From assembly GCF_020745735.1 (NCBI RefSeq), contig NW_026869102.1:56367-120366 (forward strand): 64,000 nucleotides of DNA. The letters run 5' to 3'. Under the pieces are notes generated by a model that did not search any database, had not been told where the DNA came from, and saw nothing but the letters and a program-made list of their open reading frames with translations. A program made the position numbers and the translations under genes. Below, piece by piece: positions 1 through 64,000 of the stretch. The first letter of the stretch is position 1. Every line of letters starts with the position of its first letter. Source of the stretch: Hemiscyllium ocellatum. Lineage: Eukaryota.

Positions 1-149
1 CAGAGTACATCCAAAAGGCACAACTACTTGCAGATACCAACATCTACCCAAAGAGAGAGTCTGACCCCACCCCACAGCTCACCAATAGGATAAACACACT
101 GAGGAATCTACAAAAAAACGGACAGATAACCAGGTCTGACCTACAAAGA

Positions 150-900
150 ATGAAACCGGAAAGGAACACCACCCCCAGATTCTATGGACTACCTAAAGTA
201 CACAAACCAGACATCCCACTCAGACCCATAGTATCACTACCAGGGACACCATCACACAAACTGGCTAAAGAGCTACAGCAGAAACTGAAACACCTGATCA
301 GCAGATCCAAACAATCTATACAATCAACAGGAATTCTTGGACATCAGAAATATACACAGACAAGGAAGAAACCATGGTCTCATTCGATGTAATGGCACTG
401 TTCACCTCTATCGACAAAACCCTAGCCAGAGAAACAATATCCAACCTGCAGGACATACAGAACAGACAACAGGACGTTGAACCTATTAACAAAGACGGCA
501 TACTTAAACTACTGGACCTGTGCCTCACAACACACTTCACATTCAACAACCAGATATACGAACAAATCAACAGAACACCCATGGGCTCACCGATCTCTGG
601 ACTCACAGCAGAAGCAGTAATGCAAAGGTTAGAACAAACAGTCTTACTGCAAATACAACCCAAACTCTGGGTCAGATATGTGGGTGACACCTTTGTAATC
701 ATTAAAAACAGAAATAGAGAACACACACCGGATCATCAACGCCACCCTCACAGGAATCTGATTCACGAGAGAGGAAGAAAAGGACAAACAGCTCCCATTC
801 CTAGACGTGATGGTACAGAGAACACCGAATGGAGAATTCACTACAAAGGTATACAGGAAAGCCACACACACAGACTAAGTCCTGAACTATGAAAGCAACC
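150..900 (+). mobile_element. Penelope-like element (PLE) reverse-transcriptase fragment, degenerate with frameshifts
   Basis: ORFs 150-392 and 374-892 translate to RFYGLPKVHKPDIPLRPIVS, FDVMALFTSI, MGSPISGL and LWVRYVGDTFVI. I recall these as conserved motifs of Penelope-like element reverse transcriptases (GLPKIHK-type motif 1, the YVDD-equivalent box). The reading frame breaks between the two ORFs. Confidence 0.5.
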
Positions 901-1099
901 ACCCCAACCCACACAAACAAAATTGCATCAGGACACTATTCAAAAGGGCCACAACATGCTGCAGCACACCAGAACTACAAAAAGAGGAACACAAGGTATT
1001 CACCAAAAACAGATACTCGCACAATTTCATCAACAGATGCCTAAGGGAGAGACAACGGAACGAGGACATGCCGCAACCCAAGTTGAAAGGGTTCTAAAA

Positions 1100-1340
1100 A
1101 GATTTGAAAGATATAAAGGGACCTAAGGGGCAACTGTTTCACCCAGAGGGTGATGCATGTATGGAATGAGCTGCCAGAGGAAGTGGAGGAGGCTGGTACG
1201 ATTGGAACATTTAAAAGGCATCTGGATGGGTATATGAATAGGAAGGGTTTGAGGCAAATGGGACAAGATTAGGTTAGTCTATTTGGTCAGGATGGACTGA
1301 AGGGTCTGTTTCCGTGCTGTACATCTCTGACTCTAAGTAG
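1100..1340 (+). mobile_element. 3' end of an L2/CR1-like LINE (ORF2 C-terminus plus 3' UTR tail)
   Basis: Translation gives KGPKGQLFHPEGDACMEWAARGSGGGWYDWNI...EGFEANGTRLG, followed by the conserved tail ggtctgtttccgtgctgtacatctctgactctaa. The same tail recurs at 3100-3260, 7360-7445, 11600-11870, 22480-22745 and 32950-33140. Confidence 0.6.
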
Positions 1341-1419
1341 GGATATTACTAGTAATCAAAACCCTGAGGGGCTCTTGTTATAATGTGATGGTGCCTTGGG
1401 TGTGTGGGGGGGGGGGGGA

Positions 1420-2770
1420 AAAACACGTCACAGCTGGAATTCAGTATGTGAATTCAGTGAAACCGATCCTATCCCATGTCCTGAATGGACAGAATGCCAG
1501 TGTCTTTGCCTATGGCCCTACGGGAGCAGGTGGGTGAGTGACTGTCCACTGTCCTGCCTCTTTCCTTAGTGACCAGCCCCCTCAGAGCCTACAGCCTTAA
1601 AACCTGTCCTTTAACATTTAGACTAAAATGTCATGTTGCATTGTCAAACACACTTGCTGCACACCAGAAAATAGACAGGCAGGGAGGTTAAGGTCATGAA
1701 GGACATCAGTGAATCTGTGTCAACAGAACACAGTGATAACATTCACAGCTGTTCCTTTGTGAAATTAATAACTGTTTGATTCTGGCCTTGAAACAAAACT
1801 ATCAATTAACTTCTCTCCCCAATTATTGTCCTTCACTGTTGTCTGTCTAGTTAAGAATGCGCAGGGTTTTTGTAAACCTTCTTGTATAAAGGAAGACAGT
1901 TTGGGACCGTTCAGCACAGTACCCCGTCAGGGTTGTAGAAGAGCTGATCTCCCCACTAGAGACCACGCACCAAGACTTGGTGATTCGAGGGGACCAAGAC
2001 AAGAACATCTCCGTCCCCGACCTGACACAGCAGCACATCACCAGCTTCGTGGAGTTTGAGCAGTTCTTTCTGCCAGCCACACAGACAGACCACAGCCTGC
2101 ACCAAGTTGAATTGTCGGTCCAGTCGCAGCCACTCTGTGCTCCTGATTAAGGTCCAGCTAAGACGGGGCAGCCCATTGCTGTCGGGTCCTGTATTCTGGT
2201 TAGCCCGTTCCCCGGGGTTTCCACCCACGGGTGAATCCATTAACAGCGCCGTTGCCAGGCTTCCTCTCAAACCTGCGCCCGTAGACCCTCGGCTCACCGC
2301 AGGGCTGGAAGTGACCGCTGTTCCTCACCCTGCCATCTCCCGCCTGCAGCCTCCCGGGTGTTGCCTGGTGGTAGTATCCACCCTCAGGGCCTGGGAGCCT
2401 CCCCAGGGGCCGGGAGGAGCTGCCTTCACTTCCCAGAGCCCGGCCCGCGGGCCGATAGTATCCACTGTCCCCTCCGCCTCCACCACCGCCGTCTTAACGC
2501 CGGACAGTAGTTTGTACCAACGCCATTGGCTGAGCCCAGGCTCCTGTGTTCATCCACCTCACGATTGACCGAGTTCTCCATGTCCCTCTTCAGCACCGTA
2601 TCTGTTACACAGCCCCAGACCTACAGGCAGGGAGACAGACAGACAGACAACACCTGGGCATTGACACCAGAGAGACAGGCCACTGAAGGCAGCTACCATC
2701 ATACTTCCCTCCATCAGTCAGAGCATCAATTCTCGGAGGTGGGACATCCTGCTGGTCGGGTATAACAGGC
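1420..2770 (+). pseudogene. Mosaic, internally deleted duplicate of the downstream KIF22/satellite locus. It comprises an exon-2 copy, the 5' part of intron 2, an exon-4 copy, and the left flank of the satellite with one monomer.
   Basis: 1427-1830 is near-identical to 12717-13234 (including the [16 protein letters not shown] exon). 1953-2160 is near-identical to 14082-14290 (LETTHQDL...[17 protein letters not shown]). 2185-2770 matches 36648-37230. Junctions occur at short microhomologies (gatct; tgt). The copy ends with a single 30-bp satellite-type unit, gggacatcctgctggtcgggtataacaggc, at 2741-2770. Confidence 0.7.
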
Positions 2771-3090
2771 AGGGGTGTGGGCTGGGGGGGGGAACGAGGG
2801 GAAGAGCACGGGGGGAGGGGAGTGGGAGGGAAGAGAGAACAGTGCTGGGGCGGGAGGGAAAGAGGGGAGACAGCAGAGGAGTGGAGGGGGGAAAGGGGGG
2901 AGGGTAGGGGAGTGGAGGGGGGAGAAAGGAGGGAGGGGACAGTGCAGGTGGGAGTGAAGGGACAGTGGGGTGCAAACGATTGGGGAGGGGGGGTTTAAGG
3001 GAAAGAGAGGACCGTGGGGGTGGGGGGCGGAAGGGAAGAGAGTTTGTGAGATGTGGTACACTCACTTCCCCCTCCCTCCCTTCTGGAGGG
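2770..3090. repeat. G-rich purine low-complexity tract (GGGGA/GGAG motifs)
   Basis: Runs of gggg interspersed with a/ag over about 320 bp. The Pro-rich minus-strand ORFs and Gly/Glu-rich plus-strand ORFs here are composition artefacts. Confidence 0.7.
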
Positions 3091-3099
3091 AGTGGTGGA

Positions 3100-3600
3100 G
3101 GCTGGGACGACTGCAACATTTAAGGGGCGTTTGGGTGGGTATAGGAATAGGAAGGGTTTGGAGGGATAGAGGCCGGGTGCTGGCAGGTGGGAATGGATTG
3201 GGTTGGGATAACTGGGTCAGCACGGACAGGTTGGACCGAAGGGTCTGTTTCCGTGCTGTACATCTCTATGACTCTAGAGGTACAGGTTCATGGTGGGAAG
3301 GGGAAAGGTTCACAAGGATGTTAGAGGGTCTGAGCTGAAGGGAAGAGGCTGAGGGATGACCCTATAGAGGTTAATAGGGTCATGGATAAGGTGAAGGGTC
3401 AAGGTATTATCCCTCAGGGGGTGGTGAGGGAGGACAAAACTAGAGGGTCACAGGTTAAGGGTGAGAGGGGAAAGGTTCACAAGGATGTTGGAGGGTTTGA
3501 GCTGAAGGGGGGAGGCTGAGGGATAACCTTATAGAGGTTTATAGGGTCATGGGGGGGTCAGTGGGTAAGAACCAGAGGGTCAAAGGTCAAACATTTACAA
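3100..3600 (+). mobile_element. LINE 3'-end fragments (L2/CR1-like), partially tandemly duplicated
   Basis: The tail motif ggtcagcacggacaggttggaccgaagggtctgtttccgtgctgtacatctctatgactcta is present. A repeated roughly 120-bp unit contains aaggttcacaaggatgttrgagggtytgagctgaagggraggctgagggatraccytatagaggtttatagggtcatgg, which corresponds to the RGDLIEVYKIMRGxD region of ORF2. Confidence 0.5.
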
Positions 3601-3649
3601 AGGAACAACTTTTTCACGCGGAGAAGGTGCAAAGAGCTGCCCGAGGAAG

Positions 3650-4335
3650 CGATACAATAAATAACACCAGGAAAAGGCATAGTTTCCGGCCGGTTTTTAA
3701 CCTGTTTGCTGCTATTTTAAACACAACGAGCCTCCTCCCGCCTCCCAACCGCCGCCCGATTTAAATCTGATCAAAGCCCCGCCCTCCTCCCGGCCCGAGC
3801 GCCAGCGCCTCGCCTTCCATTGGCTACCCTCCGGGAGGTGGGCGGGGGTGATTGGTTGCGCGCGCGGGGCATTACCGACGTTGATACGGCAAGAGCAGTG
3901 ACTGGCAACGGGTTTATCCAATCCGATGGGGGAGAAGGGGTAGCCAATGGGAAGCGAGGTTAGGGCCGGGAGTGCGGGTGTTGGGGGGGGGTGAGAGTTG
4001 GAGGCGGCGGGGCCTCAGAGGCCGGACACGCGCGGAGTGCCCAATGGCCGCTGGGCCACGTGATCCGCGGTGAGGCATCCGATTGACGGGCGGCCGGACC
4101 AACCAGAGGCAGGTACTGGGTAAAGGGGCGTTCCTGAGCTGAGCGGCCAATGAGAGCGGTGTGGGGATGCGGCGGAGGACCAATAGGACGAGGCGCTCGC
4201 GCTCGGGGGGGGCGGGGCTTTGGTCAGATTTAAATCGGGCGGCGGTTGGGAGGCGGGAGGAGGCTCGTTGTGTTTAAAATGGCAGCAAACAGGTAAAAAC
4301 CGGCCTCTTACCTGGTGTTATTTATAGTAATCTGA
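3650..4335. promoter_or_regulatory. CpG-island-like core rich in CCAAT boxes, enclosed by about 125-bp inverted repeats. Either a candidate bidirectional NF-Y-type promoter or a TIR-bearing non-autonomous element.
   Basis: Left arm 3650-3775 and right arm 4195-4335 are about 90% reverse-complementary. Each arm carries atttaaat and tttaaa(a). The core 3780-4190 is CpG-dense and has at least 7 CCAAT/ATTGG boxes (3819, 3852, 3918, 3944, 4041, 4147, 4179) and one CACGTG at 4057. The right arm contains ATG (4279) GCAGCAAACAG followed by the donor-like gtaaaa at 4293. Confidence 0.45.
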
Positions 4336-6240
4336 GGTCACTGTACACTACACCCATTATGGTGTCACCATCCAACTATATCCCCTACATTCACATCCAA
4401 ATCATGTATATAAATGACAAATTAGTGGACCCAGCACCGATCCTTGTGGCGCTCCACTGGGCACAGGCCTCCAGTCTGAACAACAACTCTCCACCACCAC
4501 CCTCTGCCTTTCCCTACAGCTCAAACCCTGGCAACATCCATCTTTCCAATAGGAAGGAGATCAGAACTGCATGCAATATTCCAACAGTGGCCTAACCAAT
4601 GTCCTGTCCAGCCACAACATGACCCTCCCAACTCCTATACTTAACACTCTGCCCTACAAAGGAAAGCATACCAAACACCTTCTTCACTATCCTATCCACT
4701 TGGGACCCCACTTTCAGGGAGCTATGAACCTGCACTGTTGTTCTACAACACTCTCGGACCTTACCATTAAGCGTATAGGTCCTGCTAAGATTGGCTTTCC
4801 CCAAAATGCAGCACCTCAAGTTAAACTCCATCTGCCACTCCTCAGCCCACTGGCCCAGCTGATCAAGATCCCATTGTAATCTGAGGTAACCTACTTCACT
4901 GTCCACTACACCTCCAATTATGGTGTCACCATCCAACTATACCTCCTACGTTCACATCCAAATCATTTATATAAATGCCGAAAAGTAGTGGACCCAGCAC
5001 CGATCCTTGTGGTGCTCCACTGGGCACAGGACTCCAGTCTGAACAACAACCCTCCACCGCCACCCTCTGTCTTTCCCTACAGCTCAAACCCTGGCAACAT
5101 CCATCTTTCCAATAGGAAGGAGATCAGAACTGCATGCAATATTCCAACAGTGGCCTAACCAATGTCCTGTCCAGCCACAACATGACCCTCCCAACTCCTA
5201 TACTTAACACTCTGCCCTACAAAGGAAAGCATACCAAACACCTTCTTCACTATCCTATCCACTTGGGACCCCACTTTCAAGGAGCTATGAACCTGCACTG
5301 TTGTTCTACAACACTCTCGGACCCTACCATTAAGCGTATAGGTCCTGCTAAGATTTGCTTTCCCCAAAATGCAGCACCTCACGTTTACCCAAGTTAAACT
5401 CCATCTGCCACTCCTCAGCCCATTGGCCCAGCTGATCAAGATCCCATTGTAATCTGAGGTAACCTACTTCACTGTCCACTACACCTCCAATTATGGTGTC
5501 ACCATCCAACTATACCTCCTACGTTCACATCCAAATCATTGATATAAATGCCGAAAAGTAGTGGACCCAGCACCGATCCTTGTGGCACTCCACTGGGCAC
5601 AGGCCTCCAGTCTGAAAAACATCTCTCCACCGCCACCCTCTGTCTTTCCCTACAGCTCAAACCCTGCCAACATCCATCTTTCCAATAGGAAGGAGATCAG
5701 AACTGCATGCAATATTCCAACAGTGGCCTAACCAATGTCCTGTCCAGCCACAACATGACCCTCCCAACTCCTATACTTAACACTCTGCCCTACAAAGGAA
5801 AGCATACCAAACACCTTCTTCACTATCCTATCCACTTGGGACCCCACTTTCAAGGAGCTATGAACCTGCACTGTTGTTCTACAACACTCTCAGACCTTAC
5901 CATTAAGCGTATAGGTCCTGCTAAGATTGGCTTTCCCCAAAATGCAGCACCTCACGTTTACCCAAGTTAAACTCCATCTGCCACTCCTCAGCCCATTGGC
6001 CCAGCTGATCAAGATCCCATTGTAATCTGAGGTAACCTACTTCACTGTCCACTACACCTCCAATTATGGTGTCACCATCCAACTATACCTCCTACATTCA
6101 CATCCAAATCATTTATATAAATGCCGAAAAGTAGTGGACCCAGCACCGATCCTTGTGACACTCCACTGGGCACAGGCCTCCAGTCTGAAAAACAACTCTC
6201 CACCACCACCCTCTGTCTTCTCCCTTCAAGCCTGTTCTGG
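4320..6240 (-). mobile_element. Tandem array of about 3.3 copies of a 573-bp internal segment of an L2/CR1-like LINE reverse-transcriptase region
   Basis: Minus-strand ORFs 4592-4936 and 5155-5439 translate to DDTIIGGVVDSEVGYLRLQWDLDQLGQWAEEWQMEFN...RIVKKVFGMLSFVGQSVKYRSWEGHVVAGQDIG, which is LINE reverse-transcriptase sequence. Identical plus-strand ORFs start at 4571, 5134 and 5707, giving a period of 563-573 bp. Confidence 0.7.
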
Positions 6241-7030
6241 ATCCAAATGGCTAGTTCTCCCTGTATTCCATGAGATCTAACCTTGCTAACCAGTCTCCCA
6301 TGGGGAACCTTGGGAAACACCTTACTGAAGGCCATATAGATCACGTCCACTGCTCTGCCCTCCTTCGGGACCAACAGGCCTGGGTTCAAATCCCACTTGT
6401 CCCAGAAACTTTTATTAGCGCCTCTGAACAAGCGAATTACCAAACATTGAACCAAATACTAAAATGTACAAGCAAAAGTAAGTAAGAGCATGTTAAGGTC
6501 AAAATGTTAGTGGATGAGCCCCAGCCAGAAGCCAGCTCTTAAATACAACTTACACTCGATCAACTCTGGAGCTATTCCGGCATACCTTTCAAACAAACAT
6601 CACTTCCAGGCCGACACTCTCTGGACGGAGGTGAAGGGAGGAGTATGCTGGCTTGCAACGCAGAGTGATACCAACAGCATGTCCCAATCTCTCTCCACAG
6701 GAACATTTTCCCAAGCCTCCACCACCACCCTCTGTCTTCTACCTTCGAACCAGTTCTGTATCCAAATGGCTAGTTCTCCCTGTATTCCATGAGATCTAAC
6801 CTTGCTAATCAGTCTTCTATGGGGATCCTTGTCGAACGCCTTACTGGAGTCCATATAGATCACATCTACTGCTCTGCCATCATCAGTCTTCTTTGTTGCT
6901 TCTTCAAAAAACTCAATCAAGTTTGTGAGACAGGATTTCCCACGCACAAAGCCATGCTGACTATCCCAAATCAGTCCTTGCCTTTCCAAAGACATGTACA
7001 TCCTGTCCCTCCTCATTCTCTCTAATTTTG
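6240..7030 (-). mobile_element. Two LINE reverse-transcriptase fragments ([17 protein letters not shown]...RRQRVVVE), each interrupted by a roughly 330-bp insert with a tRNA-like segment
   Basis: Minus-strand ORFs 6072-6455 and 6600-7016 contain [40 protein letters not shown]. The insert (antisense 6240-6600) includes ggttcaaatcccacttgtcccag, a tRNA T-arm-like sequence. The inverted counterpart lies at 10230-10860. Confidence 0.65.
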
Positions 7031-7141
7031 TCTTCCCTCACCTTGTCCTGAGGGAAAAGACCTTGACCCTTCACCTTATCAATGACCCTATACTCCTCTC
7101 AAAGGTCAACCCTCAGCTTCTCCCTAAAGCTCAAACCTTCC

Positions 7142-7447
7142 GTGGGTGGCATGGTGGTTAGCACTGCTGCCTCACAGCGCCAGAGACCCGGGTTCAATTC
7201 CCGACTCAGGCGACTGACTGTGTGGAGTTTGCACGTTCTCCCCGTGTCTGCGTGGGTTTCCTCCGGGTGCTCCGGTTTCCTCCCACAGTCCAAAGATGTG
7301 CGGGTCAGGTGAATTGGCCATGCTAAATTGCCCGTAGTGTTAGGTAAGGGGTAAATATAGGGGTATGGGTGGGCTGCACTTCGGTGGGTCGGTGTGGACT
7401 TGTTGGGCCGAAGGGCCTGTTTCCACACTGTAAGTAATCTAACCTAA
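7142..7447 (+). mobile_element. tRNA-derived SINE (shark-type, conserved central domain and LINE-like tail)
   Basis: tRNA-like head gtgggtggcatggtggttagcactgctgcctcacagcgccagagacccgggttcaattcccg. Body ...gtgggtttcctccgggtgctccggtttcctcccacagtccaaagatgtgcgggtcaggtgaattggccatgctaaattgcccgtagtgttaggtaagggg... Tail ggccgaagggcctgtttccacactgtaagtaatctaa. Reverse-orientation copies lie at 22160-22478 and 24750-25052. Confidence 0.75.
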
Positions 7448-8340
7448 TCCTTGTTAATCTTTCCCTTTCTCACCTCAAACCTATACCCCTCTAGTTTTGG
7501 CCTCCCCTGAGCAATAGTGCTTGACTGTACACCTTGTATATGACCCCTGTGACCTTTATGAACCTCTATACGTTGCCACCCCCCAGCCTCTTCCCATACC
7601 TCAAAGCCTGACAGCCTCACTTGTAAGTCTTTCCTGAACCCTTTCCAAGTTTAGCAATATCCTTCCTGGAGCAGGGAGACCAGAATCGAACACCGCATTC
7701 CAAATGCGGCCTGATTGTAAGACGTTGGAGCAGAAATTAGGCCATTCAGCCCATCGAGTCTGCTGTGTCAGTTGATCGTGGCTGATGGGTCTTTCAACCG
7801 CATTTTCCTGCTTTCTCTCTGTAACCTTTGATCCCCTTTGGCAATCAAGAACTTATCTATCACTGATTTAAATGTGCCCAATGACCTGGCCTCCATAGAT
7901 TCCCCACTCTCTGGCTGGAAGAAGTTTCTCCTTCTCTCAGTACTACAGGGTCTTCCCTTTAGTCTAAGGCTGTGCCCTTGGGTCCCAGTCTCTCCTGCCA
8001 ATGGGAACGTCTTCCCAACATCCACTCTGTCCAGTCTGGTCAGTATCCTGTAAGTTTCAATCTGATTCCACTTCCCCCTTCTAAAACCCATGTCCCAGTG
8101 TACAGCTGTGAGGTGACCTCCCACCTTCTATACTCCATATCCTGCCCAATAAAGGCCAAATTCGGCCTTTGCTATCCGATCTTACTGCGACTCCACTTTC
8201 AAGGAACAATGAACCTGTACCCCCAGGGGAACACTCCCAGGACGTCACCATTAAGTACATCAGTCATGCCCTGGTTTGCCTTTCCAAAAATGCAACATCT
8301 TACACTTATCTAGATTAAACTCCATCTGCCAATCTGTTCA
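7447..8340 (-). mobile_element. LINE ORF2 C-terminal region fragments, antisense
   Basis: The reverse complement of 7640-7730 encodes ...RPHLECGVRFWSPCSRKDIAKLGKGSGKTYK, matching the LEYCVQFWSPHYRKDVxxLERVQ(R)RFTR region of L2/CR1 ORF2. Confidence 0.5.
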
Positions 8341-8399
8341 AGGTCCTGTTGGACTCTGAACTTTCTTCATTGTTCACTACCCCACCAATTTTGATGCCA

Positions 8400-8870
8400 T
8401 GACCCCTGGACTAAATGCACTGACTCGTAAAGGCAAGTGTACTTAATGCTGCCTTCACTCCATCCTGTGTACCTGTGACCCTGCTTTCAAGGCACTGCCA
8501 ACCCACACCCCATCAAGGACACGTTTGACCAAGTGTGGCATCAAGGAGCCTGGGTAAAACTGGAATCGATGGGGATGGAGAACTTCCCTGGCACATAGGA
8601 GGCCAGTCCTCTCAATTCCAGGACATGCCTGGAGGACCTCCTGAGGATCATGCCCTGGAGCCAACCAGCTTCAGCTGCTTTATCGCTGACCTTGTCTCTG
8701 CTGTAAGGTCAGAAGTGGGGACGTTGGCCAATGAGTGCACAATGTTCAGCAGCTTTCACAACTTCTTAGATACTGAAGCAGTCCAGAAGCAACAAGACCT
8801 GGATTCTGTTCAGGTTTGGGCTGACAAGTGGCAAGTGATATTCGCATTGCACAAGTGCTAGGCAATGACT
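8400..8870 (+). mobile_element. LINE reverse-transcriptase fragment
   Basis: ORF 8535-8861 reads ...FIADLVSAVRSEVGTLANECTMFSS...QQDLDSVQVWADKWQVIFALHKC. This matches the RT motif (M)F(A)DD..., then Q.DLD.I..WA.KWQM.FN..KC. Confidence 0.55.
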
Positions 8871-9019
8871 CTCCTATTGGAAACAATCTAACCACTGCCT
8901 CGTGACATTCGGTGGTGTTGCTATCATAGAATCCCCCGCTACTAACATCCTGGGGGTTACCTTTTATCAGAAGCTGAACTGGACTCTCCATACAAATAAA
9001 AAATGAGGTCTGCAGATGC

Positions 9020-9201
9020 TGGAGATCACAGCTGCAAATGTGTTGCTGGTCAAAGCACAGCAGGCCAGGCAGCATCTCAGGAATAGAGAATTCGACGTTT
9101 CGAGCAAGGGCTTATGCTCGAAACGTCGAATTCTCTATTCCTGAGATGCTGCCTGGCCTGCTGTGCTTTGACCAGCAACACATTTGCAGCTGTGATCTCC
9201 A
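9020..9201. repeat. Perfect 86-bp-arm palindrome (foldback/hairpin repeat) with a 10-nt loop
   Basis: 9020-9105 is the exact reverse complement of 9116-9201 (tggagatcacagctgcaaatgtgttgctggtcaaagcacagcaggccaggcagcatctcaggaatagagaattcgacgtttcgagc, loop aagggcttat). Degenerate members of the same family lie at 31375-31560 and 16335-16400. Confidence 0.85.
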
Positions 9202-9299
9202 TACAAATACTGCAGTTACTCAAACAGATCAGAAACTGGGAATCCTACAGCCAGTAATTCAGCTCCTGGCTTCCCCAAAGCCTGTCTAATGTTTACCAA

Positions 9300-9800
9300 G
9301 TACAAGGTGGGAGTGTGATAGAATATTCCCCACTTGTCTGGATGGCCACAGCTCCAATACTTGAGGCTTGACCCCTAACCTGAACAAAGTAACTTGACTG
9401 GTACCACATCCACACTCTCCACTACCAGCAGCAGTGTGTATCATCTACAAGGTGTACTGCAGGAGTTTGCCAAAGCTCCTGCACCAACACCTTCCAAACC
9501 TGTGGCCCCTTCCATTGAGAAGGACAAGGGCTGCAGATACATGGGAACTCCACCCCCTGCAAGTTCCCCTCTGTGCCCCTCACCATCGAGATTTGGAATA
9601 CATCGCCATTCCTTCAGTGGTGTTGGATCAAAATCCTGGAAATCCTTCCCTCAGGGCATTGTGGGTTTACCTACAGCACATGGACTGCAGTGGTTCAAAG
9701 AGGGAGCTGACCACCATCTTCTCAAGGGGCAATGAGAGATGGCTGGTAAATGCTGGGTCAGCCAGTGGTACTCACATCCAACAAGCTCTCCCTCAGCAGT
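9300..9800 (+). repeat. Unclassified interspersed repeat (SINE-like family). A second copy lies at 29300-29800.
   Basis: 9470-9790 aligns with 29480-29790: ...caccttccaaacc...agaaggacaagggytgcagayacatgggaacyccacc...caagttcccctctg...tggttcaagaaggcagctcaccaccatcttctcaagggcaa...gctgggycagccagtg... Confidence 0.55.
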
Positions 9801-9862
9801 AATGACCCTATTGTTAACTGTTTTTATCTTTTTCTCTCTTTCTCCATCCAGTGCAGTTGACA

Positions 9863-10065
9863 ATGTCTAACCTACCTCCTGCGGATGTGCAGCCCTTTAG
9901 GAAGATGGCCAGTTCCCATCACCGCCGGGTGAAGGTGGTGGTCCGGCTCCGACCCTACCAGTCCACAGAGGATGAGCAGCAGGAGGGCCCCTGTGTGCGT
10001 GGCCTAGGCACCCGCTCGCTGGAACTTGTGAACTGGAGGAGCCGGACAGAATCCATGCAGTACAA
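9863..10065 (+). CDS. KIF22: KIF22 (chromokinesin Kid) coding exon 1. ATG at 9863. GTGAGT donor at 10066.
   Basis: Translates to MSNLPPADVQPFRKMASSHHRRVKVVVRLRPYQSTEDEQQEGPCVRGLGTRSLELVNWRSRTESMQY(K/N). Human KIF22 has VRVAVRLRPFVDG...[27 protein letters not shown]. Confidence 0.8.
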
Positions 10066-10209
10066 GTGAGTGTCCTACAGGTGCCCCTACACTGACAGAC
10101 CCATGCCCACCATCCCACCACCTCCTGGCTGGGACTGATGTGGCTGTAAGGTCAGAACAGAGCACAATTGCAGAGATCCGAGTTAACACTCAGCAGTGAT
10201 AATACCCTT

Positions 10210-11870
10210 CCTCACCATCCTGAGATGGCCAAAGGATACAGTGGGATAGAGATAAATAGATAGATGGATAGGGTGGAGACTTGGCAGAGAAGTGGCAGAT
10301 GGAATTTAATCCTGAAACATCTGGTCACTCTGGGCTGGGCTGTGGGGGCTTGGGAAAACGTTCCTGTGGAGAGAGATTGGGACATGCTGTTGGTATCGCT
10401 CAGCGTTGCAAGCCAGCAGACTCCTCCCTTCACCTCCATCCAGAGAGTGTTGGCCTGGAAGTGATGTTTGTTTGAAAGGTATGCCGGAATAGCTCCAGAG
10501 TTGATCAAGAGTAAGTTGTATTTAAGAGCTGGCTTCTGGCTGGGGCTCATCAGTTCCCCATCCACTAACATTTTGACCTTAACATGCTCTTACTTACATT
10601 TGCTTGTACATTTTAGTATTTGGTTCAATGTTTGGTAATTTGCTTGCTCAGAGGCGCTAATAAAGGTTTCTGGGACAAGTGGGATTTGAACCCAGGCCTG
10701 TTGGTCCCGAAGGAGGGCAGAGCAGTGGACGTGATCTATATGGACTTCAGTAAGGTGTTTCCCAAGGTTCCCCATGGGAGACTGGTTAGCAAGGTTAGAT
10801 CTCATGGAATACAGGGAGAACTAGCCATTTGGATCCAGAACAGGCTTGAAGGGAGAAGACAGAGGGTGGTGGTGGAGAGATGTTTTTCAGACTGGAGGCC
10901 TGTGCCCAGTGGAGTGCCACAAGGATCGGTGCTGGGTCCACTACTTTTCGGCATTTATATAAATGATTTGGATGTGAACATAGGAGGTATAGTTGGATGG
11001 TGACACCATAATTGGAGGTGTAGTGGACAGTGAAGTAGGTTACCTCAGATTACAATGGGATCTTGATCAGCTGTGCCAATGGGCTGAGGAGTGGCAGATG
11101 GAGTTTAACTTGGGTAAACGTGAGGTGCTGCATTTTGGGGAAAGCAAATCTTAGCAGGACCTATACGCTTAATGGTAAGGTCCAAGAGTGTTGTAGAACA
11201 AAAGTGCAGGTTCATAGCTCCTTGAAAGTGGGGTCCCAAGTGGATAGGATAGTGAAGAAGGTGTTTGGTATGCTTTCCTTTGTAGGGCAGAGTGTTAAGT
11301 ATAGGAGTTGGGAGGGTCATGTTGTGGCTGGACAGGACATTGGTTAGGCCACTGTTGGAATATTGCATGCAGTTCTGATCTCCTTCCTATTGGAAAGATG
11401 GATGTTGGCAGGGTTTGAGCTGTAGGGAAAGGCTGAATAGGTGGGGCTGTTTCCCCTGGAGCGTCGGAGACTGAAGGGGTGACTTTATGGAGGTTTATAA
11501 AATCACGATGGGTGTGGATAGGGGCAGTAGGCCAAGTCTTTTCCCTGGGGTGGGGGAGTCCAGAAGTAGAGGTCAGCGGTTTAGGGTGAGAGGGGAAAGA
11601 TATAAAAGGGATCTAAGGGGCAACTGTTTCAGCCAGAGGATGATGCATGTATGGAATGAGCTGCCAGAGGAAGTGGTGGAGGCTGGTACGATTGGAGCAT
11701 TTTAAAAGGCATCTGGATGGGTATATGAATAGGAAGGGTTTGAGGCAAATGGGCCTAGTGCTGACAAATGGGACGAGATTAGGTTAGGCTATTTGTTCGG
11801 GATGGAGCGAAGGGTCTGTTTCCGTGCTGTCCATCTCTCTGACTCTAAGTAGGGATATTATTAGTCATCA
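10210..11870 (+). mobile_element. L2/CR1-like LINE, 3' two-thirds of ORF2 with frameshifts, ending in the conserved tail
   Basis: ORF 10620-11003 contains [21 protein letters not shown]...[16 protein letters not shown]...[24 protein letters not shown] 11063-11347 has RT downstream motifs. 11487-11705 reads GDRGSRPSLFPGVGESRSRGQRFRVRGERYKRDLRGNCFSQRMMHVWNELPEEVVEAGTIGAF. Tail ggtctgtttccgtgctgtccatctctctgactctaa at about 11810-11850. Confidence 0.75.
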
Positions 11871-12685
11871 GAACCCTGAAGGGCTCTTGTTATAGTGTGA
11901 TGGTGCCTTGGGTGTGGTTGGAGGGGAAGGGTTTCTCAGTTTCATTTTTCTAATATTTGGGGAAAGAAAACACTGTCTTCCTTTTGGAATCTAACTACAT
12001 ATCTGCAGGTTGTGGGAGGGTGCACCCTCTCTTCATATTCTTAAGGAATCACTTCAGCGGCAGATACCTGCTCTTTGAGCATCCGGTGTGGAGGAAGCAA
12101 GGCTTTGTAGGTCTTCCTCATGTAGGTAAGTAGCAAGCTCACCTCTTCACGTTTATGTCTACAGCTGGGTGTCCACGTGATGACAACGGAGGTGTTTGTG
12201 AGCACCAGTCACATTTCACTTGTCTGATTTAACTTGCTGAGCTGGACACTTGTGGCAAATTACATTTGGAAACGGTGATGGCTTTTTGCAAAAGGACGTT
12301 ATAAAAGTGTTCATGATTACTGTCCTGAATTTGTACTGAACCTTTCTGAAGTTCTTCAGACCAGCTGCGCGCTGTTTTCCCCAGCCAACGTTATTTTAAT
12401 TCTATTTCTGTCGTTAGTCTTTGGTTTTGGTTCATGTTGCAATCACCCCAATGGGCAGTTGTTGCTTTTAGTTTGGGTTATTTAAAGAAATGGAGTTTGG
12501 GTTCCTCTGCACTCCTGAGTTTGCCTGTGGACAGGGAAAGGTGGAAATTTGGCATTTGTGCTAAACCCTCGATTTACAATGGTAAATCACACAGACGTTT
12601 ACTGCCTAATTCAACATTAATGTATCAGTCTGTGAAACAGCTGGACCCTTCAGTGTACTAAACCTCACCTCCTCCTGTCTCTCAG

Positions 12686-12815
12686 CTTCGATGCTTTTTA
12701 TGGTGATGACACCTCACAGCTGGAATTCAGTATGTGAATTCAGTGAAACCGATCCTATCCCATGTCCTGAATGGACAGAATGCCAGTGTCTTTGCCTATG
12801 GCCCTACGGGAGCAG
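12686..12815 (+). CDS. KIF22: KIF22 coding exon 2 (FDAFYG...[17 protein letters not shown]-loop N-terminal half). Contains an internal 1-nt frame discontinuity.
   Basis: Acceptor ctctcag at 12679-12685. Frame 1 reads [11 protein letters not shown]. The conserved continuation [32 protein letters not shown] is in frame 3. Donor GTGAGT at 12816. Human has [44 protein letters not shown]. Confidence 0.8.
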
Positions 12816-13483
12816 GTGAGTGAGTGAGTGAGTGACTGTCCACTGTCCTGCCTCTTTCCTTAGTGACCAGCCCCCTCACAGAGCCGACAGCCTTAAAACC
12901 TGTCCTTTAACATTTAGACTAAAATGTCATGTTGCATTGTCAAACACACTTGCTGCACACCAGAAAATAGACAGGCAGGGAGGTTAAGGTCATGAAGGAC
13001 ATCAGTGAATCTGTGTCAACAGGACACAGCGATAGCATTCACGGCTGTTCCTTTGGGAAATTAATAACTGTTTGATTCTGGCCTTGAAACAAAACTCTCT
13101 CAATTAACTTCTCTCCCCAATTATTGTCCTTCACTGTTACCTGTCTAGTTAAGAATGTGCAGGGTTTTTGTGTAAAGGAAGTCAGTTAGTGACCGTTCAG
13201 CACAGTACCCTGTCAGGGCTCTTGAAGAGCTGATCTCCTACTCTCCTGGGTTATTACAACCTAGTTAGTTTAGCTTATAGGTATCAGTGTTATGTTAAAC
13301 TGTTACATCAAGGGGTTAACCTAAACTGTCTGTTTGAGGTATTTTTATTCCAGACTACCAAAGGGTACGATCTCTGGGACAAATCGAGAGGCTTACAGGT
13401 TGAGTCCACGAGGGATTCCCTGGGCCATCTCCGATCTGTCCATATTCCCCTCTCCTGTCTTTATTTGTTTTTCTCATTGATAG

Positions 13484-13644
13484 GTAAGACCCACACCATG
13501 CTGGGCAGTCCCAAACAGCCCGGAGTGGTCCCTCGTTCTCTGCTGGACATATTTCGCATGGTACAGGAGCAGAGTGACCAGCTGTGTGGACCTTCCTGGA
13601 GATTTAATGTGACCATGTCCTACTTGGAGATCTACCAGGAGAAG
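13484..13644 (+). CDS. KIF22: KIF22 coding exon 3
   Basis: Acceptor tgatag. Translates to (G)[53 protein letters not shown]. Donor GTGAGT at 13645. Human has [20 protein letters not shown]...[13 protein letters not shown]. Confidence 0.9.
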
Positions 13645-13936
13645 GTGAGTCTTCTTTGTTGTCCTGGTTAGGTTGGGAAGAGGGACATTAATTCAGAGAT
13701 TCAGGTTCAAATCCTACCTCAGGCACTGGGGGATTCCACTTAAATGAGTCAGACAAATGACAAATCCAAGAAATAAAACAATAATGGTGACCACAAAACT
13801 GGTACCAATTGTCATAAAGAGCCAGCGTCCCTGGGAGCACAGTGTGCCATGCTTTCTCCTGCATCCTGCCCGTGTGGTGAACAGCTCCAGTTTATGGATG
13901 TGTGGTCCTTCTTCTATCTCTGTGGTGCTCAATTCC

Positions 13937-13992
13937 TGCAATACACACACACGCACACACACACGCTCTCAAACACACACACCTTGTGCACC
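13937..13992. repeat. Imperfect (CA)n microsatellite
   Basis: cacacacacgcacacacacacgctctcaaacacacacacc. Confidence 0.7.
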
Positions 13993-14072
13993 CCCACCCC
14001 CTCGTATCCCACAGTTCCCTGCACTCTCCCAGCAGCCTTTTGGAGGATGGTAACATTTCCAACGTCTCTCAG

Positions 14073-14282
14073 GTGTTGGATCTACTGGAGACCACGCACC
14101 AAGACTTGGCGATTCGAGAGGACCAAGACAAGAACATCTTCGTCCCCGACCTGACACAGCAGCGCATCACCAGCTTCGTGGAGTTTGAGCAGTTCTTTCT
14201 GCCAGCCACACAAAGACGGACCACAGCCAGCACCAAGTTGAATTGTCGGTCCAGTCGCAGCCACTCTGTGCTCCTGATTAAG
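14073..14282 (+). CDS. KIF22: KIF22 coding exon 4 (switch I)
   Basis: Translates to [70 protein letters not shown]. Human has [70 protein letters not shown]. Acceptor ctctcag. Donor gtccag at 14283. Confidence 0.9.
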
Positions 14283-14659
14283 GTCCAGCTATGTCGGGTC
14301 CCTTTGTTGCTCTTTCAATTATCTTTCTGGTGCTCACACCCTTGTGGTCTCTCTCTCTCTCGGCACACTTTCTTTCTCTTTCATACTGTAAATGCTGTAT
14401 CAATAAGTGCTACATTAAGGGCTTTAACCACATCGCTCAGGCCTGAGGCTGAAAGATCACACTCACTCTCTCCAGTTGTGCACAGTGTGTAACTCCACTT
14501 CCCAACCACCCTCCACCACCTTGCTGTCTTCCCTCAGTGCTCTGTGTCTCTCTCTGTCTCTCCCCGTGCCCCTGTCCCTCCCTCTGCCAGAATGAATGTT
14601 GCTTGGTTAGGACGCTCAGCCACCACTCTTGCTCTGATCGAATACTGGTTCTGTTGCAG

Positions 14660-14769
14660 GTGGTGAAATTGCAGCAAGAGGCACCATTCCGAGAGCTGAC
14701 AGGGAAACTCTACCTCATTGACCTGGCAGGATCGGAGGATAATCGCAGGACCGGGAATGAAGGTATCCG
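14660..14769 (+). CDS. KIF22: KIF22 coding exon 5 (switch II DLAGSE)
   Basis: Translates to [36 protein letters not shown](R). Human has [31 protein letters not shown]. Acceptor ttgcag. Donor GTACGT at 14770. Confidence 0.9.
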
Positions 14770-15658
14770 GTACGTTCACTGCTGTATTTGCCACTTTGAT
14801 GTCAAGACATGTTCGGGTACCTGCCTAGTAACTTTCAAATAAACAAATTATTATATCCAACTTCAATGATTTTAAAAAACAGCCCCAAGAGTGTTATTCT
14901 GTTCTAACATGGGATAAACAGATTGTACACTTTTAACCATTTGACACTACATGTGTAACATATAGCTAACATCCATGATTAGCATTTAGCAAACAGCTTA
15001 GCTCCAGCTCTTCGCTGACAGCTAGCTTCACCAAGCCAGTACTACCCCTGGACTTTCTCATCTTCGAGCTTGTTTCTTCTGCATTAAACTAATTCTCCTT
15101 TGAGGTTTTCAGTCCTCACTCTCCCAGCTAATCTGAAAACCTGATGCTCTCAGACGTCTTCAGTTTACAGGTAGCATTCTTCCCATGTCCCAGCACCTCG
15201 ACCAACTCCATTCTGAAGCTGCCTACTAATTCCTAAACTTCTCCCTGAATTCTGACAGCATAGAGCCATGTGTGTGTCTGAGACTTCTCCACAGGAACAG
15301 TGTAGTACAGCTGCCTTTCCAGCTGTGCAGTGAACACCTGAGATAGACTCTCCTTCTGTTTTTCTCTTCCATCCTCACTTGCTGCCTGTATCCTTTTGAA
15401 TTCATCTTTGGTGTCTTCCTCCCCCTCAAATGGTCCTGAGTCACCAATCAACACTCTCTCGCGAAAAGCCCTCCCCTTATTTCTGAATGCTTCCTCAAAC
15501 TCGCGTTTGTAACGGTCAGCTACATGTATGTTGGGATCAGATTGCTGCTTTACAATAAAGTGAAGGGTATAAAAGGAGGATTTGCTCAGCTTGTGGATTG
15601 GCTTGGGACATGCTGATGTTGTCACTGTGTCATGATGCTGCTTTACTGTATTCCTCAG

Positions 15659-15779
15659 GCTAAAGGAGAGTGGGGCCATCAACAACTCCCTCTTTGTGTT
15701 GAGTAAAGTGGTGGATGCACTGAACCAGGGCTTGTGCAGGATTCCCTACAGGGACAGCAAGCTAACCCGTCTGCTGCAG
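15659..15779 (+). CDS. KIF22: KIF22 coding exon 6
   Basis: Translates to (R)[40 protein letters not shown]. This is near-identical to human [40 protein letters not shown]. Donor GTAAAC at 15780. Confidence 0.92.
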
Positions 15780-17539
15780 GTAAACCTCACCCCTAAACCG
15801 GTTCCTCTCCTCAGGCAGGATCTCTGTGGGAAGGTTCCTGTAGCAGTAGGAGGCACAGTTCTGGGATAACATTCCTGATTGAAGGTGGAGAGTGATGTCG
15901 TTGATTCAGAGACTAGGCCCCTGAATTGAAATCGAGGAAACAATAATGGCATGAGCTAGCAATGATGTAGATAATGGCAAACATTTTGGAATGTACATGG
16001 GGGAAACGGTCACCCTTGTTCATTGGTCTTGGGCAATGAAATGACCAACGTGAAAGCTAGTCCAACCATGGCTAATCAGGGGAATTACATCCAAGGAGGG
16101 GGCATACACATTGGCTAAAGTAAGTATCAGACCTGAAGGCTGGGACCAGGTTAGATTTCTGCAAAGCAGGGTGAAGGAATCGATTACCAGATGAGATGAA
16201 GCTTGTGGGGAACATGGAAACTGGTTGTAAAAGCTGTGCAAAGAAAGGTTTAGTGACGGCCAGTGTAGGTCCCTTCGAGTCAGACGGCAATTAATGAGGA
16301 AGAAAGATGACAGACCAATTAATACAGAATGCACAAACACACAACTTGCTGGCGAAACTGTGCAGGTCAGGCAGCATCAGTGAGAGTGAACAGGGTTCCA
16401 CTAACCCTTCAGAACTGATAGCAGGGAGGTAAATGATGCCAGGGAGTGGGGCAGGAAGGAGTGAGCAGATAGGGGGGGGACAGAATTTAGAGCAACAAGT
16501 GGGTAGGCAAAGGGATTGTTGGTAAGGTAGGGAAGCGGAGAAGGAGGATGGGTAATAATGAGGACGGAGTGGGTAAAAATGGGGTGACTGTGTGCTGGAG
16601 GGTGGCCATTAGGGTTAGTGGCTGGGTCATAGACATGCTCTGAAATAGTCAACCTCAATGAAGGTTCTCCGGTCACCAGGTAAAAGGGAAGTTGGTGTTC
16701 TTCAACTTGCATCGGGTCTGACTGCAGTGCTGCAGTGTGCTGGAGACTGGAACATTGGCCAGGAGACACTGGGGTGTTGAACTGGCAGGCAACTCCAAGC
16801 GGAGTTGTTTTTATGGACAGAACATGGGTGTTTTACAAGGCAGTCACCAGTCTGTGTTTGGGGACACCAATGTAGAGCAGACTGTGTTGTAAGCAGCAAA
16901 TACAGTAGACCAGATTCAACAAAGTGCAGGGAAATGACTCTGCACCTGGAAGGTATGTCTGAGACTGTGGGTAATGAGGAGGGAGGAAGGTAAAATTGGC
17001 AAGGGTTGTACCTCCTGCAGTAGTATGGGGAGGTGTTGGTCATGGAGGAGGAGTGGACTGGAGGGAACAGTCCCTGTGGAATGCTGACCAGGGAGATGGC
17101 AAGAGGTGGGGGAAATGGCAGCTTTTGTTCCTCTGGGACACAGCCTGGTGGAGTAGAAAGTGAGGGTTTGGGGAGGGAGGGGTGGGGTGTGGACTATATT
17201 GTTATCAGGGGGAAGGGGGAAACATCCAGGGGTAAGGGCAGGTGTCTGGGAAATGGATCAGACATGGCTAAGGGCCCTGTCCTCAATATGGTTGAGGAGA
17301 AAGGTGGACATTTCTGAGCCCCACTGCAGAATGTAGCACCATCGATACGGTGGGAGTTGATGGGTTTGTTCATGGATATCAGACAGTCTGGTTCATTTAG
17401 CCTCAGCTCTGCAGCCAACGTCTGGGTTTGTGTTTCAGATCTTCACCATTCAGTTCTTCATTTCAATCTGCATTTTGGTTCTGCCTTCACAAAGGAAGGC
17501 CTAAATCATGTCCCGAAAATGTTGGGGAGGGCAAGGTCA

Positions 17540-20500
17540 AGTGAGAGGGAGGGACGGACGGATGGATGGAGGGAAATCTGTATTACTACGGCAATGGGTG
17601 TTGGGGAAATTGATGGGATTAAAGGCCAATAAAATGCTCCGGGCCTGATCATCTCCAACCCGGCACTGAGTTGTCAAACCCTTCTGTCCAACTCCTCCAC
17701 ACTGATCGCGTTTACCAATCTGCCTGTACCTTACCCACATCCCTCGGAACCTTTCCCATTCACGTACCTGTGTAAATGTCTCTGAAATATTGTAACTGTG
17801 TCTGCATTTACCACGGCCTCTCGCAGTTCATTCCATATCCACACCGTTCTCTGTGGAGTGGGGGTGAAGTTGTCCCTTTTGGAATCTCTCCATACCCACC
17901 TTAAGCCGATGCCCTCTGGTTTTGTACTCCCCTGCACTATGGGCAAGACTGTTGCTACTCACCTTGTCTGTGTCCCTCATAACCTTAAATACCTCTAAGG
18001 TCAGTCCTCAATCTTTCTGTCTCCCAGTGAAAAAGTCCCAGCCCATCCCATCTCTCCTTATAATTCAAATCCTCCATTCAGGTAACATGCTGGTAAATTT
18101 GTTTCTGTACTTTACACAATCCTTCCTATAACAGCAACCAGAATTGTATGCAGTACTCCAAAAGTAGCTTCACCAATGTCCGGTCCAGCCGCAACGTGCC
18201 AACTTCTGCACTCGGTGCTCTGACCAACAAAGGCAAACATGTCGAACATAGAACATTACCTGGACACAGATCTCTCTGCTCATCGACATGACCAAGAATC
18301 TTACCATTCACCCAGTACTTTGCATTCCGGTTACTCCGACCAAAGTGAATCACCTCATGTTTGTCTGCATTAAACTCCATTTTCCACCTCTCAGACCAGC
18401 TCTGCAGCTTATCTATGCCTCTCTGTAACCTACAACATCCTTCAGCACTATCCACAACTCCACCGACCTTGGTGTCACCTGCACACTTACTAACCCACCC
18501 TTCTATACTGCCAACCAGGTCGTTTATAAAAATGACAAACAGCAGTGGACCCAACACCGACCCTTACGGTACACCACTGGTAACTGAGTTCCAGGATGAA
18601 CATTTCCCATCAACCACCACCCTCTGTCTTCTTTCAGCAAGCCAATTACTGATCCAAACTACTGTATCTCCCACAATCCCATTCCTCCGCAATTTGTACA
18701 ACAGCCGACTGTGGGGAACCTTATCGAATGCCTTGCTGAAATCCATATACACCACATCAACCGGTTTACTCTCATCTACCTGTCTGGTCACCTTCTCAAA
18801 GTACTCAATGAGGTTTGTGAGGCATGACCTACCCTTCACATAACTGTGCTGACTATCCCTAATCAAATTCTTTTCTAGATGATTATAAATCCTATCTCTT
18901 CTAACCTTTTCCAACACTTTACCAACAACTGCAGTGAGGCTCACTGGTCTATAATTACCAGGGTTGTCTCTACTCCCCTTCTTGAACAGGGGAACCACAT
19001 TTGCTCTCCTACAATCTTCTGGCACTATTCCTGTAGACAATGACGATTTAAAGATCAATGCCCAAGGCTCGGCAATCTCCTCCCTGGCTTCCCAGATGAT
19101 CCTAGGATAAAACCCATCCGGCCCAGGGGACTTATCTATTTTCACACACTGCAGGATTTCTAATACCTCTTCCTTGTGAACCTCAATCCCACCTAGTCTA
19201 GTAGCCTGTATCTCAGTATTCTCCTCGACAACATTGTCATTTTCTCGAGTGAATACTGTCGAAAAATATTCATTTAGTGCTTTCCCTATCTCCCCTGACT
19301 CGTCACACAGCTTCTCACTACTCTCCTTGATAGGCCGTAATCTAACACTCGGAATTCTTTTCATTCCTTAAATACCTATAGAAAGCCTTCGGGTTTATCC
19401 TGATCCTATCCACCAACAACTTCTCATGTCTCCTCCTGGCTCTTCTGAGCTCTCTCTTTAGGTCTTTCCTGGCTACCTTGTATCCCTCAAGTGCCCTAAC
19501 TGAGCCTTCACATCTCATCCGAACATAAGCTGCCTTCTTTCTCTTGACCAGAGATTCCACTTCCTTTGTAAACCATGGCTCCTGTGCACTACAGCTTCCT
19601 CCCTGTCTGACAGGTACATACCTATCTCGGACACACAGGAGCATTTCCTTGAATAGCTCCACCTTTCTAACGTGCCTATCCTCTGCAGGTTCCTTCCCCA
19701 TCCTATGCTTCCTAAATCTTGCCTAATCGCATTGTAATTGCCTTTCCCCCAGCTGTAGCTCTTGCCCAGAGGTATACACCTATCCCTTTCTATCACTACA
19801 GGAAACATAACAGAATTGTGATCGCTATCACCAAAGTGCTCACCTACTTCCAAGTCTAACACCTGGCTGGGCTCATTACCCAGTACCAAATCTAATGTGG
19901 CCTCACCCCTTGTTGGCCTGTCTACGTACTGTCAGGAAGCCCTCCTGCACACACTGGACAAAAACTGACTCCTCTATAGTCGCTCTTGCTCTCTCATTGG
20001 CAATATACAGAAAACTCCCAACAGGGTGACCTCTCCTTTCCTGTTTCTAACCTCAGCCCATACTACCTCAGTTGACAAGTCCCTAAACATCATTCCTGCA
20101 ACTGTAATACTGTCTTTGACCAACAATGCCACACCTCCCCCTCTTTTACCATCTTCTCTGTTCTTACTGAAACATCTAAATCCTGGAACCTGCACCAACC
20201 ATTCCTGTCCCAGCCAAATGCTGCCTTCACTCTCTACTTATGATGCCATTTCCAAGACATTATTACCTGGACCCCTAGGTGTCTTTGTTCATCAACACTT
20301 CCTGTTATCTGTGTCAGCCTTGCCCTGATTTACCTTGCAAAAATGCAATAGCTCACATTTATCTAAGATAAACTCTGTCTGCCTCTACTTGGCCTAGCTG
20401 AGAAAGATCCCACTGTACTCCTGGATAACCTTCACTGTCCACTATACCCTCAATCTTGGTGTCACCTGCAAAAATATTAACTGCGTCTCCTGTATTCTCA

Positions 20501-20650
20501 TCCCAATCATTTATGTACATGAGACAGCAGTGGATCCAGAACTGATTCCTGTGTTCACTGGCCTCCAGTCCCCAAAAAAATCCCCTTGGCCACCACTCTG
20601 TCTCCTACCGCCAACCAATTTTGTACCCAGGTGATCCTATCCCAAGATTA
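17540..20650 (-). mobile_element. L2/CR1-like LINE carrying APE-type endonuclease and reverse-transcriptase domains, degenerate, inside KIF22 intron 6. A second RT fragment abuts it at 20330-20620.
   Basis: Minus-strand ORF 19974-20198 reads ...GGGVALLVKDSI... (endonuclease N-terminus). ORF 18564-19364 reads ...GPDGFYPRIIWEAREEIAEPWALIFKSSLSTGIVPEDCRRANVVPLFKKG...YRPVSLTAVVGKVLEKV...PVDVVYMDFSKAFDKVPHSRL (RT). ORF 18126-18557 reads LGPLLFVIFINDL...LQRGIDKLQSWSERWKMEFNADKHEVIHFG. The segment 17731-17946 gives the ORF2 C-terminus (...RTVWIWNELREAVVNADTVTIFQRHLHRYV). Confidence 0.8.
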
Positions 20651-21241
20651 TATTGACTCTGGACTAGTTCCCACAGACTGGAGGGGGAGCTTCTGACCAG
20701 TCAGCCTGATGTCAGTGGTGGGGAAAATTTCTCAGTCCATTGTATAAGACTGAATAGAGTATCAGGAAACAGTGAGAGGACCGGACAGTGTCAGTATGGA
20801 TTTAGAAAAGGGAAATCACTCTTGACAAGTAGAATGTAGACCATGACAGCGCAGTCCACTCCCTCAGCCCTCGATGTTGTGCTGACCCTGTGGAACCAAT
20901 CTGAAGCAGGTTGATCTCACACTCTTCCATTATAATCCATCTGTTTATCCAATGACCATTTAAATGTCCTTGAGGTTGGTGAGTCTCCCACTGAAATCTC
21001 CTCGGATTTGCCAAGGATGTGACTGGTCAGGGAGATATGAGGGGGGAGTGGTGGGGGGGGACAGTGAATGTGGTTCACTAGGGCTTTGAGAAGGCTTTGT
21101 ATAAAAGGGGGAGATGAAGGTGTAAACTGGGTGGTTCAGCCCTGCAGTGTTTGGGTTTAAATGTTGTTGTTCTGTCCCTCCCTGATCTTGCTATGTCACA
21201 CACGTGCTTTGTTTCCAATGCTGTGTTTGGTTTTGTGGTAG

Positions 21242-21395
21242 GATTCTCTGGGAGGCACGGCCCACAGTGTAATGATAACTAACATCGCTCCAGAATACAA
21301 GTACTACTTTAACACGCTCACCGCCCTCAACTTTGCTGCCAAATCCAAGCTGGTGGTCAACCGTCCTTTCACACAGGAAACCATCCAGCCTATCG
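21242..21395 (+). CDS. KIF22: KIF22 coding exon 7 (end of motor domain)
   Basis: Translates to [51 protein letters not shown]. Human has [50 protein letters not shown]. Acceptor gtggtag. Donor GTAAGT at 21396. Confidence 0.92.
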
Positions 21396-21541
21396 GTAAG
21401 TGTGGTTACAACCGTGGGGGAGGGAACCCTACATTCCCTGTGAAGTGACTGTGGTGTCCAGGGGAGCGTCTGCCCGTAGTGTGGTAGTGACACACAGCTT
21501 CTGCCTTTTTTAAAATATTCTTTCATTCGTTCCTCGTTCAG

Positions 21542-21659
21542 GCATTTGCCCTTCAAAGCGTTCCTGTGAAGGTTCATCTTCAAGTTTGCAACATCCAGCC
21601 AAGAGAACAAAATCAGGAGAGTCTGTGAGTCCTGATTCCTCGGAGGAGCTGGTGTTTAG
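21542..21659 (+). CDS. KIF22: KIF22 coding exon 8 (linker after the motor domain)
   Basis: Translates to (G)ICPSKRSCEGSSSSLQHPAKRTKSGESVSPDSSEELVF. The acceptor (cgttcag) and donor (GTAAGG at 21660) phases are compatible with exons 7 and 9. This is a low-complexity region with weak conservation. Confidence 0.6.
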
Positions 21660-21899
21660 GTAAGGGGAGGACACTCTGCCTGACTCAGTGTTACAGACCC
21701 TCCAACAATGGAGGTTCTTGCAAGTTCCCCAGATGAGATGGGGGACCGTAGGGCAGTGAGCAAAACTGGAGTGAGAAGCTTTCAGGTGAGATGAACAAAT
21801 AGGCCTTTCTAATAGCAGCTGGGATGGATAGTGTTCCGTGTAGCCATGAGCACAACCCCTGAAGGGGGGTGTGTGCGTGTGTATCTGGTGCAATGGTTA

Positions 21900-22745
21900 A
21901 TGACATCATCAAGGCTAGTCTAATGGTGCCTCCCTATAGAAAGGTGGCGAGCTTTCTGAAGAGATTTACCAGGACGATGCTGGGTGTGGAAGGGTTTGAG
22001 TTTTACATAGAGGATGGGACTGTTTCATTTTCACCCCCGTGTGGGAGGGTGAGAGGTGACCTGATAGAGGTTTATAAGACAATGAGGAGGTATTGATCGA
22101 GTTAATGGTAGTTGTGTATTCCCTAAGATGGAGGATTTCAAAACTAGGGGCACCTTTTTAAGATTAGATTAGACTTACAGTGTGGAAACAGGCCCTTCGG
22201 CCCAACAAGTCCACACCGACCCGCCGAAGCGCAACCCACCCACACCCCCACATTTACCCCTTACCTAACACTACGGGCAATTTAGCTTGGCCAATTCACC
22301 TGACCCGCACATCTTTGTGACTGTGGGAGGAAACCGGAGCACCCGGAGGAAACCCACGCAGACACGGGGAGAACGTGCAAACTCCACACAGTCAGTCGCC
22401 AGAGTCGGGAATTGAACCCGGGTCTACAGGCGCTGTGAGGCAGCAGTGCTAACCACTGTGCCACCGTGCCGCCCACAAGAGATTTAAGGTGAGAGATTTA
22501 TAGATGATATGAGGGGCAACTATTTGACATAGAGGGTGGTTTGCTTGTGGAATGAACTTGAGGAAATGGTGGGTTGGGTACCGTTACAACGTGTAAAAGA
22601 CACTTGGATAAGTATGTGAATCGGAAAAGTTTGGGATATGGGCCAGGAGCAGGCAGGTGGGACTAGTTTAGTTTGGGGTTAATGTTTGACATGGACTGGC
22701 TGAACCACAGGGTCTGTTTCCCTGCTGTATGACACTGTCTCTATG
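21900..22745 (+). mobile_element. LINE 3' end interrupted by a reverse-orientation SINE insertion (22160-22478)
   Basis: 21962-22096 reads ...FTRTMLGVEGFEFYIEDGTVSFSPPCGRVRGDLIEVYKTMRRY. 22480-22745 reads ...RGNYLT*RVVCLWNELEEMVG...DTWISM... with tail ggtctgtttccctgctgtatgacactgtct. The SINE between them has its tRNA-like head in reverse complement (ccgggttcaattcccgactctggcgactgactgtgtggag). Confidence 0.65.
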
Positions 22746-23413
22746 TAACCATAGAGTGTGATAGAAGCCCATTTGGTTCACTGATCTCCTGTAGAGAAGG
22801 CCATCTGCCTTCCTTACCCAGTCTGGCCTACACGTGACTCTGCACAAATGGCTACTAGGGGATTAATGCTGATCTGGCAAGTGATGCTGATGGTCTGTGT
22901 ACACATTGGAAAATAAGAAGTCTCCAGGCTGGAGCAGAGCTGAGTGAGAGATGGGGGAGTCAGTTGTTAGGATCAACATGGACTGCTCGGAATGGAAAGG
23001 AGGTCCTGCAGAGAGACTGAGCAGTTAGGGGTTATGAGCAGATCAAAGCTGGGATCTCCCATTTTTCAGGGCATGTGACTTATCCCAAAGGGCAAGCAGG
23101 AAGGGTGGTAGGTGGTTTTGTTGGCATGGCATAACGTCAATACCAAGGCAAGAAATGGCCTTAATTCAGACGATGCAGAATCCATGGGGGTATGGGGAAG
23201 CAATATAAAGGGGGAGAAGATCTGGACAGGAGTAGTCCCACAGCATGCAGTGGGACAGAGAATAAAGCAGGAGATAATGAGGGTGGACTGGAAGAGCACA
23301 TCAACTGTTGGGGAGTGAAATCTTCAGATAGATTGGGGAAGGTGGGCACGGGAGTTAGAGTACAGGGGAGGGATGTGAAGGCACCGTCTCACTGGTGACA
23401 CGTTCTGATCCAG

Positions 23414-23597
23414 CCCCTTCCTGAAGCCGGGAGAATATGACCCAGAGGCCTTTGACTCGGACGTGTTGGAACGAATTTCCAATCTGGAAAAGATGCTGCG
23501 GAAACACTGCAAGAATGGTCTTCCAGTACTGGGAACACCCAAAGAGGAACGTCTCCAACTCCTAAAAAAACTGGAGGAGAGTAGGCTTCAGATAGAG
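23414..23597 (+). CDS. KIF22: KIF22 coding exon 9
   Basis: Translates to (S)PFLKPGEYDPEAFDSDVLERISNLEKMLRKHCKNGLPVLGTPKEERLQLLKKLEESRLQIE. Human has [27 protein letters not shown]...[23 protein letters not shown]. Acceptor atccag. Donor GTAAGG at 23598. Confidence 0.8.
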
Positions 23598-23856
23598 GTA
23601 AGGCCCCTTACACTCGGCTCGGTGCACCCAGACCCAGGAGGGTAGGGGATAAACAGCCCAGGGTCATGGGGTAAATGTGTCTCACGATGGAGCCTGGTTT
23701 CAGTACAGGGCCCCTGGAGGATAAGGGACAGGACAGGGTTAGTGTTGTTAAATGTTCAGAGCGCTATTATATTACAGACGGAGGTGAAATGCCAGTGTGT
23801 GCAGGAGAGGGTCTGTCTGTGAAATGTCCATGTCTGCTTTCCTTGTGTTGAAATAG

Positions 23857-24025
23857 AAACTGGAGCAGAGACAGAAGCAGCTGGAGCAAGTGCTCGCTTT
23901 GCAAGGAACGGCAGTGGGACAAACCCCGAGGAAGGAGACCTTGTTGAACAGGAATCATCCTGGAGCTCTGTGCAGAGGCTCAGTGGCCAAGCTGAGACAG
24001 CAGGCGATAGTGACACCGCTACAGC
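23857..24025 (+). CDS. KIF22: KIF22 coding exon 10 (coiled-coil region)
   Basis: Translates to KLEQRQKQLEQVLALQGTAVGQTPRKETLLNRNHPGALCRGSVAKLRQQAIVTPLQ. Human has RLKTKQKELEAKMLAQ...KPLKKAVVMPLQ. Acceptor aaatag. Donor GTAAGT at 24026. Confidence 0.75.
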
Positions 24026-24274
24026 GTAAGTGAGGTGTTCTGTTGGTGGGGACATGTTACCTGGGAGTGTGGACACATACAGACTTTAGTCATGGTGTCA
24101 CAGGTTAGGGGGGAAGTGGGGGGAGAGAGCGAGACGGGGATAGCAGGGTAGCTGGTTCATAGCTCAGCCCCTAACCCTGGCCCCTGGCCAGATCTGACCA
24201 TGTCAATCTCTCCCACTGTATCTCTCTCTCTTTCCCAGCCCCCAGGTCTGACTGTGTTCTCCCTGTTGTTCCAG

Positions 24275-24348
24275 GTCTGGATAACGGTCAGTTACTCAAA
24301 ACCGGCGACACACTGGTGCTGAAGAGGAGAGAGAAACTGGATAACAAG
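24275..24348 (+). CDS. KIF22: KIF22 coding exon 11
   Basis: Translates to (R)LDNGQLLKTGDTLVLKRREKLDNK. The phase is consistent with exons 10 and 12. Acceptor ttccag. Donor GTGTGT at 24349. Human has a basic KNKGRKRKLESLD stretch here. Confidence 0.6.
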
Positions 24349-24749
24349 GTGTGTGTTCCCACCCAGAGCACGGACTGGAGGCTACAGGAATGAGCCCTTG
24401 TCATCCCCGCTATCCAGGCCTTTCAATTCAATCCAATCTCCCCTTGGCCATCTCTGTACAACAATTGGAATGAGGAACTTGGGAACAGAAGGAAGCTGTA
24501 CAAGCCATCGAGCCTGCTGCAGTGCTCATTACAGTTGGTGGATGTATTTATTGTCACATCTACCAGAGTGGGTGTCTATACCTACCCTACACCAACCAGC
24601 GAGCTTACATTGGTGAATAGAGCTCCACCGTGAACTCCCTGCTTGGACAGTCTATGCCCCCACTGATTAAATTCACCCCCCTGCCCCATATGAACCTGTC
24701 TTACTGCCTTCAGGGGCCTTTGGACAAGCACCCCAAGTTCCTCAGGTTC

Positions 24750-25052
24750 TAGATTAGATTAGACTTACAGTGTGGAAACAGGCCCTTCGGCCCAACAAGT
24801 CCACACCGACCCGCCGAAGTGCAACCCACCCATACCCCTACATTTACCCCTTACCTAACCTAACATGGCCAATTCACCTGACCCGCACATCTTTGGACTG
24901 TGGGAGGAAACCGGAGCACCCGGAGGAAATCCACGCAGACACGGGGAGAACGTGCAAACTCCACACAGTCTGTCGCCTGAGTCGGGAACTGAACCCGGGT
25001 CTCAGGCGCTGTGAGGCAGCAGTGCTAACCACTGTGCCACCGTGCCGCCCAC
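24750..25052 (-). mobile_element. tRNA-derived SINE copy (same family as 7142-7447), reverse orientation
   Basis: The reverse complement matches the 7142-7447 SINE end to end (...cgggttcagttcccgactcaggcgacagactgtgtggagtttgcacgttctccccgtgtctgcgtggatttcctccgggtgctccggtttcctcccacagtccaaagatgtgcgggtcaggtgaattggccatg...). Confidence 0.75.
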
Positions 25053-25738
25053 CGTTCCTCTGAGCTTCCTCGTGTCCTGCCATTCAGAGTACTCTCTGGT
25101 CTTGTCCTTTCTTCCAAAGGGCATCATCTCCCATTTCTACACGGTTCCATTCCACCTGACCACTTCTATCCCCCGAATACCTTCCTTCTCGTTATCAGCC
25201 CATCTTCCTGTCCTCCACAAACTAACCATCTTCTCCATTGTTTCTCCGTTATCACAAACAGTAAGAGTCCCAAGCACTGACCCCTGTGGTGTACCACTGG
25301 ACATTGGGGACTGCTCTCTCAAACTGGGTCCTGCTCAGAGTCTGCAAGCAAGTGAAAGGACAAGTAGAACAGCCATAAACCACATTCATGTTAGTGAACG
25401 AGATCACCCTTAACCTCTTTATGACTGCAGTAATGATACTGCGGACAGCATCAAAACTCCAGCATGCTAGAAAGCAGACAAGCCCCTCTCCTGGTGCCTG
25501 GTTAATGAAAAGCATGTGATCAGGGCTGCTCTGAATCCACTGTCAGGAAGGGGAGCTCATACGTACCCTGTCAGATTGTTCATGCAACTCCTTCCTCTCA
25601 GGGACAGTCTGTTGGCCACATTTAATCATTGTCCCAGGTTTAGTCCTGTCATCCCACCTACCCCCAGTGTAGGGGGAACAGGGGGAGAAAGTGGCGATGG
25701 ACATTCTGGTAACGTGTGAGCTGGTCGTTGTTTTTCAG

Positions 25739-25930
25739 GAATGCAGCAGTGACTTGGAGAATGAGTTTGAGCTGACCGTGGATCATGAACTGACTCAGAG
25801 ACACAAGGATTACATCCTGAACATTCTCAACACCGGAGACCTGAAGCAGCTGAAGACCCTGCAAAGGGTGGGGGACAAGACTGCCAGGCTCATCATGAGC
25901 TGGAGGGAACACAATGGACCTTTCAGTCAG
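25739..25930 (+). CDS. KIF22: KIF22 coding exon 12 (C-terminal helix-hairpin-helix-like DNA-binding region)
   Basis: Translates to ECSSDLENEFELTVDHELTQRHKDYILNILNTGDLKQLKTLQRVGDKTARLIMSWREHNGPFSQ. Human has [58 protein letters not shown]. Acceptor ttttcag. Donor GTACCT at 25931. Confidence 0.9.
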
Positions 25931-26164
25931 GTACCTCATCTCCCACAGCCCCTCCTATTCAGGAAGGGAATCCCCACAGCCAGCTCCCTAGGGTTGGAGA
26001 GGTGGGTCATAAACTCCCCCAGAGCTAGTCATTGTTCTACAGTCAGCCTGTGTGAGGGGGGGTCGGGGTGGGGGGGGAAGTGCAGGGAGGGACGTAAATC
26101 CAGAGTCTCTGCTTCTGATCACTATCCACGGGTTAGACTGAGAGAATCAACCAAGGGCAACTAA

Positions 26165-28360
26165 AACAGTCAAACAGGGTGGTACACTGGCTCAGGGGTT
26201 AGCTCTGCGACCTCCCAGCACGAGGGATCCAGGTTCAATTCCAGGGGAATTGGCCCCACTACATGACCCACCGTGTTCGGGGTTGGGGGGAATTGGCCCC
26301 ACTACATGACCCACCGTGTTCGGGGTTGGGGGGAATTGGTCCCACTACATGACCCACCGTGTTTGGGGTTGGGGGGAATTGGCCCCACTACATGACCCAC
26401 CGTGTTCGGGGTTGGGGGGAATTGGCCCCACTACATGACCCACCGTGTTCGGGGTTGGGGGGGATTGGCCCCACTACATGACCCACCGTGTTCGGGGTTG
26501 GGGGGGATTGGCCCCACTACATGACCCACCGTGTTTGGGGTTGGGGGAATTGGTCCCACTACATGACCCACCGTGTTTGGGGTTGGGGGGGATTGGCCCC
26601 ACTACATGACCCACCATGTTCGGGGTTGGGGGGAATTGGCCCCACTACATGACCCACCGTGTTTGGGGTTGGGGGAATTGGTCCCACTACATGACCCACC
26701 GTGTTTGGGGTTGGGGGGAATTGGCCCTGCTACATGACCCACCGTGTTTGGGGTTGGGGGAATTGGCCCCACTACATGACCCACCGTGTTCGGGGTTGGG
26801 GGGAATTGGCCCCACTACATGACCCACCGGGTTGGGGGGAATTGGCCCCGCTACATGACCCACCGTGTTCGGGGTTGGGGGGAATTGGCCCTGCTACATG
26901 ACCCACCGTGTTCGGGGTTGGGGGGGATTGGCCCCACTACATGACCCACCGTGTTCGGGGTTGGGGGGGATTGGCCCCACTACATGACCCACCGTGTTTG
27001 GGGTTGGGGGAATTGGTCCCACTACATGACCCACCGTGTTTGGGGTTGGGGGGGATTGGCCCCACTACATGACCCACCATGTTCGGGGTTGGGGGGAATT
27101 GGCCCCACTACATGACCCACCGTGTTTGGGGTTGGGGGAATTGGTCCCACTACATGACCCACCGTGTTTGGGGTTGGGGGGAATTGGCCCTGCTACATGA
27201 CCCACCGTGTTTGGGGTTGGGGGAATTGGCCCCACTACATGACCCACCGTGTTCGGGGTTGGGGGGAATTGGCCCCACTACATGACCCACCGGGTTGGGG
27301 GGAATTGGCCCCGCTACATGACCCACCGTGTTCGGGGTTGGGGGAATTGGCCCCACTACATGACCCACTGTGTTCGGGGTTGGGGGGAATTGGCCCTGCT
27401 ACATGACCCACTGTGTTTGGGGTTGGGGGGAATTGGCCCCACTACATGACCCACCGTGTTTGGGGTTGGGGGAATTGGCCCTGCTACATGACCCACCGTG
27501 TTCGGGGTTGGGGGGAATTGGCCCCGCTACATGACCCACCATGTTCGGGGTTGGGGGGAATTGGCCCTGCTACATGACCCACCGTGTTTGGGGTTGGGGG
27601 GAATTGGCCCCACTACATGACCCACCGTGTTTGGGGTTGGGGGAATTGGCCCCACTACATGACCCACCGTGTTTGGGGTTGGGGGGAATTGGCCCCACTA
27701 CATGACCCACCGTGTTTGGGGTTGGGGGAATTGGCCCCACTACATGACCCACCGTGTTCGGGGTTGGGGGGGATTGGTCCCGCTACATGACCCACCATGT
27801 TTGGGGTTGGGGGGAATTGGCCCTGCTACATGACCCACCATGTTCGGGGTTGGGGGGAATTGGTCCCACTACATGACCCACCGTGTTTGGGGTTGGGGGG
27901 AATTGGCCCCACTACATGACCCACTGTGTTTGGGATTGGGGGGAATTGGCCCCACTACATGACCCACCGTGTTCGGGGTTGGGGGGAATTGGCCCCACTA
28001 CATGACCCACCGTGTTCGGGGTTGGGGGGAATTGGCCCCGCTACATGACCCACCGTGTTTGGGGTTGGGGGGAATTGGCCCTGCTACATGACCCACCGTG
28101 TTCGGGGTTGGGGGGAATTGGTCCCACTACATGACCCACCGTGTTTGGGGTTGGGGGGAATTGGCCCTGCTACATGACCCACCGTGTTTGGGGTTGGGGG
28201 GAATTGGCCCCGCTACATGACCCACCGTGTTTGGGGTTGGGGGGAATTGGCCCCACTACATGACCCACCGTGTTCGGGGTTGGGGGGAATTGGTCCCACT
28301 ACATGACCCACCGTGTTCGGGGTTGGGGGGATTGGCCCTGCTACATGACCCACAGCATGG
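26165..28360 (+). repeat. 43-bp minisatellite of about 50 copies, seeded by a truncated tRNA-derived SINE head (26165-26250)
   Basis: Unit ccactacatgacccaccgtgttcggggttggggggaattggcc, with variants t/c and g/t, tiles 26250-28355 continuously. It is preceded by the tRNA-like head ggtggtacactggctcaggggttagctctgcgacctcccagcacgagggatccaggttcaattccagg. The unit resembles the SINE internal segment gtgaattggccatgctaaattgcccgtagtgttaggtaagggg. Confidence 0.85.
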
Positions 28361-28379
28361 TTAGGCACTCTTACCCATT

Positions 28380-28900
28380 GAGTCCACTCCAGCATTTGGT
28401 CATGGGTTGATGTTTCTCAATCTCATTCTCCTGCCTTCTCTTTACTGAGACCATGCCCTTGTCCTTCCTGGTTGAGGAACCTTCTCCACATCCACTCTGT
28501 CCATCTCCCAGTATTCTGCCCCATCCTTCTATATGATCCACTGAGTCCCCAACCACTCCTCCTGTGACAAGCTCTTCATCCCTGGGATTGTTCATTCTTA
28601 TAAACCTCCACTGGACCCCTCCATTACCAGCACCGCCATCCTCCGATACAGCTCACAGTATTCCAAATGCAGTCTGACCAGAGCGTTCAACATACTCAGC
28701 AGTGTATCTTGTTGTTGTATTCGAGCTGCCTTGTAATGAAGGTGAACATTGGATTTCCCTTCCTAACTATCAACCTGAAGAGAATCCTGAAGTAGGACTC
28801 CCTTTCCCCAGTTAGAAAACAGTCCACACCTCTTCCTACCAAACTACGCATTTCACCCACACATCTTTGTCCAGGTGGACTCAGCACATCCATGTCCTTT
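28380..28900 (-). mobile_element. LINE ORF2 C-terminal fragment, antisense
   Basis: The reverse complement of about 28640-28690 encodes LLSMLNALVRLHLEYC, the LVRPHLEYC motif. Confidence 0.5.
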
Positions 28901-29920
28901 TGTCCCCGTTCCCCCCCCCAGATACAATGCTGTTTGTTCCTCTGTCAGATGTTAACGTAGAACATCAATAGGTTTGGTCCCAACATGGGCTCTCTGTAGA
29001 GCTCCAGTCAGCACCAGCTGCCATCCTGAAATAGCCCCGTGTGTCTCCAGGTTTTGCCTTCTGCCAGTCAGCCAATCCTCTATCCCCTAACACCATGGGC
29101 TCCTATCTTATGTAGCAGCTGCTTGGGTGGCACCTTGTCCAAGGCTTTCTGGAAGTCCCAAATCCCCACCATTTCTTTGTTCCCTTTACTTCTTCACCAG
29201 CCTCACTTTCCCTCTAACTCCCACACATATCCATATGTTTGGTATACTGTGTGTTTAAGTAGAACACCCTCAGCCCTCTGACCACTGTCCTTCTCCGAGT
29301 TGTCCCCATATCTGCTGTACCTGAAGTTTGACTCTTGATCCTTTTCCATACTCTGACCTATTACTTGTTAATACAAACGTCCCCCTCTGCCGAGCCCTCT
29401 CCCACTTCCCCCTTTCTATAATGCTCCATGTAACTGGACTCTACACTCTGCAGCTACTGAATTCATTATCAATGAGACTCCTTAGGCCACACCTTCCAAA
29501 CCCCCAACCACATCCGTCCAGAAGGACAAGGGTGGCAGACACACAGGAACCCCACCCTGTGCAAGTTCCCCTCTGACCCTCTCACCTTCCTGCCACCATT
29601 TCTTCAGTGTCACTGGGTCAAACTCCTGGCACTGTCTCCCCAAGGACATTGTGGGGCAATCCATGGGGCACAATTGTAGTGGTTCAAGAAGGCAGCTCCC
29701 CACCACTTTCTGAAGGAGCACATTGGAACAGGCAAGAAATGCTGGGCCCAGCCAGTGACCTCCAGATCCCATTTCCTAATAATGAGAGAAGCCCAGGAAT
29801 AGGGAAAAGAGAGGTGGGAATCAGCCAGCTAATGACTGAGTGGGACAAGTGCCAGGTAAAACGTACCGTTTCTGCTCAACACTGAGCACTTTAACCCGAG
29901 TTGATGCTGTGTTCTTTCAG

Positions 29921-29977
29921 ATCGAGGAGCTGGAGAAGATTGGGATGTCATTGAGAACTCTGTCCACTTTCATGAGG
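29921..29977 (+). CDS. KIF22: KIF22 coding exon 13
   Basis: Translates to IEELEKIGMSLRTLSTFMR. Human has [20 protein letters not shown]. Acceptor ctttcag. Donor GTAAGA at 29978. Confidence 0.75.
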
Positions 29978-30279
29978 GTAAGAATCGGAGAGTGTGTGCA
30001 GGGCCTGATGCTGACTTTGTGACCCTTGCTTTGTATAAACACTGACTGGGAACAGATGCAGTGTGATTTGATGTGGATTGGCCAGTGCTGGTGTGGGACT
30101 GGGATGGACCGAATCAGACATCACGTGACACCCGGTTGTAAATCCAACCCGTTTATTTGAAATCACAAGCTTTGGGAGCGGTGCCCCATCATCAGGTGGA
30201 CTGTCTTCAGCTTGAGATTCCAAATGAACCTGTTGGACTGTGGCTTGATATTGTGTGACTTCTGACAGTGTGGTTTCGA

Positions 30280-30960
30280 CACATTGAGTGAGCAGACCAA
30301 TGCATGGCAGATGCAGTATGATGTGGATAAATGTGAGAATTACCTGGACAGCAATAAATTGGGAAGGGGGATTGGGGGGGCACGGGACCTGGGTCTGTAC
30401 ATCACTCACCTGAGAGTAAGCTTGCAGGTCTTCAAAGGGAGAGGAGTCTTCAAATCCAGGAGCACAGATAATGATACTGACTGTACCTGGAATATAGTGT
30501 CTGGGTTTTGGTCTCATTATCTGAGGATAACTATGGAGGGAGTGCAGCAAACGTTTCCTGGACTGATTCCTGATATAGTGGGACTGACATTTGAGAAGAG
30601 ATTAGATTGGTTCAGGATGACATTTGCTGGCATTTATTGGGGGTGTACGGGAAATGTTGTATGATCCTATAAACCTCCAACAGGACCCGACAGGATAGAC
30701 ACAGGACCTTCCCGATCAGGAATCTGAAACCAGAGGTCATTGTGTTACCGATCTGAAATGGGGAGAAGCCTCTTTCCCCAGAAAGTGGTGGAGCCTGTGG
30801 AATCCTGTCCCAGGAAGCTGCTGAGGCTACACTATGGAATGTGTGAACGAGGGGATAGTATTCCAATGGAGCTCTTGGTGCTGAGGGGGGAGGGGGGGTG
30901 GGGAATGTTGTGAGACAGCAGGGACAGAGATGGATGGTCAGACATGTTCATATTGAATGG
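30280..30960 (+). mobile_element. LINE reverse-transcriptase / ORF2 C-terminal fragment
   Basis: ORF 30284-30664 reads ...WQMQYDVDKCENYLDSNKLGRGIGGARDLGLYITHLRVSLQVFKGRGVFKSRSTDNDTDCTWNIVSGFWSHYLR...VQQTFPGLIPDIVGLTFEKRLDWFRM. This corresponds to ORF2 C-terminal motifs of L2/CR1-like LINEs as recalled: WA..WQM.FN.DKC, then Q.DLGV, then LEYC.QFWSP, then ERVQ.RFTRM.PG. Confidence 0.6.
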
Positions 30961-31223
30961 TAGATCAGGCTCAAAGGGCTGAATAGCCTCCTACTATACT
31001 GTTCCTATTGAGGTGACCCACACCCGACTGAACAGACAGTGATGATCAAAACCAAACCTTTTTACTGAATAACTATTCTTATATTGCCCATTCCCTAGGC
31101 CAACGTGATGAGCTGTATGGGGAGGTGAATACCTGGTGTAGATGAAGGATCACCACATCTTTCCAAGCTGTCTTAATTGTATGTGCCGGAGTCTGGTGTG
31201 ACAGTAGAAGCCTTCAGTTCTCT

Positions 31224-31246
31224 GTGTGTGTGTGTGTGTGTGTTTC
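31224..31246. repeat. (TG)n microsatellite
   Basis: tgtgtgtgtgtgtgtgtgtgtg. Confidence 0.8.
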
Positions 31247-31374
31247 CTCTGCCTGTTCCTACAACAAGCTCCAAATTCAAACAGGGAGGTCCTGACTGCT
31301 CATGAAGAAACTGTGATTGATAACTGTCTTCTGGCAAGTGTGTGCAGTCTGGAGAGTGTGGTGTGTCAAGTGTA

Positions 31375-31560
31375 TGGTGCTGGATTAGCACAGCAGTTCA
31401 GGCAGCATCTGAGGAGCAGGAGAGTTCACATTGAAGAGCTGACGAAGGGCGGGCTTATGGCCGAGATGTCAATTCTCCTCCTGCTCTTTGGGTGCTGCCT
31501 GACCTGCGCTTTTCTAGCACCACACTCGACTCTGATCTCCAGTCCTTGTTCTTCCCTCTG
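31375..31560. repeat. Degenerate member of the foldback/hairpin repeat family seen at 9020-9201
   Basis: ggtgctggattagcacagcagttcaggcagcatctgaggagcaggagagttcacattgaagagctgacgaagggcgggcttatggccgagatgtcaattctcctcctgctctttgggtgctgcctgacctgcgcttttctagcaccac. The two arms are imperfectly complementary and share cagcagg(t/c)caggcagcatc with the 9020 element. Confidence 0.6.
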
Positions 31561-31755
31561 CCTGTGCTGTGTCTGCTTTGTACGGGGTCACAAACCTCCC
31601 TCCTGGCCATTAGCAATCAGTGTTTCAGAGCTGGCTTCTCCTGTGTTATTAAAGTAGGAATCTTGTCAGAATGGAATGGAGCTGAGAATGTATATTTCCA
31701 CCTCAGCTCACATGTCACTGCTATTGTATTTTAACCATTTGTTTCTTGTCTTTAG

Positions 31756-31770
31756 CAAATCCTTTATTAA
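31756..31770 (+). CDS. KIF22: Candidate terminal KIF22 coding micro-exon (QILY-stop) followed by the 3' UTR
   Basis: The acceptor tttgtttcttgtctttag (AG at 31754-31755) is followed by caa atc ctt tat taa. ATTAAA lies downstream at about 31784. With this exon the summed exon length is 1898 nt, which becomes 1899 nt (633 codons) if one nucleotide is restored in exon 2. Sequence similarity to the human C-terminus (..FLKANIL..) is weak. Confidence 0.3.
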   Translation, partial: QILY

Positions 31771-32599
31771 AACTTGTTGTACCATTAAATGGCCAGTGAA
31801 ACTTGTCCACAGCGCTGCCAATGCTTGCTGCACACTGATGGGAACATAGTGTGGAGTCATCCACAGAAACACACCTGTCCTCCTGTGTGCCAGTTCCAAC
31901 TTGTGGACAGATTTCCTTGACCCCCCTTCCTCTCTCTCACCCCCACCCCCTTCCAGCACCACTCATCCAGAATCTGGTTTCCAGCATCTGCAGTCCTTGT
32001 TTATACATCATCTAAACCTGCTGTGCTTTTCCAGCAGCAAAGTGACTCTCCTCACTTTGACCTTGGGCTCCTTGATATCAGGGATGGTCACTCTCCACTC
32101 TCCCTGTGTAATCCAGCTGTTTTACCCATGCTCCCCATCAGTTATCTCAGAGGGTGGGTCTCCCCTCACCACCTTGTCCAAACCTTTCTCCTACTCCCAC
32201 CCTGTGACAGCACGAATGATAATGAAGAGTGGACACAATAGGTTTGCAAAAACAGGCCTTTAATCACTTGGCTGCAACACTTCCAAACTTGCTGCTCAAC
32301 TGGTTATCCTGAGTTTTCAGGGTTTGACCCTGTTTCCTGCTTCTGCTGAGGTGCAGTTCAGTGCTGGAGAGCAGGGTGGGGAGTGCAGACCTTGTAACCT
32401 CTGCTCCTCACTGTTTCCTTGTCACACACAATACCACACAGGAGACAGGAGTGTCACTCGATCAGACCAGTGGTGTTCAGTGATCCCTCGTACAGCACGA
32501 CCACAGAGGGCTCTGTAACAGGCAGAGACAGTGTGTTAGGAGCTGTCTCACCCCGGCCACCTCTACCCAGTTTCAGGTTATCTGGTGAACTGAGAGGTC

Positions 32600-33140
32600 C
32601 ACGTTCCTCAACCACAACCTGGTGCATCAGTAACCTTCAGCCTGAACCAGTGCGGGAACAATTCAACTCCTGCCACATCAGGGAACTGAACAGGACCTGG
32701 GTGAGGCCACTTTTGGAACACACTGTTCAACTCTGGTTTCTGCTACAGGAAGGATGTGGTGAAACGTGAAGGAGTTCACCAAGGATTTACAAGGAGTTGG
32801 AGCGACAGGGAGAGACTAAATGGAGGCTGAGTGGTGATGTTAGAGAAGTTGGTAAAATCAGGAAGGGTGTGGATAGGGTAAAGAGCCACTATCTTTTCCC
32901 CAGGAAGGGGGTCCAAAACTAGAGGACACCGGTTTAAGGGGAGGTGGGAGCACAGTTTACAAAGGAGCTGAGGGGCAATGTTTTCACACAGAGGGTGGTG
33001 TGTCTATGGAATGAGCTGCCAGAGGACGTGGTGGAGGTTGGTACAATGACGACATTTAAAAGGCATCTGGCAAATGGGACAAGATTAATATAGGACACCT
33101 GCTCAGCACAGATGTGTTGGACCGATGGGTCTATTTCTGT
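32600..33140 (+). mobile_element. LINE 3' end (ORF2 C-terminus plus tail)
   Basis: Reads ...TWVRPLLEHTVQLWFLLQEGCGET...ELRGNVFTQRVVCLWNELPEDVVEVGTMTTFKRHL... with tail ggtctatttctgtgctgtccctctgtga. Confidence 0.65.
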
Positions 33141-33479
33141 GCTGTCCCTCTGTGATGCTTTGACCCTCAACGTCCTCAAACACGTATCCCCTTCAGAGTC
33201 TGAGTGGCCGAATCAATGTCGTGTCCAACCACAATGTGACCCCTCAACTCCTATTGTCAATGTACTGACCGATACAGGGAAACATCCCAAACCCTACCTC
33301 CAACCTGGGGAATGCCATGCTAAGTGAAGTAGTTAGCTTTAAAAACATTCAAAGGGGAAGCCTCAGATAGATCTTTTGTTTTCAACAGTCAAGGAATTAA
33401 GGTGAGCGCTGAGACCACAAGAGGATCTTACTGAATGGTGGAGTAGTCTCAAAAGGGACAGATGGCTTATTCCTATTCC

Positions 33480-34100
33480 ATAGGCTGTCATGTACATCCC
33501 CCTCGACCTGCCAGTCCACTCTCAGGGAACTGTGAACCTGCCGTCCAAGGTCTCTTTGTTCAGCAACACTCCGTGGGACCTTAGCATTAAGTTACAAGTC
33601 CTGCCCTGATCTGCCTTTCCCAAAATGCAGCACCTCGCATTTATCTAAATGAAATTCCATCTGCCATTCCTTGGCCCATCTGATCAAGGTCCTGTTGTAA
33701 TCGGAGCTAACCTTCTTCACTGTCCACGACACCTCCAATTTTGGTGTCATCTGCAAGCTCAGTAACTATATCCCTTATACTCCCATCCAAACCATTGATA
33801 TAAATCGGGACCCAGCACCGATCCTTGTGGCACTCCACTGGTCACAGGCCTCCTCCACCACCACCCTCTGTCTCCTACCTTCAAGCCAATTTTGCATCCA
33901 AATGGCTACTTCCCCATCTATTCCCCGTGATCTAACCTTGCTAACCAGTCTACCGTGAGGATCCTTATCGAACACCTTCCTGAAATCCACACCGATCACG
34001 TCCACCACTCTGTCCTCAGTCCTCTTTGTTACTTCTTCAAAAAAACTCAATCAAGTTCACGAGACATCATTTCCCTGGTGTGGGCAAGGACACCGTTGAA
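33480..34100 (-). mobile_element. LINE reverse-transcriptase fragment, antisense
   Basis: Minus-strand ORF 33775-34050 reads ...[52 protein letters not shown]. Upstream antisense sequence matches the 573-bp unit of the 4320-6240 array. Confidence 0.65.
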
Positions 34101-34399
34101 GGGAGAGTTGAGCCACAGAAAAGCAACTCCACACCCTAAACCCATCTTTGTTCAAAACTGATTATAACCCTCACCTCGTTTGTGTCTCTCCCAAATGCGA
34201 TCCCATTCTAGAAAAACAAACAAGATGGAAATTAACAAGGTGGGGTAAATAAATATCGTTCCTGAACTCCTCCTGTCCTCAAAGCAGTTGGCTTCTGACC
34301 TAGTCACGTCCCTGTATTTCCAAACTCCATGTTCCACCCCTCCCTCTATAGCCAGGGCCACCCTTGACCCTCAGTCCCTTCAACCCTGCCTCTCAGCCC

Positions 34400-36060
34400 C
34401 TGTCCTCACGAGGTCAGGGAGCAGGGACAGTGTCTGGGGGAAGAGCCCCCTCCCTCAGACAGGGAGCAGGGACAGTGTCCGGGGTGGGGTTAACCCCCTC
34501 CCTCAGACAGGGAGCAGGGACAGTGTCCGGGGTGGGGTTAACGCCCTCCCTCAGACAGGGAGCAGGGACAGTGTCCGGGGGAAGAGCCCCCTCCCTCAGA
34601 CAGGGAGCAGGGACAGTGTCCGGGGTGGGGTTAACCCCCTCCCTCAGACGGGGAGCAGGGACAGTGTCTGGGGGGGAAGAGCCCCCTCCCTCAGACAGGG
34701 AGCAGGGACAGTGTCCGGGGTGGGGTTAACCCCCTCCCTCAGACAGGGAGCAGGGACAGTGTCTGGGGGGGGGAAGAACCCCTTCCCTCAGACAGGGAGC
34801 AGGGACAGTGTCTGGGGGGGGGGAAGAACCCCTTCCCTCAGACAGGGAGCAGGGACAGTGTCTGGGGGGGGAAGAACCCCTTCCCTCAGACAGGGAGCAG
34901 GGACAGTGTCCGGGGTGGGGTTAACCCCCTCCCTCAGACAGGGAGCAGGGAATGTGTCCAGGGTGGGGTTAACCCCCTCCCTCAGACAGGGAGCAGGGAA
35001 TGTGTCCAGGGTGGGGTTAACCCCCTCCCTCAGACAGGGAGCAGGGACAGTGTCCGGGGTGGGGTTAACCCCCTCCCTCAGACAGGGAGCAGGGACAGTG
35101 TCCGGGGGAAGAGCCCCCTCCCTCAGACAGGGAGCAGGGACTGTGTCCGGGGTGGGGTTAACCCCCTCCTTCAGACAGGGAGCAGGGACTGTGTCCGGGG
35201 TGGGGTTAAAGCCCTCCCTCAGACAGGGAGCAGGGACAGTGTCCGGGGGAAGAGCCCCCTCCCTCAGACAGGGAGCAGGGACAGTGTCCGGGGTGGGGTT
35301 AACCCCCTCCCTCAGACAGGGAGCAGGGACTGTGTCCGGGGGAAGAGCCCCCTCCCTCAGACAGGGAGCAGGGACTGTGTCCGGGGTGGGGTTAACCCCC
35401 TCCCTCAGACAGGGAGCAGGGACGGTGTCTGGGGGAGGAGCCCCCTCCCTCAGACAGGGAGCAGGGAATGTGTCCGGGGTGGGGTTAACCCCCTCCCTCA
35501 GACAGGGAGCAGGGACAGTGTCCGGGGTGGTGTTAACCCCCTCCCTCAGACAGGGAGCAGGGAATGTGTCCGGGGTGGGGTTAACCCCCTCCCTCAGACA
35601 GGGAGCAGGGAATGTGTCCGGGGTGGGGTTAACCCCCTCCCTCAGACAGGGAGCAGGGAATGTGTCCGGGGTGGGGTTAACCCCCTCCCTCAGACAGGGA
35701 GCAGGGAATGTGTCCGGGGTGGGGTTAACCCCCTCCCTCAGACAGGGAGCAGGGAATGTGTCCAGGGTGGGGTTAACCCCCTCCCTCAGACAGGGAGCAG
35801 GGACTGTGTCCGGGGTGGGGTTAACCTCCTCCCTCAGACAGGGAGCAAGGACAGTGTCCGGGGGAGGAGCCCCCTCCCTCAGACAGGGAGCAGGGACTGT
35901 GTCCGGGGTGGGGTTAACCCCCTCCCTCAGACAGGGAGCAAGGACTGTGTCCGGGGTGGGGTTAGCCCCCTCCCTCAGACAGGGAGCAAGGACAGTGTCC
36001 GGGGGAGGAGCCCCCTCCCTCAGACAGGGAGCAGGGACAGTGTCTGGGGTGGGGTGGGGT
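34400..36060. repeat. Minisatellite of about 35 copies with 45- and 48-bp units
   Basis: Units acagggagcagggacagtgtccgggggaagagccccctccctcag (45 bp) and acagggagcaggga(c/a)(a/t)gtgtccggggtggggttaaccccctccctcag (48 bp). The 48-bp type contains the perfect palindrome GGGGTTAACCCC. The ORFs 34288-36087 (+) and 34788-36116 (-) are artefacts of the 3n period. Confidence 0.9.
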
Positions 36061-37190
36061 AAACCCCTTCCCGCTCTCTCTCTGTAACCGACCTGTAGAG
36101 AAATAACGTACGACATCCTGCAGCTCTGGGGGGTCAGTGTCTGTGTACTGCTGCCAGTCAGTGTTCAGTCTGTGTACGGGCGGAGGTGGGGGTGGTGGGG
36201 AGGTTGAGGAGGTGGAGGTGGGGTCTGGACTGGGTGCTCCCAGTCGCCCTGGATCTGCCATCTCCTGCCCACAGTTCAGTCCAGAACGTTGTTCCCCTCG
36301 CGCCCCATCTCCGGCGCCCATTCCCGGCTCAGTGATGAAAGACAGGCCCCACTGGTTGTGGAAGATGGCACCCAGTCCCTGGCCCAGCCTGGGGCCTGAT
36401 TCGTGGTCATCGCTGGCTCCTCTGGTCCCGGTGGGCTCTGCGCTGAGATTCTCCTTCACCTTACTGGCGTAACTGATCCGGGGCAGGATTCGGGCGGTGC
36501 TGCTCCCCACTGGGAATGTGGCTGGGGGTTTGAACAACATCCAGCCGTGGGGCTGCTCTCCCTCTTCCTCCTCCTCCCCAGCGCCCCCGCTCCCCTCTGC
36601 CTCTTCTAGGGACTCAGCCCCTTCGCCACCGTCTCGTGTTCTGGTTAGCCGGTTCCCTGGGGGCCGGGGTTTCCACCTGCGGGTGAATCCATTAACGGCG
36701 CCGTCGCCAGGCTTCCTCTCGAACCTGCGCCCGTAGACCCTCGGCTCACCGCGGGGCTGGAAGTGACCACTGTTCCTCACCCTACCGTCTCCCGCCTGCA
36801 GCCTCCCGGGCGTCGCCTGGCGGTAGTATCCACCCTCAGGACCTGGGAGCCTCCCCAGGGACCGGAAGGAGCTGCCTTCACTTCCCAGAGCCCGGCCCAC
36901 GGGCCGATAGTATCCACTGCCTCCTCCTCCTCCTCCTCCTCCACCACCGCCGTCTAACGCCCGACGGTACTTTGTACCAACGCCATTGGCTGAGCCCAGG
37001 CTCCTGTGTTCATCCACCTCGCGATTGACCGAGTTCTCCATGTCCCTCTTCAGCACCGTATCTGTGACACAGCCCCAGACCTACAGGCAGGGAGACAGAC
37101 AGACAGACAACACCTGGGCATTGACACCAGAGAGACAGGCCACTGAAGGCAGCTACCATCATACTTCCCTTCATCAGGCAGAGCATGGGG
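36060..37190. other. GC-rich, CpG-island-like unique segment bordering the satellite. It includes (GGTGG)n/(CCT)n low-complexity stretches and a CCAAT box. A second copy is present at 2185-2740.
   Basis: High CpG density (cgcg, ccgg, gcgc throughout). ccattggct at about 36983. The 364-aa minus-strand ORF (35962-37056) is not frame-conserved relative to the second copy: indels of 7 and 1 bp. Confidence 0.5.
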
Positions 37191-40100
37191 GAGAGGGGGT
37201 GGGACGTCCTGCTGGTCGGGAATGGGAGGTGCGACGCCCTGCTGGTTGGGTATAGGAGATGGGACTTCCTGCTGGTCGATTATAGGAGATGGGACTTCCT
37301 GCTGGTCGATTATAGGAGATGGGACTTCCTGCTGGTCTATTATAGGAGATGGGACGTCCCGCTGGTCGGGTATAGCAGATGGGACGTCCCGCTGGTCCGG
37401 TATAGCAGATGGGACGTCCCACTGGTCCGGTATAGGAGATGGGGTGTCCCACTGGTCCGGTATAGGAGATGGGACGCCCCGCTGGTCCGGTATAGCAGAT
37501 GGACGTCCCACTGGTCTATTATAGGAGATGGGACGTCCCGGTGGTCAGGTATAGGAGATTGGACGTCCTGCTGGTCGGGTATAGGGGATGGGACGCCCTG
37601 CTGGTCGGGTATAGGAGATGGGACGTCCCGCTGGTCGGGTATAGGGGATGGGACGTCCCGCTGGTCGGGTATAGGGGATGGGACGTCCCGCTGGTCGGGT
37701 ATAGGGGATGGGACGTCCCGCTGGTCTATTATAGGAGATGGGAAGTCCCGCTGGTCGGGTATAGGAGATGGGACGTCCCGCTGGTCGGGTATAGGAGATG
37801 GGACGTCCCGCTGGTCGGGTATAGCAGAAGGGACGTCCCGCTGGTCCGGTATAGCAGAAGGGACGTCCCGCTGGTCCGGTATAGCAGAAGGGACGTCCTG
37901 CTGGTCGGGTATAACAGGCGGGACATCCCGGTGGTCGGGTATAGCAGATGGGACGTCCCGGTGGTCAGGTATAGCAGATGGGACGTCCCGCTGGTCTATT
38001 ATAGAAGATGGGACGTCCTGCTGGTCGGGTATAGCAGGCGGGACGTCCCGCTGGTCGGGTATAGGAGATGGGACGTCCCGGTGGTCGGGTATAGCAGATG
38101 GGACGTCCCGCTGGTCGGGTATAGGAGATGGGACGTCCCGCTGGTCCGGTATAGGAGATGGGACGTCCCGCTGGTCCGGTATAGCAGGAGGGACGTCCCG
38201 CTGGTCGGGTATAGGAGATGGGACGTCCCGCTGGTCGGGTATAGGAGGCGGGACGTCCCGCTGGTCGAGTATAGGAGATGGGACGTCCCACTGGTCGAGT
38301 ATAGGAAATGGGACGTCCCACTGGTCTATTATAGCAGATGGGACGCCCCGCTGGTCTATTATAGGAGGTGGGAACCCCTGCTGGTCGGGTATAGCAGGCG
38401 GGACGTCCCGCCGGTGCAGTATAGAAGATGGGACGCCCCGCTGGTCGGGTATAGGAGATGGGACGTCCCGCTGGTCGGGTATAGGGGATGGGACGTCCCG
38501 CTGGTCCGGTATAGGAGATGGGACGTCCCGCTGGTCCGGTATAGGGGATGGGACGTCCCGCTGGTCGGGTATAGGGGATGGGACGCCCCACTGGTCGGGT
38601 ATAGGAGATGGGACGTCCTGCTGGTCGGGTATAGCAGGCGGGACGTCCCGCTGGTCGGGTATAGGGGATGGGACGCCCCGCTGGTCCGGTATAGGGGATG
38701 GGACGTCCCGCTGGTCGGGTATAGGGGATGGGACGTCCCGCTGGTCCGGTATAGGGGATGGGACGTCCCGCTGGTCGGGTATAGGAGATGGGACGTCCTG
38801 CTGGTCCGGTATAGGGGATGGGACGTCCTGCTGGTCGGGTATAGCCGATGGGACGTCGTGCTGGTCCGGTATAGGAGATGGGACGTCCCGCTGGTCGGGT
38901 ATAGCCGATGGGACGTCGTGCTGGTCCGGTATAGGAGATGGGACGTCCCGCTGGTCGGGTATAGGAGATGGGACGTCCTGCTGGTCCGGTATAGCAGGCG
39001 GGACGCCCCGCTGGTCCGGTATAGGGGATGGGACGTCCCGCTGGTCCGGTATAGGGGATGGGATGTCCTGCTGGTCTATTATAGCAGATGGGACGTCCCG
39101 CTGGTCGGGTATAGCAGGCGGGACGTCCCGCTGGTCGGGTATAGGGGATGGGACGTCCCGCTGGTCGGGTATAGGGGATGGGACGTCCCGCTGGGCCGGT
39201 GTAGGGGATGGGACGTCCCGCTGGTCTATTATAGGAGATTGGACGTCCCGCTGGTCGGGTATAGGGGATGGGACGTCCTGCTGGTCTATTATAGGAGATT
39301 GGACGCTCCGCTGGTCGGGAATAGGAGATGGGACGTCCCACTGGTCTATTATAGGAGATGGGACGTCCCGCTGGTCGGGTATAGCAGATGGGACGTCCCG
39401 CTGGTTGGGTATAAGAGATGGGACGTCCCGCTGGTCTATTATAGGGGATGGGACGTCCTGCTGGTCCGGTATAGGAGATGGGACGTCCTGCTGGTCGGGT
39501 ATAGGGGATGGGACGTCCCGCTGGTCGGGTATAGGGGATGGGACGTCCCGCTGGTCGGGTATAGGGGATGGGATGCCCCGCTGGTCGGGTATAGGGGATG
39601 GGACGTCCTGCTGGTCGGGTATAGGGGATGGGACGTCCCGCTGGTCCGGTATAGGAGATGGGACGTCCTGCTGGTCGGGTATAGGGGATGGGACGTCCCG
39701 CTGGTCCGGTATAGGGGATGGGACGCCCCGCTGGTCCGGTATAGGGGATGGGACGTCCCGCTGGTCGGGTATAGGGGATGGGACGTCCCGCTGGTCGGGT
39801 ATAGGGGATGGGACGCCCCGCTGGTCGGGTATAGGAGATGGGCCGTCCTGCTGGTCGGGTATAGCAGGCGGGACGTCCCGCTGGTCGGGTATAGGAGATG
39901 GGCCGTCCTGCTGGTCGGGTATAGCAGGCGGGACGTCCCGCTGGTCGGGTATAGGGGATGGGACGCCCCGCTGGTCCGGTATAGGGGATGGGACGTCCTG
40001 CTGGTCTATTATAGCAGATGGGACGCCGCGCTGGTCGGGTATAGCAGGCGGGACGCCCCGCTGGTCGGGTATAGCAGGCGGGACGCCCCGCTGGTCGGGT

Positions 40101-43100
40101 ATAGGGGATGGGACGTCCTGCTGGTCTATTATAGCAGATGGGACGTCCCGCTGGTCCGGTATAGGGGATGGGACGTCCCGCTGGTCTATTATAGCAGATG
40201 GGACGCCCCGCTGGTCGGGTATAGGGGATGGGACGTCCCGCTGGTCGGGTATAGGGGATGGGACGTCCTGCTGGTCTATTATAGGAGATGGGACGTCCCG
40301 CTGGTCGGGTATAGGAGATGGGACGTCCCGCTGGTCGGGTATAGGGGATGGGACGTCCTACTGGTCTATTATAGGAGATGGGACGTCCCGCTGGTCCGGT
40401 ATAGGAGATGGGACGTCCTGCTGGTCCGGTATAGGAGATGGGACGTCCTGCTGGTCCGGTATAGGGGATGGGACGTGCCGCTGGTCGGGTATAGGGGATG
40501 GGACGTCCTGCTGGTCGGGTATAGGAGATGGGACGTCCTGCTGGTCTATTATAGGAGATGGGACGTCCCGCTGGTCGGGTATAGGGGATGGGACGTCCCG
40601 CTGGTCCGGTATAGGGGATGGGACGTCCTGCTGGTCTATTATAGGAGATGGGACGTCCCGCTGGTCGGGTATAGGAGATGGGACGTCCCGCTGGTCGGGT
40701 ATAGGAGATGGGACGTCCCGCTGGTCGGGTATAGGGGATGGGACGTCCTGCTGGTCTATTATAGGAGATGGGACGTCCCGCTGGTCGGGTATAAGAGATG
40801 GGATGTCCTGCTGGTCTATTATAGGAGATGGGACGTCCCGCTGGTCCGGTATAGGAGATGGGACGTCCTGCTGGTCCGATATAGGAGATGGGACGTCCCG
40901 CTGGTCGGGTATAAGAGATGGGACGTCCCGCTGGTCTATTATAGGAGATGGGACGTCCCGCTGGTCCGGTATAGGAGATGGGACGTCCCGCTGGTCGGGT
41001 ATAGGGGATGGGACGTCTCGCTGGTCAGGTATAGGGGATGGGATGTCCCGCTGGTCAGGTATAGCAGGCGGGACGTCCCGCTGGTCGGGTATAAGAGATG
41101 GGACGTCCCGCTGGTCCAGTATAGGAGATGGGACGTCCTGCTGGTCCGGTATAGGGGATGGGACGTCCCGCTGGTCCGGTATAGGAGACGGGACGTCCCG
41201 CTGGTCCGGTATAGGGGATGGGACGTCCCGCTGGTCCGGTATAGGGGATGGGACGTCCTGCTGGTCGGGTATAGCAGGCGGGACGTCCCGCTGGTCGGGT
41301 ATAGCAGGCGGGACGTCCCGCTGGTCGGGTATAGGGGATGGGACGTCCCGCTGGTCGGGTATAGGAGATGGGACGTCCTGCTGGTCCGGTATAGCAGGCG
41401 GGACGCCCCGCTGGTCCGGTATAGGGGATGGGACGTCCCGCTGGTCCGGTATAGGGGATGGGATGTCCTGCTGGTCTATTATAGCAGATGGGACGTCCCG
41501 CTGGTCGGGTATAGCAGGCGGGACGTCCCGCTGGTCGGGTATAGGGGATGGGACGTCCCGCTGGTCGGGTATAGGAGATGGGACGTCCCGCTGGTCGGGT
41601 ATAGGGGATGGGACGTCCCGCTGGGCCGGTGTAGGGGATGGGACGTCCTGCTGGTCTATTATAGGAGATTGGACGTCCCGCTGGTCGGGTATAGGGGATG
41701 GGACGTCCTGCTGGTCTATTATAGGAGATTGGACGCTCCGCTGGTCGGGTATAGGAGATGGGACGTCCCACTGGTCTATTATAGGAGATGGGACGTCCCG
41801 CTGGTCGGGTATAGCAGATGGGACGTCCCGCTGGTTGGGTATAAGAGATGGGACGTCCCGCTGGTCTATTATAGGGGATGGGACGTCCGGCTGGTCCGGT
41901 ATAGGAGATGGGACGTCCTGCTGGTCGGGTATAGGGGATGGGACGTCCCGCTGGTCGGGTATAGGGGATGGGACGTCCCGCTGGTCGGGTATAGGGGATG
42001 GGATGCCCCGCTGGTCGGGTATAGGGGATGGGACGTCCTGCTGGTCGGGTATAGGGGATGGGACGTCCCGCTGGTCCGGTATAGGAGATGGGACGTCCTG
42101 CTGGTCGGGTATAGGGGATGGGACGTCCCGCTGGTCCGGTATAGGGGATGGGACGCCCCGCTGGTCCGGTATAGGGGATGGGACGTCCCGCTGGTCGGGT
42201 ATAGGGGATGGGACGTCCCGCTGGTCGGGTATAGGGGATGGGACGCCCCGCTGGTCGGGTATAGGAGATGGGCCGTCCTGCTGGTCGGGTATAGCAGGCG
42301 GGACGTCCCGCTGGTCGGGTATAGGAGATGGGCCGTCCTGCTGGTCGGGTATAGGGGATGGGACGCCCCGCTGGTCCGGTATAGGGGATGGGACGTCCTG
42401 CTGGTCTATTATAGCAGATGGGACGCCGCGCTGGTCGGGTATAGCAGGCGGGACGCCCCGCTGGTCGGGTATAGCAGGCGGGACGCCCCGCTGGTCGGGT
42501 ATAGGGGATGGGACGTCCTGCTGGTCTATTATAGCAGATGGGACGTCCCGCTGGTCCGGTATAGGGGATGGGACGTCCCGCTGGTCTATTATAGCAGATG
42601 GGACGTCCCGCTGGTCGGGTATAGGGGATGGGACGTCCCGCTGGTCGGGTATAGGGGATGGGACGTCCTGCTGGTCTATTATAGGAGATGGGACGTCCCG
42701 CTGGTCGGGTATAGGAGATGGGACGTCCCGCTGGTCGGGTATAGGGGATGGGACGTCCTACTGGTCTATTATAGGAGATGGGACGTCCCGCTGGTCCGGT
42801 ATAGGAGATGGGACGTCCTGCTGGTCCGGTATAGGAGATGGGACGTCCTGCTGGTCCGGTATAGGGGATGGGACGTGCCGCTGGTCGGGTATAGGGGATG
42901 GGACGTCCTGCTGGTCGGGTAAAGGAGATGGGACGTCCTGCTGGTCTATTATAGGAGATGGGACGTCCCGCTGGTCGGGTATAGGGGATGGGACGTCCCG
43001 CTGGTCCGGTATAGGGGATGGGACGTCCTGCTGGTCTATTATAGGAGATGGGACGTCCCGCTGGTCGGGTATAGGAGATGGGACGTCCCGCTGGTCGGGT

Positions 43101-46100
43101 ATAGGGGATGGGACGTCCTGCTGGTCTATTATAGGAGATGGGACGTCCCGCTGGTCGGGTATAAGAGATGGGACGTCCTGCTGGTCTATTATAGGAGATG
43201 GGACGTCCCGCTGGTCCGGTATAGGAGATGGGACGTCCTGCTGGTCCGATATAGGAGATGGGACGTCCCGCTGGTCGGGTATAAGAGATGGGACGTCCTG
43301 CTGGTCTATTATAGGAGATGGGACGTCCCGCTGGTCCGGTATAGGAGATGGGACGTCCTGCTGGTCCGGTATAGGGGATGGGACGCCCCGCTGGTCGGGT
43401 ATAGGAGATGGGACGTCCTGCTGGTCCGGTATAGGAGATGGGACGTCCCGCTGGTCGGGTATAGGGGATGGGACGTCTCGCTGGTCAGGTATAGGGGATG
43501 GGATGTCCCGCTGGTCAGGTATAGCAGGCGGGACGTCCCGCTGGTCGGGTATAAGAGATGGGACGTCCCGCTGGTCCAGTATAGGAGATGGGACGTCCTG
43601 CTGGTCCGGTATAGGGGATGGGACGTCCCGCTGGTCCGGTATAGGAGACGGAACGTCCCGCTGGTCCGGTATAGGGGATGGGACGTCCCGCTGGTCCGGT
43701 ATAGGGGATGGGACGTCCTGCTGGTCGGGTATAGGAGATGGGACGTCCCGCTGGTCGGGTATAGCAGGCGGGACGTCCCGCTGGTCGGGTATAGGGGATG
43801 GGACGTCCCGCTGGTCGGGTATAGGGGATGGGAACCCCTACTGGTCGGGTATAGGGGATGGGACGTCCCGCTGGTCAGGTATAGGGGATGGGACGTCCCG
43901 CTAGTCAGGTATAGCAGGCGGGACGTCCCGCTGGTCGGGTATAGCAGGCGGGACGTCCCGCTGGTCGGGTATAGCAGGCGGGACGTCCCGCTGGTCGGGT
44001 ATAGGAGATGGGACGTCCTGCTGGTCGGTTATAGGAGATGGGACGTCCCGCTGGTCCGGTATAGGGGATGGGACGTCTCGCTGGTCGGGTATAGCAGGCG
44101 GGACGTCCCGCTGGTCGGGTATAGGAGATGGGACGTCCCGCTGGTCCGGTATAGGGGATGGGACGCCTGCTGGTCCGGTATAGGAGATGGGACGTCCCGC
44201 TGGTCCGGTATAGCAGGCGGGACGTCCCGCTGGTCGGGTATAGGGGATGGGACGTCCTGCTGGTCGGGTATAGGAGATGGGAACCCCTACTGGTCGGGTA
44301 TAGCGGATGGGACGTCCCGCTGGTCGGGTATAGGGGATGGGACGTCCCGCTGGTCGGGTATAGCAGGCGGGACGTCCCGCTGGTCGGGTATAAGAGATGG
44401 GACGTCCTGCTGGTCGGGTATAGGAGATGGGACGTCCTGCTGGTCCGGTATAGGAGATGGGACGTCCCGCTGGTCGGGTATAGCAGGCGGGACGTCCCGC
44501 TGGTCGGGTATAGCAGGCGGGACGTCCCGCTGGTCGGGTATAGCAGGCGGGACGTCCCGCTGGTCGGGTATAGGAGATGGAACGCCCCGCTGGTCGGGTA
44601 TAGGAGATGGAACGCCCCGCTGGTCGGGTATAGAAAGATGGGACGCCCCGCTGGTCGGGTATAGGAGATGGGACGTCCGGCTGGTCGGGTATAGCAGATG
44701 GGACGCCCCGCTGGTCCGGTATAGCAGATGGGACGTCCCGCTGGTCTATTATAGCAGATGGGACGTCCCGCTGGTCCGGTATAAGAGATGGGACGTCCCG
44801 CTGGTCTATTATAGGAGATGGGACATCCCGCTGGTCTATTATAGGAGATGGGACGTCCCGCTGGTCGGGTATAGGGGATGGGACGTCCTGCTGGTCTATT
44901 ATAGCAGATGGGAGGCCCCGCTGGTCGGGTATAGGGGATGGGACGCCCCGCTGGTCCGGTATAGGGGATGGGACGTCCCGCTGGTCCGGTATAGGGGATG
45001 GGACGTCCTGCTGGTCTATTATAGGAGATGGGACGTCCCGCTGGTCGGGTATAGGAGATGGGACGTCCCGCTGGTCCGGTATAGGGGATGGGACGTCCTG
45101 CTGGTCTATTATAGAAGATGGGACGTCCCGCTGGTCGGGTATAAGAGATGGGACGTCCTGCTGGTCTATTATAGGAGATGGGACGTCCCGCTGGTCCGGT
45201 ATAGGAGATGGGACGTCCTGCTGGTCCGGTATAGGAGATGGGACGTCCCGCTGGTCGGGTATAGGAGATGGGATGTCCCGCTGGTCGGGTATAGGGGATG
45301 GGACGTCCCGCTGGTCCGGTATAGGGGATGGGACGTCCCGCTGGTCCAGTATAGGGGATGGGATGTCCCGCTGGTCGGGTATAGCAGGCGGGACGTCCCG
45401 CTGGTCGGGTATAGGAGATGGGACGTCCCGCTGGTCGGGTATAGGGGATGGGACGTCCTACTGGTCTATCATAGGAGATGGGACGTCCCGCTGGTCCGGT
45501 ATAGGAGATGGGACGTCCCGCTGGTCCGGTATAGGAGATGGGACGTCCTGCTGGTCCGGTATAGGGGATGGGACGTCCCGCTGGTCGGGTATAGGGGATG
45601 GGATGCCCCGCTGGTCGGGTATAGGGGATGGGACGTCCTGCTGGTCGGGTAAAGGAGATGGGACGTCCTGCTGGTCTATTATAGGAGATGGGACGTCCCG
45701 CTGGTCGGGTATAGGGGATGGGACGTCCCGCTGGTCCGGTATAGGGGATGGGACGTCCTGCTGGTCTATTATAGGAGATGGGACGTCCCGCTGGTCGGGT
45801 ATAGGAGATGGGACGTCCCGCTGGTCGGGTATAGGGGATGGGACGTCCTGCTGGTCTATTATAGGAGATGGGACGTCCCGCTGGTCGGGTATAAGAGATG
45901 GGACGTCCTGCTGGTCTATTATAGGAGATGGGACGTCCCGCTGGTCCGGTATAGGAGATGGGACGTCCTGCTGGTCCGATATAGGAGATGGGACGTCCCG
46001 CTGGTCGGGTATAAGAGATGGGACGTCCTGCTGGTCTATTATAGGAGATGGGACGTCCCGCTGGTCCGGTATAGGAGATGGGACGTCCCGCTGGTCCGGT

Positions 46101-49100
46101 ATAGGGGATGGGACGCCCCGCTGGTCGGGTATAGGAGATGGGACGTCCTGCTGGTCCGGTATAGGAGATGGGACGTCCCGCTGGTCGGGTATAGGGGATG
46201 GGACGTCTCGCTGGTCAGGTATAGGGGATGGGATGTCCCGCTGGTCAGGTATAGCAGGCGGGACGTCCCGCTGGTCGGGTATAAGAGATGGGACGTCCCG
46301 CTGGTCGGGTATAAGAGATGGGACGTCCTGCTGGTCCAGTATAGGAGATGGGACGTCCTGCTGGTCCGGTATAGGGGATGGGACGTCCCGCTGGTCCGGT
46401 ATAGGAGACGGAACGTCCCGCTGGTCCGGTATAGGGGATGGGACGTCCCGCTGGTCCGGTATAGGGGATGGGACGTCCCGCTGGTCGGGTATAGGGGATG
46501 GGAACCCCTACTGGTCGGGTATAGGGGATGGGACGTCCCGCTGGTCAGGTATAGGGGATGGGACGTCCCGCTAGTCAGGTATAGCAGGCGGGACGTCCCG
46601 CTGGTCGGGTATAGCAGGCGGGACGTCCCGCTGGTCCGGTATAGGGGATGGGACGTCCCGCTGGTCCGGTATAGGGGATGGGAACCCCTACTGGTCGGGT
46701 ATAGGGGATGGGACGTCCCGCTGGTCAGGTATAGGGGATGGGACGTCCCGCTGGTCGGGTATAGGGGATGGGAACCCCTACTGGTCGGGTATAGGGGATG
46801 GGACGTCCCGCTGGTCAGGTATAGGGGATGGGACGTCCCGCTAGTCAGGTATAGCAGGCGGGACGTCCCGCTGGTCGGGTATAGCAGGCGGGACGTCCCG
46901 CTGGTCCGGTATAGGGGATGGGACGTCCCGCTGGTCGGGTATAGGGGATGGGACGTCCCGCTGGTCGGGTATAGGGGATGGGACGCCCCGCTGGTCCGGT
47001 ATAGGGGATGGGACGTCCCGCTGGTCCGGTATAGGGGATGGGACGTCCTGCTGGTCTATTATAGGAGATGGGACGTCCCGCTGGTCGGGTATAGGAGATG
47101 GGACGTCCCGCTGGTCCGGTATAGGGGATGGGACGTCCTGCTGGTCTATTATAGAAGATGGGACGTCCCGCTGGTCGGGTATAAGAGATGGGACGTCCTG
47201 CTGGTCTATTATAGGAGATGGGACGTCCCGCTGGTCCGGTATAGGAGATGGGACGTCCTGCTGGTCCGGTATAGGAGATGGGACGTCCCGCTGGTCGGGT
47301 ATAGGAGATGGGATGTCCCGCTGGTCGGGTATAGGGGATGGGACGTCCCGCTGGTCCGGTATAGGGGATGGGACGTCCCGCTGGTCCAGTATAGGGGATG
47401 GGATGTCCCGCTGGTCGGGTATAGCAGGCGGGACGTCCCGCTGGTCGGGTATAGGAGATGGGACGTCCCGCTGGTCGGGTATAGGGGATGGGACGTCCTA
47501 CTGGTCTATCATAGGAGATGGGACGTCCCGCTGGTCCGGTATAGGAGATGGGACGTCCCGCTGGTCCGGTATAGGAGATGGGACGTCCTGCTGGTCCGGT
47601 ATAGGGGATGGGACGTCCCGCTGGTCGGGTATAGGGGATGGGATGCCCCGCTGGTCGGGTATAGGGGATGGGACGTCCTGCTGGTCGGGTAAAGGAGATG
47701 GGACGTCCTGCTGGTCTATTATAGGAGATGGGACGTCCCGCTGGTCGGGTATAGGGGATGGGACGTCCCGCTGGTCCGGTATAGGGGATGGGACGTCCTG
47801 CTGGTCTATTATAGGAGATGGGACGTCCCGCTGGTCGGGTATAGGAGATGGGACGTCCCGCTGGTCGGGTATAGGGGATGGGACGTCCTGCTGGTCTATT
47901 ATAGGAGATGGGACGTCCCGCTGGTCGGGTATAAGAGATGGGACGTCCTGCTGGTCTATTATAGGAGATGGGACGTCCCGCTGGTCCGGTATAGGAGATG
48001 GGACGTCCTGCTGGTCCGATATAGGAGATGGGACGTCCCGCTGGTCGGGTATAAGAGATGGGACGTCCTGCTGGTCTATTATAGGAGATGGGACGTCCCG
48101 CTGGTCCGGTATAGGAGATGGGACGTCCCGCTGGTCCGGTATAGGGGATGGGACGCCCCGCTGGTCGGGTATAGGAGATGGGACGTCCTGCTGGTCCGGT
48201 ATAGGAGATGGGACGTCCCGCTGGTCGGGTATAGGGGATGGGACGTCTCGCTGGTCAGGTATAGGGGATGGGATGTCCCGCTGGTCAGGTATAGCAGGCG
48301 GGACGTCCCGCTGGTCGGGTATAAGAGATGGGACGTCCCGCTGGTCGGGTATAAGAGATGGGACGTCCTGCTGGTCCAGTATAGGAGATGGGACGTCCTG
48401 CTGGTCCGGTATAGGGGATGGGACGTCCCGCTGGTCCGGTATAGGAGACGGAACGTCCCGCTGGTCCGGTATAGGGGATGGGACGTCCCGCTGGTCCGGT
48501 ATAGGGGATGGGACGTCCCGCTGGTCGGGTATAGGGGATGGGAACCCCTACTGGTCGGGTATAGGGGATGGGACGTCCCGCTGGTCAGGTATAGGGGATG
48601 GGACGTCCCGCTAGTCAGGTATAGCAGGCGGGACGTCCCGCTGGTCGGGTATAGCAGGCGGGACGTCCCGCTGGTCGGGTATAGGGGATGGGAACCCCTA
48701 CTGGTCGGGTATAGGGGATGGGACGTCCCGCTGGTCAGGTATAGGGGATGGGACGTCCCGCTGGTCGGGTATAGGGGATGGGAACCCCTACTGGTCGGGT
48801 ATAGGGGATGGGACGTCCCGCTGGTCAGGTATAGGGGATGGGACGTCCCGCTAGTCAGGTATAGCAGGCGGGACGTCCCGCTGGTCGGGTATAGCAGGCG
48901 GGACGTCCCGCTGGTCCGGTATAGGGGATGGGACGTCCCGCTGGTCGGGTATAGGGGATGGGAACCCCTACTGGTCGGGTATAGGGGATGGGACGTCCCG
49001 CTGGTCAGGTATAGGGGATGGGACGTCCCGCTAGTCAGGTATAGCAGGCGGGACGTCCCGCTGGTCGGGTATAGCAGGCGGGACGTCCCGCTGGTCGGGT

Positions 49101-52100
49101 ATAGCAGGCGGGACGTCCCGCTGGTCGGGTATAGCAGGCGGGACGTCCCGCTGGTCGGGTATAGCAGGCGGGACGTCCCGCTGGTCGGGTATAGGAGATG
49201 GGACGTCCTGCTGGTCGGGTATAGGAGATGGGACGTCTCGCTGGTCGGGTATAGCAGGCGGGACGTCCCGCTGGTCGGGTATAGGAGATGGGACGTCCCG
49301 CTGGTCCGGTATAGGGGATGGGACGTCCTGCTGGTCGGGTATAGGAGATGGGACGTCCTGCTGGTCCGGTATAGGAGATGGGACGTCCCGCTGGTCGGGT
49401 ATAGCAGGCGGGACGTCCCGCTGGTCGGGTATAGCAGGCGGGACGTCCCGCTGGTCGGGTATAGGAGATGGAACGCCCCGCTGGTCGGGTATAGAAAGAT
49501 GGGACGCCCCGCTGGTCGGGTATAGGAGATGGGACGTCCGGCTGGTCGGGTATAGCAGATGGGACGCCCCGCTGGTCCGGTATAGCAGATGGGACGTCCC
49601 GCTGGTCTATTATAGCAGATGGGACGTCCCGCTGGTCCGGTATAAGAGATGGGACGTCCCGCTGGTCTATTATAGGAGATGGGACATCCCGCTGGTCGGG
49701 TATAGGAGATGGGACGTCCCGCTGGTCCGGTATAGGGGATGGGACGTCCTGCTGGTCTATTATAGCAGATGGGAGGCCCCGCTGGTCGGGTATAGGGGAT
49801 GGGACGCCCCGCTGGTCCGGTATAGGGGATGGGACGTCCCGCTGGTCCGGTATAGGGGATGGGACGTCCTGCTGGTCTATTATAGGAGATGGGACGTCCC
49901 GCTGGTCGGGTATAGGAGATGGGACGTCCCGCTGGTCCGGTATAGGGGATGGGACGTCCTGCTGGTCTATTATCGAAGATGGGACGTCCCGCTGGTCCGG
50001 TATAGGAGATGGGACGTCCTGCTGGTCCGGTATAGGAGATGGGACGTCCCGCTGGTCGAGTATAGGGGATGGGACGTCCCGCTGGTCCGGTATAGGGGAT
50101 GGGACGTCCCGCTGGTCCGGTATAGGGGATGGGACGTCCCGCTGGTCCGGTATAGGGGATGGGATGTCCCGCTGGTCCGGTATAGCAGGCGGGACGTCCC
50201 GCTGGTCGGGTATAGGGGATGGGACGTCCCGCTGGTCGGGTATAGCAGGCGGGACGTCCCGCTGGTCGGGTATAGCAGGCGGGACGTCCCGCTGGTCGGG
50301 TATAGGAGATGGAACGTCCCGCTGGTCTATTATAGTAGATGGGATGTCCTGCTGGTCGGGAAAAGGGGATGGGACGTCCCGCTGGTCGGGTATAGGGGAT
50401 GGGACGTCCCGCTGGTCGGGTACAGGAGATGGGTCGTCCCGCTGGTCTATTATAGCAGATGGGACGTCCCGCTGGTCTGGTATAGGGGATGGGACGTCCT
50501 GCTGGTCTATTATAGCAGATGGGACGCCCCGCTGGTCGGGTATAGGGGATGGGACGTCCCGCTGGTCGGGTATAGGGGATGGGACGTCCCGCTGGTCTAT
50601 TATAGCAGATGGGACGTCCCGCTGGTCCGGTATAGGGGATGGGACGTCCTGCTGGTCTATTATAGCGGATGGGACGCCCCGCTGGTCGGGTATAGGGAAT
50701 GGGACGTCCCGCTGGTCCGGTATAGGGGATGGGACGTCCCGCTGGTCGGGTATAGCAGATGGGACGTCCCGCTGGTCGGGTATAAGAGATGGGACGTCCT
50801 GCTGGTCTATTATAGGAGATGGGACGTCCCGCTGGTCGGGTATAGGGGATGGGACGTCCCGCTGGTCGGGTATAGCAGGCGGGACGTCCCGCTGGATGGG
50901 TATAGCAGGCGGGACGTCCCGCTGGTCGGGTATAGCAGGCGGGACGTCCCGCTGGTCGGGTATAGGGGATGGGACGTCCCGGTGGTCGGGTATAGCAGAT
51001 GGGACGTCCTGCTGGTCGGGTGTAGGAGATGGGACGTCCCGCTGGTCTGGTATAGGAGATGGGACATCCCGCTGGTCGGGTATAGCAGGCGGGACGTCCC
51101 GCTGGTCCGGTATAGGGGATGGGACGCCCCGGTGGTCGGGTATAGGAGATGGGAACCCCTACTGGTCGGGTATAGCAGATGGGACGTCCCGCTGGTCGGG
51201 TATAGCAGACGGGACGTCCCGCTGGTCGGGTATAGGAGATGGAACGCCCCGCTGGTCGGGTATAGCAGGCGGGACGTCCCGCTGGTCGGGTATAGGAGAT
51301 GGAACGCCCCGCTGGTCGGGTATAGCGGATGGGACGTCCCGCTGGTCGGGTATAGGGGATGGGACGTCCCGCTGGTCGGGTATAGGGGATGGGACGTCCC
51401 GCTGGTCTATTATAGGAGATGGGACATCCCGCTGGTCTATTATAGGAGATGGGACGTCCCGCTGGTCGGGTATAGGAGATGGGACGTCCCGCTGGTCCGG
51501 TATAGGGGATGGGACGTCCTGCTGGTCGGGTATAAGAGATGGGACGTCCTGCTGGTCTATTATAGGAGATGGGACGTCCCGCTGGTCCGGTATAGGAGAT
51601 GGGAAGTCCTGCTGGTCCGGTATAGGAGATAGAACGTCCCGCTGGTCGGGTATAGGAGATGGGATGCCCCGCTGGTCGGGTATAGCGGATGGGACGTCCC
51701 GCTGGTCGGGTATAGGGGATGGGACGTCCCGCTGGTCTATTATAGGAGATGGGACATCCCGCTGGTCGGGTATAGGAGATGGGACGTCCCGCTGGTCGGG
51801 TATAGGAGATGGGACGTCCCGCTGGTCCGGTATAGGGGATGGGACGTCCCGCTGGTCTATTATAGCAGATGGGACGTCCCGCTGGTCCGGTATAGGGGAT
51901 GGGACGTCCTGCTGGTCTATTATAGCAGATGGGACGCCCCGCTGGTCGGGTATAGGAGATGGGACGTCCTGCTGGTCCGGTATAGGAGATGGAACGTCCC
52001 GCTGGTCGGGTATAGGAGATGGGACGCCCCGCTGGTCGGGTATAGGAGATGGGACGTCCCGCTGGTCGGGTATAGGAGATGGGACGTCCCGCTGGTCCGG

Positions 52101-55100
52101 TATAGGGGATGGGACGTCCCGCTGGTCTATTATAGCAGATGGGAGGCCCCGCTGGTCGGGTATAGGGGATGGGACGCCCCGCTGGTCCGGTATAGGGGAT
52201 GGGACGTCCCGCTGGTCCGGTATAGGGGATGGGACGTCCTGCTGGTCTATTATAGGAGATGGGACGTCCCTCTGGTCCGGTATAGGGGATGGGACGTCCT
52301 GCTGGTCCATTATAGGAGATGGGACGTCCCGCTGGTCGGGTATAAGAGATGGGACGTCCTGCTGGTCTATTATAGGAGATGGGACGTCCCGCTGGTCCGG
52401 TATAGGAGATGGGACGTCCTGCTGGTCCGGTATAGGAGATGGGACGTCCCGCTGGTCCGGTATAGGAGATGGGATGCCCCGCTGGTCGGGTATAGGAGAT
52501 GGGACGTCCCGCTGGTCCGGTATAGGGGATGGGACGTCCCGCTGGTCGGGTATAGGGGATGGGACGTCCCGCTGGTCCGGTATAGCAGGCGGGACGTCCC
52601 GCTGGTCGGGTATAGGGGATGGGACGTCCCGCTGGTCGGGTATAGGAGATGGGAACCCCTACTGGTCGGGTATAGCAGATGGGACGTCCCGCTGGTCGGG
52701 TAGAGGGGATGGGACGTCCCGCTGGTCGGGTATAGCAGGCGGGACGTCCCGCTGGTCGGGTATAGCAGGCGGGACGTCCCGCTGGTCGGGTATAAGAGAT
52801 GGGACGTCCTGCTGGTCCGGTATAGGAGATGGGACGTCCTGCTGGTCCGGTATAGGGGATGGGACGTCCCGCTGGTCGGGTATAGCAGGCGGGACGTCCC
52901 GCTGGTCGGGTATAGGAGATGGAACGCCCCGCTGGTCGGGTATAGCAGATGGGACGTCCCGCTGGTCGGGTATAGGAGATGGGACGTCCCGCTGGTCTAT
53001 TATAGTAGATGGGACGTCCTGCTGGTCGGGAAAAGGGGATGGGACGTCCCGCTGGCCGGGTATAGGGGATGGGACGTCCCGCTGGTCCAGTATAGGAGAT
53101 GGGACGTACCGCTGGTCCGGTATAGGGGATGGGACGTCCCGCTGGTCCGGTATAGGGGATGGGACGTCCCGCTGGTCCGGTATAGGGGATGGGACGTCCC
53201 GCTGGTCTATTATAGCAGATGGGACGTCCCGCTGGTCCGGTATAGGGGATGGGACGTCCCGCTGGTCTATTATAGCAGATGGGACGCCCCGCTGGTCGGG
53301 TATAGGGGATGGGACGTCCCGCTGGTCCGGTATAGGGGATGGGACGTCCCGCTGGTCTATTATAGCAGATGGGACGTCCCGCTGGTCCGGTATAGGGGAT
53401 GGGACGTCCTGCTGGTCTATTATAGCGGATGGGACGCCCCGCTGGTCGGGTATCGGGGATGGAACGTCCCGCTGGTCCGGTATAGGGGATGGGACGTCCC
53501 GCTGGTCGGGTATAGCAGATGGGACGTCCCGCTGGTCGGGTATAGGAGATGGGACATCCCACTGGTCGGGTATAGCAGGCGGGACGTCCCGCTGGTCCGG
53601 TATAGGGGATGGGACGCCCCGGTGGTCGGGTATAGCAGATGGGACGTCCTGCTGGTCGGGTGTAGGAGATGGGACGTCCCGCTGGTCTGGTATAGGAGAT
53701 GGGACGTCCCGCTGGTCGGGTATAGCAGGCGGGACGTCCCGCTGGTCCGGTATAGGGGATGGGACGCCCTGGTGGTCGGGTATAGGAGATGGGAACCCCT
53801 ACTGGTCGGGTATAGCAGATGGGACGTCCCGCTGATCGGGTATAGCAGGCGGGACGTCCCGCTGGTCGGGTATAGGAGATGGAACGCCCCGCTGGTCGGG
53901 TATAGCAGGCGGGACGTCCCGCTGGTCGGGTATAGGAGATGGAACGCCCCGCTGGTCGGGTATAGGGGATGGGACGTCCCGCTGGTCGGGTATAGGGGAT
54001 GGGACGTCCCGCTGGTCTATTATAGGAGATGGGACGTCCCGCTGGTCGGGTATAGGAGATGGGACGTCCCGCTGGTCGGGTATAGGAGATGGGACGTCCT
54101 GCTGGTCCGGTATAGGAGATGGAACGTCCCGCTGGTCGGGTATAGGAGATGGGATGCCCCGCTGGTCGGGTATAGGAGATGGGACGTCCTGCTGGTCCGG
54201 TATAGGGGGCGGGACGTCCCGCTGGTCGGGTATAGCAGGCGGGACGTCCCGCTGGTCGGGTATAGCAGGCGGGACGTCCCGCTGGTCGGGTATAGGGGAT
54301 GGGACGTCCCGCTGGTCGGGTATAGGAGATGGGACATCCCGCTGGTCGGGTATAGCAGGCGGGACGTCCCGCTGGTCCGGTATAGGGGATGGGACGCCCC
54401 GGTGGTCGGGTATAGGGGATGGGAACCCCTACTGGTCGGGTATAGCAGATGGGACGTCCCGCTGGTCGGGTATAGCAGGCGGGACGTCCCGCTGGTCGGG
54501 TATAGCAGGCGGGACGTCCCGCTGGTCGGGTATAGGAGATGGAACGCCCCGCTGGTCGGGTATAGCAGATGGGACGTCCCGCTGGTCGGGTATTGGGGAT
54601 GGGACGTCCTGCTGGTCGGGTATAGGGGATGGGACGTCCTGCTGGTCGGGTATAAGAGATGGGACGTCCTGCTGGTCTATTATAGGAGATGGGACGTCCT
54701 GCTGGTCCGGTATAGGGGATGGGACGTCCTGCTGGTCGGGTATAAGAGATGGGACGTCCTGCTGGTCTATTATAGGAGATGGGACGTCCCGCTGGTCCGG
54801 TATAGGAGATGGGACGTCCTGCTGGTCCGGTATAGGAGATGGAACGTCCCGCTGGTCGGGTATAGGAGATGGGATGCCCCGCTGGTCGGGTATAGCAGAT
54901 GGGACGTCCCGCTGGTCGGGTACAGGGGATGGGACGTCCCGCTGGTCGGGTATAGGGGATGGGACGTCCCGCTGGTCTATTATAGGAGATGGGACATCCC
55001 GCTGGTCGGGTATAGGAGATGGGACGTCCCGCTGGTCGGGTATAGGAGATGGGACGTCCCGCTGGTCCGGTATAGGGGATGGGACGTCCCGCTGGTCTAT

Positions 55101-58100
55101 TATAGCAGATGGGACGTCCCGCTGGTCCGGTATAGGGGATGGGACGTCCTGCTGGTCTATTATAGCAGATGGGACGCCCCGCTGGTCGGGTATAGGGGAT
55201 GGGACGTCCCGCTGGTCCGGTATAGGGGATGGGACTTCCTGCTGGTCGGGTATAAGAGATGGGACGTCCTGCTGGTCTATTATAGGAGATGGGACGTCCC
55301 GCTGGTCCGGTATAGGAGATGGGACGTCCTGCTGGTCCGGTATAGGAGATGGAACGTCCCGCTGGTCGGGTATAGGAGATGGGATGCCCCGCTGGTCGGG
55401 TATAGGAGATGGGACGTCCCGCTGGTCGGGTATAGGAGATGGGACGTCCCGCTGGTCCGGTATAGGGGATGGGACGTCCCGCTGGTCTATTATAGCAGAT
55501 GGGAGGCCCCGCTGGTCGGGTATAGGGGATGGGACGCCCCGCTGGTCCGGTATAGGGGATGGGACGTCCCGCTGGTCCGGTATAGGGGATGGGACGTCCT
55601 GCTGGTCTATTATAGGAGATGGGACGTCCCTCTGGTCCGGTATAGGGGATGGGACGTCCTGCTGGTCCATTATAGGAGATGGGACGTCCCGCTGGTCGGG
55701 TATAAGAGATGGGACGCCCTGCTGGTCTATTATAGGAGATGGGACGTCCCGCTGGTCCGGTATAGGAGATGGGACGTCCTGCTGGTCCGGTATAGGAGAT
55801 GGGACGTCCCGCTGGTCCGGTATAGGAGATGGGATGCCCCGCTGGTCGGGTATAGGAGATGGGACGTCCCGCTGGTCCGGTATAGGGGATGGGACGTCCC
55901 GCTGGTCGGGTATAGGGGATGGGACGTCCCGCTGGTCCGGTATAGCAGGCGGGACGTCCCGCTGGTCGGGTATAGGGGATGGGACGTCCCGCTGGTCGGG
56001 TATAGGAGATGGGAACCCCTACTGGTCGGGTATAGCAGATGGGACGTCCCGCTGGTCGGGTAGAGGGGATGGGACGTCCCGCTGGTCGGGTATAGCAGGC
56101 GGGACGTCCCGCTGGTCGGGTATAGCAGGCGGGACGTCCCGCTGGTCGGGTATAAGAGATGGGACGTCCTGCTGGTCCGGTATAGGAGATGGGACGTCCT
56201 GCTGGTCCGGTATAGGGGATGGGACGTCCCGCTGGTCGGGTATAGCAGGCGGGACGTCCCGCTGGTCGGGTATAGGAGATGGAACGCCCCGCTGGTCGGG
56301 TATAGGAGATGGGACGTCCCGCTGGTCGGGTATAGGAGATGGGACGTCCCGCTGGTCTATTATAAGAGATGGGACGTCCTGCTGGTCGGGAAAAGGGGAT
56401 GGGACGTCCCGCTGGTCGGGTATAGGGGATGGGACGTCCCGCTGGTCCGGTATAGGAGATGGGACGTACCGCTGGTCCGGTATAGGGGATGGGACGTCCC
56501 GCTGGTCCGGTATAGGGGATGGGACGTCCCGCTGGTCTATTATAGCAGATGGGACGTCCCGCTGGTCCGGTATAGGGGATGGGACGTCCCGCTGGTCTAT
56601 TATAGCAGATGGGACGCCCCGCTGGTCGGGTATAGGGGATGGGACGTCCCGCTGGTCCGGTATAGGGGATGGGACGTCCCGCTGGTCTATTATAGCAGAT
56701 GGGACGTCCCGCTGGTCCGGTATAGGGGATGGGACGTCCTGCTGGTCTATTATAGCGGATGGGACGCCCCGCTGGTCGGGTATAGGGGATGGAACGTCCC
56801 GCTGGTCCGGTATAGGGGATGGGACGTCCCGCTGGTCCGGTATAGCAGATGGGACGTCCTGCTGGTCGGGTATAGGAGATGGGACGTCCCGCTGGTCTGG
56901 TATAGGAGATGGGACATCCCGCTGGTCGGGTATAGCAGGCGGGACGTCCCGCTGGTCCGGTATAGGGGATGGGACGCCCCGGTGGTCGGGTATAGCAGAT
57001 GGGACGTCCTGCTGGTCGGGTGTAGGAGATGGGACGTCCCGCTGGTCTGGTATAGGAGATGGGACATCCCGCTGGTCGGGTATAGCAGGCGGGACGTCCC
57101 GCTGGTCCGGTATAGGGGATGGGACGCCCTGGTGGTCGGGTATAGGAGATGGGAACCCATACTGGTCGGGTATAGCAGATGGGACGTCCCGCTGGTCGGG
57201 TATAGCAGGCGGGACGTCCCGCTGGTCGGGTATAGGAGATGGAACGCCCCGCTGGTCGGGTATAGCAGGCGGGACGTCCCGCTGGTCGGGTATAGGAGAT
57301 GGAACGCCCCGCTGGTCGGGTATAGGGGATGGGACGTCCCGCTGGTCGGGTATAGGGGATGGGACGTCCCGCTGGTCTATTATAGGAGATGGGACGTCCC
57401 GCTGGTCGGGTATAGGAGATGGGACGTCCCGCTGGTCGGGTATAGGAGATGGGACGTCCTGCTGGTCCGGTATAGGAGATGGAACGTCCTGCTGGTCGGG
57501 TATAGGAGATGGGATGCCCCGCTGGTCGGGTATAGGAGATGGGACGTCCTGCTGGTCGGGTATAGGAGATGGGACGTCCTGCTGGTCCGGTATAGGGGGC
57601 GGGACGTCCCGCTGGTCGGGTATAGCAGGCGGGACGTCCCGCTGGTCGGGTATAGCAGGCGGGACGTCCCGCTGGTCGGGTATAGGGGATGGGACGTCCC
57701 GCTGGTCGGGTATAGGAGATGGGACATCCCGCTGGTCGGGTATAGCAGGCGGGACGTCCCGCTGGTCCGGTATAGGGGATGGGACGCCCCGGTGGTCGGG
57801 TATAGGAGATGGGAACCCCTACTGGTCGGGTATAGCAGATGGGACGTCCCGCTGGTCGGGTATAGCAGGCGGGACGTCCCGCTGGTCGGGTATAGGAGAT
57901 GGAACGCCCCGCTGGTCGGGTATAGCAGATGGGACGTCCCGCTGGTCGGGTATAGGGGATGGGACGTCCTGCTGGTCGGGTATAGGGGATGGGACGTCCC
58001 GCTGGTCTATTATAGGAGATGGGACATCCCGCTGGTCGGGTATAGGGGATGGGACGTCCCGCTGGTCCGGTATAGGGGATGGGACGTCCTGCTGGTCGGG

Positions 58101-61100
58101 TATAAGAGATGGGACGTCCTGCTGGTCTATTATAGGAGATGGGACGTCCTGCTGGTCCGGTATAGGGGATGGGACGTCCTGCTGGTCGGGTATAAGAGAT
58201 GGGACGTCCTGCTGGTCTATTATAGGAGATGGGACGTCCCGCTGGTCCGGTATAGGAGATGGGACGTCCTGCTGGTCCGGTATCGGAGATGGAACGTCCC
58301 GCTGGTCGGGTATAGGAGATGGGATGCCCCGCTGGTCGGGTATAGGAGATGGGACGTCCCGCTGGTCGGGTACAGGGGATGGGACGTCCCGCTGGTCGGG
58401 TATAGGGGATGGGACGTCCCGCTGGTCTATTATAGGAGATGGGACATCCCGCTGGTCGGGTATAGGAGATGGGACGTCCCGCTGGTCGGGTATAGGAGAT
58501 GGGACGTCCCGCTGGTCCGGTATAGGGGATGGGACGTCCCGCTGGTCTATTATAGCAGATGGGACGTCCCGCTGGTCCGGTATAGGGGATGGGACGTCCT
58601 GCTGGTCTATTATAGCAGATGGGACGCCCCGCTGGTCGGGTATAGGGGATGGGACGTCCCGCTGGTCCGGTATAGGGGATGGGACTTCCTGCTGGTCGGG
58701 TATAAGAGATGGGACGTCCTGCTGGTCTATTATAGGAGATGGGACGTCCCGCTGGTCCGGTATAGGAGATGGGACGTCCTGCTGGTCCGGTATAGGAGAT
58801 GGAACGTCCCGCTGGTCGGGTATAGGAGATGGGACGTCCCGCTGGTCGGGTATAGGAGATGGGACGTCCCGCTGGTCCGGTATAGGGGATGGGACGTCCC
58901 GCTGGTCTATTATAGCAGATGGGAGGCCCCGCTGGTCGGGTATAGGGGATGGGACGCCCCGCTGGTCCGGTATAGGGGATGGGACGTCCCGCTGGTCCGG
59001 TATAGGGGATGGGACGTCCTGCTGGTCTATTATAGGAGATGGGACGTCCCTCTGGTCCGGTATAGGGGATGGGACGTCCTGCTGGTCCATTATAGGAGAT
59101 GGGACGTCCCGCTGGTCGGGTATAAGAGATGGGACGTCCTGCTGGTCTATTATAGGAGATGGGACGTCCCGCTGGTCCGGTATAGGAGATGGGACGTCCC
59201 GCTGGTCCGGTATAGGAGATGGGATGCCCCGCTGGTCGGGTATAGGAGATGGGACGTCCCGCTGGTCCGGTATAGGGGATGGGACGTCCCGCTGGTCGGG
59301 TATAGGGGATGGGACGTCCCGCTGGTCCGGTATAGCAGGCGGGACGTCCCGCTGGTCGGGTATAGGGGATGGGACGTCCCGCTGGTCGGGTATAGGAGAT
59401 GGGAACCCCTACTGGTCGGGTATAGCAGATGGGACGTCCCGCTGGTCGGGTAGAGGGGATGGGACGTCCCGCTGGTCGGGTATAGCAGGCGGGACGTCCC
59501 GCTGGTCGGGTATAGCAGGCGGGACGTCCCGCTGGTCGGGTATAAGAGATGGGACGTCCTGCTGGTCCGGTATAGGAGATGGGACGTCCTGCTGGTCCGG
59601 TATAGGGGATGGGACGTCCCGCTGGTCGGGTATAGCAGGCGGGACGTCCCGCTGGTCGGGTATAGCAGGCGGGACGTCCCGCTGGTCGGGTATAGGAGAT
59701 GGAACGCCCCGCTGGTCGGGTATAGCAGATGGGACGTCCCGCTGGTCGGGTATAGGAGATGGGACGTCCCGCTGGTCTATTATAGTAGATGGGACGTCCC
59801 GCTGGTCTGGTATAGGAGATGGGACATCCCGCTGGTCGGGTATAGCAGGCGGGACGTCCCGCTGGTCCGGTATAGGGGATGGGACGCCCCGCTGGTCGGG
59901 TATAGGGGATGGGACGTCCCGCTGGTCCGGTATAGGGGATGGGACTTCCTGCTGGTCGGGTATAAGAGATGGGACGTCCTGCTGGTCTATTATAGGAGAT
60001 GGGACGTCCCGCTGGTCCGGTATAGGAGATGGGACGTCCTGCTGGTCCGGTATAGGAGATGGAACGTCCCGCTGGTCGGGTATAGGAGATGGGACGTCCC
60101 GCTGGTCGGGTATAGGAGATGGGACGTCCCGCTGGTCCGGTATAGGGGATGGGACGTCCCGCTGGTCTATTATAGCAGATGGGAGGCCCCGCTGGTCGGG
60201 TATAGGGGATGGGACGCCCCGCTGGTCCGGTATAGGGGATGGGACGTCCCGCTGGTCCGGTATAGGTGATGGGACGTCCTGCTGGTCTATTATAGGAGAT
60301 GGGACGTCCCTCTGGTCCGGTATAGGGGATGGGACGTCCTGCTGGTCCATTATAGGAGATGGGACGTCCCGCTGGTCGGGTATAAGAGATGGGACGTCCT
60401 GCTGGTCTATTATAGGAGATGGGACGTCCCGCTGGTCCGGTATAGGAGATGGGACGTCCCGCTGGTCCGGTATAGGAGATGGGATGCCCCGCTGGTCGGG
60501 TATAGGAGATGGGACGTCCCGCTGGTCCGGTATAGGGGATGGGACGTCCCGCTGGTCGGGTATAGGGGATGGGACGTCCCGCTGGTCCGGTATAGCAGGC
60601 GGGACGTCCCGCTGGTCGGGTATAGGGGATGGGACGTCCCGCTGGTCGGGTATAGGAGATGGGAACCCCTACTGGTCGGGTATAGCAGATGGGACGTCCC
60701 GCTGGTCGGGTAGAGGGGATGGGACGTCCCGCTGGTCGGGTATAGCAGGCGGGACGTCCCGCTGGTCGGGTATAGCAGGCGGGACGTCCCGCTGGTCGGG
60801 TATAGGAGATGGAACGCCCCGCTGGTCGGGTATAGCAGATGGGACGTCCCGCTGGTCGGGTATAGGAGATGGGACGTCCTGCTGGTCGGGAAAAGGGGAT
60901 GGGACGTCCCGCTGGTCGGGTATAGCAGGCGGGACGTCCCGCTGGTCGGGTATAGCAGGCGGGACGTCCCGCTGGTCCGGTATAGGGGATGGGACGTCCC
61001 GCTGGTCCGGTATAGGAGATGGGACGTACCGCTGGTCCGGTATAGGGGATGGGACGTCCCGCTGGTCCGGTATAGGGGATGGGACGTCCCGCTGGTCTAT

Positions 61101-64000
61101 TATAGCAGATGGGACGTCCCGCTGGTCCGGTATAGTGGATGGGACGTCCTGCTGGTCTATTATAGCAGATGGGACGCCCCGCTGGTCCGGTATAGGGGAT
61201 GGGACGTCCTGCTGGTCTATTATAGCGGATGGGACGCCCCGCTGGTCGGGTATAGGGGATGGAACGTCCCGCTGGTCCGGTATAGGGGATGGGACGTCCC
61301 GCTGGTCGGGTATAGCAGATGGGACGTCCTGCTGGTCGGGTATAGGAGATGGGACGTCCCGCTGGTCTGGTATAGGAGATGGGACATCCCGCTGGTCGGG
61401 TATAGCAGGCGGGACGTCCCGCTGGTCCGGTATAGGGGATGGGACGCCCCGGTGGTCGGGTATAGCAGATGGGACGTCCTGCTGGTCGGGTGTAGGAGAT
61501 GGGACGTCCCGCTGGTCTGGTATAGGAGATGGGACATCCCGCTGGTCGGGTATAGCAGGCGGGACGTCCCGCTGGTCCGGTATAGGGGATGGGACGCCCT
61601 GGTGGTCGGGTATAGGAGATGGGAACCCCTACTGGTCGGGTATAGCAGATGGGACGTCCCGCTGGTCGGGTATAGCAGGCGGGACGTCCCGCTGGTCGGG
61701 TATAGGAGATGGAACGCCCCGCTGGTCGGGTATAGCAGGCGGGACGTCCCGCTGGTCGGGTATAGGGGATGGGACGTCCCGCTGGTCGGGTATAGGAGAT
61801 GGGACATCCCGCTGGTCGGGTATAGCAGGCGGGACGTCCCGCTGGTCCGGTATAGGGGATGGGACGCCCCGGTGGTCGGGTATAGGAGATGGGAACCCCT
61901 ACTGGTCGGGTATAGCAGATGGGACGTCCCGCTGGTCGGGTATAGCAGGCGGGACGTCCCGCTGGTCGGGTATAGCAGGCGGGACGTCCCGCTGGTCGGG
62001 TATAGGAGGTGGAACGCCCCGCTGGTCGGGTATAGCAGATGGGACGTCCCGCTGGTCGGGTATAGGGATGGGACGTCCTGCTGGTCGGGTATAGGGGATG
62101 GGACGTCCCGCTGGTCTATTATAGGAGATGGGACATCCCGCTGGTCGGGTATAGGGGATGGGACGTCCCGCTGGTCCGGTATAGGGGATGGGACGTCCTG
62201 CTGGTCGGGTATAAGAGATGGGACGTCCTGCTGGTCTATTATAGGAGATGGGACGTCCTGCTGGTCCGGTATAGGAGATGGAACGTCCCGCTGGTCGGGT
62301 ATAGGAGATGGGATGCCCCGCTGGTCGGGTATAGGAGATGGGACGTCCCGCTGGTCGGGTATAGGAGATGGGACGTCCCGCTGGTCCGGTATAGGGGATG
62401 GGACGTTCTGCTGGTCTATTATAGCAGATGGGAGGCCCCGCTGGTCGGGTATAGGGGATGGGACGCCCCGCTGGTCCGGTATAGGGGATGGGACGTCCCG
62501 CTGGTCCGGTATAGGGGATGGGACGTCCTGCTGGTCTATTATAGGAGATGGGACGTCCCGCTGGTCCGGTATAGGGGATGGGACGTCCTGCTGGTCTATT
62601 ATAGGAGATGGGACGTCCCGCTGGTCGGGTATAAGAGATGGGACGTCCTGCTGGTCTATTATAGGAGATGGGACGTCCCGCTGGTCCGGTATAGGAGATG
62701 GGACGTCCTGCTGGTCCGGTATAGGAGATGGGACGTCCCGCTGGTCCGGTATAGGAGATGGGATGCCCCGCTGGTCCGGTATAGGAGATGGGACGTCCCG
62801 CTGGTCCGGTATAGGGGATGGGACGTCCCGCTGGTCCGGTATAGGGGATGGGACGTCCCGCTGGTCCGGTATAGCAGGCGGGACGTCCCGCTGGTCCGGT
62901 ATAGCAGGCAGGACGTCCCGCTGGTCGGGTATAGGGGATGGGACGTCCCGCTGGTCGGGTATAGCAGATGGGACGTCCCGCTGGTCGGGTATAGCAGACG
63001 GGACGTCCCGCTGGTCGGGTATAAGAGATGGGACGTCCTGCTGGTCCGGTATAGGAGATGGGACGTCCTGCTGGTCCGGTATAGGGGATGGGACGTCCCG
63101 CTGGTCGGGTATAGTAGGCGGGACGTCCCGCTGGTCGGGTATAGCAGATGGGACGTCCCGCTGGTCGGGTATAGGAGATGGAACGCCCCGCTGGTCGGGT
63201 ATAGCAGATGGGACGTCCCGCTGGTCGGGTATAGCAGATGGGACGTCCCGCTGGTCTATTATAGTAGATGGGACGTCCTGCTGGTCGGGAAAAGGGGATG
63301 GGACGTCCCGCTGGTCGGGTATAGGGGATGGGACGTCCCGCTGGTCCGGTATAGGAGATGGGACGTACCGCTGGTCCGGTATAGGAGATGGGACGTCCCG
63401 CTGGTCTATTATAGCAGATGGGACGTCCCGCTGGTCCGGTATAGGGGATGGGACGTCCTGCTGGTCTATTATAGCAGATGGGACGTCCCGCTGGTCCGGT
63501 ATAGGGGATGGGACGTCCTGCTGGTCTATTATAGGGGATGGGACGTCCCGCTGGTCCGGTATAGGGGATGGGACGTCCCGCTGGTCGGGTATAGCAGACG
63601 GGACGTCCTGCTGGTCGGGTATAGCAGATGGGACGTCCCGCTGGTCTGGTATAGGAGATGGGACATCCCGCTGGTCGGGTATAGCAGGCGGGACGTCCCG
63701 CTGGTCCGGTATAGGGGATGGGACGCCCCGGTGGTCGGGTATAGGAGATGGGAACCCCTACTGGTCGGGTATAGCAGATGGGACGTCCCGCTGGTCGGGT
63801 ATAGCAGGCGGGACGTCCCGCTGGTCGGGTATAGGAGATGGAACGCCCCGCTGGTCGGGTATAGGGGATGGGACGTCCCGCTGGTCTATTATAGGAGATG
63901 GGACATCCCGCTGGTCGGGTATAGGAGATGGGACGTCCCGCTGGTCGGGTATAGGAGATGGGACGTCCTGCTGGTCCGGTATAGGAGATGGAACGTCCCG
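37190..64000. repeat. 30-bp tandem satellite, at least 26.8 kb and about 890 monomers, truncated by the window end. Consensus GGGACGTCCCGCTGGTCSGGTATAGGRGAT. Organised in multi-kb higher-order repeats.
   Basis: There is continuous 30-bp periodicity. Variants recur (…ctggtctattataggagat, …gggtatagcaggcg, …gggtataagagat, gggaacccctactgg…, …cgggaaaaggggat). Exact 1302-nt matches 45273-46574 and 47313-48614 define a 2040-bp (68-mer) higher-order repeat. Occasional 1-bp indels shift phase (about 37500, 44160, 44640, 49490, 62060). Confidence 0.97.

Follow-up and report, generated by a model that had tools for sequence, protein, structure and literature searches.

What kind of repeat can occupy tens of kilobases directly beside a gene, and how do multi-kilobase blocks within it come to be almost identical? 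The question is raised by a 64,000-nucleotide stretch of the Hemiscyllium ocellatum genome (here called the window), which contains a long tandem array of a 30-bp monomer. The preliminary description of this DNA likened the blocks to the higher-order repeats of centromeric alpha satellite and attributed them to recent unequal crossing-over or gene conversion.

The array and its setting

The array extends from position 37200 to position 64000 on the forward strand and continues past the end of the window, so its length of about 27 kb (at least 26.8 kb) is a lower bound. It consists of 893 monomers in a single orientation with the consensus TGGGACGTCCCGCTGGTCGGGTATAGGAGA, and all matches to the monomer pattern lie on the plus strand. 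TRF gives 893.4 copies with 87% matches. The GC content of the array is about 0.62 and its GC skew about +0.31. Segmentation by dynamic programming resolves 166 distinct monomer types and assigns a length of 30 bp to 888 of the 893 monomers, the others being 29 bp (three) or 31 bp (two) long. As these five monomers cause the raw shift-identity to decay across the whole array, all comparisons given below are based on the explicit segmentation. The mean identity between monomers is about 87%, and adjacent pairs are no closer to each other than distant pairs. A 10-bp palindrome can be read in each monomer. In single-strand DNA folding, three monomers performed no better than their shuffled versions (z = -1.5), which leaves a mechanism of hairpin-driven slippage without support. 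No RNA family was found in the window at the Rfam gathering thresholds, and an exact-pattern scan of metagenome contigs gave no match to the monomer.

The distance from the array, which lies upstream, to the ATG of a NUFIP2-like gene is 159 bp, and a KIF22-like kinesin gene adjoins. The principal coding exon of the NUFIP2-like gene occupies 36100..37080 on the minus strand, with the ATG at 37041 and a protein match of 100% identity; the RefSeq proteins of H. ocellatum are XP_060679286.1 and XP_060679285.1. At about 37081-37110 there is a conserved ctgtag motif resembling a 3' splice site and preceded by a polypyrimidine tract, and this acceptor-like motif is also kept in Chiloscyllium and Stegostoma. 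In view of this motif, the probable location of the array is a 5'UTR intron, itself predicted from sequence, or the upstream region of the NUFIP2-like gene. The locus is carried by an unplaced 430-kb record and not by a chromosome.

The 37 kb of flanking DNA outside the array contain only one other copy of the monomer, a solo monomer (tgggacatcctgctggtcgggtataacagg) at 2739..2768 on the plus strand. It lies at the end of a stretch (2212-2763, resembling 36664-37223) that is a paralogous copy of part of the array flank and in which the homology ends after exactly one monomer. The paralogous copy is 91-97% identical to the H. ocellatum flank, and the Chiloscyllium flanks are 81-85% identical to that same flank. 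The solo monomer could be regarded as an unexpanded progenitor, but this is less parsimonious, as the copy is closer to H. ocellatum and Chiloscyllium already possesses the array. A later segmental duplication, with its breakpoint one monomer into the array, would be the more likely origin of the paralogous copy. A search for a conserved promoter past the solo monomer (2770-4400), made against other shark loci, yielded only transposon-like matches.

Organization of the array into blocks

Near-identical blocks contain 78.5% of the monomers. The identity between blocks is 98-99.95%, compared to about 87% between monomers, which bears out the earlier claim of near-identical multi-kilobase copies, and a self dot-plot has clear off-diagonal lines at multi-kilobase spacing. 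The longest run of identical monomers comprises 56 monomers. Such runs reach 4-5 monomers when the monomers are shuffled, either globally or within 30-monomer neighbourhoods, and 16 in a first-order Markov simulation, which is over-fitted. A chance origin of the long identical runs is excluded. The offsets of all 39 exact repeats of at least 200 bp are multiples of 30, or deviate by one nucleotide in either direction where a 29- or 31-bp monomer is crossed, and block copies differ from each other by insertions or deletions of whole monomers. Long exact repeats that are arranged head to tail in the register of the monomer are as homology-driven unequal exchange predicts.

The higher-order organization proposed for the array therefore stands as far as the block structure is concerned, but not as a fixed period, since the units measure 42, 68, 80-82, 89-92, 107-113 and 150 monomers, with 2-5 copies per family. 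The best array-wide offsets (68, 112 and 80 monomers) each bring only 7-9% of the monomers into identity, and repeat offsets occur at several scales (9, 42, 68, 80 and 112 monomers). Local duplications, modified by insertions and deletions at the scale of monomers, make the array a patchwork, unlike the regular, many-copy alpha satellite.

The proximal domain (38.9-49 kb, plus strand) is made of units of 68-92 monomers. Two stretches in it, 45273-46574 and 47313-48614, had been described as identical and 2040 bp, or 68 monomers, apart. They contain no mismatch in 1302 nt and their offset is 68 x 30 bp; moreover, the exact match reaches 356 nt further to the left and 62 nt further to the right, making 1720 bp in total (44917-46636 against 46957-48676). 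Of the two copies of the 68-monomer (2040-bp) unit, the first spans 44917..46956, and the second, 46957..48958, abuts it directly. The copies differ by one merged monomer (46619-46678 versus 48659-48688) and one substitution. When one monomer indel and one substitution are allowed, 66 monomer pairs align with 99.95% identity (44939-46948 versus 46979-48958), and the offset shifts from 68 to 67 monomers along the alignment. Thus, almost the entire unit has been copied head to tail. A 34-monomer sub-block of this unit recurs at 42689-43708 (99.4%) and at 40289-41008 (98.8%), so that copies of the block lie at about 40289, 42689, 45389 and 47429, spaced 80, 90 and 68 monomers apart. The same domain contains a head-to-tail pair of units of 80-82 monomers, or about 2.4 kb (38939..43828; 38939-41368 versus 41339-43828), with 99.37% identity over 79 monomer pairs, 67 of which are identical. 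The marker monomer ctgggccggtgtaggggat, found at 39191 and 41621 and 81 monomers apart as originally reported, belongs to this duplication.

The distal domain (50357..63285, plus strand) consists of four consecutive units of variable length, delimited by the marker monomer cgggaaaaggggat. The spacings of 89, 112 and 150 monomers given earlier for this marker are correct, but its sites lie 4 nt before the coordinates that accompanied them, at 50357, 53027, 56387, 60887 and 63286, and a fourth spacing, of 80 monomers, had been missed. The units are therefore 50357-53026 (89 monomers), 53027-56386 (112 monomers), 56387-60886 (150 monomers) and 60887-63285 (80 monomers). Monomer-level alignments of these units in pairs cover 67-108 monomers with identities of 98.0-99.4%. 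Between units two and three the identity is 99.44% over 108 of 112 monomers (91 of them identical), and the longer segments 51480-56249 and 54690-59639 share 155 monomer pairs with 99.46% identity. Most of the extra length of the third unit is explained by a nested duplication of 42 monomers (1260 bp) at 58620..60809, also on the plus strand, in which 58620-59549 matches 59880-60809 in 31 pairs with 99.78% identity, including a 537-bp exact match at an offset of 1260. No 4-monomer word is common to the proximal and distal domains.

The proximal edge of the array behaves differently. No duplicate block covers its 58 monomers (37200..38938, plus strand), and the best partner of each 10-monomer window of this zone anywhere in the array has an identity of 0.88-0.94, equal to that in permuted arrays (mean 0.927). 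This lack of a high-identity partner indicates that the edge zone is poorly homogenized. The first 30 monomers diverge most from the consensus, with 3.3 differences versus about 2.4.

Minisatellites with 43-bp and 48-bp units, similar in type to the 30-bp array, are present in the neighbourhood. The 43-bp array has a 451-bp exact duplicate at an offset of 463; as it too is block-duplicated, the process is general in the region.

A proposed mechanism for the growth of the array

By combining these observations, it is possible to outline how the array may have formed. It has probably been grown and homogenized by repeated unequal homologous exchange in the register of the monomer, to judge from the arrangement of its blocks. 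Out-of-register exchange, either unequal crossing-over between sister chromatids or in meiosis, or the use of a misaligned template in break repair or replication restart, would repeatedly expand and homogenize the repeat. Sequence alone cannot separate unequal crossing-over from the replication-based and break-repair mechanisms. In a single event, between some tens and about 110 monomers would be duplicated or deleted as a block, and a series of such events with later, smaller slips (1 to 42 monomers) would then give rise to the two local families of variable-length units. The monomers within a unit would retain their old divergence of about 13%, while the copies of a unit would be 98-99.95% identical. 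The edge of the array, which would rarely be able to join in such exchanges, would stay unhomogenized.

The recent origin that had been claimed for the duplications applies to the 68-monomer duplicate only, the divergence of which (about 0.0005) is below the nucleotide diversity of the species (0.002), so that it can be expected to be polymorphic; the other duplicates, with divergences of about 0.005-0.02, do not share it. The differences between young copies cluster at sites that are variable across the whole array (monomer positions 19, 28, 11 and 8), pointing to short-patch conversion or recurrent mutation in addition to simple duplication. The same clustering could be taken to mean that the near-identical blocks themselves were made by gene conversion between pre-existing units and not by duplication, and some copies of high identity are indeed non-adjacent (offsets of 159, 225, 231, 267 and 343 monomers). 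Most of these non-adjacent matches, however, are first and third copies of a tandem series (112 + 113 = 225; 91 + 68 = 159), and those blocks that are largest and most alike follow one another head to tail, each copy starting where the previous one stops. Conversion would require tracts of 2-4.7 kb, which are unusually long, and it is an unlikely source of the blocks.

An artefact of assembly or polishing, that is, spurious tandem duplications or copies that consensus polishing with mis-mapped reads had made alike, is similarly improbable as an explanation of the block structure. Long noisy reads resolve such a repeat poorly, and the H. ocellatum assembly was produced from 50x PacBio CLR data with TrioCanu, Arrow and several further rounds of polishing (PMC10587355). 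The 430-kb record with this locus is a minor one, and perfect identity over 1720 bp is the expected product of over-polishing. Nevertheless, the window contains no N gaps, the divergences are graded from 99.95% to about 98% and are accompanied by whole-monomer indels, and the nearby 43-bp array behaves alike. Moreover, the periods of 1.3-4.5 kb are far below the length of typical CLR reads. Some of the perfect identity, and even the copy number, could be artefactual.

The locus in other sharks

In Chiloscyllium plagiosum and C. punctatum, the orthologous arrays start at the identical flank nucleotide and consist of species-typical monomer variants, which indicates concerted evolution. Long tandem arrays are found just upstream of the NUFIP2-like coding exon in most of the shark lineages that could be examined, but their units are unrelated: 30 bp in Hemiscyllium and Chiloscyllium, GA-rich in Stegostoma, 22-29 bp and G/GT-rich in Scyliorhinus, CCTC and AGAC in Heterodontus, and 83 bp in Cetorhinus. 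In Heptranchias, no array is present within the 1.4 kb of upstream sequence examined. It is conceivable, at a slim chance, that selection maintains an array here whose position, but not its sequence, is conserved, perhaps as a boundary, as a spacer element or as a regulator of the gene's first intron. If so, selection for array length, and not neutral turnover, would lie behind the block duplications. The satellite-rich Y chromosome of sharks was also considered and a link to it rejected, as two papers on shark sex chromosomes contain neither KIF22 nor NUFIP2 and the units of the Y satellites differ.

Centromeric and coding interpretations

The analogy with centromeric alpha satellite is not supported for an array that has no fixed period and lies next to the start of one gene and beside another. 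A centromeric or pericentromeric satellite with alpha-like higher-order repeats would agree with the excess of block identity over monomer identity, with the open-ended length of at least 26.8 kb and with the unplaced scaffold, and the palindrome in each monomer could be a putative protein-binding box. These features are outweighed by the gene-bearing interval, with 159 bp between the array and the ATG of an annotated gene, by the 2-5 copies per unit, by a monomer that is far below nucleosome size, and by the solo monomer being the sole other copy in the 37-kb flank. Furthermore, the NUFIP2-like and kinesin gene pair of S. torazame is located at 8.86 Mb of a 147-Mb chromosome, with a different repeat upstream. 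A centromeric nature of the array is thus very improbable.

The array is non-coding. That it might encode a decapeptide-repeat domain (e.g. GDGTSRWSGI), with the block identity due to selection or recent exon-like duplication, is hardly credible: the unit length is divisible by 3, open reading frames of at least 2239 residues traverse the array, and the top-weight variable positions (19, 28 and 1) are synonymous third codon positions in the GDGTSRWSGI frame, but base composition alone leaves five of the six consensus frames free of stops, the nine most variable positions are split 3/3/3 across the codon phases, common variants are non-synonymous in the GDGTSRWSGI frame (R to C, S to P, G to A, D to G), the 29- and 31-bp monomers interrupt the reading frame, every frame has at least 28 stops, both RefSeq isoforms begin at MENSV, downstream of the array, and a protein search with five open-frame translations of the satellite found no homologues.

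Relation to known repeats and implications

Higher-order repeats are defined by an identity between blocks (97-100%) far above that between monomers, and they are generally attributed to unequal exchange with concerted evolution (PMC8122249). The array has related monomers in one orientation, blocks arranged head to tail, and an identity between units that greatly exceeds the identity within them; a constant, many-times-repeated unit length was not found across the array. It resembles primate alpha satellite in that divergent monomers (about 87% identical here, about 70% in alpha satellite) are assembled into head-to-tail units with 97-100% identity, and in that the edge of the array is less homogenized. 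It differs in the size of the monomer (30 bp versus about 171 bp), in its units of 42-150 monomers, which vary in length and occur in 2-5 copies per family, in having two unrelated domains within 27 kb, and in its genic position.

The 30-bp unit (within the 10-100 bp range), the GC content of 0.62, the skew of +0.31 and the genic context are those of a minisatellite. Strand asymmetry, a genic site, interspersed variants and block duplications are shared with the GC-rich minisatellites (VNTRs) of vertebrates, whose hallmark is polymorphism in length, although the part of the array within the window, at no less than 26.8 kb, is at the top of their usual range of 0.5-30 kb (PMC8122249). Smith's model of unequal crossover (Smith, 1976, cited via PMC8122249) predicts nested periodicities at multiple scales, local homogeneity and turnover in unconstrained DNA, and repeats occur here at offsets of several sizes, but it is a model and not a sequence family, and the events in this array are reconstructed. 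The array combines a minisatellite-type repeat at a genic site with higher-order organization of variable length, and adds one more example to a well-known kind. Such a block structure is what misaligned recombination ordinarily leaves in repeats and is no evidence of a centromere.

The known picture of satellite evolution is unchanged by the array. It flags a probably length-polymorphic locus beside a gene start, where the correctness of the assembly merits checking. It is also a clean example of how a short-unit repeat grows, with block duplication, smaller slips, an unhomogenized edge and two independent domains, and the history of its duplications is legible because the mutation rate of the epaulette shark is among the lowest measured in vertebrates.

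Composition of the 30-bp array

Positions 37200-64000 form a single tandem array with a period of 30 bp, 893 copies and 87% matches (Tandem Repeats Finder); as the array reaches past the window end, 893 is an in-window count. Segmentation by dynamic programming also yields 893 monomers, with lengths of 30 bp (888 monomers), 29 bp (three) and 31 bp (two). The + strand carries every monomer, and 166 distinct monomer sequences are present. The GC content is ~0.62 and the GC skew ~+0.31. Pairwise monomer identity averages 87%, and neighbouring monomers are as different as remote ones (3.3-4.5 of 30 positions). The variable positions are 1, 8, 11, 19-21, 27, 28 and 30, CpG-to-TpG being among the changes, and GGGA, CTGGTC and TATA are near-invariant. 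A perfect 10-bp palindrome, GGGACGTCCC, is present in every monomer across 37200-64000; its ACGT core would be methylatable and it fits the pattern GGGRNNYYCC. Each monomer also has a chi-like candidate motif, GCTGGTCG/C, which differs by one base from the chi octamer GCTGGTGG.

Block duplications

A monomer-level dot-plot contains 39 runs of at least six identical monomers, the longest comprising 56. Permuting the monomers, either across the whole array or within 30-monomer neighbourhoods, shortens the longest run to 4-5 and leaves none of six; an over-fitted first-order Markov simulation gives runs of at most 16. Partners of at least 99% identity exist for 45% of the 10-monomer windows, the highest identity reached in permuted arrays being 96%, and 78.5% of the monomers lie inside at least one duplicate block.

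Gapped local self-alignment of the array at the monomer level defines the block pairs: 1) 51480-56249 and 54690-59639 (155 monomer pairs, 99.46% identity, offset 107 to 113 monomers); 2) 44939-46948 and 46979-48958 (66 pairs, 99.95%, offset 68 to 67); 3) 38939-41368 and 41339-43828 (79 pairs, 99.37%, offset 80 to 82); 4) 58620-59549 and 59880-60809 (31 pairs, 99.78%, offset 42). The two members of the first pair overlap, giving about three tandem copies of the unit. In pairs two and three, the second copy starts at the end of the first, and several additional block matches are copies one and three of a single series. The 68-monomer copies differ only at one site, where two monomers of one copy match a single monomer of the other, and by one substitution. 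The identity of 45273-46574 and 47313-48614, noticed in the preliminary description, holds without a single difference across 1302 nt. Beyond these limits the exact match continues for 356 nt on the left side and 62 nt on the right, reaching 1720 bp (44917-46636 and 46957-48676); the two copies are offset by 2040 bp (68 x 30 bp).

It is possible that such blocks reflect false duplication or over-polishing of the reference assembly, which was produced from 50x PacBio CLR reads with TrioCanu and subsequently polished. However, the block identities are graded from 99.95% to ~98%, whole-monomer indels separate the copies, the window is free of gaps, and the array periods are short relative to the read length. 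These observations argue for a real structure.

Two domains without a common period

In a dot-plot of shared 4-monomer words, off-diagonal lines are clear within 38.4-49 kb and 50.4-64 kb, and almost no words are common to the proximal domain, which lies towards the NUFIP2-like gene, and the distal domain. The marker monomer cgggaaaaggggat divides the distal part into four successive units of 89, 112, 150 and 80 monomers. The first three of these spacings had been recognized previously, with coordinates that need to be moved 4 nt earlier, to 50357, 53027, 56387, 60887 and 63286. Aligned pairwise, the distal units are 98.0-99.4% identical over 67-108 monomers; units two and three align over 108 of 112 monomers (99.44%), 91 of which are identical. 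A nested 42-monomer duplication supplies most of the extra length of the 150-monomer unit. In the proximal domain, the other marker monomer, ctgggccggtgtaggggat, occurs at 39191 and 41621, as originally reported, and a sub-block is repeated at ~40289, 42689, 45389 and 47429, i.e. at intervals of 80, 90 and 68 monomers. The first 58 monomers (37200-38938), at the proximal edge, diverge most from the consensus and find partners no better than chance.

An offset scan for an array-wide period found none, the top offsets of 68, 112 and 80 monomers each giving only 7-9% identical monomers. The earlier interpretation is borne out in part: the higher-order organisation is genuine, but it is local, with variable unit length and low copy number, rather than governed by one fixed period.

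Mechanism and age of the duplications

The array contains 39 exact repeats of at least 200 bp. Their offsets are multiples of 30, with four exceptions that are one base off because the repeats span a 29- or 31-bp monomer. The duplication junctions thus keep the monomer register, as would follow from exchange between misaligned homologous monomers but not from random end-joining. The array also fits both the unequal-exchange model and the definition by which PMC8122249 recognises higher-order repeats in practice: its copies are head-to-tail and differ by whole-monomer indels, periodicities from 9 to ~112 monomers are nested, and the edge is unhomogenised. We infer that the blocks were most likely duplicated by unequal exchange. 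Young copies differ mostly where the array is already polymorphic, and a contribution from short-patch conversion or recurrent mutation is likely. A hairpin mechanism is unsupported, since three-monomer single strands fold no better than their shuffled versions (z = -1.5).

The neighbouring 43-bp minisatellite (26244-28353, 49.7 copies, three-unit periodicity of 128 bp) contains a 451-bp exact internal duplicate at an offset of 463, and the duplication process is therefore not peculiar to the 30-bp array.

For H. ocellatum, direct measurement puts the mutation rate at 7e-10 per bp per generation; pi is ~0.002 (PMC10587355). With one substitution per ~2 kb (d ~0.0005), the 68-monomer duplicate would post-date a typical allelic coalescence and could be polymorphic. 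The remaining pairs (d ~0.005-0.02) would be several-fold older than such a coalescence.

Genomic context

The minus-strand ORF 36100-37080 matches FMR1-interacting protein NUFIP2-like of H. ocellatum (XP_060679286.1, XP_060679285.1) at 100% identity; the record that carries it is 430,011 bp long. The ORF has its ATG at 37041, at a distance of 159 bp from the first monomer of the array, and the two annotated isoforms both begin downstream of the repeats. Because a 3' splice site-like sequence with a polypyrimidine tract at ~37081-37110 is kept in Chiloscyllium and Stegostoma, the array probably occupies an intron of the 5'UTR, or else the sequence immediately upstream. It appears to be non-coding: the nine variable monomer positions are evenly distributed among the three codon phases, every reading frame has at least 28 stops, and a protein search with the satellite translations found no homologues.

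The + strand of the flank bears KIF22-like kinesin exons. The facing arrangement of the NUFIP2-like and kinesin genes is kept in Stegostoma, Scyliorhinus torazame, Heterodontus and Cetorhinus; in S. torazame the pair is at 8.86 Mb on a 147-Mb chromosome. This context argues against a centromeric role.

Judged by its translation, exon 25691-26164, just upstream of the 43-bp minisatellite, may be the helix-hairpin-helix exon of KIF22. A 48-bp minisatellite (34415-36055) lies within the last NUFIP2-like intron and is spliced across by isoform X1. The C. plagiosum gene model P0003 runs into the homologous repeat, probably because it is misannotated.

A partial copy of the array flank (2212-2763, 91-97% identical) stops after exactly one monomer. 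It resembles the H. ocellatum flank more closely than the flanks of Chiloscyllium do, and most plausibly represents a later segmental duplicate with its breakpoint one monomer inside the array. It belongs to a chimeric partial duplicate, 1577-2770, in which 1577-~2195 resembles the KIF22-like exon region 12873-~14470 (96%) and 2212-2763 resembles 36664-37223 (NUFIP2-like 5' coding exon, flank and one monomer), without the ~22 kb that separate the two parts in the main copy. About 1 kb past its solo monomer, a CpG-rich stretch (3700-4000) with CCAAT and inverted CCAAT (ATTGG) motifs may be a promoter of the paralogous copy; a conserved counterpart was sought in the other shark loci without success. 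LINE reverse-transcriptase fragments make up a 573-bp tandem triplication (4419-6262, 97-98% identical) and an 878-nt inverted repeat (5639-6516 and 10559-11436, 98% complementary, 4 kb apart).

Related arrays in other sharks

In Stegostoma, S. torazame and Heterodontus, the 10 kb upstream of the homologous gene contain no copy of the 30-bp monomer. Different long tandem or low-complexity arrays are found upstream of the NUFIP2-like coding exon in these sharks and in Cetorhinus (L001 7-5777, L004 6-9900, L005 88-9918 and L006 2951-5257), with unrelated units (GA-rich; 22-29 bp G/GT-rich; CCTC and AGAC; 83 bp). The contigs end 5.4 kb (Cetorhinus) and 1.4 kb (Heptranchias) upstream of the gene. 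This recurrence may be a positional coincidence, and minisatellites are generally abundant at shark loci. A 63-66 bp minisatellite unit (…CACTGGACAGTGATCAGGAGCAGGAACCCTGGCTGATTTCCCC…) inside the kinesin gene of S. torazame (L004 21754-22402) and Heterodontus francisci (L005 25909-27366), absent from the window, may be an old conserved array or transposon-derived.

The C. plagiosum contig with the orthologous exon opens with eight units of 30 bp (CGGGTACAGCAGGTGGGACGTCCTGCTGGT in the orientation of the window), which share their starting flank nucleotide with the window array, and C. punctatum has a ~31 bp variant unit at the same place; both contigs end within the array. The common boundary indicates that the array already existed when the two genera diverged and has undergone concerted evolution. 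The array is genic and of the minisatellite type, not a demonstrated centromeric satellite, and represents a fresh instance of a well-understood phenomenon.
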